Virus record (IMG/VR): IMGVR_UViG_3300045049_000125 | Location: 1-64,000 of that record | Reading direction: 5' to 3' (one strand) | From: a virus | DNA: 64,000 nucleotides | Part shown: positions 1 to 64,000 of the stretch, piece after piece | How positions within the stretch are numbered: the stretch's first letter is position 1 | Layout of the letters: the number at the start of each line of letters is the position of its first letter | Program-made: the position numbers and the translations under genes | The notes under the pieces: model-generated | What the model saw: only the letters and a program-made list of their open reading frames with translations | What the model was told of the DNA's origin: nothing | The model's database searches: none

Positions 1-408
1 GGCAAGGAACGCAATTACATTTTCAGCAAATTCCCGGCAACAGCGGGGCGCGAAATTATCAGCGCTTACCCTGTGGCGAACCTTCCCAAGCTGGGGGATT
101 ACGGCGTCAGCGAGGCGACCATGCTGAAACTCATGTCGCATGTTGCTGTACAGACCGAAGCGGGGCCGCTTCGACTGACCACAAAAGCGCTCGTGGATAA
201 CCATGTTCCCGATTGGGAGGCGCTCGCGAAAATTGAAATGGGCATGTTGGAGTACAACTGTTCTTTTTTTCAAGCTGGCGCAGTCCCCGGCTTCATCGAT
301 CTCTTATTGGAGAAGGCTGCGCCTATGTTGTCCAAAATTCTGACCAGTTCATTGCAAGCCTTGTCGGAGGCGAATATGCAACTTGGGTCGAACTCCGAGA
401 CCACATAA
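1..408 (+). CDS. Tail assembly chaperone (G-like), 5'-truncated by the window edge
   Basis: Frame is open from base 1 to TAA at 408, directly upstream of the tape measure gene; contains slippery T TTT TTT at 264-270. Confidence 0.75.
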   Translation, partial: GKERNYIFSKFPATAGREIISAYPVANLPKLGDYGVSEATMLKLMSHVAVQTEAGPLRLTTKALVDNHVPDWEALAKIEMGMLEYNCSFFQAGAVPGFIDLLLEKAAPMLSKILTSSLQALSEANMQLGSNSETT

Positions 409-485
409 CGCTCGAAGAGGCGTTCAAGTTGTGGGAAATCATGGTGACCAAGGCCAGTAACGAGGCTAAGGCAATGGAGAAATAA
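270..485 (+). CDS. Tail assembly chaperone -1 frameshift extension (GT-like)
   Basis: The -1 frame is open from the T7 run to TAA 483-485 (...FIASLVGGEYATWVELRDHITLEEAFKLWEIM...EK*); it has no early ATG and abuts the tape measure ATG at 486. Confidence 0.7.
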   Translation, partial: SSWRSPRLHRSLIGEGCAYVVQNSDQFIASLVGGEYATWVELRDHITLEEAFKLWEIMVTKASNEAKAMEK

Positions 486-2444
486 ATGTCTGGCGTCCTC
501 GACACATTCACATACGTTTTTAAAGCGAAAGACGAAGGCGTCGATAAGAAGCTTTCAGACATCGAAAAGAAGTCGAAGGACGCCAAAGCCTCTACGGAGG
601 CTCTTAATCAATCGTTCTCCGAATTCGGCTCGGAAGCGCGCAAGACCTTCGAGTCGATCATTCCCGGCGGTGACAAGTTTGTCGAAAACCTGAAAAAGGT
701 TGGCGAAGCGCTCAAGCGCGCCAAGCAAGCCGGCGGAGGCACCGGGGTGGGCAAGCCCCCGGGTGGAGGCGCGCCACCTCCTGGCGTGAACGGAACAGGC
801 GGGCTCGCAGACGACGCTAAGGGTGCCGGCATGGCAATGACTGCGATGACCGTGGCGGCCGGTCTAGCAGCCGTTGCGGTGGGCGTATTGACCAAGGCGT
901 TTGTTGAAGGCGCTCAAGAGCTGGTTAATAGCCGCAAGCAGATGCAGCAGGCCGGCATCAATTCGGTACAGATGGCCGGCGCGGAGCAGTTCGCCAAGTC
1001 ACTCAAGATTGACAAGTCAGAGATTCAAAAAGCACTCGTGGACCTGGGGCAGAAAACGCAACAGGGTTTTGTCACGTCTCATACCTTCGGCAACATCTTC
1101 GGAATCGGCAACGAAACTACCCAACTTCTTAAGAAGTACGGGATTAAAACCGAAGACAAAGGAAAATTGCGCAATAGCGCAATGATCTTTGACGACATCA
1201 CGAAGAAGATGCAAGGCATGTCGCGCGAGGCGGCCATTGGCTTCGGTCAGTTCTTCGGCATGTCGAAGGATATGGCGACCGCGATCAAGGACAGCGGCCA
1301 GACGCTCACACAGTACGTTGCCGCCCACAAAGCCGAAGTAGCGGCCCAGGCCAAGGCTATCGATCAGGCTCGCGCGTACGAGAAGGCGCAGCAAGGCTTG
1401 GCTAATGCGTGGGATGACTTCCGCATTAAGATCGGGGGCAAGGTGCTCCCTGTGGTGACGGAGCTTCTTGAAGATGTTGTGAAGGTCTCGGACAAGGTGG
1501 GAGAGCTTTCCACTGCGCTCCTGGGATTCTGGACTACGCTGAAAGAAATTCTAAACGGTATCACCGATTGGGTTTCCGAGCACACACCTCAGTCCGTCAA
1601 AGAAGGTGCCAAGAATCTGCTTGAAGCCGGCCAGAACGTGGGTAAGTGGATCAAGCGCAACGCTCTGGACAACCCGCTTGAATACTGGACGGGGAAGGGT
1701 CAGGAAGCGGCACACGAAAGTGACCTTGCCCAGGCCGCCAAGGACATTCAGCAAGCCACCGGAAAGCAGGCCACGCGCGCGGAGGCTGAGGCCAAGCTCG
1801 CAGCCGACAAGGCTAAGCACGACGAAGAAATCATGAAGAAGCAGACACAAAACGTGTCTGATAATGATCGCGCTGCGCAAACGCAGCTCGAAGCGGCGAA
1901 CGCCATGAAGGTGGCAACGAACCGTTTCGGCTTGACCACGGAGCAATATTTCGCCATGTGGGCGGCCAAGGCCGGTCAGGGTGGTGGTCTGCGTTCGTCG
2001 GGTGGCGTCACGCCCGAGGCATTCCGGGACATCTACAAGGAAGGCCACGCTAAATACGCGCCGAATGCCGAGTGGGCTACCGCTCTATACGGCAAGGGCG
2101 CTCCAATGATGGCCCAATTGCCCAACCAGTACGTTACAGGCATGGGCATTAACCCGTTCTCCGGCCCGACGAATCCCGTGGGTCTAAAGAACGTGAAGGT
2201 GCCTACCGTGCCAGACACGCTCCTGCCAGCCAAGCAAGCCATTCAAGGCTCGTCTATGGCTGTCCCCACACCTGGAACCGTCAACACTCCAAAACCGGGC
2301 AATACCGTTACCGTCAATACCGGTCCCATTACGATTCAGACCAACAGCAACGATCCTAATGCGATCAACCAAGCGCTCGGACAACATCTCGGTGAGCAAC
2401 TACAATATACGCTTGGCAAACTCAACGACGGGCAAAAAGCATAA
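486..2444 (+). CDS. Tape measure protein
   Basis: 652 aa, Ala/Gln/Lys-rich and helical, with a hydrophobic segment; lies between the chaperone and baseplate genes. Confidence 0.85.
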   Translation: MSGVLDTFTYVFKAKDEGVDKKLSDIEKKSKDAKASTEALNQSFSEFGSEARKTFESIIPGGDKFVENLKKVGEALKRAKQAGGGTGVGKPPGGGAPPPGVNGTGGLADDAKGAGMAMTAMTVAAGLAAVAVGVLTKAFVEGAQELVNSRKQMQQAGINSVQMAGAEQFAKSLKIDKSEIQKALVDLGQKTQQGFVTSHTFGNIFGIGNETTQLLKKYGIKTEDKGKLRNSAMIFDDITKKMQGMSREAAIGFGQFFGMSKDMATAIKDSGQTLTQYVAAHKAEVAAQAKAIDQARAYEKAQQGLANAWDDFRIKIGGKVLPVVTELLEDVVKVSDKVGELSTALLGFWTTLKEILNGITDWVSEHTPQSVKEGAKNLLEAGQNVGKWIKRNALDNPLEYWTGKGQEAAHESDLAQAAKDIQQATGKQATRAEAEAKLAADKAKHDEEIMKKQTQNVSDNDRAAQTQLEAANAMKVATNRFGLTTEQYFAMWAAKAGQGGGLRSSGGVTPEAFRDIYKEGHAKYAPNAEWATALYGKGAPMMAQLPNQYVTGMGINPFSGPTNPVGLKNVKVPTVPDTLLPAKQAIQGSSMAVPTPGTVNTPKPGNTVTVNTGPITIQTNSNDPNAINQALGQHLGEQLQYTLGKLNDGQKA

Positions 2445-3064
2445 TGGCAACCATCATCGGACTACCGTTCAATTTTGGAACGCTGCAAGGCATTGCGTCG
2501 TCGTATCCTTATCTATTCCCCTACGGAGACGATCAACCGCAGGTACGTATTTTTGATTCCAGTGGACAGCAAATTATCCCGGAAGCAAAAATTATGTCCT
2601 ACGACGATAAACCCGAGGCGCAAATCTTCCAGCATCCTATGGAAGATGGTGCCTCGTTTATGGATCATCGTGTAGCTAATCCAAACGAGGTGAATATCTC
2701 TCTCATTTTTGAGAAAGATTTCTACCGCTCGGCGTACTCCGCTATTCGAGATATTTATAACAGCGGAACGCTAGTGACGATTCAATCTCGCACTACTCGC
2801 GAGACGAATATGGCGCTTGTCTCTTTGCCACAAGAGCAGAGCGCGGAGCAGTACGATGCGGTGCCCGTCCATCTAACTTTTCGGCAAATGACTTTCGTTG
2901 TTCCTGCGCAAGGAACGATGACGCCACAAAACACGCAGAACCCGGCCGACTCGAACACTACGCAACAGGGTCAGAAATCGGGAGTTATCACTAGCGTGAA
3001 TTTGGATGCGCAACAGCAGTATATAAATCAAGCCATTCAAGGACTGCCGCGTCCACGAGGGTAA
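2444..3064 (+). CDS. Baseplate/tail tube initiator (Dit-like)
   Basis: HPMEDG...DH...P motif typical of myophage proteins encoded after the tape measure; synteny. Confidence 0.7.
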   Translation: MATIIGLPFNFGTLQGIASSYPYLFPYGDDQPQVRIFDSSGQQIIPEAKIMSYDDKPEAQIFQHPMEDGASFMDHRVANPNEVNISLIFEKDFYRSAYSAIRDIYNSGTLVTIQSRTTRETNMALVSLPQEQSAEQYDAVPVHLTFRQMTFVVPAQGTMTPQNTQNPADSNTTQQGQKSGVITSVNLDAQQQYINQAIQGLPRPRG

Positions 3065-3067
3065 GCC

Positions 3068-3388
3068 ATGCAAAAATTTGATCTAGACGTACTCCCCAAT
3101 CAACAGTTTTCTTTTGTGACGGGGAATTTCATTTATCGAATCCGCGTATACACCGTGGAGACTGATAATCAGGCCATGTGCGTTGATATCAACATCAACG
3201 GGCAAGATGTCATCCTGGGCGCGCGTGCGCTGGTTGGCTCTTTCCTGTTGCCATGGGATTCCCTCACTCAGGGTAATGGTAATTTCATTTTCTACGCACC
3301 AGAAACTCAAAATGTCTGGTGGCAAGACTTCGGACCAAAGTGTCAACTTTGGTATCTCAACAATAACGAAATGCATGGTATTTTCTAA
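3068..3388 (+). CDS. Small baseplate protein
   Basis: 106 aa with PNQQFS N-terminus and GNFIF...W.DFG C-terminus; synteny. Confidence 0.65.
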   Translation: MQKFDLDVLPNQQFSFVTGNFIYRIRVYTVETDNQAMCVDININGQDVILGARALVGSFLLPWDSLTQGNGNFIFYAPETQNVWWQDFGPKCQLWYLNNNEMHGIF

Positions 3389-4227
3389 TGGCCGGATTTG
3401 ATCCTCGCATTCTGACTGTTGAATTGCAGTTTGAAGACAACTCATTGATTTATGGCGATCCTCTTTACATTAAGGTTCAGGGGTCAAAGACCATTGCCAG
3501 TCTTCAAAATACTGCAACGATCACTATTGGCAATTTGCGAAAAGATCATCGCGATTACATTCTGACGAATTGCAATCAGGTGTTGCAGTCGCAATACAAA
3601 ATCCGAAAAGTTCGGGTAATGGCAGGACGCAAATCCGTGGGCTCATGGCTCGTCTTCGAGGGCGATATCATCAGCGCGAGCGTTACACAGCCGCCGGATA
3701 TCATGCTCATTCTCCGATGCGCCACAATGGCTCGCGATAAGTCGCAGTTCTGGACTTACGTGAACACGGGGACCATTTCCCTTCAACAAATCGCACAGGA
3801 CTTCGCGGATTTCGTGGGATTTAGTCTGCTTATCGATCCTGCGGTAAATGCCAGTCAGACAGTTCCTAAATTCACATTCAATGGTCAGCCTGTGGCAATG
3901 ATGACTCGCATCAGCGAGCTTTTTAATGTCAAGTGCTATACCAATGACAATCAAATTGTCATCAAACCTTGGAGTGAGCCACTAAGTAATCAAATCGTGG
4001 AAGTTTCCACAACGTCGGGAATGGTGGGTATTCCTGAATTTACAGAGTACGGAGTCAAAGTTAAAACCCTTGTTGATCGTAATGTGGTGTTGGGTGGCGC
4101 TATGCGACTCACTTCAACCATGGTGCCCGTCATGAATGCCGATTACGTCATTACTCGGATAGACTATGACCTTGCCACTCGTGAACAACAGTTCTATTAC
4201 GATTTGTGGGCTAGCCGGAGCGGATAA
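3388..4227 (+). CDS. Baseplate hub protein
   Basis: 279 aa with ATITIGNL, FEGDI and GMVGIPE motifs; synteny. Confidence 0.75.
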   Translation: MAGFDPRILTVELQFEDNSLIYGDPLYIKVQGSKTIASLQNTATITIGNLRKDHRDYILTNCNQVLQSQYKIRKVRVMAGRKSVGSWLVFEGDIISASVTQPPDIMLILRCATMARDKSQFWTYVNTGTISLQQIAQDFADFVGFSLLIDPAVNASQTVPKFTFNGQPVAMMTRISELFNVKCYTNDNQIVIKPWSEPLSNQIVEVSTTSGMVGIPEFTEYGVKVKTLVDRNVVLGGAMRLTSTMVPVMNADYVITRIDYDLATREQQFYYDLWASRSG

Positions 4228-4943
4228 TGGCTGACAACGCGAGCGGCAAAGAGGCCGTCAATTACGCAAATCAAAGTCCAGAAGATTACGGGGATATGGC
4301 GAATACCCTATCTAAGATTCTGGCAAACGCATTTATGAAATCGGAAAACATGCTTCCGGTTAAAGTGGTCTCATATGACCGCGTTAAAAACACGGCCATC
4401 GTTCAACCGTTGATTAAAATCATAATGACTGGTGGCGTCTATTCGCGAGGACAAATTGGACCCATTCCCGTTTTCGCGGCGGGAGCAGGTCAGTTCGTCA
4501 TGAATTTTCCCGTCAAGCCGGGTGATCTTGGTTGGATATTGGCGAATGACCGTGACATCAGCCAATTTGAACAGACGCTTGAAGAGGGGCCGCCGCCAAC
4601 AACGCGAACGCATTCCTTTAACGATTCGGTACTGTTTCCAGACGCCATTCGCAACTTTGATACCACAGGCGAAGACGGAAACATGGTCATTCAAAGCCTG
4701 GACGGGAAAATCCGAATCTCATTGGGTGAATCTCAATTGAAATTGTCGCATCCTACTAAGATTTTTCTAGACGCACCCCTTGTGGAAATGCAGAAGGATG
4801 CGCACGCGCCTGGGACTATTACCGGCGATACGGACGTGGTGTTTGCGGGAATCAGTGGTAAGGGTCACAAGCACGATGGTGCGGGCCTTAATGCGCCTAA
4901 TGGTCCTGTCACAGGTACTACCAGCAATCCGCCCCATAATTAA
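4227..4943 (+). CDS. Baseplate central spike (Gp138/gpV-like)
   Basis: N-terminal VVSYD..VQP and FPVKPGD.G...ANDRDI; C-terminal HxH (GHKH) metal-binding tip. Confidence 0.8.
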   Translation: MADNASGKEAVNYANQSPEDYGDMANTLSKILANAFMKSENMLPVKVVSYDRVKNTAIVQPLIKIIMTGGVYSRGQIGPIPVFAAGAGQFVMNFPVKPGDLGWILANDRDISQFEQTLEEGPPPTTRTHSFNDSVLFPDAIRNFDTTGEDGNMVIQSLDGKIRISLGESQLKLSHPTKIFLDAPLVEMQKDAHAPGTITGDTDVVFAGISGKGHKHDGAGLNAPNGPVTGTTSNPPHN

Positions 4944-4953
4944 GGAATTTAAA

Positions 4954-5289
4954 ATGATTAGTCTGGCGGTTGACGACAACTACGATATTTATATGGACTC
5001 GTCCCGAAATATTGGGACGGTCTTCAATAAGGCTGCGGTTCAACAAGATTGTTTGTTGGCCTCACAAATGCTGTATGGAGAATATCCATACAATACGAAT
5101 CTTGGAGTGAAATATTTTCAAGCTCTATTTCAAAACAAGAATCCATATGAATTCGAGCAGTCCATGATTGAAAACCTTGAATCAGTTCCGAATGTAAAAG
5201 CTGTTCGGTCTTTCCAGATGATTCAGTTGGCGGACGGGCTACAATATGCGGCTTCCATTGATACCACTTACGGTGAGGTTTCTCTCTAA
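4954..5289 (+). CDS. Baseplate wedge protein (gp25/W-like)
   Basis: Start reassigned to ATG 4954 after AAGGA; GEYPYNTNLGVKY and IDTTYGEV motifs. Confidence 0.75.
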   Translation: MISLAVDDNYDIYMDSSRNIGTVFNKAAVQQDCLLASQMLYGEYPYNTNLGVKYFQALFQNKNPYEFEQSMIENLESVPNVKAVRSFQMIQLADGLQYAASIDTTYGEVSL

Positions 5290-6524
5290 TGGCTTATAAC
5301 TACATCGTAAATCAGGGCGTCATTGTTCCCGATACGTCTACCACGCTAGCCGAAGTACAGGGTGAATACCTCGACGCGCTAGGCCAAGACTTGGACCTTG
5401 CACCCTCCACGCCACAGGGGCAGATGATTACGGCCGAGGTGGCTGCTCGTAATGGCGTCATCAACAACAATGCCCTTCTCGCCAACCAGTTGAACCCGAA
5501 TGAATCCACGGGCGTGTTTCTGCGCTCTGTGGGCAGTCTCATGGGCATTTCGGATACGCCGGTATCGCGCTCCGTGGCGCTCAACGTGGCTGTTACCGGC
5601 ACCCCTGGCCTTTCCTTGCCTGCGGGCTCGGAAGCCGTAAACGCCCAGGGAGCCATCTTCCTATCCATCTCTACCGTCACGTTTGTCGATGACGGTACGG
5701 GCGTGGGTCGAGCGGTCGTGACCTTTCAGGCACGTGATCCAGGCGCCGTCCAGGCGCCGGCCGGGACGCTTGTGCCCAAGTCGGCCGTCCCCGGTTGGTC
5801 AGGCATGAACAACCCCACGGACGCGGTATTGGGCTCGGTGGCAATGACCGATTATGAATACCGAATTTACCGACAGGCCGCACTTTCCAATCAGTCTCAG
5901 AATTCCACCAATGCAGCTAAGTCGAAGGTCTCCATGCTACCCGGCATTACGTCGGTAGTGGTGCGCGATAACGACGACAGTGCGCAGCAAACGATTGATG
6001 GAGTCGTGATGCCGCCGAATTCGTTGTGGGTGTGCGTCAATGACGATGGCGGCATCGGTCCGGACATTGCCATGACACTGCTTGGCTGCAAGGCTCCTGG
6101 CTGCAAATGGACGCCAGGCGTTCCATCGGGCTCCTTTGGAACGCCTGAAATGTATAGCGTCACCGATCCCATTACAGGACAAGCCTATTCGGTCACGTTC
6201 GTGCGTTCTGTTCCAAAAACGGTCTATGTGAAAATGACCGTTAAAAACAATGCCAGCGCTGCGGATATGGCAACGGCTGCGGTTGATGCCATCCTGACCT
6301 ACGCTAAAGGCAAAATGGAAGATAACCCAGGCTTGGTTATCGGACAGGACGTTTCACCGTTTGAACTTTCGGGCGCGGTGGTGGCACAGATTCCGGGCTC
6401 TCAGGTGGAAGATTGCCAAGTTTCATTTGATGGTGTGGCGTGGCAATACACTCCGTTGGTCATCCACACATGGGAACGTGCAAATCTCCCTGAAAGCAAT
6501 ATTCAAATCACGGTACAAAACTAA
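5289..6524 (+). CDS. Baseplate J-like wedge protein
   Basis: 411 aa with STPQGQ, NPN..TGVFL and TD.EYR motifs. Confidence 0.85.
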   Translation: MAYNYIVNQGVIVPDTSTTLAEVQGEYLDALGQDLDLAPSTPQGQMITAEVAARNGVINNNALLANQLNPNESTGVFLRSVGSLMGISDTPVSRSVALNVAVTGTPGLSLPAGSEAVNAQGAIFLSISTVTFVDDGTGVGRAVVTFQARDPGAVQAPAGTLVPKSAVPGWSGMNNPTDAVLGSVAMTDYEYRIYRQAALSNQSQNSTNAAKSKVSMLPGITSVVVRDNDDSAQQTIDGVVMPPNSLWVCVNDDGGIGPDIAMTLLGCKAPGCKWTPGVPSGSFGTPEMYSVTDPITGQAYSVTFVRSVPKTVYVKMTVKNNASAADMATAAVDAILTYAKGKMEDNPGLVIGQDVSPFELSGAVVAQIPGSQVEDCQVSFDGVAWQYTPLVIHTWERANLPESNIQITVQN

Positions 6525-7171
6525 TGGCCGCTATTCCATCAACTCCGTTGACGCCGGTTCCACCGGTAGCGCCGAAGATTCTTAGCTCCATTACATGGCG
6601 CTTTGATACATCGTCGCGCTTGAATAAACTGCTCAATTCAAAAGCCGCATGGTATGTGAAGAACCATGACCAATTTTGGGTCACTTGGTATAACAACATT
6701 TTCAATTTGAAAACGGCAAACAATTTCGGTTGTGCAGTGTGGGCATATATTTTGGATGTGCCCATCAATGTGCTCGGTCTTCGCAACAATTACCGACTTT
6801 GGGCATTTGGTCCGACACGCTCGAACTTTGACACGTCTACGGACCCCATCCAGAATCCATCGTCGGGAAATTTTCCGTCGCTTTCGCAGAGTGGGGCAAT
6901 TACCTCCATTCAAGAAGCGATTTGGGCATTGCGATTGAAATACTACGTCCACACGTCTCCCCGCGATGTGTTGAGCATTAATAAACTGCTCAATGATGTT
7001 TTCAATTCGCAGCCCGGCGTAGGTGGAATGGCGTATATTCAAGATGGACAGGATATGACCATGACTTATGTATTTACATTCCCCATTTCGCTAAATTTTC
7101 AACAAGCGATGATAGACTTTGACCTGCTGCCCAAGGTGTCGGGCGTCAAGTTGATTATCAACGCACCATAA
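6524..7171 (+). CDS. Baseplate I-like protein (DUF2612-like)
   Basis: FNLKTANNFG..VW..IL and D..DMTM...LLPK.SGV motifs; follows the J-like gene. Confidence 0.75.
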   Translation: MAAIPSTPLTPVPPVAPKILSSITWRFDTSSRLNKLLNSKAAWYVKNHDQFWVTWYNNIFNLKTANNFGCAVWAYILDVPINVLGLRNNYRLWAFGPTRSNFDTSTDPIQNPSSGNFPSLSQSGAITSIQEAIWALRLKYYVHTSPRDVLSINKLLNDVFNSQPGVGGMAYIQDGQDMTMTYVFTFPISLNFQQAMIDFDLLPKVSGVKLIINAP

Positions 7172-7194
7172 AGACATTCAAACAGGATTTAAAA

Positions 7195-9246
7195 ATGACA
7201 ACTGTAAAAATTGATATTCCGTTTGCAAATGTCGGAACGAAAACACCGATTGATGACACTCGTGCGGACGGTGTGGTCAATTTTCAACAGGGCTACACCG
7301 ACGATTATTCGCGCGAGCTTGGCGTTGATCCGCTTGCCAAGCCGGTTGAACGCGATAAATTGAACTATTTGTTTAATATCATCACGACAAACCAAATCGA
7401 TTGGATTCAATCGGCGTTTCCGCAGTGGATTCAGAGCAACGCCTATGCTGTGAATTCCTTCGTTCGTTATTCCACGAACGTCGGCACGACGCCTGAGGCT
7501 ATTTATCGCTGCGTCAATGCGACGGTGGCCGGATCGAACGCGCCTCTCAACAATCCCGATTGGGAAGAGCTGCTCACCATGGCACAGCTCAAAGCGTCCA
7601 TTCCCATGCCGGAAAATAATCTGATTTCCGTTGCCACGGATTTCAATACGCTGGGAACTAAGAACGCAACCTACGAAGTGGCAAGCGATGCTGTGGCCTC
7701 ATCGTCCCCTAATTCTCCGTCTCCCCGCGCAGGCATGCTGGAAGCCAAAGTGTGGGGAGTGGGACCGGCTTCGTTCGCTGTGGAGCGATATCTTGACTAC
7801 AACGGTCAAGTGTATTTCCGTGGCAAATCTGGATCGTCTGCGTGGTCTTCGTGGCAGACCATTACAGGTCTTCCATACACGCCAGCCAATCAGAACATCA
7901 CCATCATCGGCAACAACGGTCTGACAGGCGGTGGAGACCTTTCGCAGAACCGCACCATCGGACTGGCACCGATCCCCACGCTTACGCTGCTGGGTAACGG
8001 CACGGGCGCGTCCACATGGGCAACGGCGATTACTCTGGCGAACGGCATTCAGTTCAACAACACAACCACGCTGGGCCTCGGCAACATCACTCCGCTCTCT
8101 GTGGCAACCACATCGGGCGGTGTATCGGCCAAGAACGGTCTCTTCACCGGGGCGGCAGGCGCATTCCTGGGGTCCGACAACGCTACTCCGGGAAACATCG
8201 CGCTTCGCCCCAATGGCGTAGGTTCTGCGACAGGTCAATTCGTCGTGGGAACCGATGGGTCGGCCAATTCCTCGTTTGAACTTCGAGCTAATGGCGCTGT
8301 TCGTGGAACAGCGTTTACCGTTCCTATTGGCGTGTCCAATGGAATTGAAATCTATTACGGCATCGTAAATTCAAATGGAGGCGCAAATGCACGTAACGAA
8401 TACATCAATAACTATGGCTCTAAGTCCGGCGGTCATGAATTCTATACTCGCTCGGATACAGGTGCGGGCATTAACCGCGTTGGCGGTTTTTATGGTGTTG
8501 GTCAGGTTGGAAATCCTAATCGTCTAACGATTACCGATCCTTCCGGCGTCACGGCCAATGTTCGCAGCGATGGTGTTTTTTATAGTAGTCGCGAGATTTA
8601 TCTCACTTCGGGTGCAAACGGTCAATCGGTGGTGATGCGCCCGAATGGTCCGGATAACGCAAACGGTCAAGCAATTTTGGATTCAAACGGATCGCTTACT
8701 CTCACCGGAACCCTTGCATCAGGTGGCAATGTTCTTTCAACCAACCAATATCTTGTACTGGCCCCCACTGGCGCCTCGCCGGGTAATGGTTCCATTATCT
8801 TCCGCCCTCAGAATGTGGGCTCCACAAGTGGGCAAGCGTATATTGACCCTAGTGGAAACTTCATCGGATCGGGAATCATTCGACCGGGTTCTGATGAGCG
8901 CGTGAAAGAAAACATGCGCAACATTGAAGGAGCGCTTGAAATCGTTCGTCGCGTGTTCCCTGGAAAACTGTATGAGCGTACCGACCGAAATGGCGAAACC
9001 GAATCGGGTTATGGCGCGCAATTCGTCAAGTCGCATCCGGAAACGGCCCATCTTGTTTCGGTTGACGGAGAATTTCCAGATGAGGCAAGCGCTTATTCCG
9101 AAATCAAAAATTTTCATCACCTGCACTATGATGGGGTGATTCCGTATGCCACCAGCGCCATCATTGAGCTTCATGATATTGTGTTGGAGCAGCGTTATTT
9201 GATCGCGGAGCTGCGCGCCGAGTTGAACGAGCTAAAGGGAGTTTAA
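7195..9246 (+). CDS. Tail fibre with C-terminal intramolecular chaperone (peptidase S74-like)
   Basis: N-terminal PFA..G...QGY..DY anchor; Gly/Asn-rich body with three RP(N/Q)...GQ repeats; SDERVKEN motif at 8890 followed by a coiled coil. Confidence 0.85.
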   Translation: MTTVKIDIPFANVGTKTPIDDTRADGVVNFQQGYTDDYSRELGVDPLAKPVERDKLNYLFNIITTNQIDWIQSAFPQWIQSNAYAVNSFVRYSTNVGTTPEAIYRCVNATVAGSNAPLNNPDWEELLTMAQLKASIPMPENNLISVATDFNTLGTKNATYEVASDAVASSSPNSPSPRAGMLEAKVWGVGPASFAVERYLDYNGQVYFRGKSGSSAWSSWQTITGLPYTPANQNITIIGNNGLTGGGDLSQNRTIGLAPIPTLTLLGNGTGASTWATAITLANGIQFNNTTTLGLGNITPLSVATTSGGVSAKNGLFTGAAGAFLGSDNATPGNIALRPNGVGSATGQFVVGTDGSANSSFELRANGAVRGTAFTVPIGVSNGIEIYYGIVNSNGGANARNEYINNYGSKSGGHEFYTRSDTGAGINRVGGFYGVGQVGNPNRLTITDPSGVTANVRSDGVFYSSREIYLTSGANGQSVVMRPNGPDNANGQAILDSNGSLTLTGTLASGGNVLSTNQYLVLAPTGASPGNGSIIFRPQNVGSTSGQAYIDPSGNFIGSGIIRPGSDERVKENMRNIEGALEIVRRVFPGKLYERTDRNGETESGYGAQFVKSHPETAHLVSVDGEFPDEASAYSEIKNFHHLHYDGVIPYATSAIIELHDIVLEQRYLIAELRAELNELKGV

Positions 9247-9247
9247 T

Positions 9248-9925
9248 ATGCCAGCCTTTGGAACTACCAACATTCAAGCGAATGACGGTGTGGACATCGG
9301 TTACAAATTCTCGGCATATGCGGGAGGCGCTCAAGCGAGCGCTTCCAACTGGCTAGATGGTCCAGGCGGCCGTGAGCTGTCTACGATCCTCATGCAGCTT
9401 ATTGGAGCGCAGCAAGTCCCCAACACCGGTTGCCAGTTCCCGGACGGCTCTGACCTTGCGCAGCATTATGGTGTGGGCGGTCCTGTGGGAAGTGGTGCGT
9501 ACAACAACATCATCAACCACATAAACAACCCTTCGGCCAATCCGCAGCCCGCCTCGGTAACTGCCATCTGGACCACGTTTAATGACGGCACTACCTCAAC
9601 GTCGTGGGGAACGAGCCTTACTCCCGGACCTGGGCCAAAAAACGGCAATTGGTATTTACCAACAACTAGCGGCATCGGTTCAAATTATTGGGTCCGATAT
9701 ACGTGGGGCAATGACACGGGAACTACTCGACCAGGAGTAAATAATGGGGCAGTCGGTTGGACTTCGATTAGCAGTGAGCCGACTATCATGTTTTACATTA
9801 CGACTCGTTATGATTCGATTCGTTCGCTAGGGACATGTACCATTCAAATTGCATCTGATCCTAATGGATCAAATATCGTTTATTCGCAAACTGTGAGCTT
9901 CGACCTAGAAATCGATGTGATTTAA
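9248..9925 (+). CDS. Tail-fibre-associated protein
   Basis: 225 aa, Gly/Thr/Asn-rich and beta-prone, immediately after the fibre gene. Confidence 0.55.
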   Translation: MPAFGTTNIQANDGVDIGYKFSAYAGGAQASASNWLDGPGGRELSTILMQLIGAQQVPNTGCQFPDGSDLAQHYGVGGPVGSGAYNNIINHINNPSANPQPASVTAIWTTFNDGTTSTSWGTSLTPGPGPKNGNWYLPTTSGIGSNYWVRYTWGNDTGTTRPGVNNGAVGWTSISSEPTIMFYITTRYDSIRSLGTCTIQIASDPNGSNIVYSQTVSFDLEIDVI

Positions 9926-9945
9926 CAATACACGGAAGTACAACT

Positions 9946-9978
9946 ATTGCGTCGTACTCGTGTAGAGTGCGACGCAAT
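9946..9978. promoter_or_regulatory. 14-bp hairpin upstream of the holin
   Basis: ATTGCGTCGTACTC-gtgta-GAGTGCGACGCAAT. Confidence 0.5.
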
Positions 9979-10003
9979 TACATACGGGCAGGGGTGCCGC
10001 CTC

Positions 10004-10324
10004 ATGTGGGAAATGCTTATCGGGATTGCCTACGTTCGGTGGGCCATTTTCGCCGCCGTGGGCGGCATCATCGGGTATTTGATCCGTTCCGAATCCATTA
10101 ACGCTCGGGACTTCATCATTGAGACGTTGGGAGCGGGTTTCATGGGTCTATTGGTGGCAATGGCGTGCACAGCGTATAACCTGTCCACACCCATCACCGG
10201 AGTGCTTGTGGGTGTATCTGCTCTTGCCGGAGCGCGTGCGACACTAACAGCCATGGAACGGTTGATTAAGCGTCGCTTGAATCTTCCTGAAACATCGGAC
10301 GAAGCCAATGGAAAAGCACCTTAA
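10004..10324 (+). CDS. Holin
   Basis: Start reassigned to ATG 10004; three hydrophobic segments and a charged C-terminus; upstream of the endolysin. Confidence 0.75.
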   Translation: MWEMLIGIAYVRWAIFAAVGGIIGYLIRSESINARDFIIETLGAGFMGLLVAMACTAYNLSTPITGVLVGVSALAGARATLTAMERLIKRRLNLPETSDEANGKAP

Positions 10325-10463
10325 TCACGCCCGCCGGGCCATCGTCATTCTCGTCGTGCTTTGCCTGGGCATTGCGTGGCAGGCATGGCACACGACACAG
10401 CGAGCAGATGCGGTTCTAGACGCATATGAGAGCACCTTTTCAACGCCCATTGCGTCCCAATGA
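10308..10463 (+). CDS. Small single-TM lysis-cassette protein (possible antiholin), missed by the ORF track
   Basis: MEKHLNHARRAIVILVVLCLGIAWQAW... (51 aa); ATGA overlap with the endolysin start. Confidence 0.6.
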   Translation: MEKHLNHARRAIVILVVLCLGIAWQAWHTTQRADAVLDAYESTFSTPIASQ

Positions 10464-10900
10464 CTACACAGCTCTCTCACTACTTCACGCTTGAGGAAAT
10501 GATCGCGAGCGATTACGCGCGCGTTCATGGAATCGACAACACGCCTCCGGAAGATGTGCTTTATAACTTGAAGCACAAGACGTGTTTCACGCTCGATTAC
10601 ATTCGGGAAATGCTCGGATGTCCGATTCACATTAACTCCGGCTATCGCTGCCCAGCGGTCAATGCCGGCGTTGGTGGCTCCCCGACATCCGCCCACACGC
10701 GCGGCCTTGCCGCCGACATTGTGGTTCCTGGGATGTCGCTGATGGACGTCTACAAGTCCATCCGGGATTCGCAAATCGCTTACGATCAGCTCATCTTCGA
10801 GAACACGTGGTTGCACATTGGCCTCGACGCTACCATGCGCCGCGAAAACCTCGTGATGTACCGCGAGAACGGTAAAACCCTCTACAAGCCAGGACCATAA
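10460..10900 (+). CDS. Endolysin, peptidase M15A family
   Basis: HYFTLEEM, INSGYRC..VN..VGG...SAH..GLAAD and WLHI zinc-peptidase motifs. Confidence 0.9.
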   Translation: MTTQLSHYFTLEEMIASDYARVHGIDNTPPEDVLYNLKHKTCFTLDYIREMLGCPIHINSGYRCPAVNAGVGGSPTSAHTRGLAADIVVPGMSLMDVYKSIRDSQIAYDQLIFENTWLHIGLDATMRRENLVMYRENGKTLYKPGP

Positions 10901-10902
10901 CC

Positions 10903-11085
10903 ATGTATTACCTTCAAATTGACGCTTTGCCGCGCGACGTGCATCCGGTTCCCGAGGACCAACTCGGTCGATTCATGGGATGCGGTATTGCCGACGCCGA
11001 AAGCGCGGCTCTTCAACTCGAATGGTGGGCCAAGCAAATTCGCGAAGACGCGAAAGACTTTACTCCCGGTCCTCATTGGGGATAA
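10903..11085 (+). CDS. Hypothetical protein
   Basis: 60-aa ORF with AGGA upstream; ends before the terminator. Confidence 0.5.
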   Translation: MYYLQIDALPRDVHPVPEDQLGRFMGCGIADAESAALQLEWWAKQIREDAKDFTPGPHWG

Positions 11086-11164
11086 TATCGCACCCGCGAC
11101 GCCTCGGACCGTTGCCAACGTGTACGCCATTGCACGTCCTCCCTGGGCTCAAGGATGAGCCATT

Positions 11165-11191
11165 AAAAACCCGCCTCACGGCGGGTTTTTT
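11165..11191. terminator. Bidirectional intrinsic terminator between convergent arms
   Basis: AAAAACCCGCC-tcac-GGCGGGTTTTTT. Confidence 0.85.
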
Positions 11192-11192
11192 C

Positions 11193-11798
11193 TTATGCGC
11201 ATTCGTCGCGGTTCTTCGCTAATCGCCTGCTCCATCCCTTTCCGAAGGTGCGCCAGTTCTTGGACGAGCGATAAGCAACCTCACGAAGGTCGTTGAGCAT
11301 CAAGCAGGCGCGATACCTGTCCGGGGCGGCTTTGGTGGCTTGCGCGACCCATGCGAGGCTGCGCGGGCCGTGCTGGACGTAGCTGTCAAAGGCTTGATAG
11401 GCGAGTTCGTCATTCCTGATTCGGGATGCTCCGCTGTTACGCCATAGTGATTCATAAATGAATCGCGCCACTTCGATAGGAAGGTCCGCCATGCGGCCTC
11501 GATATCCATAGTGTCGGGCTGTGGATTCAGTAATGCCAAATCGGGTCGGGCCACCCGGATCACGGGCGCGGTTAGCGAATCCGCCTTCGTGGGCGAGTAC
11601 ACGATTGATGCTCCTGTGCATAACGGCCGCTCTGCGAGCCGTCTCCGCCGCCATCAGGGCATCGAGCAAGTCCGGTGCGGCTTTGGGTAGAGTGACGGGC
11701 TGGGCGTTCTGTGGCGCTGCTACGGCGTGGTAAGGAAGGGTGGTGGCCCAGCCAAGGGCGAAGGTTACAACGGCGATGAGTGCGGCTCGGTGCCACAT
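11193..11798 (-). CDS. Secreted glycoside hydrolase family 108 lysozyme
   Basis: Start at MWHR after GGAGG; N-terminal signal-like segment; HEGG...DPGGPTRFGIT and FGKGWSRRL motifs. Confidence 0.85.
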   Translation of the reverse strand: MWHRAALIAVVTFALGWATTLPYHAVAAPQNAQPVTLPKAAPDLLDALMAAETARRAAVMHRSINRVLAHEGGFANRARDPGGPTRFGITESTARHYGYRGRMADLPIEVARFIYESLWRNSGASRIRNDELAYQAFDSYVQHGPRSLAWVAQATKAAPDRYRACLMLNDLREVAYRSSKNWRTFGKGWSRRLAKNRDECA

Positions 11799-11896
11799 AG
11801 TACGGTCCTCCGTGTCGAATGCATGGCCGAACATCGATCATGCGCGCGGCGGTGGGACTTCCTGTGAAGTCGCTTTGCCGAATGTGTGAATTCCCT

Positions 11897-11925
11897 TTGT
11901 AACGCTTTCAGTGCGGTATTGTCAA
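11897..11925 (-). promoter_or_regulatory. sigma70-like promoter
   Basis: TTGACA-N17-TTACAA followed by the CACACATTCGG leader. Confidence 0.55.
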
Positions 11926-11927
11926 CT

Positions 11928-12119
11928 TTATTTAAAATTAACATCTACAACTTGGGCGTCCAGCGCCCAATATTGCGACTGCCTTTCCGTTGGGAAATAG
12001 TAGGCCGCCGTGCGCAGGGTTGGCGCCACAACGCGCGGCGTGTCGGGGTTGTAGATCACGCCATTGAACGTGATGGACGATGCCAGAAAAACGGATTCAA
12101 GGAAGGGTTCGAGGATCAT
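11928..12119 (-). CDS. Hypothetical protein
   Basis: 63-aa ORF filling the gap in the minus-strand gene run. Confidence 0.45.
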   Translation of the reverse strand: MILEPFLESVFLASSITFNGVIYNPDTPRVVAPTLRTAAYYFPTERQSQYWALDAQVVDVNFK

Positions 12120-12126
12120 TCACCGC

Positions 12127-12930
12127 TCACTTGTCGCAGTGCTCGCGGTTATATTCGACGCTTCCCGGCGTAAGAGCGAAGCACAGATTGTAGTGGCGTT
12201 GCTGGTACTCGGAGAGCTGGTAAAGCGTGCCCACAACCATGCGACCATCGTACCCGCGCATCTGGTAGAGATTGCCGCCGATGGGTTGCGGCATGATTCC
12301 GTCGCTTTGCAGCTTAAGCACGTCGTCTTTGGTCAACTGCACCAGCTTGGAAGGGTCTTTATTAGCCGGGCGTACATTGGTGCGGTCGTACGTGGAAGGC
12401 TGACGCACGCGACTGACGTAGGAACATTTCTCGCGCTCGATCCACACGTATCGATTATGCGAGTCCGCAGGCTGCGCGTTTTCGCGAACGATGGTCACGG
12501 AATCGTTGATGGCCTCGACGGATGCGATGGCCGGCCCTGGCGCGGAAGTCTTAGCCGCTGCGCCAGTGGCTAATAGGCGGCCGAGCGCTTGCCCTACGCC
12601 AGCAAAGCTCTTGGCGGGGTCTTTGTAATTCGGATTCTCTTCCATCTGGCCGGAGACTCGGCATGTCTCCACGTACTCTTGGTCTAGCGGCAGCGGCGCC
12701 AACCCGGAACGCTTGGGAATGACGTGTTGGCCTTGCTCATTGACGACGATCACAGAGCGCGGACTATCTTGTCCTGCTATGGTAGTCGCCATTGCGCCGG
12801 CAATACTCGCGTCCTGTGCGTGGGCCGACTGGCTGCAACCAAGGATCAAGAGGGCTGTTGCGATGATCGACATTGCAAACGTTCGCCAGAAAAGCATGGC
12901 GTACGTGGAGGTGTGGCAGTTGCAGGTCAT
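12127..12930 (-). CDS. Exported or lipoprotein-like hypothetical protein
   Basis: Hydrophobic N-terminus ending in LILGC / AHA-QD; AGGA RBS. Confidence 0.6.
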   Translation of the reverse strand: MTCNCHTSTYAMLFWRTFAMSIIATALLILGCSQSAHAQDASIAGAMATTIAGQDSPRSVIVVNEQGQHVIPKRSGLAPLPLDQEYVETCRVSGQMEENPNYKDPAKSFAGVGQALGRLLATGAAAKTSAPGPAIASVEAINDSVTIVRENAQPADSHNRYVWIEREKCSYVSRVRQPSTYDRTNVRPANKDPSKLVQLTKDDVLKLQSDGIMPQPIGGNLYQMRGYDGRMVVGTLYQLSEYQQRHYNLCFALTPGSVEYNREHCDK

Positions 12931-12972
12931 GGCCGTGCGTCCTATGAAAGGGTGAATGTGAAAACGGGGCCG

Positions 12973-13001
12973 ATTATGGCCCCGTTCGTATTACCAGTCA
13001 A
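12973..13001 (-). promoter_or_regulatory. sigma70-like promoter with -10 inside an inverted repeat
   Basis: TTGACT-N17-CATAAT; ACGGGGCC...GGCCCCGT flanks the -10. Confidence 0.7.
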
Positions 13002-13006
13002 GCGAT

Positions 13007-13192
13007 TTAAAACAGCTCGGGATGGCGCTCTTTCAGCGTGCGTTCAAACTGTTCAAACGCTTGCTGGGCGGGAAGGGTGTTTCGCCCGTTAGCAACGCGC
13101 CCCTGCTTCCACAACTCATCCCGGAGCTTGTTCAGGTCCATCTTGATGGCCTTCACCCGAGCGAAGTCCGTGTCGTTGCCGGTCACTCGCAT
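13007..13192 (-). CDS. Hypothetical protein
   Basis: 61-aa ORF overlapping the upstream stop codon. Confidence 0.5.
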   Translation of the reverse strand: MRVTGNDTDFARVKAIKMDLNKLRDELWKQGRVANGRNTLPAQQAFEQFERTLKERHPELF

Positions 13193-14181
13193 TCGACGGC
13201 TCCATCTTCCGGTACGTACCAGCCCAAGACTTCGGTCATGGCCTCGTCCAGTTCGTCGCCATAGCGAAGCGCTTCCTCGTCACCGGTAGCGCGATCCGCT
13301 TCATCAAGAAGCTCACGAATCACGAAAGGATGGCCGTCTTCAACGTCCGACGTGTTGCGCAGGGCACGATAGGCGGCGGCTTCCCAGGCAATGCGCGGGT
13401 TCCACTCGTTCAGGACCTCTTCCACGTGTTCCGGAAGCGCCGGTTGCATGACTTCGACAAGCGTTGCCTTTAGGGCATCGGCCATCGTCGCAAACGTCAC
13501 CTCGGATTCCTGTGGGATGGTCCAGGGCGTACGGGCGAGGACGCTCATACCCGCATCGCCCAGCGTCTTTTCGGCGACAAGCGCCATGAAGCGGTCCCCA
13601 AGATCGTTGAGCTTTTGGTGCAGCTCACCAATGGTTTGATCCCGTGCCCACAGATAGCGTTCGAGGTTGCTTGCCCGGCGTTCGGCGTCGTTGCGCTCGT
13701 CCACAATGCGGGCAAGCGCCTTTTCCGCTTTCATTGCCCGCTCATGCCAGCCTTTCAGAACGTTCACCAGCGCCTCAGCCGCTTCCGCGCTCTTGCCCAA
13801 CCGTTCGACTTCGGCTTGCGCGATGTCCAGGCGGTTTTGCAACGCTTCGCCCTCGGCTGTCAGCGATTCAATGCGCTTATTCTTGGCGTCCAGGAGATCG
13901 ATAAGGTTGCGATTTTGATCGCCAAGAACCTTCACCGAATTCTCGGCGGCAATCGCGCGTGCCATGGCATGCTCGACAGCCATGTCACCGATTGTGTGGA
14001 TGTACGGAGATGACTGCAACTCCATTTTAAAATCGATGGTAGTTCCCGTTAGAACCCAACCTGCCGATCGGATAGCCGGATGGTTGTGAAGTGCCCATGC
14101 GATTTTTTCCAGCATTTGAATGGTGAGTTCCTCGGTCGGAACAGGCCGGTCGATGGTGATTTGAATCTCATTCAGAGACAT
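13183..14181 (-). CDS. Coiled-coil hypothetical protein
   Basis: Long heptad-like central region; start reassigned to MSLNE. Confidence 0.6.
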   Translation of the reverse strand: MSLNEIQITIDRPVPTEELTIQMLEKIAWALHNHPAIRSAGWVLTGTTIDFKMELQSSPYIHTIGDMAVEHAMARAIAAENSVKVLGDQNRNLIDLLDAKNKRIESLTAEGEALQNRLDIAQAEVERLGKSAEAAEALVNVLKGWHERAMKAEKALARIVDERNDAERRASNLERYLWARDQTIGELHQKLNDLGDRFMALVAEKTLGDAGMSVLARTPWTIPQESEVTFATMADALKATLVEVMQPALPEHVEEVLNEWNPRIAWEAAAYRALRNTSDVEDGHPFVIRELLDEADRATGDEEALRYGDELDEAMTEVLGWYVPEDGAVECE

Positions 14182-14563
14182 TTTCCGGTTCCTTGTAGTT
14201 CGGCGTTGGGTTGGCAATTTCTTCTTCGATCATGCGATCTACTGCGCGCAGTCGCTTGGCCGATTCCTGTTCGATTTCATACCGCATGGCCTTCAAGGCT
14301 AGCAGGCGAGTGCTGAACAGCGACCGAGGTTGTTGCGAGGACACGTGATCCCAGCCAAACCCGTGGTAAATGGATGAGGAACACGCCTTCTCCGTGGTGC
14401 CGCGATAGGTGTTGAAATCCCATCCGTGAGTGAGAGACGGCCCCGAGCGCTCGTAGCTGTTGAGCGGCGGCGCAAGATCACGCGGTACCGGGCTTGTGGA
14501 GCGCAAAGCCGAGGCGGTCAAAGCCGCCTCAAACCGTGCTTGCTCTTTCTTGGTCATCGCCAC
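14168..14563 (-). CDS. Hypothetical protein
   Basis: 131-aa ORF in the tightly packed run. Confidence 0.6.
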   Translation of the reverse strand: MAMTKKEQARFEAALTASALRSTSPVPRDLAPPLNSYERSGPSLTHGWDFNTYRGTTEKACSSSIYHGFGWDHVSSQQPRSLFSTRLLALKAMRYEIEQESAKRLRAVDRMIEEEIANPTPNYKEPENVSE

Positions 14564-14566
14564 GAG

Positions 14567-14752
14567 TTAGCCCTCACCTTTGATTTCCTGAATGTCAGTC
14601 GGACCGTTGAAGACGAGCCATTTACCGGTCTCGCTGTCGATGACGTAATACTCGTCACACTCGGCGAATTGCAGTGCGAGGACTTCGTTGTTGGTGCCTT
14701 TGACGCAGCCGTCGAACTGGTCAACGATGATGAAGCGGAACGGAAGAGCCAT
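14567..14752 (-). CDS. Hypothetical protein
   Basis: Start MALPF after GAGG, downstream of the promoter at 14785-14813. Confidence 0.55.
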   Translation of the reverse strand: MALPFRFIIVDQFDGCVKGTNNEVLALQFAECDEYYVIDSETGKWLVFNGPTDIQEIKGEG

Positions 14753-14784
14753 TTTTAAAACCTCGGATGATGTTGTGTTGCGCG

Positions 14785-14813
14785 AGTGTATTACAAAGAA
14801 ATACAGTTGTCTA
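14785..14813 (-). promoter_or_regulatory. sigma70-like promoter
   Basis: TAGACA-N17-TACACT. Confidence 0.65.
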
Positions 14814-14984
14814 GTTCGGAATTTCCACAACCCACAGCCGTGGCCCTTGCCATGCGTAAAAGCCTTCGTCATCGAATTCCGCTACGTATTTCAGGGCTTC
14901 GTCATAGGTGATGCACCCGTGCCCTATAACCTCCCGTGGCGCACCTAACAGAATATGTGACGCCATGATTTTGAATTTCATGGC

Positions 14985-15524
14985 TTAGTCCTGCCAACTC
15001 GGGTAATCCGAGCATTCGATGTGCTGAATTTCTCCGCTGGTCAGCGGAATGACCTTACGTGGTTCCGGTGGATGGTCGGGCATCGGACGAGGCGGCGCAG
15101 GATGCGCCTGACGAGGCTTCGGCGTCTCGTCAATCACTACCACATCCATTCCCAGGCTCGCAGCGCGGCGGCGCAGGTCTTCAAGGTCACGCAGCTTACG
15201 CGCAGCCTCGTCGCTCTTTGTCTGTTTGTTCACATAGGCAATTAGCGCGGCACGCCAATCCGAATCAAGAAAGATATTCGCGGGAAAGATGAAGTCCTCG
15301 CTCTCTCCACCAAACAGTTCTACCTGCACAAGGATTTTGTTTCCGGAAATACGGACGTTTTCAATCTGCCACGCCCCAAGAACACGAATTTCCGAAGGAT
15401 AAATTGCCGTGAGTCGGCGATACTCGTTCACTATAGGAACAATAGCTATTGCCAAAGCGCTTAGCGCAGTCTCGGCAACGTGCTTCTTGCTTTCAAAATC
15501 TTGAATCAACTCAAGAGTATTCAT
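14985..15524 (-). CDS. Hypothetical protein
   Basis: 179 aa, GAGG RBS, Pro-rich C-terminus. Confidence 0.6.
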   Translation of the reverse strand: MNTLELIQDFESKKHVAETALSALAIAIVPIVNEYRRLTAIYPSEIRVLGAWQIENVRISGNKILVQVELFGGESEDFIFPANIFLDSDWRAALIAYVNKQTKSDEAARKLRDLEDLRRRAASLGMDVVVIDETPKPRQAHPAPPRPMPDHPPEPRKVIPLTSGEIQHIECSDYPSWQD

Positions 15525-15687
15525 TTAAAACCTCACTCGGCAAGTTTGTATGTACTAAGAACGAACAAGGAAAAACCGATCACCATGAGAACAAGCCTTG
15601 TTTCCATGTGACCGGGCGGCATCAGCAGTGCTGGACCTAGGCATACCAAGTAGCTTAGAACCATCAACAGGAATCGATAGCGGCGTT

Positions 15688-16005
15688 TCACAAGGTAAGC
15701 CCCAGCGCTCGCGCGATGGAATGGCATACCAAGTCGTAGCCGTCCAGTAAGCCCGCGTGATAGTCGTTCTCAATGCGGAATCGCTTGGACAAATCCCGAA
15801 GCTCCACGAGAAGCCCGTTTTGCCATCCGGCACGGAGTGGGATGTTCGTGTCAGCCCACCACTTCACGTGTTCAGCGCATTCCAAAACGCCATCGTAAAG
15901 CCCGTGGATGAAATCGCTACGGTTTATCGCTACCGGGCCGGGAATGCCCTCCCGGTAGACGCGCGTTGCATCACGGATAACCTGATGCAAATCGACTGTG
16001 CTCAT
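15688..16005 (-). CDS. Hypothetical protein
   Basis: 105 aa, ATGA-coupled. Confidence 0.55.
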   Translation of the reverse strand: MSTVDLHQVIRDATRVYREGIPGPVAINRSDFIHGLYDGVLECAEHVKWWADTNIPLRAGWQNGLLVELRDLSKRFRIENDYHAGLLDGYDLVCHSIARALGLTL

Positions 16006-16217
16006 TTGATGCGGTCCTTAAGAAGTTCGTAAGCCTGTTCGAGGTCTTCGGCGGCGTCTTTCAAATCGTCGCCGGCGAGGATCATTCCTCGATCAGCTTG
16101 GGCACGCATGATGCGCGCACGCAGGGACAAGATGGACAGAGCGGATTCCACGGGATCGGTGTGGACGGGCTGAATCATTGAGGTTTCCATGTCAATACGG
16201 AATGAAGTCTTGACCAT
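16002..16217 (-). CDS. Hypothetical protein
   Basis: 71 aa in the packed run. Confidence 0.5.
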   Translation of the reverse strand: MVKTSFRIDMETSMIQPVHTDPVESALSILSLRARIMRAQADRGMILAGDDLKDAAEDLEQAYELLKDRIK

Positions 16218-16518
16218 GGCCTAGCGGATCGTCTTCGGCCATAGCCTCATTGTACATACGTTCCAGCTCTTCGCGTCGAATGCTGTCACGCTGCGACTCA
16301 ATAATCGCCTTTGCGTTCGCAAAGTCAACCACTCGCGCATTGTTGTGTTTGAAGCGCGACAGGGCCGCGAGCGCCGTCCCCTTGTGGCGATAGCACAGCA
16401 CGATTTCGGGACGGTCGGAGGTCCACCAGACCGAATTGTCAAGATTTCGGTCCACAAGCGCGAGAGTATCCACGCCAAGGGATTGCCCTCGGCGTGCGTC
16501 GCAGATGATTGCGTACAT
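16192..16518 (-). CDS. Hypothetical protein
   Basis: 108 aa, GAGG RBS. Confidence 0.55.
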   Translation of the reverse strand: MYAIICDARRGQSLGVDTLALVDRNLDNSVWWTSDRPEIVLCYRHKGTALAALSRFKHNNARVVDFANAKAIIESQRDSIRREELERMYNEAMAEDDPLGHGQDFIPY

Positions 16519-16531
16519 TTAAAACCTCTTG

Positions 16532-16801
16532 TTATTCGGAATCCCAGCCCATCGCAAGAGCCAGTTGTTTCACGGCCGCGCGGCTGTCATCGTTGTCGCG
16601 GATGTAGCCAAGGTTTGGAAGGTTGCCCATTCGCCACAGAAGCAATTCGCCCGCTGCTGCACGCAGCGCGTTCAGCTCTTGAAGGACGGTTTGCGCCTCG
16701 TCGGGCGTCAGGATCGCACAACCGACGTAATGACCATCCCGTGGGAAGTTAATGGCATTTTCGAGGATGTTCCGGGCGGCGCTCATAGGACGCGCACCCA
16801 A
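16532..16801 (-). CDS. Hypothetical protein
   Basis: 89-aa ORF; likely start at MSAAR, overlapping the upstream stop. Confidence 0.5.
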   Translation of the reverse strand: MGARPMSAARNILENAINFPRDGHYVGCAILTPDEAQTVLQELNALRAAAGELLLWRMGNLPNLGYIRDNDDSRAAVKQLALAMGWDSE

Positions 16802-16992
16802 TGGAAGCCGTCCGCGTCCTCGTAGTGGCCGCCCGGCTCAAGGCAACGTACACGCGGAAGCTCGTCGTCAGGAAGGAAGGAGGGAAGGTTATTGTCAGAA
16901 ATGGCGCGCCAATCGTCGCCTGCCTGAACCCGGCGCGCTTCGTGAAGCGCGCGATCTAGGGTATCACTGAGAACGTAAATTGCATCTTTCAT
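16783..16992 (-). CDS. Hypothetical protein
   Basis: 69 aa in the packed run. Confidence 0.5.
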   Translation of the reverse strand: MKDAIYVLSDTLDRALHEARRVQAGDDWRAISDNNLPSFLPDDELPRVRCLEPGGHYEDADGFHWVRVL

Positions 16993-17019
16993 GATTGTGA
17001 GCCTGTGTGGATTGAGGGT

Positions 17020-17244
17020 TTAGATCGTGATGCCGTACTCAACGAAGTCGCGCGCGGCCTCGGTCGGAACATAGCACGTGCCGTAATCGCTATCTTCCCG
17101 CTTGAGGTAACCCATGCGGATCAGCTTGTTGATTGTGCGGCGCGCGCTCAGGTAACCGGTGAAATGGCTATCCATGGAGAAGGCAAAGCCCGTGCGGACG
17201 GCAACGTTGATGGTCTTGACTTCGATCTTGGTCAACTTGTTCAT
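17020..17244 (-). CDS. Hypothetical protein (possible winged-helix)
   Basis: Start MNKLT after CACACATTCGGAG; RTINKLIRMGYL motif. Confidence 0.55.
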   Translation of the reverse strand: MNKLTKIEVKTINVAVRTGFAFSMDSHFTGYLSARRTINKLIRMGYLKREDSDYGTCYVPTEAARDFVEYGITI

Positions 17245-17275
17245 TTCGTACTCCGAATGTGTGTTAGGTGTGAGA

Positions 17276-17303
17276 ATCATACACCCTAATTTGAAACTGT
17301 CAA
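17276..17303 (-). promoter_or_regulatory. sigma70-like promoter
   Basis: TTGACA-N16-TATGAT. Confidence 0.7.
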
Positions 17304-17424
17304 GCGATGGATAGCACTACTTCGCTATATCCGCTTTCCAACTTCCATTTTGCGAATGCGGCAGCGTTGACCCAATCGTCAAAAACTTGTGAACTGTTGT
17401 CCCAAGACACTTTCCACTTTTTGT

Positions 17425-17652
17425 TCATGATCGTTCGTCCAATGAGTGTTCTTTGTCGCATTGTCGCATAGCCTTATCCATGGTTCTATGCGTAACGATA
17501 GTTCCCGGCGCCCATGTCGTTCCTGAACGACGATACGCGGCCGAATGCCATACCCCATTGATCTTCCACACGTAATAACGGTGGTCTTCATCCGGAACGG
17601 CAATGTTCATCCGGTATTTATCCGGAGGGACAGGCTTAAATTGAAGCTCCAT
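17425..17652 (-). CDS. Hypothetical protein
   Basis: Start MELQF after AAGGTG. Confidence 0.5.
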   Translation of the reverse strand: MELQFKPVPPDKYRMNIAVPDEDHRYYVWKINGVWHSAAYRRSGTTWAPGTIVTHRTMDKAMRQCDKEHSLDERS

Positions 17653-17669
17653 TCTTACACCTTGGTTAT

Positions 17670-17697
17670 AAAAAGGGCGGCACACGGCCGCCCTTTT
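17670..17697. terminator. Intrinsic terminator downstream of the YadA-like gene
   Basis: AAAAAGGGCGGC-acacg-GCCGCCCTTTT. Confidence 0.8.
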
Positions 17698-17719
17698 AGA
17701 TTACATCAGTGCTATTCAA

Positions 17720-18799
17720 TTACCAAGCGTACCCGGCCGAAACCTTGACCGCGAGGTGATGCCCGAACCCATAGGAATCGGACAGCGCTCGGCTGATGCC
17801 TCCACCGATGTTGAACTGTTCGTTGACCTGATAGCCGAACGCCAGACCCATGGCCGAGGCGCCATTGAACGATCCGAAGCCGCCGCCCACCCACTTCTGA
17901 CCAGGAGCCAGTTGCGGAACCTGCGGAATCGCCATGGCCTGCGCCGTGCCGATGCTGGCGAAGCGAATGGCCTTGGTCAGGCCGGCGGCCACCTGTCGAT
18001 CAGTGTAGGCGTTCGCCCAATTCAGGGTCTCAGCGGATGCGGACGCCACGCGGCTGTCGGTATATGCGGACGCGCTGGCGACGGCCGAGGCAGTTGCAGC
18101 AGTGGTCGCTGCGTTCAGTTGGTCCACGGTAACGGCGTCCGGAGCATTCTGACCTGCCGGACCCTGCGGACCTGCGGGGCCTTGCGGGCCGGTATCGCCC
18201 TTGGGGCCAGCCACGCCGGACTGCGCCAGAATATCCACGCGGGTCGAAAGCGCCGAAACCTGCGAACTCAGACCATTGAACTGAGCCATGTTCACGGCGT
18301 CACCATCATTGATGCCGGCGGCCACGTGGATCAGGCGCCGGTCACCGTACGTTGTGGAACCGAAAGATACGACATTGGACAATCCGTCATCGGACGATCC
18401 GAAACCGAACACGCCAGACATGGTGCCACTGGCCCAATTGAATGCGCCCACCGATGTGGTGTAATCGCCCGTGGCGCTCGACTTGTAGCCGATAGCCGAG
18501 CGGTACGCTTCGCCGGCATCATGCGCAGTGGTGCTGATCGTACCGGTATAGGCATACGCGCCCAGGGCGGTATCGCCCCGACCGATGGCCCATGCGGAAT
18601 AGCCGACTGCCGTGCCGTAGTCGCCGGCCTTGGCGATGCGTGGTCGCGTGACGCCATCCGGGCCAGTAACGTTCATGGTGGGCGTGCTGGCGCCGATGGC
18701 GACAGACTGCGGAGTGGTGGGAAAACCTACCGGAATGGTCTGAGCGAACGCGCCCAGGGCCACGAAGGCCATGACTACGGAAAAGAGAATGCGTTTCAT
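17720..18799 (-). CDS. YadA-like trimeric autotransporter adhesin with collagen-like stalk insert
   Basis: Signal peptide (AFA-Q); head repeats (TAVG/TALG/SAIG); neck RRLIHVAAG..D.DAVN..Q; GPK/GPQ/GPA triplets; beta-barrel anchor ending in VSAGYAW. Confidence 0.9.
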   Translation of the reverse strand: MKRILFSVVMAFVALGAFAQTIPVGFPTTPQSVAIGASTPTMNVTGPDGVTRPRIAKAGDYGTAVGYSAWAIGRGDTALGAYAYTGTISTTAHDAGEAYRSAIGYKSSATGDYTTSVGAFNWASGTMSGVFGFGSSDDGLSNVVSFGSTTYGDRRLIHVAAGINDGDAVNMAQFNGLSSQVSALSTRVDILAQSGVAGPKGDTGPQGPAGPQGPAGQNAPDAVTVDQLNAATTAATASAVASASAYTDSRVASASAETLNWANAYTDRQVAAGLTKAIRFASIGTAQAMAIPQVPQLAPGQKWVGGGFGSFNGASAMGLAFGYQVNEQFNIGGGISRALSDSYGFGHHLAVKVSAGYAW

Positions 18800-18884
18800 G
18801 TGCGATTCCTCGATGGTTGGTAATGGAAGGTGTTGCGGCTCTTTTATACATCACCTTTGCTGAACGCCAGCCTACTGTTTTAAA

Positions 18885-19151
18885 TCACAGACTTGACATA
18901 AAGCCCGACAGGTCAACGCCATAGGTCTTGATGGCGCAGACATGGATTTTCTCCGGCCGGCTGCGCCGCGAAGGCTCGAACAGACGCCATGCGCCGTCCT
19001 CACGTTGACCCCACACCAATCCCGCCTTTCCACAGCGTTGGCAGACGAGATATTGCGGCTCTTCGTCGTATTGGTCGTCAGCGTATGGGATGCCGCATGC
19101 GCGGTCGATCATGCGATCAACGAAGAAATCGGCCCAATCACCCATCACCAA
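18885..19151 (-). CDS. Small Zn-ribbon hypothetical protein
   Basis: CQRCG...HVC. Confidence 0.5.
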   Translation of the reverse strand: MVMGDWADFFVDRMIDRACGIPYADDQYDEEPQYLVCQRCGKAGLVWGQREDGAWRLFEPSRRSRPEKIHVCAIKTYGVDLSGFMSSL

Positions 19152-19291
19152 CCCGCCTCATAGCCGGAGCCGTCGCATTCGGGACACTCCACGAAGTCAT
19201 CTTCGTCTTCATCCCAAATCTCGCCCGTTCCTTCGCAGATTTCGCAAAGCTCGTAGTCCCCTTCGCACAACCCACAGTAGCACTTAGCCAT
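19145..19291 (-). CDS. Small DnaJ-type zinc-finger peptide, missed by the ORF track
   Basis: 48 aa: MAKCYCGLCEG...CEICEGTG...CPECDGSG; AAGGA RBS. Confidence 0.55.
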   Translation of the reverse strand: MAKCYCGLCEGDYELCEICEGTGEIWDEDEDDFVECPECDGSGYEAGW

Positions 19292-19457
19292 GGTCAAATT
19301 CCTTGTTTTGAAGCGTAGTTGCCAAAACTGGCGTACTGATGCGGACGTTTCTTTTTCGTCGTCAGCGCGTTGCCGCCGGCCACCTTGTCTTTGCGAAGCT
19401 CCCAGGACAAGCGATTGGCTTCACGCCAGGGGTTAACCTTCTTCGGCTTGGCATCCA

Positions 19458-19925
19458 TTAAAAATCGCCGTCTTTGACGTGAAAGCACATGATGCCGTTC
19501 TTGCGCCACATGTCCACGATGCGGCGCCGATCATCAAAGACGCCCACGAGTCGTGCACGATCTTCCGGGAGCATACGATCAAGCATTTCCTGTTTGATGA
19601 CGTTATCCGGACGGTAGTCACCATTCGCTCGCATGACGACTTGGCCGTTTTCAAGTTGGGCTGCGTCTAGTGGAGTGTAATTCCACAGCCATTCCAGCGT
19701 CTTCCCTCGCACGCTCTCAGGACGCCCGGTGAAGAACCAGATTTCGGCGTCATGCACATGCAATGCTTCGAGAACTTGCATGACCGGCTCATTCACGCCG
19801 TCCTTGTCGCACAGCTCGTAGAACACGTCCCACTGCTGCTCCGCGCGGTCGCATTCCACAAGGTGGCGACGGTGATCCGGATCAGATAGCGTGCCGTCGA
19901 TGTCGAAAATCCAAAGGGGTCTCAC
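19458..19925 (-). CDS. HAD-family phosphatase (PNKP 3'-phosphatase-like, stand-alone)
   Basis: FDIDGTL, FTGRPE, MR..GDYRPD..IK and FDDR motifs. Confidence 0.85.
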   Translation of the reverse strand: MRPLWIFDIDGTLSDPDHRRHLVECDRAEQQWDVFYELCDKDGVNEPVMQVLEALHVHDAEIWFFTGRPESVRGKTLEWLWNYTPLDAAQLENGQVVMRANGDYRPDNVIKQEMLDRMLPEDRARLVGVFDDRRRIVDMWRKNGIMCFHVKDGDF

Positions 19926-20134
19926 GGCTTTCTCTCCGGAATGAAGTATGAAACGTGGTCAAGTGACCACTCGCGCTTTGCGAGCAGCCCTTGACGACGC
20001 ATTTTTTCGAGGCGTTGAAGCAACTCACTAGTCCCCGCTCGCCATGACAAAGGATTGATGACGAATGTACCGCGCGAGCGGCAAACCTGCAAAATCGTCG
20101 CTTCGTCAGGAATGGTTCGGCGGCTCATTCGCAA
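19922..20134 (-). CDS. Hypothetical protein
   Basis: About 70 aa in the packed run. Confidence 0.45.
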   Translation of the reverse strand: MRMSRRTIPDEATILQVCRSRGTFVINPLSWRAGTSELLQRLEKMRRQGLLAKREWSLDHVSYFIPERKP

Positions 20135-20300
20135 TAACCTCCTTCGCTACGAGCCGCCGCGTCAACAGCGTCATAGGCCGAGTTATAGAGGTTATATTCT
20201 CCGGCCCACCAGGGTGCGCAAGACCATTTGGTGGAATCTCTGTGGAATTTAAGAGTGTACGCCGGATGTCCAGCCAACCATGCGAAGCGTTGAGCGTTAT

Positions 20301-20924
20301 TCATGTACCATCCTCCCCGGCAAGCGTCGGGGCGGCGGAGAGCAGCTTACGAACTGCCCGTAACGCATCGTTCCGGGCAATCGATGGCTGATAACCTTCG
20401 AGTACGGCGCGGATCAAATCCAGCTCATCGCGCCATCCCTCCGGCACGGCCGCGCGCTCGGCGGTGTTTTTAAGCGTTGCTAGAACGTCGCGCAGCAGGT
20501 CGAGCGAAACGGACGTATCTACCATATAACCCATGCGCTCGGCGCCAGACAGGATTCGCCGGATGCTGTTGGCCGCCTCACCCTGCGCCACCTCTCCGGA
20601 ATTTCCGGATGGCTGCGCGACACGCACAACGCATACGTGGTCAATCCCATGATGCGGGCAACCTTCATCCTCGCACAGTTCTTCGCTTCGAGCCTTCCAT
20701 AAATCGAAAGCCATTTGCGCCGACATCCACATTTCTGCGCTCGTTCCCAAGAAGGTTTCGAGGCGAATCGCCATTTCGGCAGAAATTCCGCTCTTGCCGT
20801 TAAGAATTCTAGAAAGCGAAACTCGTGTTATCCCTAATCGCTTGGCGGCTTCGGTGACCGATAAGGTGGCCAGATACTCGCGCAATATCTCTCCGGGATG
20901 CGCAGGGTTTTTCATGCGGCTCAT
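20301..20924 (-). CDS. higA: HigA-family HTH antitoxin domain fused to an unrelated C-terminal region
   Basis: MKNPAHPGEILRE...SVTEAAKRLGITRVSLSRILNGKSGISAEMAIRL...AEMWM..Q..FDLW. Confidence 0.8.
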   Translation of the reverse strand: MSRMKNPAHPGEILREYLATLSVTEAAKRLGITRVSLSRILNGKSGISAEMAIRLETFLGTSAEMWMSAQMAFDLWKARSEELCEDEGCPHHGIDHVCVVRVAQPSGNSGEVAQGEAANSIRRILSGAERMGYMVDTSVSLDLLRDVLATLKNTAERAAVPEGWRDELDLIRAVLEGYQPSIARNDALRAVRKLLSAAPTLAGEDGT

Positions 20925-20925
20925 C

Positions 20926-21159
20926 TCAAATCTTCCAGACAGTGTGATGAATCCCGAACGCGGTAAGCTCTTCCTCGTACGGGCGCGTGTCGGTGACAGT
21001 GAGGATTCCCCGGTTGAGACGGATAGCCAACCCTACATCTTCGTTGTCCTCCGTTCGCTGCCATTTGGCAGCGAAATCGGACATGTTGACATTGATCGTT
21101 CCGGCGAATGCGTGCGCCGGTTTCAAATAGCGCACGCGGTTGTTGTAAGCCTTCCCCAT
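20926..21159 (-). CDS. Hypothetical protein
   Basis: 77 aa, abutting its neighbours; no HigB/RelE features recognised. Confidence 0.55.
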   Translation of the reverse strand: MGKAYNNRVRYLKPAHAFAGTINVNMSDFAAKWQRTEDNEDVGLAIRLNRGILTVTDTRPYEEELTAFGIHHTVWKI

Positions 21160-21161
21160 GG

Positions 21162-21929
21162 TCAGCAGGCGCAGGAGAAGAACGACGGCGAACGGTCGTA
21201 TTCGTTTTCACCAGTCGGCCGCTTGCCGGTGATGATTTCGTACTTGTCCCAAAACACGGGATCAGTGCTGACGCCCTCAAGGAGGCCGCCCTTGGTGAGG
21301 TAATCACCGCCCCACTTCGATTCGGGATCAACCCACGAATCGGCATAGCGCATCAGCTCGTAATAGCTGACTTCCGCATAACCGTCATCATAATCCGAAC
21401 CGCTCAGGCTTTCGGCGTAGTTGTCGATCCAACACACGGCGGCGCAGACCTTGGCGACCTGTTCTTCGTATTGGAACGACGTGAAGTTCCCCACTCCGCC
21501 CATGCGGTCGGCCCAATCGATCATGGCATGCCGAACGCGCTTGTCCTCAGGACTGACGGAATGCGGTTGCTTCGGCTTGTCGCTGCCGTCTTCCGTGGTC
21601 TCGGGGAAGGACGGATGCTCCCACACGTGGCGCAGGCTCTTGACGGTGCGCGGCAGCAAGACGAGCCAGAAGCGCTCACCCATCATCACGTTCCGCTCAA
21701 GGAACGGATCGACAATGCCGGTTGCCTCCTTGCCGCTCCGGCCGCCGGCCGAATACGCCTTGCCGTCCGGACCGAGATACACGCGGTCGCCGGGGCTGAA
21801 ATAGCCGCCGGCTTCGGCAGGATAGACCGCGAGGTGGATCGCATCGCGCTTCTCGTTCTCGGTGATGATCGTGCCCAGGGTTTCCAGCGCGTCGGTGGTG
21901 ACGCTGCGCTTGTCGCCATTGTTTACCAT
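21162..21929 (-). CDS. Hypothetical phage protein
   Basis: Start MVNNG after GAGG; RDAIH, GIVDPFL and LRHVWEHP motifs; ends FFSCAC. Confidence 0.65.
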   Translation of the reverse strand: MVNNGDKRSVTTDALETLGTIITENEKRDAIHLAVYPAEAGGYFSPGDRVYLGPDGKAYSAGGRSGKEATGIVDPFLERNVMMGERFWLVLLPRTVKSLRHVWEHPSFPETTEDGSDKPKQPHSVSPEDKRVRHAMIDWADRMGGVGNFTSFQYEEQVAKVCAAVCWIDNYAESLSGSDYDDGYAEVSYYELMRYADSWVDPESKWGGDYLTKGGLLEGVSTDPVFWDKYEIITGKRPTGENEYDRSPSFFSCAC

Positions 21930-21964
21930 TTTGAAATCCTCAGTTATGTGGTTGTTGCCGGCGC

Positions 21965-21992
21965 AGTGTATTACGCCGGCGTTGATTGTCAA
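21965..21992 (-). promoter_or_regulatory. sigma70-like promoter with -10 inside an inverted repeat
   Basis: TTGACA-N16-TACACT; GCCGGCG...CGCCGGC flanks the -10. Confidence 0.65.
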
Positions 21993-23527
21993 GCGGCCAA
22001 ACCGTACGTCCCATGCACTCCGGCCATAATTCGCTCCGCGATTACGCGCAGGCTTTCGAGCTGTTCAGATACTTGGATCGACACACTGTACTCAGCTTCA
22101 CGCCGAGCACGCGCGTCCGAATCCCGTTCAGCCTGCTTTTCGGCGGTCTCCGTCCCCGCCCGCTGCTCGCGTTCCAGCTTGAGGCGAAGATGCGTTTTGC
22201 GCGGCAAGCGGCCGTTGGCGATGTCGGCGCGGCGCTTGTAGCGAGCAGCCACCTCGGCGGCTTTCTTTTCATCACGCTCGCGGCGCAGGCGTTCCGAACG
22301 CGATTCCACGCGAGCCAGCGCATTCACTTGCTCTGCGACGGCCGCCTGTTCGGCTTCCTGAGCAGCCTTCGCTGCCTTGGCGGCTTCGTTGGCCGCACGC
22401 TTCTTGAGCTGTCGCGTCTGCCATGACTTGTCCTTGTAGTGGCGGAAGCGCCGCGCAATCTGCTTGGCTTCGTCTTCGTAATCCGCCGGGTCAAGCCCGA
22501 GCATTACCAGCATGTTTTTGAACCCTTCAAGGCGCTTTTCGAGCGGCATCATGCGCAGTTCGTCATTGTTCTCCGGAATGTCGGTGGCGTCGAACGTCAG
22601 CGCGGTTTGCCGGCTCACGTGGCGCACGATGGCGTCAACCAGACGAACATACTTGGAAAGGTCTTCGACGTTTTCCGGCATTTCAAAATTGCGGAATTCG
22701 ACGGTTCCCAGGCTGTTTTCGACGCGAACGATATAGTCTTTCGCCATCGGCAGCGTAACCGCACCATACTGAAACGACGTCTTATTCATCCCTTTCTTGC
22801 GGTAGATCAATCGCTTGCGCGAATCGTGCAGGCGCGCATAGACATTTTCCAGCTCGCGCAGCCAGTAATTGCGATCCCACTCGTACATCCATTCGCTGCG
22901 CTGATGCAGGTTGCGAGTAAGCTGCTGAATCTCGCGGAGATTATCCGCAATGTCCATTTCAATCTGTTCCACGGTCTGAACGCTTGCGCCACGCAAGCCG
23001 AGATGTACGGCCGTCAGCGGTTCGGCGTTGATGTTGTCCGTCAGGCCAATGAACGCCCAGGACAACCACGGATTCTTCGCCGCGAAGACGGCCATGCGGC
23101 GGCAGTACAGCTTGCGCGCGCTCAGGTCGCCGATGTGGCGCGTATCGGTGTGAATGTGGGCGCCACCGCCATTGAAATGCACGAGCTTCGGCGTCAGGTT
23201 CAGGCTTTCCGCATGGTGCGTGATGACGCGCGCCCGACGCATGAGGGCATCCAGCGATTTGTAAGGTTTCGTGGGGACTTCCACGCAATCCGGGTCCGTA
23301 CCGCAGTGGTAAACCGCAACCTTGCGTAGGCGGAGAATCGTTTTGAGCTGTGCCGCGAAGAAGCACACCGCGCTATGGCGGTCATGCACGCAAGATGCCC
23401 AACCCTCGTCTTCATCGTCATCGTTGCGCAGATTGTAGAGCGCACCGTAAGCATCGGCTATTTCGTCCCACACGGCCGGCATGTAGGTCAGTTCAATGCC
23501 CATCTTGGTGGCAAGCTGCAAATTCAT
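21989..23527 (-). CDS. Putative amidoligase (COOH-NH2 ligase family) with charged coiled-coil tail
   Basis: MGIELT, CVEVPT, GGGAHIH and TVEFRNF motifs. Confidence 0.7.
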   Translation of the reverse strand: MNLQLATKMGIELTYMPAVWDEIADAYGALYNLRNDDDEDEGWASCVHDRHSAVCFFAAQLKTILRLRKVAVYHCGTDPDCVEVPTKPYKSLDALMRRARVITHHAESLNLTPKLVHFNGGGAHIHTDTRHIGDLSARKLYCRRMAVFAAKNPWLSWAFIGLTDNINAEPLTAVHLGLRGASVQTVEQIEMDIADNLREIQQLTRNLHQRSEWMYEWDRNYWLRELENVYARLHDSRKRLIYRKKGMNKTSFQYGAVTLPMAKDYIVRVENSLGTVEFRNFEMPENVEDLSKYVRLVDAIVRHVSRQTALTFDATDIPENNDELRMMPLEKRLEGFKNMLVMLGLDPADYEDEAKQIARRFRHYKDKSWQTRQLKKRAANEAAKAAKAAQEAEQAAVAEQVNALARVESRSERLRRERDEKKAAEVAARYKRRADIANGRLPRKTHLRLKLEREQRAGTETAEKQAERDSDARARREAEYSVSIQVSEQLESLRVIAERIMAGVHGTYGLAA

Positions 23528-23569
23528 GAATCGGCTCCGTATGTGTGATTTGTGTGTGACAACGGAGCC

Positions 23570-23598
23570 AGATTAATGGCTCCGTTTTAGATTGTCAA
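23570..23598 (-). promoter_or_regulatory. sigma70-like promoter with -10 inside an inverted repeat
   Basis: TTGACA-N17-TAATCT; AACGGAGCCA...TGGCTCCGTT flanks the -10. Confidence 0.7.
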
Positions 23599-24110
23599 GC
23601 TTTCCCATTCACCTTTTTCACGTGAACCAACACGCGAAGATGAAGGCATTGAATGTTGTACCCGCCTGCGCGGATCGTGCTGACAGTCACGCGCTGCTCG
23701 CCGGCATCCGTCATCACATAGAAAACGCCGTTGAAGCCATCGGAGGAACGAGCGTAAGCGCTGCTCAAAACTTCCGTTACGCCGGCCTTGTCCAGCTTGC
23801 GGGCGATGGTGGCATTGCGCTTGGCGACGACGGCGGCGCTGTGCTTGTCCATGAGCGCATCGATATCGGCGACCGGGCAGCCGTACAGGCGCTTATACCA
23901 TGTCTTTCCGCCCGCGATGGCGAACAGAATTTGATAGTAGCGCCACACATTCCGGGAAAGGGACTTGGCCTCGTCGGAGGCTTTCCATTCATTGATGGCC
24001 GCAACACGCTCGTGCGCCCATTTACGAGCGGCGGCCGCGACTTCGACGTCCAGCGGAGCGAACAGGTCGTTCAGGCTGGCGATGATGGCTTGGCGGGCTT
24101 CGTGCGACAT
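23595..24110 (-). CDS. Hypothetical phage protein
   Basis: 171 aa with a C-terminal TI.AGGYNIQCLH.R motif; preceded by the leader motif. Confidence 0.7.
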   Translation of the reverse strand: MSHEARQAIIASLNDLFAPLDVEVAAAARKWAHERVAAINEWKASDEAKSLSRNVWRYYQILFAIAGGKTWYKRLYGCPVADIDALMDKHSAAVVAKRNATIARKLDKAGVTEVLSSAYARSSDGFNGVFYVMTDAGEQRVTVSTIRAGGYNIQCLHLRVLVHVKKVNGKA

Positions 24111-24138
24111 AGGATTCTCCGAATGTGTGAATTTTGGA

Positions 24139-24372
24139 TTAAGCGATGGTGATGACGGAGCAGGTGTGACCTTCGGTGGTCTTGGTGGTCAGCGTGGCGC
24201 CCTTGAGACGGGCAAAAGCCTTGGCGGCCTCGGCGTGCTTCTTGCCGGTGACGATGATGCACGTGTCATCGTTACCCCACGCCTTGGCGCGAGCCACCAA
24301 GATTGCCACGTCAGCGCCGAAGGTCTTGCGGGCGGACTCGTTGATGGCGCGAATGTCGTTGGTCAGGCTCAT
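24139..24372 (-). CDS. Hypothetical protein
   Basis: 77 aa, first gene after the promoter at 24405-24432. Confidence 0.6.
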   Translation of the reverse strand: MSLTNDIRAINESARKTFGADVAILVARAKAWGNDDTCIIVTGKKHAEAAKAFARLKGATLTTKTTEGHTCSVITIA

Positions 24373-24404
24373 GGCGGCTTCCGGTTGTGTGGTTGGTGAA
24401 GCTC

Positions 24405-24432
24405 ATACTACTCCGATTTAAAACCGTGTCAA
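24405..24432 (-). promoter_or_regulatory. sigma70-like promoter
   Basis: TTGACA-N16-TAGTAT; spacer nearly identical to the promoter at 30236-30264. Confidence 0.7.
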
Positions 24433-24445
24433 CACCTTTTTGAAA

Positions 24446-24874
24446 TTATTTTTCGAGGTTGTCGGTTCGCTGACGATGGCGGGTGCATATCCACGCCCAT
24501 TCCCGTGCGAAGCGTTCGCCTGAGGGTATGCCTGAATCCCGATATTGGTCCGGCTGAACGGTTTCCCAGCGATAGAATTCCTTGTCCTTCGCGAACAAAC
24601 GACGAAACCGCATCGGATCGCAATGGCGCGTGCGCGGCTTGCGCAGGTTCGGCGTCAGCTCGAAAGGCATGGATGTCGGAAGGAAGCGAAAGGGGGTTGC
24701 GCCGGTCACGTCAGAGTCTTCCTCGAAGGGGTCAGGGAGGTATGCCGGATAAATTCGATATAGGACGACGCAACGACAACGTGGAAGCTCTTCATACGGC
24801 GCTATCCAGTGGTTACGCAACCACTTGTCGTCAACCGGGCCGGGCGTGGAGAAGTAGCCAAGCGAACCGGTCAT
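24446..24874 (-). CDS. Hypothetical protein
   Basis: Start reassigned to MTGSL after GGAG. Confidence 0.5.
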   Translation of the reverse strand: MTGSLGYFSTPGPVDDKWLRNHWIAPYEELPRCRCVVLYRIYPAYLPDPFEEDSDVTGATPFRFLPTSMPFELTPNLRKPRTRHCDPMRFRRLFAKDKEFYRWETVQPDQYRDSGIPSGERFAREWAWICTRHRQRTDNLEK

Positions 24875-24875
24875 G

Positions 24876-25130
24876 TCACAGCTCCGGACCCTTATCAAGC
24901 ATATGCTTGAGGCGCATGCACGTGTGGCAGTCGCGAAGCGTCTTAACAGCTCGTTCAAGATCACGAATCGATTTGTCTGCCGCAAGAATGTCCAAGGGCT
25001 GCGCATAGGCAGGCATGGCTTCGGCGATGTCCAGGATTTCGGATACAGCCATATTAAATAGAGCTGGCGCCTGAATGGGAAGCATTTGAAATTCCTTAGT
25101 GGAGAATGTGCCCGGGTGAACGTTCGACAC
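24876..25130 (-). CDS. Hypothetical protein
   Basis: ORF in the packed run; start uncertain. Confidence 0.45.
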   Translation of the reverse strand: MSNVHPGTFSTKEFQMLPIQAPALFNMAVSEILDIAEAMPAYAQPLDILAADKSIRDLERAVKTLRDCHTCMRLKHMLDKGPEL

Positions 25131-25341
25131 GCATCACCTGAATACCTATTTCAGAGGAAATTGCCTCTATGCGGTCGCTTAATTGGAAATTGAAATCAAC
25201 TCCGGGATTTAGAGGCGAAGTTTCGACATATTGGATATCCAGGTCTGTAACGATGACTGTGACATACGGAGATTCAAAATCCACCGTGTCACAGTGGTAA
25301 AACGCCATACCGTATTTTAAACCATTATCAGACATTTTCAC
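25096..25341 (-). CDS. Hypothetical protein
   Basis: 81 aa, AT-rich. Confidence 0.5.
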   Translation of the reverse strand: MKMSDNGLKYGMAFYHCDTVDFESPYVTVIVTDLDIQYVETSPLNPGVDFNFQLSDRIEAISSEIGIQVMRVERSPGHILH

Positions 25342-25546
25342 CTCTGCGCTTAATTGCGGATTTAATGCGTCTTACACGACGCACGCTTAGGGCTTTCATA
25401 GACTGCGCTTTGCGCATGCTTTCCTCAGCCCTAGCGATTCGATTTTCCTCCGCATTTAGCCACACTTGAAGTGTGAGAAGTGAAGTATTCGGGTTTTCAA
25501 TATCGGCCAATAAATCTCTATCTCGATTGCGTTCAGAAGCTTTCAT
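25328..25546 (-). CDS. Hypothetical protein
   Basis: 72 aa, basic and helical. Confidence 0.5.
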   Translation of the reverse strand: MKASERNRDRDLLADIENPNTSLLTLQVWLNAEENRIARAEESMRKAQSMKALSVRRVRRIKSAIKRRGENV

Positions 25547-25635
25547 GATTTCTCGTAGTCGTGACGTAATACAAGGCTCACTGTACAGCTAAAGAAATAC
25601 GTTTAGCAAGCCCATACAGCAGTTGCCGAAAACCT

Positions 25636-25744
25636 CGACATAGGGAACATAGGCATGCTACCCTCAACGATGTGATAGCGGTTCCACCGCAGCCCGGGAC
25701 GGCTTCTCATCACCTTGAGGTATGCATGCACTGTTCCTATGTCG
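25636..25744 (+). ncRNA. Structured element E1: 109-nt rod topped by two hairpins (RNA or ssDNA)
   Basis: About 33 bp of imperfect inverted repeat; 43-nt core homologous to the reverse complement of 57776-57819; functional strand uncertain. Confidence 0.6.
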
Positions 25745-25764
25745 CCGACCGAAATTTAGTCATT

Positions 25765-25790
25765 AAAAAGCCCGCTTTACGCGGGCTTTT
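25765..25790. terminator. Bidirectional intrinsic terminator
   Basis: AAAAAGCCCGC-tttac-GCGGGCTTTT. Confidence 0.8.
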
Positions 25791-25801
25791 CTGTTTAAAA
25801 C

Positions 25802-26818
25802 TCAACCCGGCCATTTCCAGAATTCGGCCAAAATGGGCGGTTGTGCGAATCCCCAGCGGTGCGCAATCCCCATGGCATTCAGGCCGCGAGCTGTGGCCTG
25901 AATCAGTCGTTGGGCGAGTGTACGCTGTGCCATTCGGCGCCACTCGTCTCCCTTCTTGCGAGCGACATCTCCCGTCTCAGGGTGCAGACCCATATCACGC
26001 AGGAAGACGATCCCGCCTGTGGGAAGCGTGATTCGCAGGCCGGCAACCTGTGGAGTAAGGCGCACGTTTTCAAACGTGATTCGATGCGCCGGGCGGTTTT
26101 CGCCATCCTTCACCGGACCCACATCGATGGTGACTGGTTGCGCCGAATCCAGCGCGATTTTAGACGCGAGATACACATTTTCGGTGAACATCTCTCCATG
26201 CACCTGCGCCAGTATCGTGGCATTGCCCGGACCTTGCCAACCGGCCGATTCGATGCCATGGGCATCCATGTGCATCGCCTCGTCAAAATCGTAACCTAGC
26301 GCTTGCAGGATGTGCATACCTTTCAAATGGGAAGTGTTCATGAGCCATGCGAACGTCCACGCCACGCCACCCCAATCAAGGTTTGCTGCGAACGTCCCCG
26401 GCTCGCCGCCGGCCTTGATGTAGGCGCGGATACCGTTCACCCACGCCTGTGCGGCCGGATCGTGATCTACGCCCGCGCGAACCAGTCCCTCGGCGTCCAC
26501 GTGGTCGCATTCGTACGTGATTGCCAGCAAATCCAGGCTCCCCACCTGATATCCCTTCAATCGATCACAGAGAACCGAGCAACCCGTATCCATGTCCGGA
26601 TTGATGAACCAAATCTTGTCGGACACGTTCATGAGTTTGCGCGCCAGTTCGTTGCCGAGGCGTGTGGGGAAATCCACCTTGTTCACGCGCCGAAGATCAC
26701 TCAGGCGCGACAGGCGCGGGCCGAACTCTTCAAAGGGCAATACCTGTTGGAGCGGATACATCGGATAGATGCCCGAATCGGCGTATTCGATGTAATCGGG
26801 CGTGACATTGATGAACAT
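25802..26818 (-). CDS. Hypothetical protein
   Basis: Start MFINV after GAGG; 338 aa; no family recognised. Confidence 0.65.
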   Translation of the reverse strand: MFINVTPDYIEYADSGIYPMYPLQQVLPFEEFGPRLSRLSDLRRVNKVDFPTRLGNELARKLMNVSDKIWFINPDMDTGCSVLCDRLKGYQVGSLDLLAITYECDHVDAEGLVRAGVDHDPAAQAWVNGIRAYIKAGGEPGTFAANLDWGGVAWTFAWLMNTSHLKGMHILQALGYDFDEAMHMDAHGIESAGWQGPGNATILAQVHGEMFTENVYLASKIALDSAQPVTIDVGPVKDGENRPAHRITFENVRLTPQVAGLRITLPTGGIVFLRDMGLHPETGDVARKKGDEWRRMAQRTLAQRLIQATARGLNAMGIAHRWGFAQPPILAEFWKWPG

Positions 26819-26819
26819 T

Positions 26820-27356
26820 TTAAAATCCTCGGTAGATGAGTCCACGGAATGTGCCACATTCCTGGCAAAACCAACAGTGTTTAGGGTTCTCGGCTCCGCA
26901 TGGCGTGTATTCGCCTTCCTGAGCAATCAGCCCCATGGCGCGCGAGCGCATCGGGAAGGGCTCTCCGCAGCGCCACGTGCGCCGCGCAGGCTCAAGCCCT
27001 AGAATTGGCTCGGGCTCCATCACGTGGACGATAGGACGCGGCATGGCGATCTTCTCGAAGTACCGGCGCACGCCCTTCCATCGCTTGTCGCTGTCCACGC
27101 GGTGCATGTTGTAGCGCTGATGGACGATGCACACATCCACCGGACCCATGCGGCGCTTGTTCGCGCTGTAGTGGCTCAGGGCCATGACAAGCACTTGGTC
27201 ACGATGGTCGCAGCCTGCCGACAGATTGCGCTTAGGTGGATGCGCAAGGATGTGGTCTGCGAGCATGGCCGCGTCTTGTGGAAACGCTTCGAGAATCAGC
27301 ACCCGTGCGTTAGGGCGCTGATTCAAAACGTTCGCTAGGATTGTCATGATTTCCAT
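26820..27356 (-). CDS. Hypothetical protein with C-terminal Zn ribbon
   Basis: C...CGAEN...CWFCQECG. Confidence 0.55.
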   Translation of the reverse strand: MEIMTILANVLNQRPNARVLILEAFPQDAAMLADHILAHPPKRNLSAGCDHRDQVLVMALSHYSANKRRMGPVDVCIVHQRYNMHRVDSDKRWKGVRRYFEKIAMPRPIVHVMEPEPILGLEPARRTWRCGEPFPMRSRAMGLIAQEGEYTPCGAENPKHCWFCQECGTFRGLIYRGF

Positions 27357-27359
27357 GGA

Positions 27360-27590
27360 TCATTTCCAGCGCGCACCCGTCCGACCGCTGATTTTATGCT
27401 GCAAGATCATTTCGTAAGTTTCCCCGTTGTGCAGCTCCACCACGGCGCGGGAATCGTGCTCACCCGTCTCGCCCAACCAGTTGAGCGCGTACTCAATGGC
27501 GTCCGTCTGTTCGTAGTCAGGATTGCCGCGAACGATGCTCTGCTGCGCGCAGAGCGTTCCGGCGCTGTTATAAAACTTGACCTTAATCAC
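27360..27590 (-). CDS. Hypothetical protein
   Basis: 76 aa, AGGAG RBS. Confidence 0.55.
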   Translation of the reverse strand: MIKVKFYNSAGTLCAQQSIVRGNPDYEQTDAIEYALNWLGETGEHDSRAVVELHNGETYEMILQHKISGRTGARWK

Positions 27591-27719
27591 GTTTGAAAAT
27601 CTCCTTTATCCGTTTGCGTTCGGCCCGCTTCGCTTGTCGTTTCTGCTGCTTAATTGCACGTTTCTCCGCACGCTTCTTGTTGCGTGCGGGATCGCGAGCC
27701 TTGTCGTCACGTCCGGCGG

Positions 27720-27965
27720 TCATGGCGTCGGACGTGTCACCTTGTGGGCCATCACCGCGCTGTACGCGGTGCGAACGTCGCAGTCATGCATGTCGCGATA
27801 GGCGCGCACCGCTTCGACCGTCAGTCCGGCATCCATCAGCTCCGGCCACGGAATTCCTTCGCACAGCTCGCGAAGTTTGGCATCCAGCGCATCGCGTTCG
27901 GCCTTGATCCTCAGAATCTCTTTCATGGTCATTCCACGATGAATAGTTCGCCGCACATCTCGCAT
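27720..27965 (-). CDS. Hypothetical protein
   Basis: EAVRAYR...CDVRTA motif, reminiscent of small L7/L12-CTD-like phage proteins; start uncertain. Confidence 0.45.
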   Translation of the reverse strand: MRDVRRTIHRGMTMKEILRIKAERDALDAKLRELCEGIPWPELMDAGLTVEAVRAYRDMHDCDVRTAYSAVMAHKVTRPTP

Positions 27966-28062
27966 TCGGTGAAGCCCGTGAAATCACCTTCTTGTTCAAG
28001 GGCTTCCCCGCAGGCGGGACAGTCGAAATGGGTGTAGATGAATCCGGAAACGCTATCCATGG

Positions 28063-28365
28063 TCAATCCTTCCCCTCGAACAGTTCCGGGCACAGGGCGC
28101 GGCAGACGGCGAGCGCGCCCTCGCGATCCAGCACCACGCTATTGCCCATGGAGCGTGACGTTTCACGCTTTCCGGGACGGCTGTAATGCTCCACCATGTG
28201 CAGATCGATATGCGCATGATGACCATCTTGCGCTCGCTTATCCGCCACGTTGCGAATTTTCAGCGTGGAAACCGTAACACATCCGGTAAGCACGTCATTC
28301 ACCTGATTAACTACCACGGGATAAAGCGAATCCTCGTGGAGCGTAGCGACTTTCTGAACGTACAT
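28063..28365 (-). CDS. Hypothetical protein
   Basis: Start MYVQK after GAGG. Confidence 0.55.
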   Translation of the reverse strand: MYVQKVATLHEDSLYPVVVNQVNDVLTGCVTVSTLKIRNVADKRAQDGHHAHIDLHMVEHYSRPGKRETSRSMGNSVVLDREGALAVCRALCPELFEGKD

Positions 28366-28369
28366 GGTT

Positions 28370-28528
28370 TTAATCCTCGTCAGCGTTGCGGCACGGCGCA
28401 TTGGCCGCGCGGTTAGTGGCGTCGTTCTTTAGCCAGATGAGACCGCAGTGAGCGCAGACCGGCCAGTGGCAAATGGTCCACAACCAGCGGTGGGACTTGT
28501 CTTTCTTGGGTTTGAACTTGGGAGCCAT
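28370..28528 (-). CDS. Small Cys/His hypothetical protein
   Basis: H.W...CAHCGL. Confidence 0.5.
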   Translation of the reverse strand: MAPKFKPKKDKSHRWLWTICHWPVCAHCGLIWLKNDATNRAANAPCRNADED

Positions 28529-28532
28529 CGTA

Positions 28533-29435
28533 TTACATTCCGAAATACTTTTCAAAGCAAATAGGGCCAATGCCTCGGTCGATGCTTTCCCCGTTGGTCA
28601 GCTCGCGACCGCAGCAGGAACACACGCCGAAGCGCTTGCCGTAGGCGATGGCCGATTGTGCGGGATCGGCGGTGACGGCCACGATTTCCGCTGTCTGCTC
28701 GGCAGTGCAGTCGCGCGTGCCCAGGAAGCGGCCGTTCACGATCTTGCCCAGGTAATCGCCCGTGGCCTTGTGCTTCACGTACACGGCGCCTGCGTTGACG
28801 CTCTGCGCCTTGGCAAGCGAGAAGACGAATGCGTGATGCTCGCCGGCAAGGAGGATTTTCGGCGTCCGGATGCCCTTTTCCGTGGCTCGGATGAGGCTTT
28901 CCTTGATGTTCGAGACCGCGACCGCAGGCGCCTTGGCTTCGCGTTCAGCCTTGGCGGCAGCCAGCTTCGCCACGCAAGATTTAGCGGCGGCTAACTGGCG
29001 CTCCGTCAGCTCGCCGAACTTCTCGGCGGTCTCGCGCAGGCTAATGGCGAAATCGAAGTTTGAACCTGTCCACCATCGCACGATGTCCGGATGAGCGGCG
29101 CAGAACGCGGCGAATTTCTCGGCCACGGCATTCTGCTTGCGCTCCTTGGCCTTGCGCGAGGCGGCGCGGCTCTTGGCTCGCTGTTCCGGGCTGGTGGCGA
29201 ATTCGAGCTTTCCCGTACCGCCGCATTTGAAGCATGTCGAACCGTGGATGCTGTAGCCACGATATCGGCCGGTGCCCATGCACTTGGGGCACTTTTCGAT
29301 GTAGGGGTGCACTGCCGGTAGCGCCTTGACCTGCGTGATGTCGGTGGGAACGCCCAGGCGCTCGGCCAGCTTATCAAGCTGGCCCACGTTAAGGCGCACA
29401 TCGTCCAGGTCGTTCAGGTCGTTGAAGTCGATCAT
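28533..29435 (-). CDS. Zinc-finger protein with C-terminal DUF6011-like domain
   Basis: CPKCMGTG...CFKCGGTG; C-terminal CSCCGRELT..ESI.RGIGPIC. Confidence 0.75.
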   Translation of the reverse strand: MIDFNDLNDLDDVRLNVGQLDKLAERLGVPTDITQVKALPAVHPYIEKCPKCMGTGRYRGYSIHGSTCFKCGGTGKLEFATSPEQRAKSRAASRKAKERKQNAVAEKFAAFCAAHPDIVRWWTGSNFDFAISLRETAEKFGELTERQLAAAKSCVAKLAAAKAEREAKAPAVAVSNIKESLIRATEKGIRTPKILLAGEHHAFVFSLAKAQSVNAGAVYVKHKATGDYLGKIVNGRFLGTRDCTAEQTAEIVAVTADPAQSAIAYGKRFGVCSCCGRELTNGESIDRGIGPICFEKYFGM

Positions 29436-29438
29436 GAC

Positions 29439-29642
29439 TCAGCCCTCCGCCTTGAGAAGACGAGCAGCCATCATGTGCTGCACCTTTACGTTATTCCAGA
29501 AAACAAGGTCGGCAGCATTGGAACGGATGCTGAAAGCATCGGGGATATGGCGACCATCTTGGCGAATCTCCACGATCATGCGGGAAGCGTCGCGGGCCTC
29601 GCGGATGTGGAAACGAATCTTGGCAGCAGTGGAAGCGCGCAT
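29439..29642 (-). CDS. Hypothetical protein
   Basis: Start MRAST after CACACATTCGGAG. Confidence 0.55.
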   Translation of the reverse strand: MRASTAAKIRFHIREARDASRMIVEIRQDGRHIPDAFSIRSNAADLVFWNNVKVQHMMAARLLKAEG

Positions 29643-29672
29643 GTTGAACTCCGAATGTGTGAAAGTGGAACT

Positions 29673-29701
29673 AGAATATAGCTCCACTTTAAAACTGTCA
29701 A
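29673..29701 (-). promoter_or_regulatory. sigma70-like promoter
   Basis: TTGACA-N17-TATTCT. Confidence 0.7.
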
Positions 29702-29943
29702 GCGTCGATGCCGGGGAAGTAGTACGAAAGCGCCTTCCGACCTTCCGCCAGACAATCCGCCATTTCCTCGGAAAGCCAGCCTAGTCCCCGTGCACGCTTT
29801 TCGGCCAAATGCACGAAATTCAGCAGCGCGTTGACGACCGGAGGAACGTGGTCTCGCTGTTCGCGCAGCCATTCGGCAGTGAGCGGCGCATGATGGGTTT
29901 CAGCAACGATGGCGGCGCCTTCAAACTGATTACGAATGTTCAT
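29698..29943 (-). CDS. Hypothetical protein
   Basis: 81 aa, preceded by the leader variant CACACAGACGGGAG. Confidence 0.55.
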   Translation of the reverse strand: MNIRNQFEGAAIVAETHHAPLTAEWLREQRDHVPPVVNALLNFVHLAEKRARGLGWLSEEMADCLAEGRKALSYYFPGIDA

Positions 29944-29973
29944 GGTGAAACTCCCGTCTGTGTGGGTTGTTGG

Positions 29974-30201
29974 TTAGCACGGGATTCCGTGTTCAGTCAT
30001 GAATTCCGCGCCACTATCGGCGATGAAAGACAGACAATCGTTATACGTACCTTTAAAGCGCGGCTTTGCAATTGCCGGTACGGTCCAGACGAAGCGCTTT
30101 GCAGCCATGTCGGTGGCGTACCCGCCAACCTGACTCCGGTTCATCTTGAACACTTCGAATCTGTTCCCATTGGCTCGGATGGTCATGCGGTTATAGTTCA
30201 T
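29974..30201 (-). CDS. Hypothetical protein
   Basis: Start MNYNR after CACACAGACGGA. Confidence 0.55.
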   Translation of the reverse strand: MNYNRMTIRANGNRFEVFKMNRSQVGGYATDMAAKRFVWTVPAIAKPRFKGTYNDCLSFIADSGAEFMTEHGIPC

Positions 30202-30235
30202 GTTCGCGATTCCGTCTGTGTGGTTGGCGGGAGTC

Positions 30236-30264
30236 ATCATCTCACCAATTTAAAACCGTGTCAA
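30236..30264 (-). promoter_or_regulatory. sigma70-like promoter
   Basis: TTGACA-N17-GATGAT. Confidence 0.6.
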
Positions 30265-32333
30265 CGGTTCAATTTGACGTATTCGTGCGGATAGCCGAAT
30301 TGGTCATTTTCGTGAAAAATCTCGAAGAAATGACGGGTTGCACCGGCTTTGAGCAGAGCGTTCACGCGGTTACGATCCCATCCCGGCCAGCCCGGCATCT
30401 CCCAGCACATCGCGTGCACATGTTCGCGCGTACCGGGTTTCATGGTGAACCGTTCCATATTCGTCCGGAACATGAAGTCAGCCAGCAACGCGCAATCTTC
30501 GTCAGAAATGCCGTTGTTACCCTGCGCAATGGGTCCGTTGCTCAGGTTCGAGGTAAACGCTTCAAGATCGGGCGCCGCATCGATCACGCATGACATATCG
30601 GGCTGGCCCCATTGATCGGTTCCAACCTGTACACCCTTCAATACAAAATTCGCACCGATATTGTCCGCGCCGTCCTTCACCTTCTTCGTGGACCATGAAC
30701 GAATGCCGCTGTCGCGGTCACGTTTAACCTCGATAGCCGAATCGATGCCTGCCAGAAATGCGCTAGACCCTCGCGGACCGCGCTCCGTGTCCTTACCGCT
30801 ATGGTGAATCAGGATCACCACGCATTGCGTCTCACGAGCCAGGGTTTCGACCGCAACGAGATATTTCGACATCTCGGCCATGTCGTTTTCGTTCATGCCC
30901 GGCGCCGATTTCGCCAGCGTATCGATGCAAATGACGCCCTGACGCTGCTTGTTCTTGTAGATGGTGCGAATGAGCTTTTCCATATCTTCGGATTTGAGAA
31001 TGTTCAAGCCATTCGTGAGCATCATCATGCGGCCCATGTTGCCGTGATGGATGCGATAGGCATACACGCGATTGCGCAAACCGGCCTCGCCTTCGAGACC
31101 AACATAAGTCACAGGGACTTGCCGTGTCTTGCGACCGAACCAGTCATGACCGGATGCCACGGCCGCGAGCATATCCAGTGCAAGGAACGTCTTGCCCGAG
31201 CCCGAAGGCCCGTACACTGATGCCACCCCGCGTGCAGGCAACACGTTGTGAATGATCCACTCGGTTTGTGTGTATTCGGTCACGTCGTCAGTCCACAGTG
31301 CAGGGAATTCTTTTTCGCCATCCTCTTCGCCGAAAGCAATTTCAATGTCTTCGGGATTGAACATTCGCCCCGATGCTTCAAGATCGGCGGCGGCGGCATT
31401 GATGTTTCGTTTAAGCCATCCCTCATATTGAGCCCGGCTCAGACCTGCGCGATTCTCGGAGCGATTCATGTACTCCGCGCATGGACTCTGCGTGTATAGA
31501 CGCAATACCTGCTCATAATTTAATGAGCACTGTATCAGGTCCATAACCACTTGATAATGCATGTCAGAACCTCCCGTTTGGGATTGGTTCTTGTACATGT
31601 AATTTGCAGTCTCTGGGCAGCGGCGGAACATCTGCACCATGACTTCAAAATCCGTATGCTTCGGATTATCGTGCCATTGGGCATTACTTCCTTGCGCTGC
31701 CTCTTTTGCAAGAGCGCAGCGTTTGAACAAGTAGTTTTGGAAATTTTCAGGAAGTGTGGAGAAATCAGCAAATCCCATGTCGGGATCGCTTACCACATCA
31801 CCTGTTAGAAACACGAAACCGTTAACAACGCGAGTATCTACTTTTTTCTCGCCGTTGTTGGTATTGCTCAATTGAGCCGCTTCAATGTCGCTCAACCAGT
31901 AAAAAGCGTGATAGCCCACACCCGACACACTGCGCTCCGTCCACGTGGGAGCGCGGTCCAAGATGTCATAGTGGGCTTGCTGTGTGAGCGCGGGCGTCGT
32001 CGGCGCGTCCGTGTCATCCAAATCCACACAGACGAGATTTTCAGGCATGTACAAAATGAGGCCGTGTACCTTGTTAGGCTGCTCGGCCTTGAGGTATTCG
32101 ACTTCCTGAAACGCCTCTTCAAACGACATAGACGTTTCGAGACGGTTGGGACTGTAGCGTTCCCCCGTCACGGGATTGCGACCCACGGTCTTCACCACAT
32201 CACCCGCATCATCCCAATGCGTCGAATAGGTGCCGAATCGGAAATCTTGGAAGTTGCGGAAAATCTCCGGTGTTACATGCGACTGTGCAGTCGCCACTGC
32301 TTCTCCGGAAAAATCGAAATTCAAATCTGCCAT
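30261..32333 (-). CDS. Primase/polymerase (AEP-like) fused to a RecA-fold AAA helicase
   Basis: N-terminal VCVDLDD...ERSVSG.GYH; Walker A GPSGSGKT, IDTL and IHHSGKD..RGPRGSS. Confidence 0.85.
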   Translation of the reverse strand: MADLNFDFSGEAVATAQSHVTPEIFRNFQDFRFGTYSTHWDDAGDVVKTVGRNPVTGERYSPNRLETSMSFEEAFQEVEYLKAEQPNKVHGLILYMPENLVCVDLDDTDAPTTPALTQQAHYDILDRAPTWTERSVSGVGYHAFYWLSDIEAAQLSNTNNGEKKVDTRVVNGFVFLTGDVVSDPDMGFADFSTLPENFQNYLFKRCALAKEAAQGSNAQWHDNPKHTDFEVMVQMFRRCPETANYMYKNQSQTGGSDMHYQVVMDLIQCSLNYEQVLRLYTQSPCAEYMNRSENRAGLSRAQYEGWLKRNINAAAADLEASGRMFNPEDIEIAFGEEDGEKEFPALWTDDVTEYTQTEWIIHNVLPARGVASVYGPSGSGKTFLALDMLAAVASGHDWFGRKTRQVPVTYVGLEGEAGLRNRVYAYRIHHGNMGRMMMLTNGLNILKSEDMEKLIRTIYKNKQRQGVICIDTLAKSAPGMNENDMAEMSKYLVAVETLARETQCVVILIHHSGKDTERGPRGSSAFLAGIDSAIEVKRDRDSGIRSWSTKKVKDGADNIGANFVLKGVQVGTDQWGQPDMSCVIDAAPDLEAFTSNLSNGPIAQGNNGISDEDCALLADFMFRTNMERFTMKPGTREHVHAMCWEMPGWPGWDRNRVNALLKAGATRHFFEIFHENDQFGYPHEYVKLNR

Positions 32334-32346
32334 TGCCGCCTCGGAG

Positions 32347-32374
32347 AAAAAGACGCCGGCATTAAGCCGGCGTC
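32347..32374 (-). terminator. Intrinsic terminator
   Basis: GACGCCGGC-ttaat-GCCGGCGTC followed by a T-tract on the minus strand. Confidence 0.7.
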
Positions 32375-32408
32375 CAATGGTACCGCTTCGTATTGCTTCA
32401 AGCCAAGC

Positions 32409-33110
32409 TTACTGCTCATCCCATGGCTGGTCGCCGTTGTCGATGAACTCGTCCTGCTGCTCCACAAACTGCTCTTCTTCAACAAACTGCTCTTCCTGCA
32501 CCGGACCCGGCTTCGGTGAAGGGTTCGGACGAGTCGCCGGACGAGTACGCGCGGCCTGCTGTTCGCCACCCTGAGCCTGCGCCGGGGCGCTGGTTGCCGG
32601 ACGGTTGCCGAAGCCCGCCGGACGCTGCGCGGCGCCGCTGGCGGGGCGAGTCTGTCCACCGGCAGACGGACGCGACGTGCCACCCGCTGCACCGCTCGAA
32701 ATCGGCTCGTAGCTGTCGATTTCGTTGCGTGCCGCATACTTCTCGGCACCCGTCGCCGGATCGATCTGCGCGGCCTTGATCTTGACCTTGATGCGCAGCG
32801 GCTTTTCGAGAAGCTGGTCAGTGGTGGTCAGTTTCAGCACATTGATCGCGTGGCAGATGGCCGACAGTTCGCCCTGAGCGATCTTCTGCGCTTGCTCGGA
32901 TTTGTTCTCGATGTTCAGACCGGCGAAAACCACGCGGCCGTCATAATCGCCTCCGATGATCTTGAATTGCAGGTTCAGACGCTTGCCGCTGCCGTCGCTA
33001 GTGGGCTTGATTTCAGCGGTGGTAATCTTCGCGTTGTAGAGATTCGCCGGAATCGGCTCACGGCCAGTGGAAGGGGCAACGGTGGTCGCGTCGAAGGAAA
33101 GAAGTGCCAT
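32409..33110 (-). CDS. Single-stranded DNA-binding protein (DUF669-like)
   Basis: PIPA..Y...I and L..ICHA motifs; acidic C-terminal tail ending in PW; adjacent to Sak4. Confidence 0.75.
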   Translation of the reverse strand: MALLSFDATTVAPSTGREPIPANLYNAKITTAEIKPTSDGSGKRLNLQFKIIGGDYDGRVVFAGLNIENKSEQAQKIAQGELSAICHAINVLKLTTTDQLLEKPLRIKVKIKAAQIDPATGAEKYAARNEIDSYEPISSGAAGGTSRPSAGGQTRPASGAAQRPAGFGNRPATSAPAQAQGGEQQAARTRPATRPNPSPKPGPVQEEQFVEEEQFVEQQDEFIDNGDQPWDEQ

Positions 33111-33185
33111 ATTTTTAGTTCCTGTGTTTAGGGTTTCGTCATTTGATTGGCCTCGCGATTGTGTGGAATGTGTGGGTGAAAGCTC

Positions 33186-33213
33186 ATCTTACATGTACAG
33201 CAACGTAGATCAA
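33186..33213 (-). promoter_or_regulatory. Promoter with GCTGTACA in the spacer
   Basis: TTGATC-N16-TAAGAT. Confidence 0.55.
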
Positions 33214-33938
33214 GAAGCGTAAGCGAGAATTTTGCGAATGATGTTGCCCATGTGCGCCTCTTCCATAAGATCAAGCGCGCCGGAGCGGCATTTCGCATCG
33301 TACGAAAGATCGGGCTGCGTTTGGAAATAGCGGAACGAACCTCCCTCATCCTCGCCCACACGGAGCGCATACATTTCATCGAAGAAGTATGGAATGCCCT
33401 GGCCGAGTTTGTTACCCGGCATCATGACGGAGCGCATGGTGATGCCACTCACTTCGTCCTTTTGGAGGCCCATCTTTGCCGACATGTACACATGCTTGCC
33501 GCTGATGTCGCGGAAAGATCGGATGAGCTTTTCGCCCTGATCTTTCAATTCTCCATAAGCGGCACGCTTATCACGATTGAAACCATTAGCGGCAGTAAGG
33601 ATTTGCTCCATGATTTCGGTAATGGAGTCCAGTGCGATGGTTTCGTACTGATCCGCCTCAGGGGACAGCGTGGCCCACTCGTACGCCTCGTTCAAGTCGG
33701 TGTAATCGCGCACCTTCAAGACGGGAATGTTATACGTGATGTCCTCACGTCCGGCACCGAAAACACGTTCGATATTCTGGCGGGAGAGCGACAACAGACC
33801 CGATTCGGCCGAGATAAGCACGGGATTCGGGAGCGTGGCGACCTGCATCGTCTTGCCGACGCCTGCGGGTCCGTAAGCGAGGATTTTCACACCGTTGACC
33901 ACGGCTTCCTCGCTGGTGGTGGTGAACTCGACTGCCAT
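33210..33938 (-). CDS. Sak4-like AAA ATPase / ssDNA annealing protein
   Basis: KILAYGPAGVGKT, SAESGLLS, LDSITE and PYFFDE motifs. Confidence 0.85.
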   Translation of the reverse strand: MAVEFTTTSEEAVVNGVKILAYGPAGVGKTMQVATLPNPVLISAESGLLSLSRQNIERVFGAGREDITYNIPVLKVRDYTDLNEAYEWATLSPEADQYETIALDSITEIMEQILTAANGFNRDKRAAYGELKDQGEKLIRSFRDISGKHVYMSAKMGLQKDEVSGITMRSVMMPGNKLGQGIPYFFDEMYALRVGEDEGGSFRYFQTQPDLSYDAKCRSGALDLMEEAHMGNIIRKILAYAS

Positions 33939-33971
33939 TCGTTGAACCTCGGATGTTGCGAAAGGTGTTGC

Positions 33972-34000
33972 ACCGTACCTATGTGTACAGCACGATGCAA
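33972..34000 (-). promoter_or_regulatory. Promoter inside a 12-bp inverted repeat, with GCTGTACAC in the spacer
   Basis: TTGCAT-N17-TACGGT; AAAGGTGTTGCA...TGCAACACCTTT. Confidence 0.6.
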
Positions 34001-34024
34001 CACCTTTTGCGTGTTTTGAGCGAA

Positions 34025-34768
34025 TTAGTCATTCGTAGCTATGAATGCCCTAATAAATTTTTCTGCAACGTGCGGGACTATGGCGTTCCCGTAGGCCGCA
34101 ATTGATGCCAAATCATCGGGAACCCCATCAGGGAGCAATAGAACATCCCGGAAATTCTTCGTGTCTGCGGGCATTGGATGGGTAGGCCAAGGGAAAGCAT
34201 TAAGGCTCCCGGGAGCGCGGGATATACTTTCCCGTTGCTTCGATGATAGCCCCGTCCAGTGGAATCCGTTTTTGACGCTGTAGGCCACGAACCACAATCT
34301 ATTCCGTTCGTGGTCCGAATTTTCGCAACCGGCCGGGATAGGCATTGCCCCCACGGTGTATTCCATTCCTTCCATATCACTGTAAACGTTCGCGAGCCAT
34401 TTAGAAGCTGTCGCAACTTGCTCTCCAAAGATGATTGGAGGACGGCACTCGCTGATGAGGTGGAACCAGGCGGGCCATAGGTGCCGCTCGTCAGCAAACC
34501 CAATGCCTTTGCCTGCCGTGCTGAAAGGCTGGCAGGGGCACGATCCGGTCCAGACGGGATAATCGTCGGGCCAACCGGCGAGGCGCAAGGCGAGCGGCCA
34601 TCCTCCAATACCTGCGAAGAAATGGCATTGTGTGTATTGGGATAATTCATGTGGGCAAACATCTTCTATGCTTCGCGAATCAACAACACCATTTGGAATT
34701 TCTCCCGCTTGAATTAGATTTTTAAGCCATTCAACGCAGTACGGATCAATTTCGTTGTAGTAATTCAT
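34025..34768 (-). CDS. C5-cytosine DNA methyltransferase, main (alpha) polypeptide
   Basis: FFAGIGG (motif I), GSCPCQPFS (IV), GEQV (VI), R.RLWFVA (VIII), YGNAIVP (X); no motif IX in this frame. Confidence 0.85.
   Translation of the reverse strand: MNYYNEIDPYCVEWLKNLIQAGEIPNGVVDSRSIEDVCPHELSQYTQCHFFAGIGGWPLALRLAGWPDDYPVWTGSCPCQPFSTAGKGIGFADERHLWPAWFHLISECRPPIIFGEQVATASKWLANVYSDMEGMEYTVGAMPIPAGCENSDHERNRLWFVAYSVKNGFHWTGLSSKQRESISRAPGSLNAFPWPTHPMPADTKNFRDVLLLPDGVPDDLASIAAYGNAIVPHVAEKFIRAFIATND
34078..34662 (-). CDS. Nested alternate-frame polypeptide carrying an MTase motif IX-like segment (beta-like)
   Basis: 194 codons open inside the MTase gene; WPT motif and C-terminal SLMGFPMIW. Confidence 0.6.
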   Translation of the reverse strand: MFAHMNYPNTHNAISSQVLEDGRSPCASPVGPTIIPSGPDRAPASLSARQAKALGLLTSGTYGPPGSTSSASAVLQSSLESKLRQLLNGSRTFTVIWKEWNTPWGQCLSRPVAKIRTTNGIDCGSWPTASKTDSTGRGYHRSNGKVYPALPGALMLSLGLPIQCPQTRRISGMFYCSLMGFPMIWHQLRPTGTP

Positions 34769-34773
34769 CAATT

Positions 34774-35733
34774 CTACTCGGCCATCGTGATGGGATCGCG
34801 CCACGCTTTAAAACTTCCGTGACGCGGAACATCCTTCTCGCCATGCTTGAAGAACTTGTATGTGACCATCATTCCACGCAAGACATTCGGGTTCACTGTC
34901 CAAAGTTCCCACAGCGCGCGTCGCTGCTCATGCGTCAGCGTGCCCGGCCCAATGTCGAAATCACGCCGCGCTCCGTCCGGACCCTTGAAGTCATAGACGT
35001 GAATGCGGCCCACCATGTCCATGTCCACTTTGCCGGCTTTCGCGCTGCTGCGCTCGATATGTCCAAGGGCATTCCGGATGGCTTCGTTCATGTTGTGCTG
35101 TGCGGGGCTGAAACCCTCAATCACGGCTTCCGCGTCTTCAAAACGCTTTACCTTGATGAGTGTTTGCTCCTTCGTCGTGCTGCGCCCGTACTTGTATGCG
35201 TGATCGGGTGCACGAGTGCAAACGCCTTCGTAACCATGCGCCAACGCGCGGGTTTCGTAATCGTCCAACTCTTCCGGCGTGACCAGAACGGTTTGATTGA
35301 CGTACGTCACACGCTTCAACCACTCCGCATCCGGAAATTCTTCTCGCAGCATCGCCAATTTCGTCTGCAACACGATTTGACGATCTGCCGCCGAAAGGTC
35401 CGGATTGCCGAAATAATCGAACACGTGGAACCACACATTAGGCTTGCCAGTCTTGCGCATCACCTCGGCGGTTCGCTGGATCACGTCCCGTGCATTCGGT
35501 GGCCCCACGGTCAATTCACCATCGAAACCATCAAGCTGTGGCCGTCCGAACAGCTCTTGCACGTACGGATTGGGAAACGGTTTGAGACTATATGCAACGA
35601 GCTGATCCGATCCCGGAAGTTTGACGGCGCGGAAGCCGTCAATTTTTGGGGATGCGAAGCACGGAAAGCGTTGTTTTTCGGCCTCGTAATCGCCGGCCTT
35701 CATGGGCTTGAACTGCGAACGCGGCTTAGCCAT
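34774..35733 (-). CDS. ATP-dependent DNA ligase
   Basis: SPKIDGFR, FDGEL, FHVFD, GYEG and KVKRF motifs. Confidence 0.9.
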   Translation of the reverse strand: MAKPRSQFKPMKAGDYEAEKQRFPCFASPKIDGFRAVKLPGSDQLVAYSLKPFPNPYVQELFGRPQLDGFDGELTVGPPNARDVIQRTAEVMRKTGKPNVWFHVFDYFGNPDLSAADRQIVLQTKLAMLREEFPDAEWLKRVTYVNQTVLVTPEELDDYETRALAHGYEGVCTRAPDHAYKYGRSTTKEQTLIKVKRFEDAEAVIEGFSPAQHNMNEAIRNALGHIERSSAKAGKVDMDMVGRIHVYDFKGPDGARRDFDIGPGTLTHEQRRALWELWTVNPNVLRGMMVTYKFFKHGEKDVPRHGSFKAWRDPITMAE

Positions 35734-35908
35734 GAATGCCATCCTCCGGCCATGTGACGGATTCGTACTCTTCAAGCTTGGTGGTGGCCTTGCCGATGTT
35801 GCGCAAAGCCATGTCCACGTCGTCTTGCGTGCAGTCGGCAGACTGAATGCACGTAACGGCGGACTTCAACAAATAAAATGCGTCTCGGCGCAGATGGTCA
35901 ACTTTCAT
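35726..35908 (-). CDS. Hypothetical protein
   Basis: 60 aa between thyX and the ligase; GGAG RBS. Confidence 0.5.
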   Translation of the reverse strand: MKVDHLRRDAFYLLKSAVTCIQSADCTQDDVDMALRNIGKATTKLEEYESVTWPEDGIHG

Positions 35909-35920
35909 TTGAAACTCCGA

Positions 35921-36676
35921 TCAGGGAAGACGTCGATACTTATCGTACAGCTCCATCGTCTTAGGGAGCTGTGCGCGCAGCAGTGTATCAATCGCTTGCG
36001 CGTATTTCTGCGCCTCGATTTGCGCATGCGAGTGGTCGCGCAGGCGCAGGAAGTTCAGCAGGTTGTGCAAATCCTGCTTCCACAGCCAGTGCGTATAGTG
36101 ATTCAGCGACAGCAGCATGCGCGCGTGTTCGGGTGCAACACCGTCCTTAATTGCGTCAAGATAATGCTCATATCCTGATTTGCAATGTTGGTGCAAGATG
36201 TATCTGAATCCGTCTTGCGTGCTTTGGTCAAGATTGTCTTCCTGGCCTTGCTTCTTGTTCGCCGCTTTTCCGCCGACGACTTCCGGGATATACCACTCTG
36301 CCGGAAGCGTGACATAACGACCGCTCACCTCGTTGATGCTTGTGGTTCGATGGCGTACGAACTGCCGAGCCACGAAGATGGGCAGCTTCATTTCAAGCCA
36401 CACATCCACCATCTCAAACGGAGACGTGTGCCAATTGCGCATGAGATAATCTGCAAGCTTGTGGTCTTGCTCGGCGGTGCGATCCTCGTTCATCTGGTCG
36501 AATGACATGCGCGCCGCTTGCGCCGGGTCGCGGTCGTCGGCATCGAAGGGACGCGCAAGCAAGCCGAACTCGCGTTCTTCCATGTCATAGCCGAAACCGT
36601 TATGCGGGCGCCGTGTGGGGCCGGCGATGTTGCGGAGGGTGACAAAGCCGTGGTCAAGAACTTTCACGGTAGACAT
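35921..36676 (-). CDS. thyX: FAD-dependent thymidylate synthase
   Basis: HTSPFE, RQFVRHRTTSINEVSGRY signature and FLRLR...HAQ.E. Confidence 0.95.
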   Translation of the reverse strand: MSTVKVLDHGFVTLRNIAGPTRRPHNGFGYDMEEREFGLLARPFDADDRDPAQAARMSFDQMNEDRTAEQDHKLADYLMRNWHTSPFEMVDVWLEMKLPIFVARQFVRHRTTSINEVSGRYVTLPAEWYIPEVVGGKAANKKQGQEDNLDQSTQDGFRYILHQHCKSGYEHYLDAIKDGVAPEHARMLLSLNHYTHWLWKQDLHNLLNFLRLRDHSHAQIEAQKYAQAIDTLLRAQLPKTMELYDKYRRLP

Positions 36677-36963
36677 GCGATACGCTTCCGATAGATGGTG
36701 TTACGGGTTTCGATTTCCACGACACCGGCCAACAGCGTCGGAGATGTGGCAGCGTTCCAATCCTGCGGAACGGGGATCACGTGGCCGTCTGTACCAATGA
36801 CGCGAATCACGCGGGACGTATACACATATTCCGTATCGCCGAGATGGGGATGACCCTGAACCTCGTAAAGCTCGGCGCGGTCCACATCGTAGAGAGGGCC
36901 GAGATATCCGATCCGGCCAAAGGTGACAATGGGCTTGTCATCATGCGATTTAAAACTTTCCAT
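36664..36963 (-). CDS. Hypothetical phage protein
   Basis: GHP.LG...TS.V...IETRNTIY; GGAGG RBS. Confidence 0.6.
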   Translation of the reverse strand: MESFKSHDDKPIVTFGRIGYLGPLYDVDRAELYEVQGHPHLGDTEYVYTSRVIRVIGTDGHVIPVPQDWNAATSPTLLAGVVEIETRNTIYRKRIACLP

Positions 36964-37004
36964 AAGACCTCCGAAAATGAAGGGGCGTGCGCCGCCCCTA
37001 AGCG

Positions 37005-37592
37005 TCAATCGCGACGAACGAAAATGGCGTCCTTGGTTTCAATGTAGACCGGAAGGCCATTATCAAACCGAACATCCACAAGTCCGTCAGTGAACCAGTT
37101 ATTGAACACCTGTTCGGTGGCCGTGCGAACTGGTGGATTCGTTCCGGTGTAAAACGTGACTTCCATATCAAGAGGCGCATGTACCGCACACATATCTGCA
37201 CCCCACGCACCATGCTTGTTGCCGAACTCCACGGGGTAGAACCCCGCCACCCAATGGAATGTCAGCACGGGTTTGACCGGCTCGTTTGTCAGAAACGCAT
37301 CCTGTCGCTCGGCGCTGCTTGCTTCGATACCGGCCATGTACTCGTCGGCGGAAATCTCCGGCATGTTGAACGTGACGCTCTTGCGCGGCTTTCGCACGGG
37401 CTTGGCGGCTACCTTCTTCGCAGTAGCGCGCGTTTCTTCATATTCAACGTCCTCGCGCAGCTTTTCGGTGTCAAACTCGTCCTTGATTTGTGCAATCTCT
37501 TCGGCGCTCAGTTTGGCATACCGGAACGCGGCGGCAGCGCCTTCCCGGCTAGTGTCCAAACCCGGCGCAGGATTTTCAGGAGTATTTTCCAT
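37005..37592 (-). CDS. Hypothetical protein
   Basis: 195 aa, GAGG RBS. Confidence 0.6.
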   Translation of the reverse strand: MENTPENPAPGLDTSREGAAAAFRYAKLSAEEIAQIKDEFDTEKLREDVEYEETRATAKKVAAKPVRKPRKSVTFNMPEISADEYMAGIEASSAERQDAFLTNEPVKPVLTFHWVAGFYPVEFGNKHGAWGADMCAVHAPLDMEVTFYTGTNPPVRTATEQVFNNWFTDGLVDVRFDNGLPVYIETKDAIFVRRD

Positions 37593-37594
37593 GG

Positions 37595-37789
37595 TCAGTC
37601 CTCGCGGAAGTAGGTATTCACGCCGTCGTCCATCGCATCCAGCTTACCGGCTTCGAGGTGAATGCTGACGAGCGGGTTCGTGAAGATGTACGGCATGGCG
37701 TTCTCGTTGGCGACGCCATAGAGCTTCGCGCAGAATGTGCCGTCTGCGCGATTGATGAGTGTTGCATTTTTGAACTTGATGACTGCCAT
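37595..37789 (-). CDS. Hypothetical protein
   Basis: 64 aa, translationally coupled. Confidence 0.55.
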   Translation of the reverse strand: MAVIKFKNATLINRADGTFCAKLYGVANENAMPYIFTNPLVSIHLEAGKLDAMDDGVNTYFRED

Positions 37790-38445
37790 TAGCGATTGAC
37801 CTTCTTTTTAGGTTCGCGGATTTCCAAGGAAGGCATACCTTCCTTGATCGTAAGGACTTGATCGAACTCCGCGCGCTGCGCATCGGTGAGCTTGCGATAC
37901 GCGGAAACGACCAACTCAGGCTTCCACTTGATAAGCCCGTCCACCGGAATTCCAACCTCGTGGAACGCCGGAGTCAAGACTTGCAATTCCTCGGCGGATA
38001 CGGTTCGGTTGATCTTGAACGTAGCGCCGAGGCTGCGACCGTCGCCGAGCTTCATGGTCGCGGAGCCTTCCTCCTTGTCGGAGAAGAACGTGTTTGCGAT
38101 GGCACGGCGCAAGACGTTCTCTTCGTCTTTGAGCTTATCGGCACGCGCCTTCAAGTCGGCCCATTCGTCAATGAGCGCGATAGGCCCCATACTCGGATCG
38201 TACGCTTGTTCACGCGCATCGCTGTCGTCGTAGTAATCCAGCGAGTCGAGCAATTCGACGGTCTGGTTAAACAACTGCTCGGCGTGGTATCCGCCTTGAT
38301 CGCAGTACGCGTGACCTTCGTTGTAATCCTTGTGGTGTTCTTCGGAACCCCCGCACATGCAAACGCCGGAGCTAACTCCGGCTTGTTGCAAGAGCGTCAA
38401 CCACGCATGGAGTTGGTCCGCAAGCTGTCGCTCAGTGCTGTTCAT
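37789..38445 (-). CDS. Phage recombination-module protein
   Basis: E..LR..IA, EG..T..L and IKWKPEL....YRKL...K.G.PSL motifs; start reassigned to MNSTE. Confidence 0.6.
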   Translation of the reverse strand: MNSTERQLADQLHAWLTLLQQAGVSSGVCMCGGSEEHHKDYNEGHAYCDQGGYHAEQLFNQTVELLDSLDYYDDSDAREQAYDPSMGPIALIDEWADLKARADKLKDEENVLRRAIANTFFSDKEEGSATMKLGDGRSLGATFKINRTVSAEELQVLTPAFHEVGIPVDGLIKWKPELVVSAYRKLTDAQRAEFDQVLTIKEGMPSLEIREPKKKVNR

Positions 38446-38873
38446 AGGCCACGCGCCCGCAGGAATTCCATTACCTGCAAGAGCATACGCTCGTTGCCGG
38501 GGTCGTCCGCAACGCTGTAGGTCGCTCCACGTGCTTTGTAACCCTCGTGGAGAGCGAACAGGTCTTCTGCGCTCGTCGGATCGGCCTCCCACTGGCCCTC
38601 AAGACCGAAGCACGAGCAGTGTGAGGCATGACAGGAATACAGCTTGCCGTCCTTCTCCCACAGGACGAACGCCGAGCCTGAATAACTCTCGTAGTTGTAT
38701 TCGGCCCAATGGATCGTAATGCCTTCGCGTTCTTCCTTCGGGATTTCAAATTGCGAAATCACGTCAGCGCCGTCGTCGAAGTCGCCATGAAACAGTTTCA
38801 GGCTCGGAATCACGTCCGTTGCGACAAGCGCAGCCGGCTTGTATTCGATTTTTTCGTTGTAGAGAGACATCAC
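38442..38873 (-). CDS. Hypothetical phage protein
   Basis: YSGSAFV...DGKLY...SHCSCFGLEGQW. Confidence 0.65.
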   Translation of the reverse strand: MMSLYNEKIEYKPAALVATDVIPSLKLFHGDFDDGADVISQFEIPKEEREGITIHWAEYNYESYSGSAFVLWEKDGKLYSCHASHCSCFGLEGQWEADPTSAEDLFALHEGYKARGATYSVADDPGNERMLLQVMEFLRARGL

Positions 38874-39589
38874 GCCACCCCGTTATGTTCGCTTTCGTTG
38901 TTCAAACGAAGGTCAGATTCAAAAAAGGAGTACACGCCGGGTTCTACGCCCTGAGCGGGCGATCCATGGATGTACACCTTGTAAGGGCAACCCCATTCGC
39001 CGGGTTCTTCGTAATCCACCACTTTACCCGCGAACGAGCCGGGCGCCCACGTTGCGATGACCTCGGTTCCTATGGGGAACTTCGGATTGGAGGACGATAC
39101 TCCGGTGAGCAGGCCAAGCATTCCAATAGCCGCCGCAAGCGATGCCTTTCGGGTGTCCGTGTGGGCGATGAAACCCTTGGGCGTCTCGCCGGCCTCGGCC
39201 TTGTCGGCGCGCGCGTGGGCCGCCGCATCGCTGTAGTTGTGGCCTTCATAGCGCTTGGCGAGCTTGGCGTAGTTGTGGCGCAAGGTCTCTTCGCGCGTGA
39301 TGAGCAGGCGATTGCGCAGAGCTTCCATGTAAAACTCAAGATCACCCAGCTCTTCGATCACGTTTTCGCGGTCGAGCGGCTTGTTGTAGGCAACATGCTT
39401 CTTGATGGCGTCAACCAGCTCGCCAGCCTCGCCGCCCACACCCGAGACCGCATGCCACAGGTCGCACTTTTCGGGCGTCAGCGTGGCAAGGATGTCGTTG
39501 CCGGGCTTCATGAGCTTTTGGACCATCGCGCGGTGTTCTGCGTCGATGTCGAGTTTTTCGCCGGTAATCGGCGTGACGTTAAAATCCAT
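38870..39589 (-). CDS. MazG-like nucleotide pyrophosphohydrolase with extra C-terminal domain
   Basis: GEAGELVDAIKK...EELGDL.FY...N..KL..RY. Confidence 0.85.
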   Translation of the reverse strand: MDFNVTPITGEKLDIDAEHRAMVQKLMKPGNDILATLTPEKCDLWHAVSGVGGEAGELVDAIKKHVAYNKPLDRENVIEELGDLEFYMEALRNRLLITREETLRHNYAKLAKRYEGHNYSDAAAHARADKAEAGETPKGFIAHTDTRKASLAAAIGMLGLLTGVSSSNPKFPIGTEVIATWAPGSFAGKVVDYEEPGEWGCPYKVYIHGSPAQGVEPGVYSFFESDLRLNNESEHNGVA

Positions 39590-39863
39590 CCTTCGGAACC
39601 TCTCTCAGTTTGGTTTCATAAAACGCCTTCATGACAAATTTAACGGACGATGTGGCGTATTCATCGCGCGTCATCTTGCGAACTTCTTGGGTGAAAAAGT
39701 CTAGCTCTTCTTGACTTAATTCCGATTGAAGCCAAGCCCAATCATCAGAAGTGATGGTATTCAGCGGCTTTCCCCACACGTTGTTGGGATCGGCGCTGCG
39801 AGCGGCATAAAACAGGAGAGCAACGAATGCCAGGATGGCAACGGCTAGTATGGAGAGAAGCAT
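39579..39863 (-). CDS. Membrane-anchored hypothetical protein
   Basis: N-terminal hydrophobic helix; GGAG RBS. Confidence 0.6.
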   Translation of the reverse strand: MLLSILAVAILAFVALLFYAARSADPNNVWGKPLNTITSDDWAWLQSELSQEELDFFTQEVRKMTRDEYATSSVKFVMKAFYETKLREVPKDGF

Positions 39864-40019
39864 GAAGGCTCCGAATTTGAAACGCCATCACTTTGCGTTA
39901 AAGAGTCGCGCAGTTTACCCGGCAAACACCCACTGCGCTAGGCGCTCCTAAGCCTTTTCCGCGTCACCCGCTTATTCTGGCGGCAGGCATCTTAACTGGA
40001 AAAGTCCTTGCCTTCTTAC

Positions 40020-40089
40020 TGGTGGACCGTGAGGGAATTGAACCCTCTGCCGGGAGGTAGGAACTCCCATGCCCCAACCACGGCGGCCC
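40020..40089 (-). tRNA. Atypical 70-nt tRNA: CCT anticodon (AGG, Arg) with Ala identity elements and reduced D arm
   Basis: GGGCCGC/ACGGTCC-A-CCA with G3:U70 and A73; GGGAG-TTCCTAC-CTCCC; GAGGG-TTCAATT-CCCTC. Confidence 0.7.
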
Positions 40090-40093
40090 AAAT

Positions 40094-40168
40094 TGGAGCT
40101 TAGAGCCCGACTCGAACGGGCGTGTACAGAATTTGCAGTCCTGTGCCTAACCACTCGGCCATCTAAGC
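40094..40168 (-). tRNA. tRNA-Cys(GCA)
   Basis: Full cloverleaf, U73, encoded CCA. Confidence 0.95.
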
Positions 40169-40169
40169 G

Positions 40170-40243
40170 TGGAGCGAGGTAAGAGAATCGAACTCTTTTC
40201 GTCACCTTGGAAGGGTGAAGCACAACCAATATGCCAACCTCGC
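40170..40243 (-). tRNA. tRNA-Gly(TCC)
   Basis: Full cloverleaf, U73, encoded CCA. Confidence 0.95.
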
Positions 40244-40323
40244 TTTGAAACTGACGGTCCCGGCGAAGGCTGGATGTCGGAAACACGACTAACCTAATCA
40301 CAGCCTTGCCGGGACGCTACAAC

Positions 40324-40395
40324 TGGTGGACCGCGTGGGAATCGAACCCACCAAAGTCTCCTTGCAAAGGAGTCTCGCGCCCCAGCGCGCAGCCC
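40324..40395 (-). tRNA. tRNA-Ala(TGC) with compact D arm
   Basis: G3:U70, A73, anticodon loop TTTGCAA; D arm GCGC-TGGG-GCGC. Confidence 0.85.
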
Positions 40396-40399
40396 AATT

Positions 40400-40475
40400 T
40401 GGTGCCGGCAGTCCGAATCGAACGGACGACCTGATGCTTACAAGGCAACTGCTCTACCTACTGAGCTATGCCGGC
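40400..40475 (-). tRNA. tRNA-Thr(TGT)
   Basis: Canonical 76-nt cloverleaf with CCA. Confidence 0.95.
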
Positions 40476-40532
40476 GAATTCGTCCGGTCTCTCCCGGGGT
40501 CAAGCCTACATCGTCGGGCTTTCGACATTGGA

Positions 40533-40609
40533 TGGTCCGTGCAGCAAGACTCGAACTTGCGACCCCCGACTCCCAAAGACGGTGCGCTACCAAACTGCGC
40601 TATACACGG
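40533..40609 (-). tRNA. tRNA-Pro(TGG)
   Basis: C1-G72, A73, anticodon loop TTTGGGA, CCA. Confidence 0.95.
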
Positions 40610-40730
40610 ATTTTAAAGGGTCAACCCGCCGCGCCCTCTCGCGGGGCTTGTCTCGGCTTCGCAGAACCTTTCGAGGGGAACCGCTGACCGTCTAGCGTTG
40701 TTGGTGCACCAACACGGGTTGATTTGAACT

Positions 40731-40807
40731 TGGCGTGCCCGGTAGGGACTCGAACCCACACCCGCACGGGTTTGGAGCCCGGCACTCTGCCATTAAGCTA
40801 CGGACAC
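40731..40807 (-). tRNA. tRNA-Trp(CCA)
   Basis: Anticodon loop CTCCAAA, G73, CCA; bulged T stem. Confidence 0.9.
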
Positions 40808-40816
40808 ATTTTAAAC

Positions 40817-40893
40817 TGGTAGGGGCTACAGGAGTCGAACCTGTGAATGTCTGAGTCAAAGTCAGATGCGTTAGGCCACTTCGCCAAGCCCCA
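40817..40893 (-). tRNA. tRNA-Gln(TTG)
   Basis: Anticodon loop CTTTGAC, U1:U72 mismatch, CCA. Confidence 0.9.
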
Positions 40894-40899
40894 TCAAAC

Positions 40900-41079
40900 T
40901 TAGTGCAGGGTCTTCCCCGGTTCGTACTGAGGATAAACCTCTGCGAGATGTTCCTCAAGCGCCTTTTTCACAATGGCTGTCTTGGTTCGATCTTCGGCTT
41001 GGTGTGCAGCTTCCAGCCATTGCAGTGTCTTCACTGGAAGGCGGAATGTGCACATTTCTTTTGGCAGCGTTGCGTGCAT
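40900..41079 (-). CDS. Ribbon-helix-helix (CopG/Arc-like) DNA-binding protein, missed by the ORF track
   Basis: 59 aa: MHATLPKEMCTFRLPVKTLQWLEAAHQAEDRTKTAIVKKALEEHL... Confidence 0.7.
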   Translation of the reverse strand: MHATLPKEMCTFRLPVKTLQWLEAAHQAEDRTKTAIVKKALEEHLAEVYPQYEPGKTLH

Positions 41080-41117
41080 AGGCTTGAAAATCTTGGCGGT
41101 GGGACTCGATGGACTGC

Positions 41118-41146
41118 ACTTTACCTAACACGTACATACAATGCAA
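41118..41146 (-). promoter_or_regulatory. Promoter for the RHH gene and tRNA array
   Basis: TTGCAT-N17-TAAAGT with TGTAC in the spacer; similar to the promoter at 33972-34000. Confidence 0.6.
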
Positions 41147-41152
41147 CACCCA

Positions 41153-42532
41153 TCAACTTCCCATGTTGAAGAAATCCTTTCCTCGGTTCTTTATCTGCTT
41201 CCACAGCGCGTAGCGCAGAGCATCAAACCCATGGTTGTGGGCATCGATCAGAATAGGGAGCACGATGTCATTTTGCATCTTGTCCACTTTGTAACGGTAA
41301 TTCTTGACTTCTGCAATAAGATTTACGCATCGTGGATGAATGTAGATGCGATGGAATTGGTTGAGGAATGCAATACCGTCCTCCACGGAGCCTTGCCATT
41401 TCTCGGCAGCTCCCGTGTAGAACTCGAATTTGTGGCGAAGATGCGAAATGGTCTCGGGCCGCGCAGCATCGCAGTAAATCGGATGATGGCGCACGCCGGG
41501 CACTTGCTCCATGAGCTTGGGCAGATCGTCCAACTCCACGCGGCCGAACGCTTCATAATCGACGTACAAGTCACGATTGACGTGATCGATATAGCATCGC
41601 ACCAACGCATTGGGATCGTTTGAAAATCCGAAGTCCATGCCGTAATGGAATTCGGTATTGAGCGGTGCAGTGAATTCTTTCACTTCGGCACGACGGATCA
41701 CCTGTGCAGCGGCAATGCGCTTAACATCGCCCTTCCACACCCAATCGTAATCGGCCTGCGCCTGAATGCGCGCGTCCTCGTTCGGAGCGGTTTCAATCAG
41801 CGAAAGCGCATAGAGTCGCTCATTTTCCAGTTCAAGCGGGAAGTACGGATTGTGCTCGTAATTGACCTGCACGGATGCCGTATTCGCGCATGGGTTATAA
41901 ATCCAGCGCTTTTGCATGAAGCTGTCCGCATGCTCCGGATTGCATGCAATGATGATTCGCGAGCCGCCTTTACGAATCGTGGGGAGCAGGATTTTCCACG
42001 AACCATCGGACACGGCCTGTCCTTCTTCCACAAAGCAAAAGCCCACACCATTCAGCGATTTCACGCTGTTGATATTGGTTTTCAAGCCTTTGTAGATGAA
42101 TTCCGATCCAGTTGCTCGATTGCGAATGGACGTCTTGCCCACGATGAATCGCTTGCGCAAACCGAGGCGATCAACGTGTTCTTCCATGAGCGCATGACAC
42201 GAATCAGCGATGCTGTTCATGTGCTCACGGCACAGTAGGAAACGATCTTGAATGACATCCGCCCACAAAATCAGAGATTCTGTGATGTTGAATGACTTAC
42301 CGCTACCGCGTCCACCGTGGAACATCTGATAGCGGTATGGACTGATAAGCGGCCAAAACCGCGTATCAGCATAAAGGGCTAGACGCTCAAGACTCTCCGT
42401 CGAAGCCTTCGCCGAAATCTTCGTCATCGGATCGCGGACCGTTTGCCGGTCCAGCTTCGCCATTTCCTGCTCCACTATCTCCCGATCCGTTAGCAGGCGG
42501 GAGCTGGTGCCCTCGGTTTTGGAGTAATCCAT
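41153..42532 (-). CDS. terL: Terminase large subunit (PBSX/SPP1-like)
   Basis: HGGRGSGKS, FVEEGQ, PTIRK.GS, GMDFGFSNDP and NH.FDALRYA motifs; start uncertain (frame open to 42589). Confidence 0.92.
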   Translation of the reverse strand: MDYSKTEGTSSRLLTDREIVEQEMAKLDRQTVRDPMTKISAKASTESLERLALYADTRFWPLISPYRYQMFHGGRGSGKSFNITESLILWADVIQDRFLLCREHMNSIADSCHALMEEHVDRLGLRKRFIVGKTSIRNRATGSEFIYKGLKTNINSVKSLNGVGFCFVEEGQAVSDGSWKILLPTIRKGGSRIIIACNPEHADSFMQKRWIYNPCANTASVQVNYEHNPYFPLELENERLYALSLIETAPNEDARIQAQADYDWVWKGDVKRIAAAQVIRRAEVKEFTAPLNTEFHYGMDFGFSNDPNALVRCYIDHVNRDLYVDYEAFGRVELDDLPKLMEQVPGVRHHPIYCDAARPETISHLRHKFEFYTGAAEKWQGSVEDGIAFLNQFHRIYIHPRCVNLIAEVKNYRYKVDKMQNDIVLPILIDAHNHGFDALRYALWKQIKNRGKDFFNMGS

Positions 42533-43187
42533 TGAAGAAACCTTGAATGTGCTGCATCGTGACTGGCTGCGAATCGATGGAATCGTCATCCTCAGTCAAG
42601 AAACCCTTGAGTTTGGAAATCTGATTGAGCGCGTTCATTGCTGTCGCAGGGTCAGCCGTCAACGCGATCTTAGTGTAGGCGGCAATCAAGCCTTCCTTGG
42701 TGGTGACGTCTTCTTCGTTGACGTCATTTCCATATTGATCGCGCTTGAAGTCCGCAGCGGTTACCCAGCCGGCCGAGATGGCCTTAATTAGCTCGGCAAC
42801 GGCCTTGTCCTTGTTGCGCATTTCCGGAATCAGCATGCCTCGCGGACCCGTCTTAAAGCCGGTCACATACTGGCGAGACTTCTTCGGCAATGCGCTGAAA
42901 TCGAAGGCTTCCATGAGGATGTGACCCTCGCCCTTGCACATACCACACGGCTCAACCTTGTCTGTCTCGTCCTCTTGTGGTGGCGCGTCTTCATCGCCCC
43001 ATGTGGATAGAGCGCGATCTACTTGCTTCTTGCGCAGCTTCGCTTTGACGTCGTACACGCGCACGCCTTCGCCGCCGCATTCAGGGCAGGGGACGGGCTC
43101 TTTTACTACGCCTTTCACGTAGTCTGCGCTGATGACGTCGAGAAGGTCTCGCACTACCTCAGCGCGTACGGGGTTCTTGATCGCCAT
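42387..43187 (-). CDS. terS: Terminase small subunit with CxxCxGxG zinc finger
   Basis: Immediately upstream of terL; CPECGGEG...CGMCKGEG and G.K....G......DKA motifs. Confidence 0.7.
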   Translation of the reverse strand: MAIKNPVRAEVVRDLLDVISADYVKGVVKEPVPCPECGGEGVRVYDVKAKLRKKQVDRALSTWGDEDAPPQEDETDKVEPCGMCKGEGHILMEAFDFSALPKKSRQYVTGFKTGPRGMLIPEMRNKDKAVAELIKAISAGWVTAADFKRDQYGNDVNEEDVTTKEGLIAAYTKIALTADPATAMNALNQISKLKGFLTEDDDSIDSQPVTMQHIQGFFNGLLQNRGHQLPPANGSGDSGAGNGEAGPANGPRSDDEDFGEGFDGES

Positions 43188-43259
43188 AAGAAAATCCGGG
43201 GTGCGCTATCAAACAGACTAACACAATTCCCGGATTTTCAAGTTTTTGCTGTACTTGTA

Positions 43260-43706
43260 TTAATTAAGACGATGGCGCGCTACTTTTTCAAACAACTCGC
43301 AGAAGGTCTCAATAGTTCCCTCCACGATGCCATACGATTCAAAACAACGCACGCCGTCACTTGTGTAGACCATGCCGGGCATGCGCACCTGCCATGGTCT
43401 GCGGTTTTTGCGGTACATCAAGACCGGTGTTTTCTGCTGTTCTGATGCGCTCTTGACGCACTGCGCCCACCACTTCTCAACTTCCTTTGGCGTTTCCTTT
43501 TCGTGGCGTTTGATTTCAATGGAGAAATCGAACGTGTTTGAAAGATCATCCCCACCAACAGCCGATTGGTTTTGGTTTCGCTGAATCAGCGGTTTGTCCA
43601 ACGACTGGCCGCGCTCGTTCAAGATGCGTTCCACGATGTCATTAAGCATCGTAGCAATCTCGCGCTCTCCGGTCTGACCTTTCGCTCGGGAGTTAATGCG
43701 CGCCAT
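43260..43706 (-). CDS. Holliday junction resolvase-like PD-(D/E)XK nuclease
   Basis: NSRAKG..GERE, DL...IEIKR and W.Q...A....PVL.YR motifs. Confidence 0.8.
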   Translation of the reverse strand: MARINSRAKGQTGEREIATMLNDIVERILNERGQSLDKPLIQRNQNQSAVGGDDLSNTFDFSIEIKRHEKETPKEVEKWWAQCVKSASEQQKTPVLMYRKNRRPWQVRMPGMVYTSDGVRCFESYGIVEGTIETFCELFEKVARHRLN

Positions 43707-43811
43707 CGTTCGCCGCCTCCCCGAAGATGCGCATCCCGCGCACGTGCATGCACGCGACCCCGAGAATACCATGGCCGATCCGGCCGTTATAAAAAATTGC
43801 AAGACCCTCAA

Positions 43812-44069
43812 TCATGCCGGCATCACCGAAAGAGAATTTCCCTGCACGTCAATGATTTCCCAATCATTGGCCCCTATGTCCTCTGCCTGAGCATGCCAAC
43901 GCATATAAGTGAGCCGACCACTGAAACACCAGAACAGAGGATTTTCTCCGTCACCTCTAACCCATTCGCGAATGGACACGCATGTGGGCCATGCCTGTCT
44001 CCGGAGAAATACGTGTTCGCGCAGACCTTCGTTGTTGTCCAAATATTGGGCAATTTCAGAAATGTTCAT
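43812..44069 (-). CDS. Hypothetical protein
   Basis: RR.AW...W.....DI.ANDWEI motif seen in small phage proteins. Confidence 0.55.
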   Translation of the reverse strand: MNISEIAQYLDNNEGLREHVFLRRQAWPTCVSIREWVRGDGENPLFWCFSGRLTYMRWHAQAEDIGANDWEIIDVQGNSLSVMPA

Positions 44070-44380
44070 TCAACTAGCTCCGTGGAAATGTCGCAATCAA
44101 GCTCGGTATAGGTGACGAGGAATTCGCTGTTGGTCATTCCACGGCCCGCGCGCCATTCGGCTTCGCTTTCGGTGCGCATGCGGCCAACGCCATCGTTGTT
44201 GTATTCGGCACTCCCCTCCGCGACGAGACGCGCGGCATATTCGGCCATGTCGTCTACGCCGTCGATATGCCACAGGGATTCCCGCCACTCGCGAAGAATA
44301 TCCGGCGTGTCGTAGACGTCCGGAAGCACAATACGTATTTTCTTGGTGGTTGTCACCTCAAAGGTGCGAACGATGCTCAT
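44066..44380 (-). CDS. Hypothetical protein
   Basis: Start MSIVR, ATGA-coupled. Confidence 0.55.
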   Translation of the reverse strand: MSIVRTFEVTTTKKIRIVLPDVYDTPDILREWRESLWHIDGVDDMAEYAARLVAEGSAEYNNDGVGRMRTESEAEWRAGRGMTNSEFLVTYTELDCDISTELVE

Positions 44381-44598
44381 CTCTTTCCTTTCCAGATATA
44401 AACGCCGATGTTGGGATATGTGCGAAACTGCCATTTCACGTCGCGGCGAACCGTCGTGATTTTGTGGCCTTTGGCGCGCAGCTTCTTCACTGCGTCGGGC
44501 ACGTTACGCACACCTGTCATGAAAGCCAGTTGGACCGAGGAAACACCGCGTTTTCGGTGTTCCTTAAGCGCGTTGAGGATGCGATCTTGGGCTCTCAT
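44377..44598 (-). CDS. Winged HTH protein
   Basis: RIL.AL...VSS.QL....RNV...V..LR.KGH.I.T. Confidence 0.65.
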   Translation of the reverse strand: MRAQDRILNALKEHRKRGVSSVQLAFMTGVRNVPDAVKKLRAKGHKITTVRRDVKWQFRTYPNIGVYIWKGKR

Positions 44599-44810
44599 GA
44601 CTTCGCCTTCAAACGAACAAAGCGATAATGGGCCAGCCCCTTGCGGTAATGACAGGATACTCGTCCATCTTTCACCGGTTTGCGGAGCGCCGTGGCGACC
44701 GCACGGGAATCAATTCCCCATGCGACTCCCATGCTTTGGGCGATTGATTTGGCAGACATGCTAACGCGCAACCTTTTCAACTTCAAAACCACATCTTCGC
44801 CAGTAATCAT
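44595..44810 (-). CDS. Small basic HTH-like protein
   Basis: Start MITGE; MSAKSIA...RAVATALR motif. Confidence 0.5.
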   Translation of the reverse strand: MITGEDVVLKLKRLRVSMSAKSIAQSMGVAWGIDSRAVATALRKPVKDGRVSCHYRKGLAHYRFVRLKAKS

Positions 44811-45265
44811 TTGCTCACCCGTTCGATTTCGCGGTTGATATACCACACCGCCTTTTTCAGGTCTTCGATGTGGGTTGTATCGGACTTCACGCCTGCCCGC
44901 CACATGTATTTGAGCGCATTCCCGAGATTGAAATTCCAATTCTCGGCAATCGTGATGCATTCGACGCCAGAGGGATCGGAATTGTAATGCTTCGGATGGT
45001 TGACCGTTTCCTGTTTGGGTTCCGCCGGCACTGCGGGTTGATATGGCGCCAAACGGACGTCTACCACTTCGCCCTCGCGATCCCGGTCAACAATGTAATG
45101 GGCGCCCTCAAACATGAATGCCATCTCGCCGGCTTCAATGAGGTGGATTTCAGTTCCAACTCTGAAACGAGCGGTTCCCCGTCTCAAAGTGTCATCCAAG
45201 CGGGAATTTAACAGCTCCCCGCATACATCGGAGGTATAAAATCCGTCAATTACTAATCCGTCCAT
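44807..45265 (-). CDS. DUF3310-like protein (T7 gp1.7 nucleotide-kinase-related)
   Basis: VNHPKHY...ECI...FNLGNALKY.WRAG.K...EDLKKA.WY. Confidence 0.85.
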   Translation of the reverse strand: MDGLVIDGFYTSDVCGELLNSRLDDTLRRGTARFRVGTEIHLIEAGEMAFMFEGAHYIVDRDREGEVVDVRLAPYQPAVPAEPKQETVNHPKHYNSDPSGVECITIAENWNFNLGNALKYMWRAGVKSDTTHIEDLKKAVWYINREIERVSK

Positions 45266-45492
45266 TACTTCTTACCCTCCTTTTTCCACTGTTCAACGAA
45301 TTCCGTGACGAATTCGATGGAGAGCAGCGCGAGGAACACCGCTGTCAGGATCACCGACGCGAAGAACACGCCCTTGATGACGAGCCATGCCGTCCAGATG
45401 AGAAGGCACACTACCGGAAGGATGACTGCGCAAAGTAGTGTGGACCATACAGCATGCTTGAGCGATTTGAAAACGCGATTGCCAAAGCTCAT
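45265..45492 (-). CDS. Small two-TM membrane protein
   Basis: Hydrophobic stretches; GGAG RBS before MSFGN. Confidence 0.55.
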   Translation of the reverse strand: MSFGNRVFKSLKHAVWSTLLCAVILPVVCLLIWTAWLVIKGVFFASVILTAVFLALLSIEFVTEFVEQWKKEGKK

Positions 45493-45493
45493 A

Positions 45494-47602
45494 TTAGCTC
45501 CAAAAAGAGTCAGAAACGATGTGGTCATCTTTCGTCATCGGCGCTGGACTTAGACCCTCTTCGGTCCAGCGCAGGGAATCACCAGTTATTCGCTTGATGA
45601 CTCCAATGTCTTTCAAAATCTCGTTGGCTCGATAGACGTACTCGTCGTAATTGATGTCATCAGGCATGCTGCCATCCGTGTCCATCAGAGGAATCGCCGC
45701 GTCCGACGAGGGGACGCGCTTCCCTGATTGAGCGTACAGCAAGCAATCGTCATAGTTTCGACCGTAGTAGTAACGCACTACCTTGCCGAGATACAAACGG
45801 AATGGATCGTCTATCTGTCGGTCCGTTCCCCATACCGCTCCGCCAGACACGTTGCGCACGGTAACAAAGTCATACACGTTAGTACAAGATCGAATCGTTT
45901 CCTCAATCGGTATACCTTCCGTCAAGAACTTCTCCACCGCATTCGCGCACACGTTGGCGCCCGGCGTGGTGCTTAGACCCTCCTTGGCATACAGACCCTT
46001 GCGCTTGGCCTCCTTCTTGCCGTCCTTGCCCTTCTTGATGGCGAAATAGGAATTGACGTTTGCGCTGTGAATCGATTCGTATGACGTGTATTCCATTTCA
46101 AACTGGCACGTCTTCTGCCACCACGCGAGAATCTTATCGCGCAGCTCGGCTTGATCGTGACGAGCCTTGATGACGATACCGTCCGTGTTGGCCGAGATGA
46201 CTTGGATGCCCACGGATTCCAGCGCATCAATAAGCATCAGCAATGAAAGCTGTCCGCTCAAGGTCACCTGGATTACAAACTGTGGCGAGTACAGAATAGA
46301 ATACTTGCTACCAAACTTGCCGAACGATGAGTTAATAACGATCTTGAGACTGTCGGCCACGACTTTGTTGCCCGTGGTCTTAGCCTCAAGGCGCGAACGC
46401 ACAATCTCGTCATAGACTATGAGGAAGTCTGGACCCAAATGCTCCGGGTATAGCTTCTGGTTTAGAATGATACGTGGATAGAACGACGCCACATCAGCGT
46501 CAACCAACGTGTATACATCATCCGCGTAGTGGCTTACTTCCTTTTCCGTCGAGTGAATGCCCCCGATGCCCAGGCGATAGACGCTGTTGCCAAGTCGGAT
46601 ATCCATCCCCGAAAGCGACTCGGGCAGGTCGATGTGTCCGCTTTCTCCGACGACGAAGCGCGAAGAACGCACGACTTCGAGCACAGAACGCATTGTTTCT
46701 GAACGATAGGACAGATACGACGGTACGTTATAGGCATACGCAGTTCCGGGATCGATTTGCGGAGGTGTGGGCGAATAACCGGCCTGCCGCTCGAACATGG
46801 TTTTGATGACCTGTTCCGCAATCTGCGCGTCCGACTTGCTCAGCAGATTGATGCCGTATTGATTCGACATCGCAATGCGCAGGTCGATTTCACCCTTGAG
46901 TTTGTTCGCCAGTTCTTCTGTCAAGCGCAAGTCATTGCACATGTAGTAGCGAACAATGGCTTTCTGTTCAAAACTCAAACGAGTTTCCGGAGGAAACGGA
47001 AGGTCTTGCATACGCTGCGTATGCATGCGGCCGCCATAGATTTTAAGGCTATGAAATCCCGGCACGATTTCCTGCAAGTCAATTTGATCTTCCACACGCA
47101 GACGCGGACAACGTGCGCCTTTAAGGATGAGGGACGGGGCAACCTTTCCGACAATCATGTCGTCTGACGCCTTCTTGAGCGTGGCGTTATCCGCGCCGTT
47201 CAGAGCAAGCGCTAGCATGGTCAAGTCATACTTGTCGGAATTAAATCCAATAATTGGAAAACGGTTTAGAATCCACGTTAGCTTAGAGATGTCGAGCGAT
47301 AGCCCATTCTCGGGGTCAAGCTCCATCCAATCCACCTCGCCAGTGCGGCGATTGCGGAAGCCCACAGCGAAATAGTTGGGATAACACTCCGTATCCATCG
47401 ACAGCCAATCACCAGCGGCCAGTGCTTCGCGCCAGGACTTCGGAGTCATTCGGGTGAGTCCTTCCATGCGCGTGGCCTTATCAAGACCGGGGAGGAAGGT
47501 GGGGGCCAGCCAGAACGGTTTGGGTTTGACTTTTTTTGGCTTCACAGCCATTCGTGGCTCGGACCAAAACAGTCCGATCGCATCATGTCGTTCTTTCGCC
47601 AT
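45494..47602 (-). CDS. Family B DNA polymerase with 3'-5' exonuclease domain
   Basis: DTEC, GFNS..YD and Y..ND.. exonuclease motifs; DVASFYP, K...NS.FGK and NTDG polymerase motifs. Confidence 0.9.
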   Translation of the reverse strand: MAKERHDAIGLFWSEPRMAVKPKKVKPKPFWLAPTFLPGLDKATRMEGLTRMTPKSWREALAAGDWLSMDTECYPNYFAVGFRNRRTGEVDWMELDPENGLSLDISKLTWILNRFPIIGFNSDKYDLTMLALALNGADNATLKKASDDMIVGKVAPSLILKGARCPRLRVEDQIDLQEIVPGFHSLKIYGGRMHTQRMQDLPFPPETRLSFEQKAIVRYYMCNDLRLTEELANKLKGEIDLRIAMSNQYGINLLSKSDAQIAEQVIKTMFERQAGYSPTPPQIDPGTAYAYNVPSYLSYRSETMRSVLEVVRSSRFVVGESGHIDLPESLSGMDIRLGNSVYRLGIGGIHSTEKEVSHYADDVYTLVDADVASFYPRIILNQKLYPEHLGPDFLIVYDEIVRSRLEAKTTGNKVVADSLKIVINSSFGKFGSKYSILYSPQFVIQVTLSGQLSLLMLIDALESVGIQVISANTDGIVIKARHDQAELRDKILAWWQKTCQFEMEYTSYESIHSANVNSYFAIKKGKDGKKEAKRKGLYAKEGLSTTPGANVCANAVEKFLTEGIPIEETIRSCTNVYDFVTVRNVSGGAVWGTDRQIDDPFRLYLGKVVRYYYGRNYDDCLLYAQSGKRVPSSDAAIPLMDTDGSMPDDINYDEYVYRANEILKDIGVIKRITGDSLRWTEEGLSPAPMTKDDHIVSDSFWS

Positions 47603-47680
47603 TTTATATTCCTGAGGGTTAGGTGTTTACGCACACTCCGCGCCCGGCGCTATCCCCCGCCGGGTGGGTCGAGCAATGTA

Positions 47681-47968
47681 TTACTTCTTCTTGCGAGCGT
47701 CCATTTCGGCAATGAGCGCTGCCATTTCAGCGCGCTCGCGTTCGATCTTAGCCTTATGCGCAAGACCTCCGGCCATTCCATTTCTGCTGGGCGGGGCGAA
47801 CAGCTCCTTCATGGTGATACCTGGGCGCGCATTCAGGCGTTTCCATAACGCACTTCTGGAACCGGTGTAGCCTTTCGATTGTCCATATTTGAAGAGATGT
47901 TGAAGAGAATTGAAGTACATTCCTTCAACGTGATAGCGAGTGTTAAGAACAAGCCCCGGCATCGTCAC
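47681..47968 (-). CDS. Hypothetical basic protein
   Basis: 95 aa, overlapping the upstream stop codon. Confidence 0.5.
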   Translation of the reverse strand: MTMPGLVLNTRYHVEGMYFNSLQHLFKYGQSKGYTGSRSALWKRLNARPGITMKELFAPPSRNGMAGGLAHKAKIERERAEMAALIAEMDARKKK

Positions 47969-48939
47969 AAACCTCGAATCGGAGTAATCAAACCACGAAT
48001 GCGCACACCGTCTTTCATGCCTTGGAAATAGCCCGGCTTGGGGTATTCGTTGAAATCGATGCGCGTGGCAACCGGACGCACAAGCTTGAGCATGTCGATA
48101 TTAAACGCGCAGTCGGGAAGATCGCCCACCGCGTAGCTCGCGCCTGTGTCGCTGCCAAGATGTGTCGATGCGATGCCGCCCTTGATGAAGATGCGTTTCA
48201 GGTCATCCACGAAGGGTGACAGCGCGTCGAGACTTGCCCACAGCGCGCCCGGCACGCTCTGCAACGTGAGCGGTCGCTTTTTGAACATCTCCGGGATGCC
48301 CTCGGGAAAGCCCTGCTCGCGCAATTGTGTGCGCAGCCAGCGCTGGCCCTCGTAATGGAACGTTACGGACCGCGTGGAGAGCTGGACATGGGTAGGGTGC
48401 TCACCGATGCGCAACAACTCCTTGACGGCCACGGATGGCACATTGGCGGGTGTGGGGAATACCGTCCCGGCTTTGGCCTCCACCAATATCACGTTGTTCG
48501 ATGAGAACACCGATTCGCCTTTAAAATAGACGCCATTGTTCCATGCGTGGTTACTGTCGGTGCCCATGAAGGGCGCCATGATCTTTAGCGTTTCAATCAA
48601 CGCTTTGCCATCGATGGGCGTAGCAATGCCTTCGGGCTCTGGATTTGGGATCGGCGTGTTGTAGCAATTCACAAACACCTTGTACGCGCCCGAGCGGACG
48701 CGCAGCTTGCCGGCCGGCGTCACGGTCAGCTCCACACCCTCATCTTTGCATAGGCCCACCGCCTTGGTTAGCTGCGCAGCGTCGGGCTGTACATCCAAGG
48801 CGGTGGGAATCGGGCAGGACATCGCGACAACGCCATTGAACGCTTTCACGCGGCCATTCTTGATGATGAAGTGAGACAAGGCGCTATCGAACTTCGCCTT
48901 GCCCAGCGATCCGCTTACAAATTTCAATTCCTTGAGCAT
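47965..48939 (-). CDS. Sliding-clamp (DNA pol III beta)-like protein
   Basis: 324 aa from MLKEL; three similar-sized alpha/beta segments with clamp-like NGVYF and FN...L...P.YF patterns; near PolB. Confidence 0.6.
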   Translation of the reverse strand: MLKELKFVSGSLGKAKFDSALSHFIIKNGRVKAFNGVVAMSCPIPTALDVQPDAAQLTKAVGLCKDEGVELTVTPAGKLRVRSGAYKVFVNCYNTPIPNPEPEGIATPIDGKALIETLKIMAPFMGTDSNHAWNNGVYFKGESVFSSNNVILVEAKAGTVFPTPANVPSVAVKELLRIGEHPTHVQLSTRSVTFHYEGQRWLRTQLREQGFPEGIPEMFKKRPLTLQSVPGALWASLDALSPFVDDLKRIFIKGGIASTHLGSDTGASYAVGDLPDCAFNIDMLKLVRPVATRIDFNEYPKPGYFQGMKDGVRIRGLITPIRGL

Positions 48940-48943
48940 GACT

Positions 48944-49354
48944 TTAGTCCGGCATAACGAAGCGAGTGATGCCCTTGTCATATTCTTTAATCCGGGTACA
49001 TGACGGAGCTTCACCCAGCCATCGCCATTCCGTTTTTGTATGGTTTCGCACTGCAACCCGTTCGCAACTTTCCCATGGGAGTAGACCGAAGAACCAACGT
49101 ACTCGCGTGATGGTTTCCTCAAACCAATAGCTCACCGTAGGGCGTGCAACAATGGCCTCGGGTTCGGCACCGCATCGCGGACAGCACTTCCAATCGGCAC
49201 TTGAATCGCTTGCCCAGGGCGAAGCGTTGATGAATGCCCAAAAAGGGGAGCAGTTCATGAGCGCACAATCCGGACACATTTGGGTTACTTTCCAATCTCC
49301 CGTCGCGGTGGTTCGATTTTTGATCGTCGTTGTGATACCTGTCTCTTTCGCCAT
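48944..49354 (-). CDS. Zn-ribbon hypothetical protein
   Basis: CPDC...CCPRCG; GAGG RBS. Confidence 0.55.
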   Translation of the reverse strand: MAKETGITTTIKNRTTATGDWKVTQMCPDCALMNCSPFWAFINASPWASDSSADWKCCPRCGAEPEAIVARPTVSYWFEETITRVRWFFGLLPWESCERVAVRNHTKTEWRWLGEAPSCTRIKEYDKGITRFVMPD

Positions 49355-49400
49355 TGCAAAATCCTCTTTTGGGAGCGTGTACCGTATAGCAGTGTACAGC

Positions 49401-49430
49401 AAAAAGAAAGCCCCTCCGGAGAGGGGCTTT
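49401..49430 (-). terminator. Intrinsic terminator
   Basis: AAAGCCCCTC-cgga-GAGGGGCTTT with a T-tract on the minus strand. Confidence 0.75.
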
Positions 49431-49455
49431 CGATGTCACCGCGCAGGGGTGAGAA

Positions 49456-50325
49456 TTACACGGCGGACTCAGCGGAAGCGGCAGCTTCCACGGGGTACAC
49501 CTTACGTTCCCGCACCTTAATGCCATGGAAACGTCGATAGTTGTAATAAGCCGTCGTCTGCGTCAGCGGCGTGCCGTGATCGGCCAGTCCGCGAATGCGT
49601 TCCGCGTACTCATCAAACGTTGGCATGCGGCCAAGCGCTTCCTTTTCCTTCTCGATGATCGACCACAGATGATTCAGTAGCGAACCCGGCTTCGGTTTGT
49701 AGACGCCGTTCTGCTTTTCGGCCTGACGCTGGGCCGCGTTGGCTTCCCGACGTGCAGCATTCGAGGCGCGTTCAGCGGCGGCAGCTTCCGCCTTTGCCTT
49801 ACGCTCGGCCTTCCGCTTCGCCTTCGCCTCTTCTTCGGCTTGACGCTTCGCGCGACCTTCGGCCAGCTTGGCATCGCGCTTGGCCTTGATTTCGGCCTTC
49901 TCAGCAGCTCGCGCGGCGCGTGCGGCCTGATTGCGTTCCTTGGCTTCGCGCTTCTCACGCTGACGGGCCGTCTCCGGCTTGGCTGGCTTCGTGGTCTCCG
50001 GCTCCGCGCTTACGCTGCCATCCGTGGTATCGCTGGATTCGGTAACGTCGTCATTGCTCACGATTTCGGCGTCGGCCAGGGACACGGTTTCAAAGGTTTC
50101 AACGCGAACATCAGGGGATTGGGTATTTTCTTCGTTCATAGGTGCCTCGGTAGTTTTTCGGATGCTTTCTTGTCCCCGGGCGTCGTTCTCCGGCTGTAGG
50201 TCTGCGAGGTAATGGGCCGACTCTTCGTCAAAAGTCCATCCAAGCTCAGCATCGAACGTCACCAAGTCATCGTTTCCTCGCACAATTTTGCGCAAGGCTC
50301 GTACGGCCTGAATCTTAGTTTGCAT
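49456..50325 (-). CDS. Ala/Arg/Glu-rich putative DNA-binding protein
   Basis: Charged helical middle; C-terminal QNGV..P..GS....LW...Y..YRRFHG domain; start MQTKI after GAGG. Confidence 0.6.
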   Translation of the reverse strand: MQTKIQAVRALRKIVRGNDDLVTFDAELGWTFDEESAHYLADLQPENDARGQESIRKTTEAPMNEENTQSPDVRVETFETVSLADAEIVSNDDVTESSDTTDGSVSAEPETTKPAKPETARQREKREAKERNQAARAARAAEKAEIKAKRDAKLAEGRAKRQAEEEAKAKRKAERKAKAEAAAAERASNAARREANAAQRQAEKQNGVYKPKPGSLLNHLWSIIEKEKEALGRMPTFDEYAERIRGLADHGTPLTQTTAYYNYRRFHGIKVRERKVYPVEAAASAESAV

Positions 50326-50420
50326 GATTGCCTCGGGAAGATTAGATATTACGGAAGTGAAAACGTTAAGTAAAGCATTGTGAAACGAAAACGGGACGTG
50401 TAGATACACGCCCCGTTAGA

Positions 50421-50663
50421 TCATTTCGTGCTAGGCGCGATGACAGGCGTTGCTTTGCAAGCCTGTTCAATTCCGGGAGGATTCCAGCACTGGAATTTAT
50501 AACCTGTGCACAGTTGCTTTAGCTGCGCGTCGCTGGTTGCCTGTGTCAGTGAATCCCCCTCGTGAGGCAAGACGGGCTCCCAGCCGGTGCAGTGATCGAT
50601 AACGGTGACGGTTTCGCAGCCACCAATACACATCAGAGCCGCGATTAGAAACACGTATTTCAT
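50421..50663 (-). CDS. Outer-membrane spanin (o-spanin, Rz1-like)
   Basis: Lipoprotein signal MKYVFLIAALMCIGG-C; coupled to the upstream TM protein. Confidence 0.7.
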   Translation of the reverse strand: MKYVFLIAALMCIGGCETVTVIDHCTGWEPVLPHEGDSLTQATSDAQLKQLCTGYKFQCWNPPGIEQACKATPVIAPSTK

Positions 50664-51022
50664 TTTCGCGCCTGTACCAGAATGTTCAGTCGGCCCGCTG
50701 AACTGTCGGGGTTGGCTTGGTCGAGACGGACGGCGCCCGGGAGGTTTTCCGGCGTGGCGGTTCTCTCACCCAATCGCGATGCCTCGGGCTTGATGTCGAT
50801 CACCGAGATATTCGGCGGTCGCGCCTGAATCATGCTGTTTACGTCGCCGGTCACATTGATGACCTCCCGCAAATCCTTCGATTCGGCGTCCTTCGTGGCC
50901 TGTTCGGCCTTTTGCTTGCCCTTGGTATATGCCTCCCACAAGGCCACTGCCAAGGCCAGCAAAGCAGCCAGCGCAAGGGCAATTTTCGCCTTAGCGCCGG
51001 CCAGTGTTGTGGCTATGCTCAT
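50660..51022 (-). CDS. Inner-membrane spanin (i-spanin, Rz-like)
   Basis: N-terminal TM followed by Y.KG and a coiled coil; directly upstream of a lipoprotein gene. Confidence 0.7.
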   Translation of the reverse strand: MSIATTLAGAKAKIALALAALLALAVALWEAYTKGKQKAEQATKDAESKDLREVINVTGDVNSMIQARPPNISVIDIKPEASRLGERTATPENLPGAVRLDQANPDSSAGRLNILVQARK

Positions 51023-51073
51023 TTGAGATTCCCTCACGCGCCGGGATGGCGCGCGGGGAGTGTACATCACTTC

Positions 51074-51577
51074 TCAGGCCGTACACAGCGGCGGGCACAG
51101 GTCGCCCGGGTCTTGATGCTTGGCGCCGCTCGGGGCCATGCGGAGCGTTCCGTTCGTGTGGTAGTAGCCGATGGAGCTGACCCATTCCCCCGTGTCCCAC
51201 AGGCCAACGGTCACGCCATCAGCGGTCACGCGGAACACGCTGTAGTTAAGTCCCTTGGCCGTGAGACCCATGTCACCGACCTTGTACACGTGCGGCTTCT
51301 CATAGGGAGGGATGAAATACATCACCGCCCAGTCATCCATCGTCTCTTCGACCGTTCTAATGCGGTCCCAATCCCATCCCCGTGGCATATACGGGCCAAG
51401 GACACCCGCTTCGCTACGGTTGAAAAACGCCATTTCAACTTCGCTTTCCCGCACATCGGCGTTGAAACCGCCGTCCCATACACTTGAGACTATGATGACG
51501 CGCCCATTCTTGAGAAATGCTGCCGCACCTACCGTGGGCTTATCTGAGAACGAGGGAACCTTGTCGTGCGGAGTCAT
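51074..51577 (-). CDS. Hypothetical protein
   Basis: 167 aa, ATGA-coupled. Confidence 0.55.
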   Translation of the reverse strand: MTPHDKVPSFSDKPTVGAAAFLKNGRVIIVSSVWDGGFNADVRESEVEMAFFNRSEAGVLGPYMPRGWDWDRIRTVEETMDDWAVMYFIPPYEKPHVYKVGDMGLTAKGLNYSVFRVTADGVTVGLWDTGEWVSSIGYYHTNGTLRMAPSGAKHQDPGDLCPPLCTA

Positions 51578-51951
51578 GCGGCCACACTCGCGCTTTCGCG
51601 CGCCATAGCGATAGCCTCGTCATACTTCGCGAGGACCATTTCATGCGTCGTGGTGGGCGCGTCGTTGAAATCGGCGATGACCATATGGTCTTGCCATTTC
51701 CGTTCAACGATGCGGCTGTTGACGGCCTCCCACAGGCGGCACGCCGCTGCGCTGCGCTCTTCGATGTGTTCCTCGCCCGGGACAACGGCACGGATGGCGC
51801 CGAGCATGCAAAAGCACACTGCCTTTTCCGGACCTTCCTTGGGCGGCACGCGCTGTCCTTCTGCGTCACGCCAAAGCACGCCCTTGGTCCAGTTCTTCGG
51901 GTCCGCGATTTTCGCGCGGGCTTCTTCCAGAATTTGAATTTCGGTTTTCAT
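51574..51951 (-). CDS. Hypothetical protein (DUF6197-like), paralog 1
   Basis: IL..AR..I..P..W.KG...FC.LGAI...FND...TH..VL...D.AI. Confidence 0.65.
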   Translation of the reverse strand: MKTEIQILEEARAKIADPKNWTKGVLWRDAEGQRVPPKEGPEKAVCFCMLGAIRAVVPGEEHIEERSAAACRLWEAVNSRIVERKWQDHMVIADFNDAPTTTHEMVLAKYDEAIAMARESASVAA

Positions 51952-52319
51952 ACTTTCCCCGCGTTGGTGAATTCGAGATGTGCGATAACTTCGTCCAAAA
52001 GCGAAAGGACGGGCCGGACGTTGGATTGAAAATCGTTCCACAAGGCAAGACCGGGAAATTTCTCCGGCGCGTACCGTTCGGCATAACGGCGCGTGAGCCA
52101 ATCGGCAAGCAGCGCTTTGGCGCCGGCTGTGACTTCGATAGGCTCGCCGGCCACCATCGCCTCGCGGTCAATGGCGCCAATGAGGCAGAACCGCAGCGCA
52201 TCGGGGTGGTTCAACGCCACGTGGTTGCCGTAGGCGTCAGATGCGAAATAACCCCGATGCCACGCGCCGGGCAACGACAGCGTGAACCTCGCGCCCTTGA
52301 GGATGTCGAGGGCATCCAT
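51948..52319 (-). CDS. Hypothetical protein (DUF6197-like), paralog 2
   Basis: IL..AR.....P..W.RG...FCLIGAI...WND....VL..LD..I. Confidence 0.65.
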   Translation of the reverse strand: MDALDILKGARFTLSLPGAWHRGYFASDAYGNHVALNHPDALRFCLIGAIDREAMVAGEPIEVTAGAKALLADWLTRRYAERYAPEKFPGLALWNDFQSNVRPVLSLLDEVIAHLEFTNAGKV

Positions 52320-52588
52320 TACAGCAGACCGGCCGCATCGTAGTTGTGTGAAGGGATGGCGTCCTTCACGCGCTTAGCAGCGGCTACGCTGATCTTGTCG
52401 AACAGCGTATTGACACGCGCCTCGCTCAGCGGACCTCCCGCGCTCTTGCGATGCACTTCAATGAGCCCGAGGGTGTGTTTTTTGTAGATCACGTATTCGC
52501 TGTAAGTACGTGATCCACGTTGGAGCCCATCAACACGGGCCATGGCGAAGTAGGGATTTTCACGAATAAACCCGGTCTTGCGTGCCAT
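52319..52588 (-). CDS. Hypothetical protein
   Basis: 89 aa, GAGG RBS. Confidence 0.55.
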   Translation of the reverse strand: MARKTGFIRENPYFAMARVDGLQRGSRTYSEYVIYKKHTLGLIEVHRKSAGGPLSEARVNTLFDKISVAAAKRVKDAIPSHNYDAAGLL

Positions 52589-52609
52589 TTTGAAACGTTC
52601 CTCGGTCTG

Positions 52610-52828
52610 TTAGGCGGCCTGAGCCAGATTGTGAAGGGATTCCCACGACGATTCGCACAGGCGCTGCCACGAACCTTCACCAAAAATCATCTCGTAGGCG
52701 GTTTCCACCTGGATGCCACCCTCTTTGACCATCAGGGCGAGCGTGGTCATGATGACTTTCTGACGGTCGTCAGTCTTAAGCTCGGCGGCGACAGCGTTCA
52801 GGAGATTGCGAGCGGCGGGCGTGGTCAT
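52610..52828 (-). CDS. Hypothetical protein
   Basis: 72 aa after the CACACATTCGGA leader. Confidence 0.6.
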   Translation of the reverse strand: MTTPAARNLLNAVAAELKTDDRQKVIMTTLALMVKEGGIQVETAYEMIFGEGSWQRLCESSWESLHNLAQAA

Positions 52829-52861
52829 GATTGCGAATCCGAATGTGTGGTCGATGGGTGT

Positions 52862-52890
52862 AGATTACAGGCGCGTATTACGCCTGTCAA
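52862..52890 (-). promoter_or_regulatory. sigma70-like promoter with an inverted repeat across the spacer
   Basis: TTGACA-N17-TAATCT; ACAGGCG...CGCCTGT. Confidence 0.7.
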
Positions 52891-52895
52891 CACTT

Positions 52896-53312
52896 TTAGA
52901 CCGAAACTTTTACGTCCACATTCACGGACACTTTCGGAGCCTTCTTGGACGCCTCGTACTCCGCCCACAGGCGCTGTTCACTCGCACGCACCCATTGTTC
53001 GTAATGTGCGGCCTTCTCGGCTTCTCGCCGCTTTTGGTATCCGGGATCGTTTTCACGAATCTCGCGGATTTGGTCCGAAATCAGGTCGTGGAGCAGACTA
53101 AGACCCTCCCGGCTAACCCCTCGGGCGTCCATCAAATAACGATAGTCGAGGCTAATTTGGGCATCCCACAATGAAATGCGGTCATCTCCCGGATAGCGCA
53201 ATCGGAATGCACGAATGGCGAATTTGACGGCCACACGAATTTGGTCGATGGTTGTGCATGACGCAATGACCTCGCAAGCCTTGCGTTCGGCATCGTACTT
53301 GTTGGCGATCAT
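52896..53312 (-). CDS. Hypothetical protein
   Basis: 138 aa, coupled. Confidence 0.55.
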   Translation of the reverse strand: MIANKYDAERKACEVIASCTTIDQIRVAVKFAIRAFRLRYPGDDRISLWDAQISLDYRYLMDARGVSREGLSLLHDLISDQIREIRENDPGYQKRREAEKAAHYEQWVRASEQRLWAEYEASKKAPKVSVNVDVKVSV

Positions 53313-53776
53313 ACGTCGAACCCCAACGCTTTCAGACCGGAAATTCGCGCCTGATGCTCCGGAGAGCCATCCGCCTCGGGAATTACGTATTTGACCTTGC
53401 GGCCGTCATACGCATAGAACATCACATCAATCCCCAGGTAACCGGCGCCCGGTTCCCGGAAGGCGAGACGCAACGGGACAGTCATGCCCCGGCCATTGGG
53501 GCGCCACATCCACCACATGGGTTCGTCGTGGCCCTCCATTCCCCAAGGACCGACGTACCAGCGTTCACCGCAGCACGGGCAATAGCTCGTATCGGTCAGT
53601 TCAAGGATGGATTCCATGCGCTCGCAAGCCGCTTCGGCGCTAGTCGCCTGAATCCACACTCGCGACGCAACATGGTCATCGGAGACATACCGTCCGCCGC
53701 TGTTGTTTTGGTCGAACTCGAACCATTGCAGGCGCACAACCTGCTCATTGGGAGCGATCAAGATATTTTCGGACAT
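53309..53776 (-). CDS. Hypothetical phage protein
   Basis: FDQNNSGG...IQA...CPCCGERW motif. Confidence 0.65.
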   Translation of the reverse strand: MSENILIAPNEQVVRLQWFEFDQNNSGGRYVSDDHVASRVWIQATSAEAACERMESILELTDTSYCPCCGERWYVGPWGMEGHDEPMWWMWRPNGRGMTVPLRLAFREPGAGYLGIDVMFYAYDGRKVKYVIPEADGSPEHQARISGLKALGFDV

Positions 53777-54194
53777 TTAAATTCCTAGGATGACGGAAAA
53801 AAATTTACCGGCCCGATTCGCTAGAGCGAATAGGCAGTCGAGTAAATCCGGATCATGATTCCGCCCGCGCGCTGGGCGACAACCATCAATCTCGGAGGCA
53901 GAAAGGCCATGGCGTTGTTCCTTGATTGTGTGAGTCCGGTTGATCCGCCTTGGGCTACCCGCGTAACGCGGACCTGTACGGTTGTACGGCACTGTTGGGT
54001 AAGTAGAGAGGTTGGGTAGGTGGGTAGGTTCACGGTTCACGCCGAGACGGTGCGCCGGAACTGCCGGCGCCCAGCGTACAACGCTCCACTAACCTTGCTG
54101 CCTGAGGCGGTCACTCGGGGATTCGGTGGACGAGCTATACGACGTTAGTAGATTAGTATTACTAACCTGAATCGATGCTGAACAAATCAAACTT

Positions 54195-55982
54195 TTAGAA
54201 CGGAATGTCTTCTTCCTGGAAAGAAAGCGCTATCTCAGGGTTTTGGTACACCTGCGCCTCTTCCGTTCCGAATGCCGTTCCGTCCATGCACCAATCGAGA
54301 ATGTCCGGATATTTCTTATTGACCCACACTCGAATATGCGTTGTGGTTGGAAAAAAATCAGACTCTTCAATGACTTGCTCGGACGTTGCCGGAATCGATC
54401 CCGTAGGGAATCGCTTGCGGAACCATTTGTGTGCTTTGAATTTGGCATAGCCGTCATGTTCAAAACACAGATATTCGTGAAACACTCGAATACCGCACGT
54501 ATAAGACACGTGCACCATATCGGGCTTACCGGCTTTTTGGTGGAGCTGGTAAGACGTGTAATCCACGCGGAAGATTTCAACCTGAGGCGTACCGTCCTCG
54601 CTCTCTTTGATGAGGGCATCAGAGCTGGCCCGCTTGGTGATTTTTTCTTTGATCGGTGGCGCTGGGCACTGGCAATGCGGACAGACACGCAACGAAGCGT
54701 GATACATCGTTCGGCAACCCGTATGTTCAATGACGCCGGGCATCCATACGGCCACCGCCGCACCCGTCTGCGGGTCTTCCAGCCATGTGGCGCATTCGCG
54801 CACGGGCGCCTCACCTCCACCTTTCTGGCCTTTCTTGCGCGGGATCACGGGATCGTTGATACAGCCCAGGCGCTTGGTGTTGCCCGCGAAATCGCCCACA
54901 AGGCAATCGCGATGCAGGACGTCGGCAGGCTTCGGGCGCGTGCCACGGCCAAGCATCTGGACCCACAGGACTGCGGACTTGGTGGCACGCAGCATCATGA
55001 TGTAGTCCACGCTTGGCACGTCATAGCCAGTGGTCAACACACCCATGTTGCAGAGCGCGCGGGCTTGTCCGCTTTCAAACAGATTCTTTGCGCCGTTGTT
55101 CGTGGCAGGGTCCATGGAATCCGGATCACCGGCCGGCTTTTTACTGTGGACGCACACCGCTGGCACGCCATAGCTATTGAGCCATTGCGTGACGTCCTCC
55201 ACATGCTTCACGCCCGTGCAAAACACCAACCAGTGATTGCGGTCTGCCGCCGCGTCAAGGCTTTCCTCAATGGCAGCGCGCGTGATTTCCTCGCGATTCG
55301 TGACTTTTTCCAGCTCGTCTAGCTGGAAGTCGCCGGCCGTTGTGGCAACGTCGGACGTATCGATTTGCAGATTAGTGCGCAGTGGACGCAGTGTCGCAAG
55401 CCAATCATTCGCAATGAATTCGTGGAAATCTTCAATGCCGATTTTAGAATAGCAACGATGCGTAAATAGTGCATCGCCATCATCAATATTGCCCAAGCCC
55501 TGGCGCCACGGGGTGGCAGTCAGGCCAATCACTTTCATTTTCGGGTTGGCTTTCCACAGCCCCTCGATACACCGGCGATAGCGCGTCTTTGCCTTCCAGT
55601 CCACCATGTGGGCCTCGTCAATCAGCATGATTGAGCGCTTGCCGAATAGGTGCGGCTTCTTGGCTACGGAGTCGATGCCAGCCCACAGAATGGGCGCGTC
55701 CACTTCGCGGCGATTCAATCCGGCGTGGTAGATGCCGAGCGGAGCTTGCGGCCAGATGGATAGCAGCTTGTTGGAATTCTGTTGAACCAGAGTTTCAGAA
55801 TGTGTTGCACAGAAAATGTGCGAATTTGGGAACATGTCCATATAGCGATGGACGATGCCGCCCAGCACGATGGATTTGCCCGTACCTGTGGGTAGACAGA
55901 TGGTCGGATGACCCTTATTTCCGGCGCGATAGTAATCAAAGGGGGCCTGGATGGCCTCAACCTGATAAGGGCGGAGTTGCAT
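54195..55982 (-). CDS. SF2 DEAH helicase with C-terminal Zn finger (RadD/YejH-like)
   Basis: LRPYQ, PTGTGKS, DEAH, GLTATP, LTTGYD and QMLGRG.R motifs; acidic IPF tail. Confidence 0.92.
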   Translation of the reverse strand: MQLRPYQVEAIQAPFDYYRAGNKGHPTICLPTGTGKSIVLGGIVHRYMDMFPNSHIFCATHSETLVQQNSNKLLSIWPQAPLGIYHAGLNRREVDAPILWAGIDSVAKKPHLFGKRSIMLIDEAHMVDWKAKTRYRRCIEGLWKANPKMKVIGLTATPWRQGLGNIDDGDALFTHRCYSKIGIEDFHEFIANDWLATLRPLRTNLQIDTSDVATTAGDFQLDELEKVTNREEITRAAIEESLDAAADRNHWLVFCTGVKHVEDVTQWLNSYGVPAVCVHSKKPAGDPDSMDPATNNGAKNLFESGQARALCNMGVLTTGYDVPSVDYIMMLRATKSAVLWVQMLGRGTRPKPADVLHRDCLVGDFAGNTKRLGCINDPVIPRKKGQKGGGEAPVRECATWLEDPQTGAAVAVWMPGVIEHTGCRTMYHASLRVCPHCQCPAPPIKEKITKRASSDALIKESEDGTPQVEIFRVDYTSYQLHQKAGKPDMVHVSYTCGIRVFHEYLCFEHDGYAKFKAHKWFRKRFPTGSIPATSEQVIEESDFFPTTTHIRVWVNKKYPDILDWCMDGTAFGTEEAQVYQNPEIALSFQEEDIPF

Positions 55983-55995
55983 GATTCACCCAAAG

Positions 55996-56022
55996 AAAAA
56001 GGCCCGCTAGTGTATAGCGGGC
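55996..56022 (-). terminator. Intrinsic terminator-like hairpin
   Basis: GCCCGCTA-tacac-TAGCGGGC followed by a T-tract on the minus strand. Confidence 0.6.
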
Positions 56023-56031
56023 GCTTTACGG

Positions 56032-56997
56032 TCACAAGTCAGGAATGACGCTATGGCCGTCGCATCCGGCCATCTGAGCAGTCTTGTTCAACGTGAAATC
56101 GAACTTGTCACACAACCATTGCGGCTCACCGTCCGCACCGAGAACCGTATCAGGGCGAGACCATTGGCATGTGCGGCAATTGCGTTCCACTTCACGAAGC
56201 TGACCGCGAATCGGCAAGCACAGCTTTTTAAAACTACACCACTTGCAGGTCAGCTTTCCCAATCCGGCTCCGCGAATGCGCATAGGTGGCTTCGGCGAAT
56301 GCACGACGACATGCGCGCGGTCCATGTACTGCAAAGCCGTCTCGCGGTTGTATTCCACGATTTCCGCATACAGATCGTCATCGTTCTTGTTGACGGCGAA
56401 GAACAGGCAGTATCGGAGACCGAATTTGTGCATGTAGATTTGCATCTGGACATAGTAGGTCTCGTCACTCATCCGCACGCCGTTCAAAACCAGCTCTTTG
56501 AATCGCTTCTCGTTGTAGGTTTTGTATTCATTGAGCCAGGGCTCGCCCGGCATGGCGTCTGGCAGGTTGTGGACAATGCCGTCCATGGAACCCGCGAAAT
56601 GTCCATCTGAGGACTGGAAACGGAGCTGTTTCCCGTTGCGTTGCTGTTCGACTTTGCAGCCAATCATCAGAAGCATGGCTATAAACCGTGCTTCTTCAAG
56701 ATGACCACGATTCCACAGACGAAGCATACGCGCCCGCTTCTTCATCTCCGTGATTTCATCGTCTGCCAGCGCAATCGGGTCTTCGCCTACCCATCGAAAC
56801 GCATACCAGATGGAGCGAGCACATTCCTTGCCAATTTGGGAGGCACCGAGATGCTGTCGTTTACCTTCATCCTCGCCACGATATGCATCGGTCATGTGGG
56901 GCAGCACCTTGCCCAGCCAATAGCGGAATTTGGCACCTCCATCCGCGTTGATCGCGTCCGTAATGGCCTGCAACGTGCGCTTAGCTTGCATTGACAA
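56032..56997 (-). CDS. Cas4-like PD-(D/E)XK exonuclease with Cys cluster
   Basis: HLGASQIG.EC.R, GS.DG, EYKT, Q.Q.YM and CKWC....C motifs. Confidence 0.85.
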   Translation of the reverse strand: MSMQAKRTLQAITDAINADGGAKFRYWLGKVLPHMTDAYRGEDEGKRQHLGASQIGKECARSIWYAFRWVGEDPIALADDEITEMKKRARMLRLWNRGHLEEARFIAMLLMIGCKVEQQRNGKQLRFQSSDGHFAGSMDGIVHNLPDAMPGEPWLNEYKTYNEKRFKELVLNGVRMSDETYYVQMQIYMHKFGLRYCLFFAVNKNDDDLYAEIVEYNRETALQYMDRAHVVVHSPKPPMRIRGAGLGKLTCKWCSFKKLCLPIRGQLREVERNCRTCQWSRPDTVLGADGEPQWLCDKFDFTLNKTAQMAGCDGHSVIPDL

Positions 56998-57646
56998 GTT
57001 CCTCGGGATGCTCAGAAAAATGGGCTTTTAAATCGTTCATGAAATAACCATGGATATTCCACACATACCACTTTTCTTCCTTCCCTCGTGCGTTTATTTC
57101 CGTGTAGAGCTGCGCCGCATCGTCCACGCCTTCACCTGGGACAAGCATGCCGTCCTCCATGCGAGCAACGCCCCACAAAAGCATCAGGTCTCGCACACGC
57201 TTCGGACTCGCGCCCAATATCTGCGCGATGTTGTAAAGCGACGTATAGCCTTCCGGATATTCGCGTTTTGGATGCTGTCCCGGTAGCGCATCCTTCGGCG
57301 CTTCCATGTTCTTTTTTACGATGGGTCGAAGAATTTCAACCATGGAAGGATGCAGGATCATCCAAGACTTCGATGTCCCTGTATGAGGATTGAAATCCTC
57401 ATACATCTTAACCAACCCTTCCGCCTTACTTGTCAATTCGCCATTGGTGAGCGAATAGCGACCAGTAACCAACGCCTTTTGAACTTGGACCCATGCACCG
57501 AATCCTGTGAGACCCAGCGCCTTGGCTACTTGCGCACGACTCATAAAACCGTCTTCGTAGGTGCGTGCGTCACCACGTGAACGCTTTGGTTTCGGCCCCA
57601 TTTCCTTTGCTCGCTTGACATAAAACTCTCGATCACTGCGTTTCAT
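56981..57646 (-). CDS. Putative DNA-binding protein with two tandem antirepressor/wHTH-like repeats
   Basis: Repeats YEDGFMSRAQVAKALG... and YPEGYTSLYNIAQILG... Confidence 0.55.
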   Translation of the reverse strand: MKRSDREFYVKRAKEMGPKPKRSRGDARTYEDGFMSRAQVAKALGLTGFGAWVQVQKALVTGRYSLTNGELTSKAEGLVKMYEDFNPHTGTSKSWMILHPSMVEILRPIVKKNMEAPKDALPGQHPKREYPEGYTSLYNIAQILGASPKRVRDLMLLWGVARMEDGMLVPGEGVDDAAQLYTEINARGKEEKWYVWNIHGYFMNDLKAHFSEHPEELVNAS

Positions 57647-57672
57647 TGATGCCTCGGTTTGTTGCGTTGTGT

Positions 57673-57726
57673 AGTTGCCTATACAGCGTTGCCTATAAAG
57701 GGCACTGATGCAAGTTGCCTATACAG
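57673..57726 (+). repeat. Three direct repeats GTTGCCTATA(C/A)AG
   Basis: Copies at 57674, 57688 and 57714. Confidence 0.8.
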
Positions 57727-57739
57727 TGACCGAAAAATT

Positions 57740-57848
57740 TTGACTACTTGATACGAAGTATGGTAAGCTCAAATGGATGAGAAGCCCTCCGGGGCTGCGG
57801 GCGGAGCCGCCATCACATCAATGAGCGCATACCTCTATCAGTAGTCAA
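57740..57848 (-). ncRNA. Structured element E2: 109-nt rod topped by two hairpins (homolog of E1, inverted)
   Basis: TTGACTAC(T)TGATA...TATCAGTAGTCAA stem; core 38/44 identical to E1; functional strand uncertain. Confidence 0.6.
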
Positions 57849-57962
57849 CCCGCCGTTTCGTTGATGTTTGAAACAAGCCAAACGTACAGCATCTGCTTTA
57901 CGCTAACTTGTTGATTTCATACGGTACGTGTACCCTTGCGCGCGTCATGACGAGGGTACCCA

Positions 57963-60446
57963 ATGAACCTCTTTTCTCGCCTCTTCCGAAAGCGCCCGAT
58001 TGCCAAGGCAGTCGAAGCGTCTAAAATCGTTCCTCGAACAGCGGCCGATCTTGGTCCTGTGGAAATCACTCCGCCCGACTTCGCGGGCCTGCCGAAAAAT
58101 CCGCTTGATGGACTTCCCACCATCAATGATTTTCCCACCGTAGAAAAGTTCGCCGAATCTAAAACCGTCCAGACCAAGGATGGAAAAGTTTTTGTTGGCG
58201 ACGCGGCATCGCATCCGGTCATTACGCAGGACGGAACCTATCAGGGATCGGGAACGCCATCCGTGAATGTGGCGTGGAGCGCGTACACGGTGCCGGAGGC
58301 TGTGGGCAACTGGTACAACGCGCAATCATTCATCGGCTATCAAACCTGCGGTTTGATGCAACAGCATTGGCTTGTGGACAAGGCATGCCGTATGCCGGGC
58401 GAAGACGCCACGCGCAACGGTTATGAATTGTCGGTGATGAACGACGATGATCCGAATTTTGAAGGTCTTGGCGTGGACATCGAAACGTTTATTGCCCGCG
58501 TTCGCGAACTGGACAAGGATTATAAAATCGCTGAACACATGCGTGAGATGTGGCGCTTCACGCAAGTGTTCGGTATTCGCGTGTGCATCTTCCAGGTGGA
58601 GAGTCAAGACCCTGATTATTACGCCAAGCCGTTTAATATTGATGGCGTTACGAAGGGCTCGTATAAGGGAATCAAGCAGGTTGATCCCTATTGGATGATG
58701 CCGGTCTTTGGCGAAGGGTTCAGCGACCCAACCAGCCAAAATTTCTACGTTCCAGAATATTGGACTATTGGCGGAAAGAAATACCACAAGTCGCATTTGG
58801 TTATCGGCAAGGGGCCGGAACCAATGGACATTTTGAAGCCAATGTACATCTTTGGTGGCATTCCTCTGACGCAGCGCATTTATGAGCGCGTCTATAACGC
58901 AGAGCGCACAGCGAACGAAGGGCCATTGCTGGCTACATCGAAGCGTCAAACCGTACTGCACACGGATTTGATGGCAGCGGAAGCGCATCCGCAACGATTC
59001 TTGAATCGCATCATGAAATGGGTCTCTCACCGAGACAATTTCGGCGTCAAGACGGTTGGTCTTGAGGATGCGGTTGAACAATTTGACACCTCGTTGGCTG
59101 ATCTTGATTCGGTCATCATGAATCAATATCAGCTCGTGGCCGCTATCGCCGAAGTTCCGGCAACCAAGTTGCTGGGCACTTCTCCGAAAGGATTTCAATC
59201 CAACGGTTCGGGTGAAGAAAAGAACTACCATGAAAAGCTCGAATCTGTGCAAGCGTTCTTGACGCCACTGCTGCAACGCCACCATCAGCTCGTGGTCAAG
59301 AGCGAATATGGTGTGGACATCCAGCTTGAGGCGGTGTGGAACCGTACCGATTCGTTCACGGCGGCGGAGCTGGCCGATCTTAATTTGAAGAAGGCCCAAA
59401 CGGGCGAAATTCTGCTCAACCTTGGTGCGACATCGCCGGATGATGAGCGCAACCGTGTCAAGAATGATCCTCTCTCCGGTTACAACCACTTGGGCGACGA
59501 GGAAGCCTCAAGCGACATGGGTGCATCGCCGGAGAACGAAGCGAAATTGCAGACGGCAGAATCGAAGGAACAAACCGCGCAAGCAAAGGAAACGGAAGTG
59601 GGAGCGCCTTCCGATGCAATCGCTATGAAACCAGACCTTGATCGTCTGGCGGCATCGCTACAGCCACATATGGAAAACGACGATCTTGATGCAGGTCTCA
59701 TGGATCGACTGCGCCAATTTCATGCGATGGTCACGGGAAGTGGGGCGGACAATTTGGATTGCGAAGACATCCGCCCCATTCTCGAAGCGCTGGCAAAGAT
59801 GCTCAACGCTCCGTCTATTATGGATGCTATTACCGTTAAGCGTCGCGCCATGGAGCCCACCGTTACACGCTCGGTTCTGCCCAGCGTGAATCCTGCCATG
59901 CGTACCGAAGTCAACACGGGCGCACGCACATTGCTCGGAGATGCGGCAGTGGCAGGACGTGGCTACAGCGAGACCGGTTTGCCTGATTCAGGCATGGGTG
60001 CGAAGTACAGCCATCGCAATATGCCAAAGGTGAAAATGGGTCGTATGACCATTTCCATTGAAAATCGAAAAGGCACTGTGCGCTCGGGTGAGACATTGGA
60101 AGGAAAGGCATGGTCCACCCTAATGCCGCACCATTATGGTTACATCAACGGTGTGGAAGGCGCCGATGGCGATGAACTAGATGCTTTCGTTGGTCCGAAC
60201 ACAAAGAGCCGTCTTGTTGTAGTTATTAATCAGGTTGAGCCGACAAATCGCGAATTTGACGAACATAAAGTGATGTTCGGTTTTAATAGCGAAGAGGAAG
60301 CCCTTGAAGCGTACGCAATGAGTTATCAGAAGGATTGGGACGGCTACGATTCGCATGTAGTATTCCAGGACTTGGAATCTTTCCGAGAATGGATGCGAAG
60401 CGCTGATCTTTCGGCGCCTTGCTCCGATTATCGAACGTTTGAATAA
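57963..60446 (+). CDS. Portal protein (DUF1073-like) with C-terminal inorganic-pyrophosphatase-like domain
   Basis: FIGYQ.C, DA.RNG, H.SHL and P.TKLLG.SP.G portal motifs; C-terminal ISIEN.KG..RSG...HYGYI...GADGD.LD.FVG...FDEHKVM.GF. Confidence 0.85.
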   Translation: MNLFSRLFRKRPIAKAVEASKIVPRTAADLGPVEITPPDFAGLPKNPLDGLPTINDFPTVEKFAESKTVQTKDGKVFVGDAASHPVITQDGTYQGSGTPSVNVAWSAYTVPEAVGNWYNAQSFIGYQTCGLMQQHWLVDKACRMPGEDATRNGYELSVMNDDDPNFEGLGVDIETFIARVRELDKDYKIAEHMREMWRFTQVFGIRVCIFQVESQDPDYYAKPFNIDGVTKGSYKGIKQVDPYWMMPVFGEGFSDPTSQNFYVPEYWTIGGKKYHKSHLVIGKGPEPMDILKPMYIFGGIPLTQRIYERVYNAERTANEGPLLATSKRQTVLHTDLMAAEAHPQRFLNRIMKWVSHRDNFGVKTVGLEDAVEQFDTSLADLDSVIMNQYQLVAAIAEVPATKLLGTSPKGFQSNGSGEEKNYHEKLESVQAFLTPLLQRHHQLVVKSEYGVDIQLEAVWNRTDSFTAAELADLNLKKAQTGEILLNLGATSPDDERNRVKNDPLSGYNHLGDEEASSDMGASPENEAKLQTAESKEQTAQAKETEVGAPSDAIAMKPDLDRLAASLQPHMENDDLDAGLMDRLRQFHAMVTGSGADNLDCEDIRPILEALAKMLNAPSIMDAITVKRRAMEPTVTRSVLPSVNPAMRTEVNTGARTLLGDAAVAGRGYSETGLPDSGMGAKYSHRNMPKVKMGRMTISIENRKGTVRSGETLEGKAWSTLMPHHYGYINGVEGADGDELDAFVGPNTKSRLVVVINQVEPTNREFDEHKVMFGFNSEEEALEAYAMSYQKDWDGYDSHVVFQDLESFREWMRSADLSAPCSDYRTFE

Positions 60447-60461
60447 TCAAGAGGGTTTGAA

Positions 60462-60764
60462 ATGACTGACGAAACACAATCTCCCGTTGATATCGCTGTG
60501 CCTCAACCCGTGGAAGACGTGAAGTCCGAAACACTTTTGGAAAAGCTGGAAGACGCAGCCCAAAAAGTTGAGGAAAAGATTGAAACCGTTATTGAAGGTG
60601 TAACGGAAAAGGTCAAGGGAAGTTCCAAGCGTAAGTCAACGGCTTCGCCTACCGCGCAGGAAAGCGCATCTCCCGATCCTTCGCCGGAAAGCTCTCCGGA
60701 GGAATTGACTCCCGAGACCATTTCTTCGATTCTTCCTGATTATCTGCGTCCGCATGGCTTTTAA
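60462..60764 (+). CDS. Acidic low-complexity hypothetical protein
   Basis: 100 aa, GAGG RBS. Confidence 0.55.
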   Translation: MTDETQSPVDIAVPQPVEDVKSETLLEKLEDAAQKVEEKIETVIEGVTEKVKGSSKRKSTASPTAQESASPDPSPESSPEELTPETISSILPDYLRPHGF

Positions 60765-61620
60765 AGCATCCAAAGAACGCAAGCGAAAAGCTCGCGAACC
60801 TATCGCTCAGGGGACGCAGTTGATTGCGTCCGCTGCGATTTCGGATGCTTACGGATCAGATTTAAAAGCTTTGATAGACCGTATGGTAAAGGACTACCAT
60901 GCGGAGCTATCAGCCGCCATGCAAGCCCCGTCTGCGGAGGGTGTTCTTACGGAGGACGCCAGTGTTACCGGTCTCATGAAGCGCACTTTGCAGCGTCTTG
61001 ACCGCAAGTGGCGCGGCATCTTCGCACCGTATGCAAAACGAGCCGCCGAGGCATTTGTGGCTAAAACTGACAAGTATAGTCAGTTCAGCGCAAAACACAG
61101 TTTGAAGTCACTTGGCATCGATCAGCCAAAAGATGTCAAGACGCAGGAAATCAAAAACAGCCTGCAATCCGCGATTGAGCAGAACGTTTCCCTCATCACG
61201 AACATTCAAGAGAAGTTCGCGACCGAAATTGAGGGTGTGGTTTATCGATCCATCGCGAGCAGCAATCCGGAAGAGCTGGGCGCTGACAAAATCATGGACT
61301 TCCTGAAAGACCGGGAAGGCATGACGAAGCGTCGTGCGCAATTCATCGCGGAAGACCAAACCTCCAAACTCTATACGGCATTGAATAAATCTCGTATGGA
61401 GCAAAACGGTGTTTCTAAATTCAAATGGAAACATTCGTCTGCTTCATTGCATCCTCGTCAGACCCACATTGATCGTCAATATCAGGACGTGGGTTATGGA
61501 CCGGGGATTTTCCGTCTGGATTCGCCGGAATTGTGGGAAGGTCCGGAGCAGGACCAAGGTTTGCCCGGCGAAGCGATCCATTGTCGATGCCGAATGATTC
61601 CCATTGTGGACCTGGATTAA
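60754..61620 (+). CDS. Minor head morphogenesis protein (MuF / SPP1 gp7-like)
   Basis: RA..IA.DQT.K, F.W..S...PR..H and PG..I.CRC motifs. Confidence 0.9.
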   Translation: MAFKASKERKRKAREPIAQGTQLIASAAISDAYGSDLKALIDRMVKDYHAELSAAMQAPSAEGVLTEDASVTGLMKRTLQRLDRKWRGIFAPYAKRAAEAFVAKTDKYSQFSAKHSLKSLGIDQPKDVKTQEIKNSLQSAIEQNVSLITNIQEKFATEIEGVVYRSIASSNPEELGADKIMDFLKDREGMTKRRAQFIAEDQTSKLYTALNKSRMEQNGVSKFKWKHSSASLHPRQTHIDRQYQDVGYGPGIFRLDSPELWEGPEQDQGLPGEAIHCRCRMIPIVDLD

Positions 61621-61697
61621 GGCAGCATTTAACCAATGTTGCCGTACTACGCAGCCTTGCGCATTAACATACTCGCTATCTAATCAGGAGCTTTCCA

Positions 61698-62849
61698 ATG
61701 AACGGCCAATTTATTAGTTCTGAGCGCATTGTAACAAGCTCCGGTTATTTGCTTTTGAACGCAGATAATCTCGTGCTTAATAATTCGGGAACCGCATTGA
61801 CGATTCCATCCAATGCGCGGACGGGCGATTATCTTCGCGTCATTAACACAAGCGCATCCACAGTGGATGCCTCGTGTGAAAATTCGGCATACGGTTTGAT
61901 TGTCAATGGAAGTTTTGAAACTTCTGTGAGTCTTCCTCCGGGTTCGAGTTTCTATGGAGTTTTTGATTACGATCAAAACGTCAATGCGCATTTCTTCTAT
62001 ATCACCACGGACGCAGGTGCGGCTCCCACTCTTCCGATTGCCACAGCAACGACGACAGGCGTCGTCATGATCCCCACAGACGGTGGGCTGACTGTGGCCG
62101 GTGACGGTTCAGTGGTTCTGAATGCGGCACATACGAATGCCATTGGTGGCGTAAAGGTTGCGGTCAATAGCGGTCTGACCCTGGATAGCAACACGGGTGC
62201 CCTTTCGTTCAACGCAGGCACCAATCTCACCGTTGACGCCAATACGGGTGCGGTTTCGGTTGGCCCCGCATCGGCGGTGGCGCTGGGAGGCGTTCTTGTT
62301 ACAGCGACATCGGGCCTCACAAATGTCGGCGGAGCCATTTCGGTGGCACCTGCGCAGGTCGCGCAAGTCGGTGGCGTCAAAGTTCCAGCGGCTAGCGGTC
62401 TGACTGTGGATGGGGCGGGAACGCTTGGCGTGAATCTCGGAAGTGGTATGGCAATTGTGAGTAACAAACTCACAAGTACCCGATTCTTTACAAGCAAGCC
62501 TTATGTACCAAGCGCTCCGTATGCTGCGGGGGACATCATTTTCTATGAATATCTGCCTGCCGCATTGACTATTCCGGCGGGAGCGACGGGAAGCAAGTTT
62601 GCTTTCATCCTTCCTACAGGATCGCCCACAACCGCGATTAGCTCGGTGAACATCATGAAGAACGGCGTAAGCGTTGGGTCCATTAGCTTTCCCGTTACGG
62701 CCTCCACTGGCTCCCCTGTACTCGGAACTATTTCCGTTGCATCTGCTGTGTCTTTTGCTGCGGGTGATTCGCTGAGCTTGGTGGTAGCGGCAAATCCAGA
62801 CGCAAACTTTACCGGTGTTTTTGGCACGTTCGTCGGAACATTTAGCTAA
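61698..62849 (+). CDS. Fibre/decoration-like virion protein
   Basis: Repeats A....(L/I/V)GGVKV...SGLT.D..G; beta-rich C-terminal domain. Confidence 0.65.
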   Translation: MNGQFISSERIVTSSGYLLLNADNLVLNNSGTALTIPSNARTGDYLRVINTSASTVDASCENSAYGLIVNGSFETSVSLPPGSSFYGVFDYDQNVNAHFFYITTDAGAAPTLPIATATTTGVVMIPTDGGLTVAGDGSVVLNAAHTNAIGGVKVAVNSGLTLDSNTGALSFNAGTNLTVDANTGAVSVGPASAVALGGVLVTATSGLTNVGGAISVAPAQVAQVGGVKVPAASGLTVDGAGTLGVNLGSGMAIVSNKLTSTRFFTSKPYVPSAPYAAGDIIFYEYLPAALTIPAGATGSKFAFILPTGSPTTAISSVNIMKNGVSVGSISFPVTASTGSPVLGTISVASAVSFAAGDSLSLVVAANPDANFTGVFGTFVGTFS

Positions 62850-62859
62850 GGAGTTTAAA

Positions 62860-64000
62860 ATGAAACGATTGTATTTGTTTTTCATACTCATTGCCTTTTC
62901 GGTGTTCTTTTCACCGATTCACGGCAATGTGTTCGCTCAACCGGTGAGTCCTTCGCAGCTATCCACTCTTCCACCGGATGGAAATCTGAGTTTCAATTAC
63001 GCAAATCTGCCGGTGACATTTACGGGATTCGATTCGGACACGGTTTTGCAAACCGGATTTCCCTATCCGCATAATCAGTCTCTGAATCCTCAGTTTTATA
63101 GCAGCGGTCCTTACTTTTGGATTACCAACGGTGGCGATCCGACAAAGAAGCCAACGTTGTCTATCAAAATGCCAAATGGCATTTCCGCTTATGAGGGACA
63201 GACTGGAAACACAGTTTCTCAGGTTGATATCAAATGGGGAGAGACCGCCGTTTTGTTTCAGGACAACAGCGCCGGTTCTATCTACGGCGTAACTGTCACT
63301 TATTACTCCAATCCGGATAATCCACCCATTCCTGTTGCCAAAGAGAATTCCCTTGGCGGAGTGCTCGGCGGGACAGCGGGCGATGTTGTGGTTGACGGAA
63401 CCGGTAAGATGACCATTCCAACAGCTCTTAAAACGACTGGTGGAACGATGACGTCCGGTCTCCTGGATATTCGCAAATCAACAACCACGTTCCCCGCGTG
63501 GATTCGCATATCGCAGGCGGTGGCTCAAAACGGTGTTACAACATTCGGACCTACTGCCGAATATTTGCGATTGGGCGGAGGCGAATGGAACGTCAATTCT
63601 TATCGTCTCATTGGTTTTGGATACGCTCCCAACGCTACGGATAATCCTCCGGCATACGTCGGATTTCAAGAGACGAACAAGAGCGGTAACACGCAAGGCA
63701 ATCTCCTTTTCGCGACTCGTGGCGCCACATCGAACACGCCACCCACTACTCGCCTGACTATTCTCGCTAACGGGGATATTCAAGCAGCAACAGGCTATAA
63801 CCCGGTCAATGCTCTGTCGTTAACCACAAAGGGTTATGTGGACTCCATGCCGGGCATTGGTCCTACCAATGTGCTTAGTTCGGCTTCATGTGCTCCGACA
63901 ACCATTGTCAATTTTGAATTTGACATTCTTTTCGGATGCACGTCGATGACAATCCCTAAGATTTCGGATTTGAAAGCTAAAGGGGTTCGCGATGGAACCT
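62860..64000 (+). CDS. Fibre-like protein with N-terminal signal peptide (3'-truncated; absent from the ORF track)
   Basis: AAGGAG RBS; MKRLYLFFILIAFSVFFSPIHGNVFA-QP; frame open to the window end; A..NSLGGV, GGTMT and TKGYVD fibre motifs. Confidence 0.7.
   Translation, partial: MKRLYLFFILIAFSVFFSPIHGNVFAQPVSPSQLSTLPPDGNLSFNYANLPVTFTGFDSDTVLQTGFPYPHNQSLNPQFYSSGPYFWITNGGDPTKKPTLSIKMPNGISAYEGQTGNTVSQVDIKWGETAVLFQDNSAGSIYGVTVTYYSNPDNPPIPVAKENSLGGVLGGTAGDVVVDGTGKMTIPTALKTTGGTMTSGLLDIRKSTTTFPAWIRISQAVAQNGVTTFGPTAEYLRLGGGEWNVNSYRLIGFGYAPNATDNPPAYVGFQETNKSGNTQGNLLFATRGATSNTPPTTRLTILANGDIQAATGYNPVNALSLTTKGYVDSMPGIGPTNVLSSASCAPTTIVNFEFDILFGCTSMTIPKISDLKAKGVRDGT

What the first reader, a model, noticed from the sequence alone, without database searches (positions are those of the whole stretch)
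25636..25744. Element E1: one of two homologous 109-nt rod-plus-kissing-loop structures in inverted orientation 32 kb apart
Seen: the intergenic segment folds into an imperfect rod of about 33 bp (CGACATAGG.AACA...GCATGC.TAC.CTCAA.GATG.GA paired with its complement). The rod is capped by two adjacent hairpins, GCGG-TTCCA-CCGC and AGCC-CGGGAC-GGCT. The core 25669-25711 (GATGTGATAGCGGTTCCA-CCGCAGCCCGGGACGGCTTCTCATC) matches the reverse complement of 57776-57819 (GATGTGATGGCGGCTCCGCCCGCAGCCCCGGAGGGCTTCTCATC) at 38 of 44 positions. Five of the six differences fall in the two loops, which stay mutually complementary in both copies (GTTCC:GGGAC here, CTCCG:CGGAG in E2). The long arms have diverged in sequence but keep pairing and overall length, which points to selection on structure. 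Inference: (a) a small RNA with a helix / three-way junction / interlocking-loops topology, the same topology as phi29 prohead RNA but with no sequence similarity claimed; an intrinsic terminator lies about 20 nt downstream on +; or (b) a pair of strand-specific ssDNA priming signals, analogous to RSF1010 ssiA/ssiB or Frpo, used by the phage primase or host RNAP. The left arm contains TCGACA-N18-TACCCT. I do not recognise the element as a known family.
Basis: partly seen in the sequence, partly recalled or inferred. Interest (0 to 1): 0.85.

Follow-up and report, generated by a model that had tools for sequence, protein, structure and literature searches.

The report
Paired foldback DNA elements flanking replication genes
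A soil phage carries two related 109-base foldback sequences, one at each end of its block of replication genes. They match nothing known and are most likely DNA signals for starting replication, but this is unproven and an RNA role is still possible.

Summary
E1 (25636-25744) and E2 (57741-57849) are the two strongest palindromic rods in this 73.8-kb soil myovirus. They fold well on both strands (z -5 to -6). They share a 64-column core (49 identical columns) in inverted orientation, while their long arms are unrelated in sequence but each self-complementary. Of 15 core differences, 13 fall in unpaired positions and 2 form one compensatory pair (P about 5e-5).

The kissing-loop claim is weak: 17% of random substitution sets keep 5 or more pairs, and the apex alone is not unusually stable.

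No homologue was found in Rfam, 16 related phage records, or pattern scans of viral, metagenome and genome collections.

The only phage found with the same replication module (G001) has non-homologous long palindromes at both syntenic sites, each next to short direct repeats. One of those regions also has two perfect DnaA boxes and an AT-rich tract. Relatives that share only the portal gene have no rod upstream of the portal.

My best reading (0.38) is a DNA-level replication element: a hairpin-type origin or priming signal, working like IncQ ssiA/ssiB or the pRN1 stem-loop origin. RNA readings total about 0.3. The phi29 pRNA analogy is disfavoured. No transcription or replication data were available.

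The parts
25636..25744 (.). E1: 109-nt imperfect palindrome (rod plus branched apex)
   Evidence: Folds at -52.1 (+) and -53.3 (-) kcal/mol, z -6.0 on both strands. Top foldback of the genome.
25660..25722 (+). E1 conserved core: helices P1 and P2 plus two 4-bp hairpins, or alternatively one hairpin with a 10-nt loop ACCGCAGCCC
   Evidence: 49 of 64 columns identical to 57765-57828(-). Covariance model R1 scores 88.7 bits. Differences avoid paired columns, P = 4.8e-5.
25610..25627 (+). One degenerate copy of the E2-side direct repeat (GCCCATACAGCAGTTGCC), left of E1
   Evidence: Local alignment to 57677-57693 scores 24; 1 of 300 shuffles does as well.
25747..25757 (+). GACCGAAATTT motif next to the rod, also found beside E2
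   Evidence: Read. The 8-nt match alone is not significant (79 of 300 shuffles).
25766..25790 (.). Bidirectional intrinsic terminator between the 374-aa gene and E1
   Evidence: -16.5 (+) and -19.0 (-) kcal/mol, z about -5, with A and T runs on both sides.
57741..57849 (.). E2: second 109-nt imperfect palindrome, core inverted relative to E1
   Evidence: -47.0 (+) and -48.5 (-) kcal/mol, z -5.1. Second-best foldback of the genome.
57765..57828 (-). E2 conserved core
   Evidence: R1 scores 91.2 bits; alignment A4.
57673..57726 (+). Three direct repeats (A/C)GTTGCCTATA(C/A)AG, with TTGCCTATACAG-type cores at 57675, 57689 and 57715, between E2 and the 221-aa gene
   Evidence: At 2 or fewer mismatches the motif occurs at only two other places in the 73.8-kb genome (18544, 72285), and at most 1 mismatch only here.
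57728..57740 (+). GACCGAAAAATTT, a short A/T run between the repeats and the rod
57740..57769 (+). Sigma-70-like TTGACT-N18-TAAGCT inside the left arm of E2, pointing at the portal gene
   Evidence: Position-weight score 11.1, rank 20 of 590 sites in the genome. The counterpart in E1 (25635-25664) scores only 7.3.
56981..57646 (-). 221-aa protein with two winged-helix DNA-binding domains; first gene of the leftward replication block and the likely binder of the repeats
   Evidence: No Pfam or PHROG hit. 13 homologues. AlphaFold2 mean pLDDT 89. Both halves resemble MerR/RacA/Xis-type winged HTH domains, Z 4-6.
30261..32333 (-). Primase-helicase (weak Prim-Pol match plus RepA-like AAA_25 domain); candidate reader of the folded core
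   Evidence: PF13481 at 3e-37; PF09250 at 5e-4, below its cut-off; PHROG primase and helicase families.
25802..27356 (-). 374-aa and 178-aa genes of unknown function that end the replication block just upstream of E1; syntenic in G001
   Evidence: tblastn to G001 at 9854-10615 and 10621-11151. No family hits.

Best explanation
E1 and E2 are two copies of a cis-acting DNA element that belongs to the phage's replication gene block. Each is a long imperfect palindrome. When the duplex is unwound or supercoiled, either strand can fold back on itself. The diverged arms only supply the stem. The conserved 44-64-nt branched apex is the sequence-specific part, read in folded single-stranded form by a phage protein, most plausibly the PrimPol/RepA-like primase-helicase. 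Short direct repeats beside each rod are probably bound by the neighbouring 221-aa double winged-helix protein, which would mark or open the site. Because the two cores lie on opposite strands, at the two ends of the leftward replication block, they would act as origin, priming or helicase-loading signals for opposite strands. This works like ssiA/ssiB of IncQ plasmids or the 100-bp stem-loop origin of pRN1, and the two-site layout resembles SPP1 oriL/oriR.

Shown: the structure potential, the substitution pattern, the position, and co-inheritance with the replication genes. Inferred: that the element acts as DNA, which protein binds it, and the replication role.
For: 1. The foldback potential is equal on both strands, and G.U pairs are rare: 0-3 of about 40 pairs in E1 and E2, and 1-2 of 48-66 in the two G001 rods. 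That is what full Watson-Crick dyad symmetry gives. An RNA selected on one strand would be expected to show asymmetry.
2. The core differences avoid paired positions: 13 of 15 are unpaired and 2 form a compensatory pair, hypergeometric P = 4.8e-5. All pair cells are paired. So a folded form is under selection, not only a duplex binding site.
3. E1 and E2 occupy the two largest non-coding gaps of the genome, 255 and 316 nt. They bracket the leftward block that holds helicase, Cas4-like nuclease, DNA polymerase, clamp, ligase, SSB and primase-helicase.
4. G001 is the only phage found with this replication block. It has unrelated long palindromes at both syntenic sites: 9335-9470 after the 374-aa homologue and its terminator, and 35667-35842 between the 221-aa homologue and the portal. 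Both sit next to short direct repeats. The first region also has two perfect DnaA boxes in inverted orientation and an AT-rich tract.
5. Portal-sharing relatives with a different upstream neighbour have no rod there.
6. Direct repeats flank E2, and one degenerate copy flanks E1.
7. The primase-helicase combines a weak Prim-Pol match with an AAA_25 domain; that AAA_25 includes RSF1010 RepA-type helicases is from my own knowledge. Replicons with such enzymes use hairpin signals: RSF1010 ssiA/ssiB (PMC8567376) and the pRN1 100-bp stem-loop 3' of the primase-helicase gene (PMC3869888).
8. Cumulative GC-skew and AT-skew minima fall at 58175 and 57694, at E2. This is confounded by the switch in gene orientation there.
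Against: - There are no replication, priming or binding data of any kind.
- The phage's own E1 and E2 regions have no DnaA box and no real AT-rich unwinding tract; none of the ten most AT-rich 100-nt windows lies at E1 or E2.
- The two G001 palindromes share no core with each other. A common reader of a conserved apex is therefore specific to this phage.
- The two copies are 32 kb apart, whereas IncQ ssi sites lie within one origin.
- E2 carries a fairly good promoter-like site aimed at the portal gene, and E1(+) is followed by a terminator. Both features fit RNA readings.
- E1(-) and E2(+) are in the same sense as local transcription.
- The skew signal is confounded by gene orientation.
- The comparison rests on one sister phage only.
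Confidence: 0.38

Rival explanations
1. RNA element read in the sense of local transcription (E1 on the minus strand, E2 on the plus strand). It would be a long intercistronic or leader hairpin that is cut by RNase III or protects the mRNA end, as at the T7 RNase III sites, marking the start of two transcription units (the 72-aa gene block and the portal/structural block).
For: E1(-) and E2(+) carry the same core orientation, and each lies 90-115 nt upstream of a gene on that strand. Rods of about 33 bp with internal loops are the right size for RNase III. Paired positions are conserved. Other relatives have long rods in co-directional intergenic gaps.
Against: E1(-) lies downstream of a strong terminator, with only 23 nt and no promoter-like site in between. 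No sigma-70-like promoter lies upstream of E2 on the plus strand; the only good one is inside the left arm and would leave the outer rod untranscribed. There is no strand asymmetry and G.U pairs are few. Portal-sharing relatives lack the rod.
Confidence: 0.18
2. E1 is a small-RNA gene on the plus strand, about 125-165 nt, ending at the terminator 23 nt downstream. Its apex is complementary to the E2-containing leader of the portal mRNA, which is also on the plus strand. This would make an antisense regulator and its target, as with P1/P7 c4 or P4 CI RNAs.
For: E1(+) is followed by a terminator that works on the plus strand, and all neighbouring genes are on the minus strand. Promoter-like sites sit in the left arms of both elements on the plus strand, with predicted starts at the first base of the conserved core. 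Because the cores are inverted, same-strand transcripts are complementary at 38 of 44 positions.
Against: The differences between the copies are concentrated in the loops, exactly where antisense pairs start pairing, so inter-molecular loop matches are only 3-4 bp. The E1 promoter is weak (7.3). In G001 the two rods share no sequence, so no such pairing is possible there. There is no match to any Rfam antisense family.
Confidence: 0.1
3. A duplex regulatory palindrome: an operator or cruciform-prone region that holds or hides promoters at transcription-unit boundaries, bound by the 221-aa winged-helix protein or another regulator. It would control the switch between the early/replication genes and the structural genes.
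For: E2 and the G001 palindrome lie between divergent genes and carry a sigma-70-like promoter in the arm facing the portal. The arm mismatches favour that strand: TTGACT-18-TAAGCT ranks 20 of 590, and G001 TTGACA-17-TAGGTT ranks 7 of 812. A DNA-binding protein gene with upstream repeats is adjacent. The arms contain short tandem words (ACATAGG x2 in E1; TTGACTAC/TTGATAC in E2).
Against: A duplex site does not explain why the core differences avoid intrastrand-paired positions. E1 sits in a co-directional gap after a terminator. The arms of E1 and E2 differ completely, so they would need different binders.
Confidence: 0.12
4. A neutral or selfish palindrome: a quasi-palindrome kept symmetrical by template switching during replication, or a small mobile foldback element, with no function for the phage.
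For: Perfect Watson-Crick symmetry without G.U pairs is what template-switch correction produces. The arms differ between copies while each stays self-complementary.
Against: Palindromes occur at the same two syntenic sites in a phage whose portal is only 54% identical. The core is conserved while the arms have diverged beyond recognition. No other copies were found in viral, metagenome or 185,579-species genome scans. No transposase or recombinase was found among the proteins tested.
Confidence: 0.08
5. A phi29 pRNA-like packaging RNA that binds the portal.
For: The topology resembles a helix plus three-way junction with two loops. E2 is 115 nt from the portal start.
Against: There is no Rfam match. 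The phage has an ordinary large terminase. Portal-sharing relatives lack the element. The loop complementarity is not significant. The apex is not unusually stable.
Confidence: 0.02

Closest known systems
IncQ plasmid RSF1010/R1162 oriV: ssiA and ssiB read by primase RepB', with RepC iterons and RepA helicase (PMC8567376)
   Same: Two highly similar hairpin-forming signals lie on complementary strands, next to iterons. They serve an AEP-type primase working with a RepA-type helicase. Here both activities appear to be fused in one 690-aa protein.
   Different: ssiA and ssiB are 40 nt long and sit together inside one origin. E1 and E2 are 109 nt with a branched apex and lie 32 kb apart in a 74-kb tailed phage. 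No sequence relation was tested. The GTG triplet lies 5' of the small hairpins here, not 3' as in ssiA.
pRN1 origin: 100-bp stem-loop 3' of the prim-pol/helicase gene orf904 (PMC3869888)
   Same: A stem-loop of about 100 nt lies downstream of the operon that encodes a primase-polymerase/helicase. Its apical loop is the critical part, as proposed here for E1.
   Different: pRN1 is an archaeal plasmid with one copy of the stem-loop, a 58-nt loop and an AT-rich setting. Its mechanism is itself unsettled.
Bacillus phage SPP1 oriL / oriR (from my own knowledge)
   Same: A tailed phage with two homologous origin-like sites far apart in the genome.
   Different: The SPP1 sites are arrays of direct repeats plus an AT-rich box bound by gp38. 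They are not long palindromes with a conserved apex.
Single-strand DNA promoters: F plasmid Frpo, filamentous-phage minus-strand origin, ssoA of rolling-circle plasmids (from my own knowledge)
   Same: A long hairpin whose stem carries -35 and -10-like hexamers (E2: TTGACT-18-TAAGCT; E1: TCGACA-18-TACCCT).
   Different: Those elements serve single-stranded replicons that lack a primase. This phage encodes its own primase, and the E1 hexamers are weak.
phi29 prohead RNA
   Same: A helix plus three-way junction with two loops that can pair.
   Different: There is no model match. The element is not inherited with the portal. The phage packages with a standard terminase. The loop pairing is not significant.
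T7 RNase III processing hairpins (from my own knowledge)
   Same: Repeated intergenic imperfect hairpins with a similar core, in the sense of transcription.
   Different: Transcription of the full rods is not supported by the promoter and terminator layout, and there is no strand asymmetry.

Membership tests
phi29-type prohead RNA (pRNA) | Match to the curated RNA family model | tested here: not met
   Rfam 15 at gathering threshold finds only tRNAs in the window. Permissive mode finds nothing at E2 and only terminator-driven weak hits at E1.
phi29-type prohead RNA (pRNA) | Loop-loop complementarity kept by covariation | tested here: inconclusive
   Both copies allow 5 pairs, but in different registers. 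17% of random substitution sets do as well.
phi29-type prohead RNA (pRNA) | Inherited together with the portal and packaging motor | tested here: not met
   19 loci with portal homologues were scanned; only G001, which also shares the replication block, has a rod upstream of the portal.
IncQ ssiA/ssiB-type priming signals | Two highly similar hairpin-forming sequences on complementary strands | tested here: met
   The cores match at 38 of 44 positions in inverted orientation.
IncQ ssiA/ssiB-type priming signals | Both signals lie within one origin next to iterons and an AT-rich tract | tested here: not met
   The copies are 32 kb apart. Repeats are clear only at E2. There is no AT-rich tract at either site.
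IncQ ssiA/ssiB-type priming signals | Cognate AEP-type primase and RepA-type helicase encoded by the replicon | tested here: met
   The 30261-32333 protein has AAA_25 at 3e-37, Prim-Pol at 5e-4 (below its cut-off), and PHROG primase families.
IncQ ssiA/ssiB-type priming signals | Primase binds the folded single strand and starts a primer at a fixed base | not testable with these tools
   This needs purified protein and single-stranded templates.
Iteron-type phage or plasmid replication origin | Direct repeats for an initiator, an AT-rich unwinding element, and often DnaA boxes | tested here: inconclusive
   This phage has three repeats at E2 and one degenerate copy at E1, no DnaA box and no AT-rich tract. 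The sister phage G001 has all three features at the E1-syntenic site.
Single-strand DNA promoters (Frpo, M13 minus origin, ssoA) | -35 and -10 hexamers at promoter spacing inside the hairpin stem | tested here: inconclusive
   E2 scores 11.1 (rank 20 of 590) and E1 scores 7.3. G001 R2 scores 12.5, and no such site was seen by eye in G001 R1.
c4 / CI-type phage antisense RNAs | Match to the family model, and loops complementary to the target | tested here: not met
   No Rfam match. The differences between the copies sit in the loops.
RNase III processing hairpins of phage mRNAs | The whole hairpin is transcribed within a polycistronic RNA | not testable with these tools
   No RNA run holds this phage. 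The promoter and terminator layout argues against it.

The most novel reading that the evidence does not exclude
A tailed phage starts synthesis of its two DNA strands from two separate, strand-specific hairpin signals placed 32 kb apart at the ends of its replication gene block. Each signal would be read in folded single-stranded form by a fused PrimPol/RepA-like primase-helicase. This would be an IncQ-like leading-strand priming scheme split across a 74-kb viral genome. Related phages would keep the palindromes but change their sequence.
Probability: 0.15. Interest if true: 0.75.

Novelty: new variant of a known kind. Interest (0 to 1): 0.5.

Why it matters
Replication origins of most tailed phages outside a few model systems are unmapped. 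If these paired foldbacks are origin or priming signals, they give a concrete, testable site for a whole replication module of the PrimPol/RepA-like primase-helicase type. They would also show hairpin-type initiation signals, so far known from small plasmids, working in a large virulent phage. The pattern of a conserved branched apex on freely diverging self-complementary arms is also a clean natural test case. It separates selection on a folded nucleic acid from selection on sequence. If the element turns out to be an RNA, it would be a new phage RNA family with no relatives in Rfam.

Tried and rejected
The contigs behind the closest portal relatives (P0002 and P0003, 64-65% identical) and the closest 221-aa homologue (P0124, 43%) could not be fetched.
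- DNA similarity: no match to phage records. In plasmids only the terminator hairpin matches.
- Exact-pattern scans: viral contigs gave 0 and 10 hits, metagenome contigs 62 and genome contigs 74. None scored above E about 0.05 with model R1, and all are pattern-forced chance matches.
- Model R1 on 16 whole related phage records found nothing. There is no third copy in the phage's own genome.
- The search for related loci with the 374-aa protein, the primase, alignment A5 and alignment A6 returned nothing or only G001.
- Sequencing runs: no RNA holder is listed. The contigs laid show a roughly 90-97% identical relative in two runs, but its sequence at E1 was not among the rows shown.
- GC skew: the minima fall at E2 but coincide with the switch in gene orientation, so they are not usable as evidence.
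- Raw folding-energy scan of the genome: confounded by GC-rich coding windows.
- DnaA boxes: none in this phage's E1 or E2 regions.
- 221-aa protein: Foldseek against the PDB gave nothing at E of 0.001 or better. VIA gave only moderate Z of 4-6 to winged-HTH domains. No support for a plasmid Rep-type initiator fold was obtained.
- Considered and dropped:
  - Diversity-generating retroelement template/variable repeat pair: no reverse transcriptase among the proteins tested, the differences are not adenine-specific, and the orientation is inverted.
  - Retron: no reverse transcriptase among the proteins tested.
  - Invertible segment: no recombinase found among the proteins tested.
  - cos/pac site: the large terminase gene is 16 kb away, and a second copy would not be explained.
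  - Host repeat family (REP, ERIC or MITE-like): no copies elsewhere.
- Earlier notes calling the 374-aa and 178-aa neighbours a dead PolA and a dead helicase paralogue: no sequence support.

Full report
**What the window is.** The window is 64 kb of a 73,839-bp IMG/VR virus record with a 127-bp end overlap. It was assembled from soil or rhizosphere metagenomes. The portal is 43-46% identical to those of Pseudomonas phage tabernarius, Burkholderia phage BcepF1 and Serratia and Escherichia myoviruses of about 68 kb.
- Structural genes run rightward from the portal (57963) around to about 10.3 kb.
- A leftward block starts at 57646 and ends at a terminator at 25.8 kb. It holds a 221-aa protein, a Cas4-like nuclease, a helicase, a clamp-like factor, DNA polymerase, RusA, the large terminase, six tRNAs, thymidylate synthase, ligase, a methyltransferase, SSB and a primase-helicase.
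- The leftward genes continue down to about 10.3 kb with small unknown genes, a kinase and an endolysin.

**The observation.** E1 (25636-25744) and E2 (57741-57849) are as described.
- All four strands fold into long imperfect rods, at -47 to -53 kcal/mol, z -5.1 to -6.0, and no shuffle does as well.
- The E1/E2 pair is the longest inverted repeat of the window.
- With a foldback score that tolerates bulges, E1 and E2 rank first and second in the genome (20 and 18; mean 7.1, sd 1.5). Shuffled genomes reach 14-19. The rods are therefore convincing mainly because there are two of them, they are homologous, and they sit in the two largest non-coding gaps (255 and 316 nt).
- The conserved block is wider than reported: 25660-25722 versus 57765-57828(-), 64 columns, 49 identical.
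- Outside the core the arms share nothing, yet each pairs with its own partner.

**How strong the structure evidence is.**
- Of 15 differences in the 64 columns, 13 lie in columns that are unpaired in the two-hairpin model. The other two form one compensatory pair (C-G to G-C). The hypergeometric P is 4.8e-5, and 1.1e-3 for the inner 44 nt.
- The pair count is 100% paired with one covarying pair. With two sequences this is all that can be had, and the structure was derived from the same sequences.
- The kissing-loop claim is weaker than stated. The two copies pair their loops in different registers, and 17% of all substitution sets at the variable positions keep 5 or more contiguous pairs.
- The same bases can instead form a plain 5-bp helix that closes a conserved 10-nt loop, (A/C)CCGCAGCCC. 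This is the minimum-energy fold of E1(+).
- The apex alone is not more stable than shuffles (z -1.3 and -1.2).

**Search for relatives.**
- Rfam 15 finds only the tRNAs at gathering thresholds. In permissive mode it finds nothing at E2 and only terminator-driven noise at E1.
- A covariance model of the core (R1) finds only the two own copies in the window, in the whole genome and in 16 related phage records.
- Exact-pattern scans of IMG/VR, JGI metagenomes and one genome for each of 185,579 species returned only chance matches. Phage and plasmid BLAST found nothing but the terminator.
- The element is therefore an orphan and is not a host repeat family.

**The informative comparison: sister phage G001.** The one phage that shares the replication block is G001 (IMGVR_UViG_3300044656_000109, 41 kb, 65% complete). 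Its portal is 54% identical, primase-helicase 49%, nuclease 58%, helicase 51%, the 178-aa protein 39%, the 374-aa protein 27% and the 221-aa protein 31%. No other relative has these genes.

G001 has its two strongest palindromes at exactly the two syntenic places.
- One lies at 9335-9470 (72% GC in the 120-nt window around its centre, about -77 to -79 kcal/mol). It comes after the 374-aa homologue and its terminator.
- The other spans 35667-35842 (about -100 kcal/mol). It lies between the 221-aa homologue and the portal.
- Neither resembles E1 or E2, and they do not resemble each other.
- Both have short direct repeats on the same side as in this phage: TGCGTAAAGT four to five times next to the first, and GCATATAAC-type words about six times next to the second.
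- The first region (830 nt, non-coding) also holds two perfect DnaA boxes, TTATCCACA, in inverted orientation 65 nt apart, and an AT-rich tract.
- Relatives that share only the portal, with a different gene upstream, have no rod there.
- So what is conserved is a long palindrome beside repeats at both ends of this replication block, and it is inherited with the replication genes, not with the portal.

**Local anatomy in this phage.**
- Left of E2 lie three direct repeats of GTTGCCTATA(C/A)AG (57673-57726). No other site in the genome matches with fewer than two mismatches.
- Left of E1 lies one degenerate copy in the same orientation (25610-27; 1 of 300 shuffles).
- The gene next to the repeats encodes a 221-aa protein with no family match. 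It has 13 distant homologues. A confident model (pLDDT 89) shows two tandem domains that resemble MerR/RacA/Xis-type winged helix-turn-helix domains at Z 4-6. Foldseek found nothing clear. It is the obvious candidate to bind the repeats.
- On the other side of E1 is a terminator that works on both strands.

**DNA or RNA?**
- Neither strand is favoured. The energies differ by 1-3 kcal/mol, in no consistent direction relative to the core.
- G.U pairs are rare in all four rods on both strands. That fits full dyad symmetry at the DNA level better than an RNA selected on one strand.
- For an RNA reading: E1(-) and E2(+) have the same core orientation and each precedes a gene on that strand. E1(+) is followed by a terminator. 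The left arms carry sigma-70-like sites on the plus strand, with predicted starts at the first base of the core (E2 TTGACT-18-TAAGCT, rank 20 of 590; E1 weak). G001 has TTGACA-17-TAGGTT in the corresponding arm (rank 7 of 812).
- Against the RNA readings: those promoters would leave the outer rod untranscribed. E1(-) lies behind a strong terminator with no promoter in between. If E1 and E2 transcripts were an antisense pair, the loops should be the best-matched parts, yet that is where the copies differ.
- No RNA data exist for this phage.

**Best explanation.** I favour a cis-acting DNA element of the replication module (confidence 0.38). It would be a foldback that presents a conserved apex to a phage protein, most plausibly the 690-aa primase-helicase (AAA_25 at 3e-37 plus a weak Prim-Pol match). 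A repeat-binding protein would sit next to it. The two copies, on opposite strands, would serve opposite strands.

The closest working models are:
- RSF1010 ssiA/ssiB with RepB', RepA and RepC (PMC8567376);
- the 100-bp stem-loop origin 3' of the prim-pol/helicase gene of pRN1 (PMC3869888);
- the two-site layout of SPP1 oriL/oriR (my own knowledge).

It is not a member of any of these families. The size, the branched apex, the 32-kb separation and the lack of an AT-rich tract or DnaA box in this phage all differ.

**Rivals.**
- A sense-strand RNA hairpin for processing or stability: 0.18.
- A duplex regulatory palindrome around the early/late promoters: 0.12.
- An E1 small RNA antisense to the portal leader: 0.10.
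- A neutral or selfish palindrome: 0.08.
- A pRNA-like packaging RNA: 0.02.

**Earlier notes of this scan.** Unchecked AI notes describe duplicated repeat-plus-hairpin modules in other phages and read them as origins. That agrees with my reading but is not independent evidence. Notes calling the 374-aa and 178-aa neighbours dead polymerase and helicase copies found no sequence support here.

**Verdict.** This is a real, structured, orphan pair of elements with positional but not sequence conservation in the one comparable phage. Most likely it is a new variant of hairpin-type replication signals. An RNA role is not excluded. Interest is moderate (0.5).

Noticed in passing
window 56981-57646 (-): The 221-aa protein has no Pfam or PHROG family. 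It is built of two tandem repeats, each modelled as a MerR/RacA/Xis-like winged helix-turn-helix domain. Only 13 homologues turned up among 1.84 billion representative proteins.
   Followed up: partly
window 57925-57962 (+): An inverted repeat GTACCCT...AGGGTAC lies just before the portal start codon. It would sequester the GAGGG ribosome-binding site in a hairpin, which may give translational control of the portal. G001 also has a roughly 20-bp hairpin between its rod and the portal start (35868-35915).
   Followed up: no
window 17242-17303, 23570-23598, 24108-24432, 29640-29701, 52838-52890 (-): A family of near-consensus sigma-70 promoters (TTGACA-N16/17-TAnnnT), several of them followed by a shared leader CACACATTCGGAG before the start codon. 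These are probably the early promoters of the phage.
   Followed up: partly
L173 (G001) 8817-9643: An 830-nt non-coding region in the sister phage contains two perfect DnaA boxes within a 14-nt inverted repeat, a 36-nt direct repeat holding TGCGTAAAGT pairs, GGTCATTTT repeats, several further palindromes and an AT-rich tract. It is a strong candidate origin.
   Followed up: partly
G002 about 67360-67480; G003 about 5330-5450, 28140-28250, 57090-57200: More distant relatives also have long intergenic palindromes. In G002 and G003 (5390) the arms are made of short tandem words (for example CAACTATYC, CGATCTTR) in inverted arrays. These look like protein-binding site arrays rather than simple hairpins.
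   Followed up: no
window 25802-27356 (-): Earlier scan notes read the 374-aa and 178-aa proteins as degenerate PolA and helicase copies. Pfam, PHROGs, PDB sequence search and BLASTP against the phage's own helicase gave no support. Both proteins are conserved in G001, and the 178-aa protein ends in a weak zinc-ribbon-like match.
   Followed up: partly
window 43260-43811 (-): A RusA-like Holliday-junction resolvase is encoded in the same phage as the long palindromes. An extruded cruciform would be a possible substrate for it.
   Followed up: no
window 21000-30500 (runs X3, X4): A second strain or close relative, about 90-97% identical in fragments, is present at low depth in other soil and rhizosphere runs. 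It includes a 460-nt deletion/replacement at 27902-28363 and a diverged 90-nt stretch at 24911-25002.
   Followed up: no

What the first reader, a model, noticed from the sequence alone, without database searches (positions are those of the whole stretch)
40020..40089. Compact tRNA with alanine identity (G3:U70, A73) but an Arg-type CCU anticodon
Seen: GGGCCGC CGTGGTTGGGGCAT GGGAG TTCCTAC CTCCC GGCA GAGGG TTCAATT CCCTC ACGGTCC A CCA (70 nt). Its acceptor end and short TGGGGC D region parallel the compact tRNA-Ala(TGC) at 40324-40395, suggesting a duplicate with a switched anticodon. Established: AlaRS recognises G3:U70 and ignores the anticodon; bacterial ArgRS relies strongly on A20, and this D loop has no A. 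Inference: it could insert Ala at AGG codons (mistranslating host mRNAs or rescuing ribosomes stalled at a rare codon), act as an anticodon-nuclease decoy, or mimic the tmRNA tRNA-like domain (also G3:U70, A73, no proper D stem). Evidence against genome-wide recoding: an AGG in the GH108 gene occupies an Arg position of the GWxRR motif. The C7:A66 mismatch could indicate decay.
Basis: partly seen in the sequence, partly recalled or inferred. Interest (0 to 1): 0.75.

Follow-up and report, generated by a model that had tools for sequence, protein, structure and literature searches.

The report
Alanine-type phage tRNA with arginine anticodon
A soil phage carries, at the end of its tRNA gene cluster, a shrunken tRNA gene whose charging end is copied from alanine tRNAs while its anticodon reads the arginine codon AGG. 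It could therefore put alanine where arginine is coded, but it is a one-off with no relatives or expression data to show that it works.

Summary
Observation confirmed. Window 40020-40089 (minus strand) holds a 70-nt tRNA-shaped gene. It is the last member of an eight-gene tRNA array in a complete 73.8-kb soil/rhizosphere phage.

- **Detection:** ARAGORN calls it tRNA-Arg(CCU) at 99% of its default threshold, with no calls in 20 shuffled genomes. Rfam's tRNA model does not match it.
- **Alanine-type body:** it has G1-C72, G2-C71, G3.U70, A73 and an encoded CCA. Its acceptor/T part is 33/35 and 32/35 identical to ordinary tRNA-Ala(UGC) genes of a Patescibacteria (candidate phyla radiation, CPR) assembly and of Acidobacteriaceae. 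It is 30/35 identical to the neighbouring compact tRNA-Ala and 14-21/35 to the other six array tRNAs.
- **Anticodon arm:** intact (5 bp, U33, CCU, A37) but unrelated to the Ala or Arg(CCU) arms examined.
- **Weak points:** the D arm is degenerate and C7.A66 is a derived mismatch.
- **Codon use:** AGG is the phage's rarest sense codon (26 of 21,721).
- **Relatives:** no CCU relative turned up in IMG/VR, JGI metagenomes or GenBank phages. There is no expression evidence.

Best reading (0.4): a remoulded tRNA-Ala that host AlaRS charges with alanine and that can read AGG. Rivals are an Arg-charged tRNA and a non-decoding relic.

This scan has noted the same kind before on other DNA: compact alanine-type tRNAs with non-alanine anticodons. 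Unlike some of those, this one has no antisense partner.

The parts
40020..40089 (-). 70-nt compact tRNA-shaped gene with an alanine-type acceptor/T minihelix and a CCU anticodon
40083..40089 (-). acceptor stem 5' strand GGGCCGC (G3 of the G3.U70 pair at 40087)
   Evidence: Identical to the 5' strand of the Patescibacteria-group tRNA-Ala(UGC) in L300
40069..40082 (-). degenerate D region CGUGGUUGGGGCAU. ARAGORN fold: 3-bp stem (G.U, U-A, G-C) with a 7-nt loop. My alternative: a bulged 4-bp hairpin with a UGGG loop
   Evidence: the alternative is inferred from the compact tRNA-Ala class
40052..40068 (-). anticodon arm GGGAG-UUCCUAC-CUCCC: 5 perfect pairs, U33, A37
40059..40061 (-). anticodon CCU, which pairs with codon AGG
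40048..40051 (-). 4-nt variable region GGCA
40031..40047 (-). T arm GAGGG-UUCAAUU-CCCUC
   Evidence: Pairing probability about 1. 16/17 identical to the L300 tRNA-Ala
40020..40030 (-). acceptor 3' strand ACGGUCC (U70 at 40026, mismatched A66 at 40030), discriminator A73, encoded CCA
   Evidence: 11/11 identical to the Acidobacteriaceae array tRNA-Ala(UGC)
40324..40395 (-). paralogous compact 72-nt tRNA-Ala(UGC). Its D hairpin GCGC-UGGG-GCGC follows the acceptor stem directly
   Evidence: Member of a covarying phage class
40094..40893 (-). the rest of the tRNA array: Gln(UUG), Trp, Pro(UGG), Thr(UGU), Ala(UGC), Gly(UCC), Cys. The candidate is its 3'-most member

Best explanation
The gene is a remoulded tRNA-Ala. 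It keeps an alanine-tRNA acceptor/T minihelix and has a shrunken D arm and a new, intact anticodon arm carrying CCU.

Proposed mechanism:
1. It is transcribed with the array and trimmed like its neighbours. This step is inferred from its position and orientation, the same 4-nt spacing as the compact tRNA-Ala, and the encoded CCA.
2. Host alanyl-tRNA synthetase charges it with alanine. The enzyme reads G3.U70 and A73 in the acceptor helix and does not contact the anticodon. This follows from established biochemistry and was not tested here.
3. The alanyl-RNA can then pair with AGG on the ribosome and insert Ala for Arg. This is the least certain step.

AGG is the phage's rarest sense codon, so such a missense tRNA would cost the phage little. 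Whether it gives a benefit is open. Possible benefits are relief of stalling at AGG, or damage to host proteins that use AGG more often.
For: - The gene is real and tRNA-shaped: ARAGORN calls it at 99% of its default threshold, with none in shuffled genomes.
- G1-C72, G2-C71, G3.U70, A73 and CCA are present.
- The minihelix is 33/35 identical to a Patescibacteria-group (CPR) tRNA-Ala(UGC), 32/35 to the Acidobacteriaceae tRNA-Ala(UGC) and 30/35 to the phage's own compact tRNA-Ala. It is only 14-21/35 identical to the six other array tRNAs.
- The best GenBank-phage hit of the 3' half is an annotated tRNA-Ala.
- The stems are maintained, not decaying. The T stem (5/5) and anticodon stem (5/5) are perfect. 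The 50:64 pair differs from the neighbour on both sides (U-A to A-U), and 5:68 is improved from U.G to C-G. One mismatch (C7.A66) is seen among the 17 acceptor, anticodon and T stem pairs.
- The acceptor (pairs 1-5) and the T stem have pairing probability 0.98-1.0 whichever fold the middle adopts.
- Minimal D arms can work in phage tRNAs. A compact 72-nt tRNA-Ala(UGC) class with a covarying 4-bp/4-nt D hairpin recurs in many IMG/VR phages, and it is the only Ala tRNA in a 15-tRNA array.
- AlaRS ignores the anticodon and G3.U70 suffices (PMC11415595). Natural G3.U70 tRNAs with non-Ala anticodons inserted Ala in E. coli (PMC5389517).
- A20, the main bacterial ArgRS determinant (PMC9976931), has no clear counterpart.
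- AGG is the rarest sense codon: 26 of 21,721, or 1.2 per 1000. The cognate codons of the other array tRNAs run at 7-18 per 1000.
- Three of the four AGG sites in the endolysin are variable positions. At the fourth, the nearest homologue has Ala.
Against: - It is a singleton. No gene combining this body with CCU was found in IMG/VR, JGI metagenomes or GenBank phages. There is therefore no covariation or conservation for this gene itself.
- The nearest related phage has no tRNA array at the same site.
- Rfam's tRNA model is silent.
- The D arm is weak (C8, no A14, a 3-bp stem with a G.U pair), and C7.A66 weakens the acceptor base.
- The predicted minimum-energy fold destroys the anticodon stem: stem probability 0.16, and the cloverleaf is 6 kcal/mol worse. 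Two canonical neighbours also misfold in silico.
- C35, U36 and A73 are ArgRS determinants, so Arg or dual charging is not excluded.
- A covariance model of the compact tRNA-Ala class scores it (35.5 bits) no better than ordinary tRNAs (30-45 bits).
Confidence: 0.4

Rival explanations
1. It is a working tRNA-Arg(CCU) in the ordinary sense. ArgRS charges it through C35, U36 and A73, and it supplies a decoder for the rare AGG codons of a few phage genes such as the endolysin. G3.U70 is then an inherited feature that causes at most partial Ala charging.
For: - The anticodon loop UUCCUAC has C35, U36 and A37, and the discriminator is A73. These are bacterial Arg determinants (PMC9976931).
- Phage arrays often carry tRNA-Arg(CCU) genes; examples are L111 and L115.
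- The endolysin has 4 AGG in 212 codons, one of them at a mostly conserved Arg.
Against: - There is no A20 equivalent in the D loop.
- The minihelix is that of tRNA-Ala, not of any tRNA-Arg seen.
- The ordinary phage tRNA-Arg(CCU) genes retrieved have A3-U70 and full D arms.
- The anticodon arm does not resemble the Arg(CCU) arms of phages or of Acidobacteriaceae arrays.
- G3.U70 is sufficient for AlaRS.
- AGG is the rarest codon, so bulk codon supply does not explain the gene as it does the other seven.
Confidence: 0.2
2. It does not decode. It is either a decaying by-product of tRNA-Ala duplication and recombination in the array, or a tRNA-shaped end or processing module of the array transcript. 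It may be alanylated but is not used by the ribosome.
For: - It is a singleton with no conserved relatives.
- The array is accessory, being absent from the nearest phage.
- The D arm is degenerate, C7.A66 is mismatched and Rfam is silent.
- A competing fold is 6 kcal/mol more stable than the cloverleaf.
- It is the last gene of the array.
- Other Ala-type phage elements keep the minihelix but have a plain long hairpin in the middle, for example L087.
Against: - The anticodon arm is perfect and canonical (5 bp, 7-nt loop, U33, purine 37), which a processing module or a decaying copy would not need.
- The T stem and acceptor differences from relatives preserve pairing, with one exception.
- The score is near the ARAGORN default.
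- Seven true tRNAs already provide processing sites.
Confidence: 0.3
3. It is a decoy or mimic. It either soaks up a host anticodon nuclease aimed at tRNA-Arg, or mimics the tRNA-like domain of tmRNA.
For: - G3.U70 and A73 with a reduced D arm are shared with the tmRNA tRNA-like domain.
- That phages carry tRNAs against tRNA-cleaving defences is my own background knowledge.
Against: - ARAGORN finds no tmRNA.
- The Rfam tmRNA match is only the 17-nt T arm at 11.4 bits.
- A full anticodon arm is present, which tmRNA lacks.
- No nuclease or defence context was examined or found.
- The anticodon arm does not copy the Arg(CCU) arms available for comparison.
Confidence: 0.05

Closest known systems
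Allo-tRNAs with G3:U70 and non-alanine anticodons from soil Acidobacteria and metagenomes (Mukai et al. 2017, PMC5389517)
   Same: Natural tRNAs that combine the AlaRS determinant G3.U70 with anticodons for other amino acids. The wider 9/3 allo-tRNA group includes anticodons for AGA/AGG codons. Amber-anticodon versions of the G3.U70 members inserted Ala in E. coli. The habitat is also soil.
   Different: Allo-tRNAs have 8/4 or 9/3 acceptor/T geometry and a Ser-type long variable arm. This gene is 7/5 with a 4-nt variable region and a shrunken D arm, and it is phage-encoded.
tRNA-Ala genes with changed anticodons: yeast tRNA-Ala(CAG) and human tRNA-Ala anticodon variants (review PMC11415595)
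   Same: They arise by duplication of a tRNA-Ala gene followed by an anticodon change. This is possible because AlaRS does not read the anticodon.
   Different: In those cases only the anticodon changes on a normal tRNA body. Here the whole anticodon arm is different, the D arm is reduced, and the carrier is a phage.
   Same: GGGC... acceptor with G3.U70, A73 and encoded CCA; small G-rich D loop; same T arm type; same position in a phage tRNA array, 4 nt after the preceding tRNA.
   Different: The class has a clean 4-bp D hairpin with an NGGG loop, a 6-bp anticodon stem and anticodon UGC. The candidate has none of these, and the class model scores it like any tRNA.
Ordinary bacterial and phage tRNA-Arg(CCU)
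   Same: Anticodon CCU with C35, U36 and A37, and discriminator A73.
   Different: Ordinary examples have a full D arm with A20 and no G3.U70 (PMC9976931). Their acceptor/T sequence is unrelated.
Compact alanine-type tRNA-like genes noted earlier by this scan on other DNA (Ser, Gly, amber and other loops; some with an antisense partner RNA)
   Same: Compact size, G3.U70/A73 acceptor and a non-alanine loop, often in phages. They are missed or mislabelled by tRNA finders.
   Different: No antisense partner is present near this gene. The CCU anticodon was not among those notes.

Membership tests
Canonical elongator tRNA (Rfam RF00005) | Score at or above the family's gathering threshold (29 bits) | tested here: not met
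   No RF00005 match even at E<=10 in a 3-kb or an 86-nt search. The six canonical neighbours score 48-70 bits.
Canonical elongator tRNA (Rfam RF00005) | 7-bp acceptor stem, 5-bp T stem with loop UUCRANN, and 5-bp anticodon stem with a 7-nt loop, U33 and purine 37 | tested here: met
   6 pairs plus C7.A66; T arm and anticodon arm perfect. ARAGORN calls it at 99% of default.
Canonical elongator tRNA (Rfam RF00005) | D arm with a 3-4-bp stem, U8, A14, G18G19 and A21 | tested here: not met
   C8, a 3-bp stem including G.U, and loop GUUGGGG. Only the GG is present.
Substrates of bacterial alanyl-tRNA synthetase (tRNA-Ala identity) | G3.U70 wobble pair in an intact acceptor helix | tested here: met
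   G3 and U70 flanked by G2-C71 and C4-G69; pairing probability 0.99.
Substrates of bacterial alanyl-tRNA synthetase (tRNA-Ala identity) | Discriminator A73, G1-C72 and G2-C71 | tested here: met
   Read from the sequence. Identical to the phage's own tRNA-Ala(UGC) and to the Patescibacteria-group and Acidobacteriaceae tRNA-Ala genes.
Substrates of bacterial alanyl-tRNA synthetase (tRNA-Ala identity) | Actual charging with alanine | not testable with these tools
   Needs an aminoacylation assay.
Substrates of bacterial arginyl-tRNA synthetase (tRNA-Arg identity) | A20 in the D loop, the main determinant in E. coli (PMC9976931) | tested here: not met
   The only A of the D region lies 2 nt after the G run, and ARAGORN pairs it in the D stem. 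No base sits at a position equivalent to 20.
Substrates of bacterial arginyl-tRNA synthetase (tRNA-Arg identity) | C35, U/G36 and A/G73 | tested here: met
   Anticodon CCU and discriminator A.
   The D region pairs only as a 3-bp stem or a bulged hairpin with two G.U pairs. The anticodon stem is 5 bp and the anticodon is CCU. Class model R1 gives 35.5 bits, against 97 for the window's tRNA-Ala and 30-45 for ordinary tRNAs.
Allo-tRNA (Mukai et al. 2017) | 8/4 or 9/3 acceptor/T arrangement with a long variable arm | tested here: not met
   7/5 arrangement with a 4-nt variable region (definition).
tmRNA or its tRNA-like domain | Acceptor/T domain without an anticodon arm, joined to a tag reading frame and pseudoknots | tested here: not met
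   ARAGORN finds no tmRNA. The Rfam tmRNA hit is the T arm only, at 11.4 bits against a threshold of 47. A complete anticodon arm is present.
tRNA-like RNA with adjacent antisense partner (earlier notes of this scan) | A neighbouring small gene complementary to the anticodon-type arm | tested here: not met
   No complement of 12 nt or more anywhere in the window. The best duplex within 1.5 kb is -22.9 kcal/mol, inside the background range of -19 to -26.

The most novel reading that the evidence does not exclude
The phage deliberately carries a natural Arg-to-Ala missense tRNA. The RNA is charged by host AlaRS and reads AGG. It mistranslates, or relieves stalling in, host messages that use AGG. 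The phage protects itself by making AGG its rarest codon and confining it to tolerant positions.
Probability: 0.15. Interest if true: 0.8.

Novelty: new variant of a known kind. Interest (0 to 1): 0.5.

Why it matters
- If the RNA is charged with alanine and used by the ribosome, it would be a virus-encoded tRNA that changes the meaning of a sense codon during infection. I found no paper describing such a case in a phage; the 2024 review of mistranslating tRNAs does not mention phages at all.
- It illustrates a cheap evolutionary route. AlaRS ignores the anticodon and most of the tRNA body, so a tRNA-Ala copy can lose its D arm and take any anticodon while still being charged.
- Annotation is affected. 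Standard finders either miss such genes or label them by anticodon as 'tRNA-Arg', which may be the wrong amino acid.
- Together with the similar cases already noted by this scan, it adds to the evidence for a dispersed, unannotated population of alanine-type compact tRNAs in phages.

Tried and rejected
- **Synteny through the terminase.** The nearest IMG/VR relative (L001/G001, TerL 74% identical) has no tRNA array. Closer relatives exist only as proteins (P0001, 91% identical).
- **Pattern scans for a CCU relative.** IMG/VR gave none, or only unrelated oddities. The three JGI metagenome hits are unrelated. GenBank phages gave none.
- I stopped that step.
- **Sequencing runs.** No RNA holder is listed. 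DNA holders are soil and rhizosphere metagenomes, probably the source sample. In the laid contigs of variant strains, only the 3' 29 nt of the candidate are covered by a variant contig, and that part is unchanged.
- **AGG sites against a related genome (G001).** Only one AGG site was alignable, so this was uninformative.
- **AGG-rich 'cassette' at 65-68.5 kb.** This was an artefact of my first gene calling. The ORFs are antisense to tiled plus-strand genes and have no homologues at all.
- **Antisense partner search.** Negative.
- **Chimera hypothesis.** The anticodon arm is not similar to the tRNA-Arg(CCU) of Acidobacteriaceae arrays.
- **Rewired tRNA-Arg layouts from earlier scan notes.** The 4-nt variable region leaves no room for a displaced D loop.
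- **Promoter and terminator scan.** Uninformative.
- **Minimum-energy folding as a test of tRNA-likeness.** Not discriminating, because the Cys and Trp tRNAs also misfold.

Full report
**What is there.** The window is the first 64 kb of a complete 73,839-bp IMG/VR phage record with direct terminal repeats and about 54% G+C. DNA holders are soil and rhizosphere metagenomes.

On the minus strand lies a tRNA array. It sits between the large terminase gene (41153-42589) and a small ORF followed by MazG and ThyX genes. ARAGORN at default settings finds Gln(UUG), Trp, Pro(UGG), Thr(UGU), Ala(UGC), Gly(UCC) and Cys. Rfam's tRNA model confirms six of them at 48-70 bits. The Ala gene (40324-40395, 72 nt) is compact and matches only weakly.

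**Is it more than chance?** Yes.
- ARAGORN reports it as tRNA-Arg(cct), 70 nt, as soon as its threshold is lowered to 99% of default.
- It is the only additional call down to 93%.
- Twenty composition-preserving shuffles of the genome gave no call at 99%.
- At 80% ARAGORN produces 85 calls in the genome and about 52 per shuffled genome, so low-threshold calls in general mean nothing.
- Rfam's tRNA model gives no match even at E<=10. This reflects the aberrant D region.

**Anatomy (and direct reading).**
- Acceptor: G1-C72, G2-C71, G3.U70, C4-G69, C5-G68, G6-C67, C7.A66; discriminator A73; CCA encoded.
- D region: 14 nt (CGUGGUUGGGGCAU). It offers only a 3-bp stem with a 7-nt loop, or a bulged hairpin with a UGGG loop. 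It has C8 and no A14.
- Anticodon arm: perfect, GGGAG/CUCCC, with loop UUCCUAC (U33, CCU, A37).
- Variable region: 4 nt.
- T arm: perfect, GAGGG/CCCUC, with loop UUCAAUU.

Thermodynamically the acceptor (pairs 1-5) and the T stem are near certain (p 0.98-1.0). The middle prefers an alternative long hairpin, so the cloverleaf is 6 kcal/mol worse and the anticodon stem has p 0.16. This counts for little, because the canonical Cys and Trp tRNAs of the same array also fail to give a cloverleaf in silico.

**Whose body is it?** I compared the 35 nt that form the acceptor/T minihelix plus NCCA.

| Compared with | Identical nt of 35 |
|---|---|
| Canonical tRNA-Ala(UGC), Patescibacteria-group (CPR) assembly (L300) | 33 |
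| 80-nt tRNA-Ala(UGC) in long tRNA arrays of Acidobacteriaceae assemblies (L262 and others) | 32 |
| Neighbouring compact tRNA-Ala | 30 |
| The six other tRNAs of the array | 14-21 |

- The 3' 26 nt are 25/26 identical to the Acidobacteriaceae gene.
- That gene also has the UUGGGG D-loop motif and is preceded by the same ATTT.
- Among 50,697 GenBank phage records, the only notable hit of the candidate is the 3' end of an annotated tRNA-Ala.

So the minihelix is unmistakably of tRNA-Ala descent. The relatives have U7-A66 or C7-G66, which makes C7.A66 one derived substitution. The other differences from the neighbour preserve pairing: U50-A64 becomes A50-U64, and U5.G68 becomes C5-G68. This is not the pattern of a decaying copy.

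The anticodon arm resembles neither the Ala arms nor the tRNA-Arg(CCU) arms of phages or of the Acidobacteriaceae arrays. The gene is therefore not a simple anticodon point mutant of the neighbour.

**Are tiny D arms compatible with function?** Apparently yes. Scans of IMG/VR retrieved a recurrent 72-nt tRNA-Ala(UGC) design. In it a 4-bp D hairpin with an NGGG loop follows the acceptor stem directly, and the hairpin covaries (GCGC/GCGC, GUAC/GUAC, CCUA/UAGG, UCCA/UGGG-type pairs). The anticodon stem is 6 bp. In L187 this design is the only Ala tRNA of a 15-gene array.

The window's tRNA-Ala belongs to this class (97 bits with the class model). The candidate does not clearly belong: it scores 35.5 bits, within the 30-45 bit range of ordinary tRNAs.

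**Which amino acid?** This rests on established knowledge, not on a test here.
- AlaRS recognises G3.U70 with A73 in the acceptor helix and makes no use of the anticodon (PMC11415595).
- Natural soil tRNAs with G3.U70 and foreign anticodons, once given an amber anticodon, inserted Ala in E. coli (PMC5389517).
- For bacterial ArgRS the main determinant is A20 in the D loop, followed by C35, U/G36 and A/G73 (PMC9976931).
- The candidate has C35, U36 and A73 but no A at a position equivalent to 20.

I therefore consider alanylation very likely if the RNA is made, and arginylation possible but weaker. Whether the charged RNA is accepted by the ribosome is open.

**Codon context.** My first greedy gene calling produced spurious antisense ORFs. 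I corrected it with a codon-score selection.
- In 109 called genes (21,721 codons), AGG occurs 26 times and AGA 27 times among 1,253 Arg codons.
- AGG is the rarest sense codon, at 1.2 per 1000.
- The cognate codons of the seven canonical array tRNAs occur at 7-18 per 1000.
- Codon supply, which explains the rest of the array, therefore does not explain this gene.
- The GH108 endolysin (11193-11834, minus strand) has four AGG codons. Three are at variable positions.
- The fourth is the first Arg of the GWxRR motif. There the nearest homologue (75% identical) has Ala and the next has Lys.

**Conservation.** None could be shown.
- The nearest IMG/VR relative lacks the array.
- Pattern scans for the same body with CCU found nothing in IMG/VR or in JGI metagenomes.
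- A looser scan returned ordinary tRNA-Arg(CCU) genes with A3-U70, plus a few unrelated alanine-type oddities that carry UUCCUA in 8-nt loops (L107, L109, L110, L126).
- Contigs of variant strains in the source habitat cover only the last 29 nt of the gene, and these are unchanged.

**Earlier notes of this scan.** The scan has repeatedly noted compact alanine-type tRNA-like genes with non-alanine loops in phages and bacteria. Some have a dedicated antisense RNA next to them. I tested that feature here and it is absent. Notes on 'rewired' phage tRNA-Arg genes do not fit, because the 4-nt variable region leaves no room for a displaced D loop.

**Verdict.** The gene is a tRNA-Ala derivative with an intact CCU anticodon arm.

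| Reading | Confidence |
|---|---|
| Alanine-charged RNA able to read AGG, i.e. a natural missense tRNA | 0.4 |
| Arg-charged tRNA | 0.2 |
| Non-decoding relic or processing module | 0.3 |
| Decoy or tmRNA mimic | 0.05 |

It is a new variant of a known kind, namely tRNAs whose acceptor identity and anticodon disagree. It is interesting but supported by a single sequence.

Noticed in passing
window 40244-40323 (minus strand): The 80-nt spacer between tRNA-Ala and tRNA-Gly folds into a long, nearly perfect hairpin (about 15 bp; -34.4 kcal/mol; z = -5.8; none of 200 shuffles as stable). Its role is unknown. It is not complementary to either compact tRNA.
   Followed up: partly
window 40324-40395; L187:1867-1938, L142:88-159, L161:8287-8358, L243:10269-10340, L138:4235-4306, L180:2393-2465, L143:986-1056, L202:4330-4401: A recurrent 71-73-nt phage tRNA-Ala(UGC) design (most copies 72 nt). 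It has no 8-9 linker, a covarying 4-bp D hairpin with an NGGG tetraloop, and a 6-bp anticodon stem, often with an internal A.A mismatch. Rfam's tRNA model scores the window's copy poorly.
   Followed up: partly
L109:560-630, L110:602-671, L107:2225-2294, L126:7329-7399: Unrelated IMG/VR phage contigs carry about 70-nt elements with a G3.U70/A73 acceptor, a small D hairpin and UUCCUA inside an 8-nt loop. The loop CUUCCUAU is identical in L109 and L110, although their stems differ. An 8-nt loop reading UCCU would fit a four-base AGGA codon; this is only a thought.
   Followed up: no
L087:4371-4451: An 81-nt element has the same acceptor stem as the window's tRNA-Ala and the same T stem as the candidate. 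Its middle is one long hairpin without an anticodon-type loop.
   Followed up: no
L262, L270, L276, L283, L297 (Acidobacteriaceae assemblies): These hold long arrays of 16-31 tRNA genes. Each includes an 80-nt tRNA-Ala(UGC) with a 6-bp D stem and a 5-nt UUGGG loop. Its 3' half is nearly identical to the candidate's. This is a possible hint at the host group, but the other phage tRNAs do not match these arrays.
   Followed up: partly
L293, L284, L278, L299, L275, L294, L254 (Candidatus Peribacteria assemblies): 70-72-nt elements have an 8-bp GGGCCGUG acceptor with G3.U70, a 4-bp T stem and a long hairpin ending in loops such as CUCGACA. They are probably the tRNA-like family with antisense partners noted earlier by this scan.
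   Followed up: no
window 11193-11834 (minus strand) and the whole genome: AGG and AGA are the two rarest sense codons of the phage (26 and 27 of 21,721). AGA is absent, and AGG nearly so, from the plus-strand structural genes. The GH108 endolysin alone holds four AGG and one AGA.
   Followed up: partly
window 40478-40533: In a related strain from the same habitat (run X3), the 54-nt spacer between tRNA-Thr and tRNA-Pro is replaced by 82 other letters. The flanking tRNAs are kept.
   Followed up: no
G000 65370-68532 (L130:1370-4532, minus strand): Long open frames of 211, 591 and 193 aa are antisense to four tiled plus-strand genes and have no homologues at all. They are a trap for longest-ORF gene calling.
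   Followed up: yes

Follow-up and report, generated by a model that had tools for sequence, protein, structure and literature searches.

Hairpin promoters formed by single-stranded DNA are known from conjugative plasmids, filamentous phages and phage N4. The promoters of the N4 virion RNA polymerase belong to a lytic double-stranded DNA phage and work only once negative supercoiling has extruded a hairpin; each has a stem of 5–7 bp closed by a 3-nt loop, and the enzyme that reads it is a giant phage polymerase. Long stems with a two-hairpin cap (T- or Y-shaped), found in either orientation (flip/flop), occur at the genome ends of parvoviruses and AAV, where hairpin transfer produces them and an HUH Rep protein nicks them. 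At the RNA level, the CopA/CopT and RNA I/RNA II pairs are mirror-image stem-loops with complementary loops from opposite strands of one locus, and the put RNAs of phage HK022 consist of an adjoining hairpin pair directly after the promoter. The switches of phages P2 and 186 contain mirror-image promoters facing each other across 35–60 bp at a developmental switch. The Frpo/ssi single-stranded DNA promoters of the plasmids F, ColIb-P9 and pESBL are described as large imperfect intergenic stem-loops that precede an operon and reconstitute −35 and −10 boxes within the stem (PMC12672017). They fall into several sequence-unrelated classes, and pairs within one replicon are alike (PMC12672017, summarizing Masai & Arai 1997).

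Here we describe E2, an imperfect 109-bp palindrome with a forked tip in front of the portal gene of an uncultured soil myophage. E2 is a real, structure-conserved and so far undescribed non-coding element; its function we infer, and all statements on function below are read from the sequence of elements found in two genomes. The reading we tentatively favour is that E2 may be a promoter-bearing hairpin acting as DNA at the boundary between the replication and head modules, beside probable operator repeats.

Structure and genomic setting of E2

The window, the whole stretch of 64,000 nucleotides analysed, comprises the first 64 kb of a 73,839-bp record that was assembled from soil and rhizosphere metagenomes and whose ends overlap by 127 bp. 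Portal DNA places the phage in the broad PB1/BcepF1-like myophage group, with 66–68% nucleotide identity to Burkholderia phages WTB and Maja, Xanthomonas phage XcP1 and Pbunaviruses over about 20% of a 4-kb portal query. A leftward block from 10.3 to 57.6 kb encodes primase-helicase, PolB, clamp, ligase, Sak4, SSB, RusA, large terminase, an SF2 helicase and a Cas4-type exonuclease, and the rightward block of portal and head genes opens at 57963. As the initial annotation had stated, E2 lies between these divergent replication and head modules, in a gap of 316 nt, and close upstream of the portal ATG at 57963, which follows the rod after 114 nt. Together with its paralogue E1, it occupies two of the largest intergenic gaps of the genome. 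The features of this region are:

57740–57848, no strand assigned: E2, an imperfect palindrome of 109 bp with a rod of about 27 pairs and a three-way junction (from folds; top inverted-repeat coverage in the genome)
57767–57826, plus strand: conserved core with helices P1e and P1g and hairpins P2 (57783–57796) and P3 (57797–57810), an inverted match to E1 (alignment A3, 47/60; covariance model R1, 89.2 bits)
57930–57959, plus strand: hairpin GTACCCTTGC...GAGGGTAC pairing the portal Shine-Dalgarno sequence GAGGG (from sequence and intergenic fold)
57963–60446, plus strand: portal protein with a C-terminal InPase domain, opening the rightward head module (Pfam PF06381, 1.3e-71; PF18823, 1.4e-40)

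All pairings listed for E2 in the initial annotation are present within 57740–57848, and refolding of both strands with RNA and DNA parameters returned the rod topped by two hairpins. The rod consists of helices of 9, 4, 2, 5, 5, 3 and 4 pairs, which are split by single-base bulges, one A·C mismatch and two small internal loops, and it ends in P2 (AGCCC-TCCG-GGGCT) and P3 (GCGG-GCGGAG-CCGC). With ViennaRNA, rod and apical hairpins came out alike on both strands. The region 57730–57860 folded with −48.9 kcal/mol on the plus strand (z −4.58) and −51.7 kcal/mol on the minus strand (z −4.57), and none of 200 dinucleotide shuffles folded as well on either strand. DNA parameters reproduced the structure (z −3.9 and −4.7); DNA-parameter z-scores of the long imperfect single-strand hairpins in intergenic DNA ranged from −3.9 to −7.0. 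Genome-wide, E2 ranked first and E1 second in inverted-repeat seed coverage, and their regions were the only true intergenic ones with clearly low folding z-scores (−5.3 and −3.1, respectively). The rods did not stand out in window scans of raw minimum free energy or when the sequence was compared with itself by blastn.

Database searches returned no relative. Rfam at gathering score found six tRNAs only in the whole window, and no family matched 57650–57970 at E ≤10. Around E1, Rfam gave sub-threshold matches at chance level (at most 22.4 bits, the gathering score being 41), the majority of them at the adjacent terminator. The covariance model R1 found nothing of at least 14 bits in 20 portal-related IMG/VR loci, in Burkholderia phage Maja or in five related whole records. 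DNA patterns of the core gave no match in viral contigs and then two chance ones inside coding sequence, and none in metagenome contigs or genome contigs. Judged by these searches, E2 has no match among described RNA or DNA elements. Four interpretations had been offered initially: an ssDNA promoter or origin, a promoter-mimic RNA, a structured leader of the late operon and a packaging-associated RNA. A promoter mimic of the 6S type was not supported, as Rfam gave no match and the rod has small internal loops only and no large central bubble. The promoter interpretation gained support, and the packaging-associated one, taken up below, likewise lacked an Rfam match.

The paralogue E1 and the hairpins of a related phage

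The second copy named in the initial annotation is real. It is accompanied by a terminator:

25636–25744, no strand assigned: E1, a paralogous 109-bp element with its core (25662–25720) inverted relative to E2 and its base and flank co-oriented (from folds, alignment and covariance model)
25765–25790, no strand assigned: bidirectional intrinsic terminator, separated from the right end of E1 by 20 nt (from sequence and fold; Rfam terminator-type partial matches cover only this hairpin)

E1 and E2 are 32 kb apart and both measure exactly 109 nt. The 60-nt core covariance model scored 82.3 bits on E1 and 89.2 bits on E2, and at most 13.8 bits elsewhere in the genome. When the plus strand of E2 was aligned with the minus strand of E1, 47 of 60 core columns were identical, including 38 of the central 44. 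In the outer rods sequence similarity is absent, but the lengths of the helices and their pairing persist: 15 of the 27 alignable rod pairs are unchanged, 11 carry two-sided changes, one a one-sided change, and none is broken. Chance does not account for the fold, the second copy and the kept pairing. Template switching at quasi-palindromes could maintain the complementarity of arms mechanically, selection not being needed. The apical hairpins P2 and P3 have stems of just 4–5 bp, and their loops are not of equal size in E1 and E2. The loops of E2 are complementary over 4 nt (UCCG/CGGA), those of E1 over UCC/GGA only, the second loop having 3 nt.

The left flank, the side of the basal bulge and an extended −10 promoter signal are co-oriented on the plus strand in both copies; the single-base bulge beyond the 9-bp basal helix is in the left arm of E1 and E2 alike. 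As the cores are inverted and base and flanks form direct repeats, the forked tip is flipped relative to its base. The earlier statement that E2 on the minus strand has the same sense as E1 on the plus strand thus applies to the core, and does not extend to flank, bulge side and promoter boxes. A weak preference for the minus strand, also proposed, was not borne out: the minus strand folds better by 1.8 kcal in E2 and by 1.2 kcal in E1, so that the senses tie. Because the minus strand of E1 has the core sense of the E2 plus strand, the two senses total −100.5 and −99.9 kcal/mol over both copies.

A stem with two small hairpins whose cap is flipped between copies recalls the flip/flop ends of parvoviruses and AAV. 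In contrast to these, E1 and E2 both lie in the interior of a contig whose ends join through the 127-bp overlap, no HUH gene was seen among the ORFs scanned, and the two orientations belong to two loci and not to two states of one. The Logan DNA contigs of the source samples contained one low-depth variant contig ending inside the left arm, and no joints, ends or inverted form; neither observation is evidence either way.

The closest relative (IMGVR_UViG_3300044656_000109, hereafter G001) has a portal protein 54% identical to that of the present phage and is colinear over 16–61 kb. Its portal gene is likewise preceded by a leftward homologue of the gene for the 221-aa protein described below, tandem AT-rich repeats and a long hairpin. 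This hairpin, rodB, spans 180 nt, is unbranched and unrelated in sequence to E2 (region z −10.5); its left arm reads TTGACA-N17(TGc)-TAGGTT on the portal strand. At the site equivalent to E1, a second hairpin, rodA (z −3.9), follows a terminator behind a pseudo-polymerase gene. Promoter boxes of this type are absent from rodA, and neither similarity nor complementarity was found between rodA and rodB. The rodA region also holds other repeats, and two perfect DnaA boxes lie beside rodA; no perfect box occurs in the genome of the window, and our interpretation does not draw on these boxes. Two further loci, L018 and L020, with portals 51–52% identical, showed no significant fold before the portal gene (z −1.2 and −0.5). 

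The syntenic hairpins of G001 bear on the view that the elements are neutral or selfish quasi-palindromes, MITE-like or maintained by template switching, which lie in promoter regions by chance and have no function. Direct repeats of the CGAAA(A/T) type on both sides of E1 and of the G001 portal hairpin, the freely flipping core orientation and the restriction to a narrow lineage fit this view. We regard it as very unlikely, because hairpins stand at the same two syntenic sites in phages of about 50% protein identity, although their sequences have fully turned over. Moreover, no further copy was detected in the genome or in three public collections, and no transposase was seen among the approximately 38 larger ORFs scanned, a set to which the ORF annotation was confined and which does not cover the genome exhaustively. 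At the least, our results indicate that selection acts on pairing and not on sequence at two non-coding sites of this lineage, and Rfam misses them.

All four rods (E1, E2, rodA and rodB) contain few G·U pairs, 0–3 among 40–68 pairs in each, and in three of the four the strands differ by no more than 2 kcal. In a selected RNA, such rarity of G·U pairs and strand-equal folding would be out of the ordinary, whereas a DNA palindrome should show them; they favour action as DNA, in the form of a hairpin or cruciform.

This composition counts against a full-length rod RNA transcribed on the plus strand from a phage-specific promoter in the left flank. E2 would then be a structured leader of the late genes and E1 a free small RNA of about 160 nt. 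The RNA folds are significant, the terminator lies directly beyond E1 on the plus strand and the left flank is co-oriented at E1 and E2. Owing to the inverted cores, E1 and E2 RNAs would be mirror images with complementary tips, as in CopA/CopT and RNA I/RNA II, and the duplex of both hypothetical plus-strand RNAs is predicted at −107 kcal/mol (z −11). Such RNAs could kiss and pair like these systems or serve as RNase III sites; the E2 helix fits the geometry of a T7-type RNase III R-site (at least 20 bp with an internal loop) in a hypothetical transcript across both arms. A rod RNA also accounts for the core being both the most conserved part and inverted. However, no promoter is recognizable upstream of either rod on either strand, the promoter boxes in the arms would be a coincidence and an Rfam match is absent. 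Furthermore, E1 and E2 lie 32 kb apart and not on opposite strands of one locus, and the pairing is not conserved in G001, where rodA and rodB lack mutual complementarity. We consider a rod RNA unlikely, though it is the main rival of the reading favoured here; if correct, late genes would be controlled by a trans-encoded antisense pair of mirror images, E1 and E2, an arrangement likewise undescribed.

The packaging-associated RNA suggested initially could be one that binds the portal, similar to the pRNA of phi29. E2 shares an end helix, a three-way junction and two loops with phi29 pRNA, its loops are complementary over UCCG/CGGA and the portal gene adjoins. Yet no Rfam family, pRNA included, matched at E ≤10, the second loop of E1 comprises 3 nt only, the tip is not kept in the unbranched portal hairpin of G001, and the phage is of another type with an ordinary large terminase. 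This makes a packaging RNA extremely improbable.

Left flank, direct repeats and the double winged-helix protein

The left side of both elements carries sequence motifs in front of the rod, and E2 is flanked by the first gene of the replication operon:

56981–57646, minus strand: 221-aa protein modelled as a tandem pair of MerR/Xis/RacA-like winged-helix domains and probably binding the repeats; its gene opens the leftward replication operon (from AlphaFold2 and VIA-align)
57674–57726, plus strand: three 13-bp direct repeats GTTGCCTATA(C/A)AG at 57674, 57688 and 57714, probable operator or iteron sites (unique in the genome)
57721–57736, plus strand: left-flank motif ATACAG-N-CCGAAAA, ending 3 nt before the rod (two exact genome matches)
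25611–25632, plus strand: left flank of E1, GCCCATACAG-CA-GTTGCC-GAAAA, a repeat-like sequence with a CCGAAAA motif (alignment score 24 against a shuffle maximum of 21)

The three direct repeats noted initially beside E2 were confirmed at their positions and are absent from the rest of the 73.8-kb genome. At E2, the order is three copies of GTTGCCTATACAG followed by ATACAGTGACCGAAAA, 3 nt and the rod; at E1, GCCCATACAG-CA-GTTGCCGAAAA is followed by 3 nt and the rod; this flank bears one and a half repeat copies. The combination ATACAG-N(1–6)-CCGAAAA has only two exact matches in the genome, at equal distance from E1 and E2.

The 221-aa protein belongs to no Pfam or PHROG family. Its AlphaFold2 model (mean pLDDT 87.6) gave nothing at E ≤0.001 in Foldseek, and with VIA-align both halves matched winged helix-turn-helix DNA-binding domains at Z 4–6, resembling those of MerR, Xis, RacA, plasmid Par and small-terminase proteins. 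As these scores are middling, they indicate a DNA-binding fold and no specific function. The 13-bp repeats are probably the binding sites of this adjacent double winged-helix protein.

The protein family is small. A full HMM search found about 12 homologues among 1.8 billion representative proteins, ten of them further ones, and a word-based search returned only the protein itself. IMG/VR yielded only the G001 contig, scans of metagenomes and genomes yielded nothing, and neither did tblastn with three family members against GenBank phages. No further relatives were found with the primase-helicase as query. The G001 homologue of the 221-aa protein likewise faces tandem repeats.

Direct repeats adjoining the gene of a DNA-binding protein that heads the replication operon would also suit a replication element, either a hairpin for single-strand initiation or helicase loading or a part of an iteron origin. 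With the winged-helix protein bound to the repeats, the palindrome would open or extrude; E1 would be another site of this kind, and fork direction would set the orientation of its tip. Several observations are consistent with this possibility: the hairpins fold with DNA parameters on both strands, the cores of E1 and E2 are on opposite strands, the phage encodes primase-helicase, SSB, Sak4 and RusA, and the E1-equivalent region of G001 combines two perfect DnaA boxes with other repeats. On the other hand, an AT-rich unwinding region is missing beside E2 (GC 0.49), the phage of the window has no perfect DnaA box, and Rep-type initiators are not among the matches listed for the 221-aa protein, whose fold matches are generic (Z 4–6). 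The GC skew, proposed as a check on E1 and E2 as marks of origins or termini, tracks the direction of transcription without a separate switch, and nothing in our analysis shows such a role. Overall, a replication element finds no positive support in the sequence of this genome and appears unlikely.

Promoter signal in the left arm and a possible DNA hairpin promoter

Both left arms contain a promoter-like signal:

57740–57769, plus strand: promoter-like signal of the sigma70 extended −10 type, TTGACT-N18(TGg)-TAAGCT, with a predicted start at about 57776–57779 (consensus match only)
25635–25664, plus strand: promoter-like signal of E1, TCGACA-N18(TGc)-TACCCT, placed in register with that of E2 (consensus match)

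The plus-strand promoter TTGACT-N18-TAAGCT with TG extension had been pointed out initially and is present in the left arm of E2 (boxes at 57740–45 and 57764–69, TG at 57761–62). It was also correctly described as paired at −35 and partly looped out at −10: folding leaves no base of the −35 box unpaired, and the GTAA/G internal loop takes up positions −12 to −10. A composite signal (−35 box matching at least 5/6, N16–18, TGn with TG at −15/−14, and TAnnnT) was searched for in 147 kb, corresponding to both strands of the 73.8-kb genome. Exactly two matches were obtained; one falls on the first base of E1 and the other on that of E2, and each is on the plus strand with an 18-nt spacer. About two sites per genome are expected by chance; since the count equals this expectation, the weight rests on the positions, the identical spacer and the shared strand. 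As E1 and E2 are paralogues, their boxes represent one conserved feature and not two independent observations. Independent backing is provided by rodB of G001, whose left arm, though unrelated in sequence, bears TTGACA-N17(TGc)-TAGGTT on the portal strand. Between the plus strands of E1 and E2, the boxes agree at 10 of 14 positions and the remaining spacer at 6 of 16. The −10 hexamer of E2 is weak (3/6) and depends on the TG extension.

Mirror sequences on the minus strand are TTGACT-N17-CTCATT in E2, GCGACA-N17-TACCTC in E1 and TATACA-N17-TAGGTA in rodB of G001. They lack −11A or −7T because the arms differ there at an internal loop or mismatch. A face-to-face promoter switch was rejected for this reason, as two convergent promoters were not found. 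In contrast to P2 and 186, the minus mirror has no usable −10 box in E2, E1 or rodB, and the spacers are complementary, which twin promoters do not require.

Another reading is a promoter with a short structured leader for each operon, reading on the plus strand toward the portal at E2 and on the minus strand toward the operon of a 72-aa gene at E1. In this case the core (P1g-P2-P3) alone would be made as RNA; its cis action from the 5′ end could be that of an mRNA stabilizer or a put-like antiterminator, among others. The sense of the core equals that of the downstream genes in both copies, the predicted start places the three-way junction at the extreme 5′ end of the transcript, and two adjoining hairpins past a promoter resemble the HK022 put RNAs. 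The minus strand of E1 offers only GCGACA-N17-TACCTC without −7T, however, and the gap between terminator and rod is only 20 nt at E1. Moreover, the complementarity of the arms and the co-oriented flank stay unexplained, and P2 and P3 are only 4–5 bp long with loop sizes that differ between the copies. A short leader of this kind has a very low probability.

The promoter-bearing DNA hairpin draws on the fold of both strands, the covariation, the positions of the boxes, the synteny with G001, the co-oriented flanks and the winged-helix neighbour. In the duplex state, the promoter of the left arm would read rightward with its start inside the conserved core, thereby providing the portal and head operon with a leader of about 185 nt that opens with a small three-way junction. 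With a start near 57776–57779, the RNA would contain core and right arm but not the left arm, so that the rod could not form in it. Since the arm that bears the promoter and the right arm are complementary, the stretch is able to fold back; negative supercoiling might extrude it as a cruciform, or it might form a hairpin in single-stranded intermediates of replication or recombination. In the folded state, the promoter might be hidden, RNA polymerase might be re-aimed round the tip and leftward into the replication operon, in a manner similar to Frpo/ssi, or both. We infer from sequence features that transcription would start from the boxes, that the palindrome would fold in vivo and that the winged-helix protein would occupy the repeats. 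Bulged imperfect palindromes are poor at cruciform extrusion, and a double-stranded DNA myophage is not known to pass through a single-stranded stage. The model of a promoter at the DNA level also leaves the best conservation of the 60-nt tip unexplained.

In layout, E1 and E2 resemble the Frpo/ssi elements, being likewise intergenic imperfect hairpins with −35 and −10 boxes in the stem. Their boxes are N18 apart, against about 17 bp in Frpo/ssi, the −35 box being paired and the −10 region partly unpaired. As in the Frpo/ssi geometry, the box-bearing plus strand of E2, E1 and rodB would be the template of the minus-strand operon immediately to the left. Whereas Frpo/ssi promoters work on DNA that reaches the cell in single-stranded form, the elements belong to a double-stranded DNA myophage; E2 is also smaller, ends in a three-way tip and might just as well be active as a duplex promoter toward the portal. 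The N4 promoters differ as well: E2 has a stem of about 27 pairs, a branched tip and sigma70-type boxes, and no virion RNA polymerase gene was seen among the ORFs scanned, the largest ORF of the window encoding 827 aa.

A more specific form of the promoter-bearing hairpin is a two-state promoter, which fires rightward into the late operon as a duplex and, once extruded, acts Frpo-like and leftward into the replication operon. We consider this version decidedly unlikely; if true, the shape of the DNA would set the direction of early versus late transcription and E1 would be a second switch. In general, a sigma70-type promoter within a structure-conserved palindrome would bring the hairpin-promoter principle to ordinary double-stranded DNA phages, and E2 offers a concrete, clonable object for asking whether DNA shape controls the timing of phage genes.

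Other sigma70 promoters of the phage conform to TTGACA-N16/17-TAnnnT and share a common leader; they are located at 17303, 24432 and 29701. Sigma70-like promoters are relied on by the Pbunavirus 14-1, too (PMC10914365).

The E1-equivalent site of G001 and long hairpins in relatives

In G001, the closest relative of the phage, the site equivalent to E1 (the 109-nt paralogue of the E2 palindrome) lies in a non-coding region of locus L028, which looks like an origin and contains the following elements.

Features of the E1-equivalent site of G001 (L028 coordinates)
8817-9643, non-coding region of 830 nt
8880-8945 and 8996-9052, two AT-rich hairpins
about 9147 and 9299, 33-nt direct repeat
9215 and 9280, 13-bp inverted repeat made up of two perfect DnaA boxes
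9338-9467, GC-rich hairpin of 130 nt
9553-9575, bidirectional terminator

The gene pair upstream of E1 (window 25802-27356) has counterparts in G001 with 27% and 39% identity, and the order of gene pair, terminator and hairpin is the same as at E1. Two long intergenic hairpins were also found in G003 (IMGVR_UViG_3300048898_000066), a more distant relative with a 45% identical portal protein. Both share the motif AATATTGCGATCTTRC, which is located in the arms and not at the tip. Paired hairpins may be a wider habit within this phage group. In the closest relative (locus L004), the repeats and the hairpin flank a 22-nt palindrome of alternating purines and pyrimidines (CGCGCGCGTGTGCGCACGCGCG), which could adopt Z-DNA or a hairpin.

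Further hairpins and palindrome in relatives
G003, 5327-5446 and 56912-57124, long intergenic hairpins
L004, 3395-3416, 22-nt palindrome

Sequences flanking E2

Another sample, from the same or a sister study, contains a second strain at low depth, with differences at positions 57650, 57651, 57670 and 57694. The change at 57694 converts the second of the three 13-bp direct repeats left of E2 into GTTGCCCATAAAG, the variant found in the E1 flank. Within the stretch of the E2 left arm that was covered (57740-57774), no difference is listed. On the portal side, the Shine-Dalgarno sequence GAGGG, 4 nt ahead of the ATG, is paired inside a hairpin, which may control portal translation.

Window 57930-57959, hairpin GTACCCTTGC...GAGGGTAC

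Leftward promoters and the terminase gene

Consensus sigma70 promoters of the type TTGACA-N16/17-TAnnnT form a sequence family, probably representing the early promoters of leftward operons. Each of the three in-window members is followed by a common leader, CACACATTCGGAG...ATG.

Promoters and terminase (minus strand)
window 17242-17303, 24108-24432 and 29640-29701, family promoters
genome 73047, beyond the window, further family member
window 41153-43811, large terminase

The leftward replication block includes the large terminase gene, whose neighbours are a RusA-like resolvase and the tRNA cluster. In Maja the portal gene comes straight after the terminase gene, whereas 15 kb separate the two genes here.
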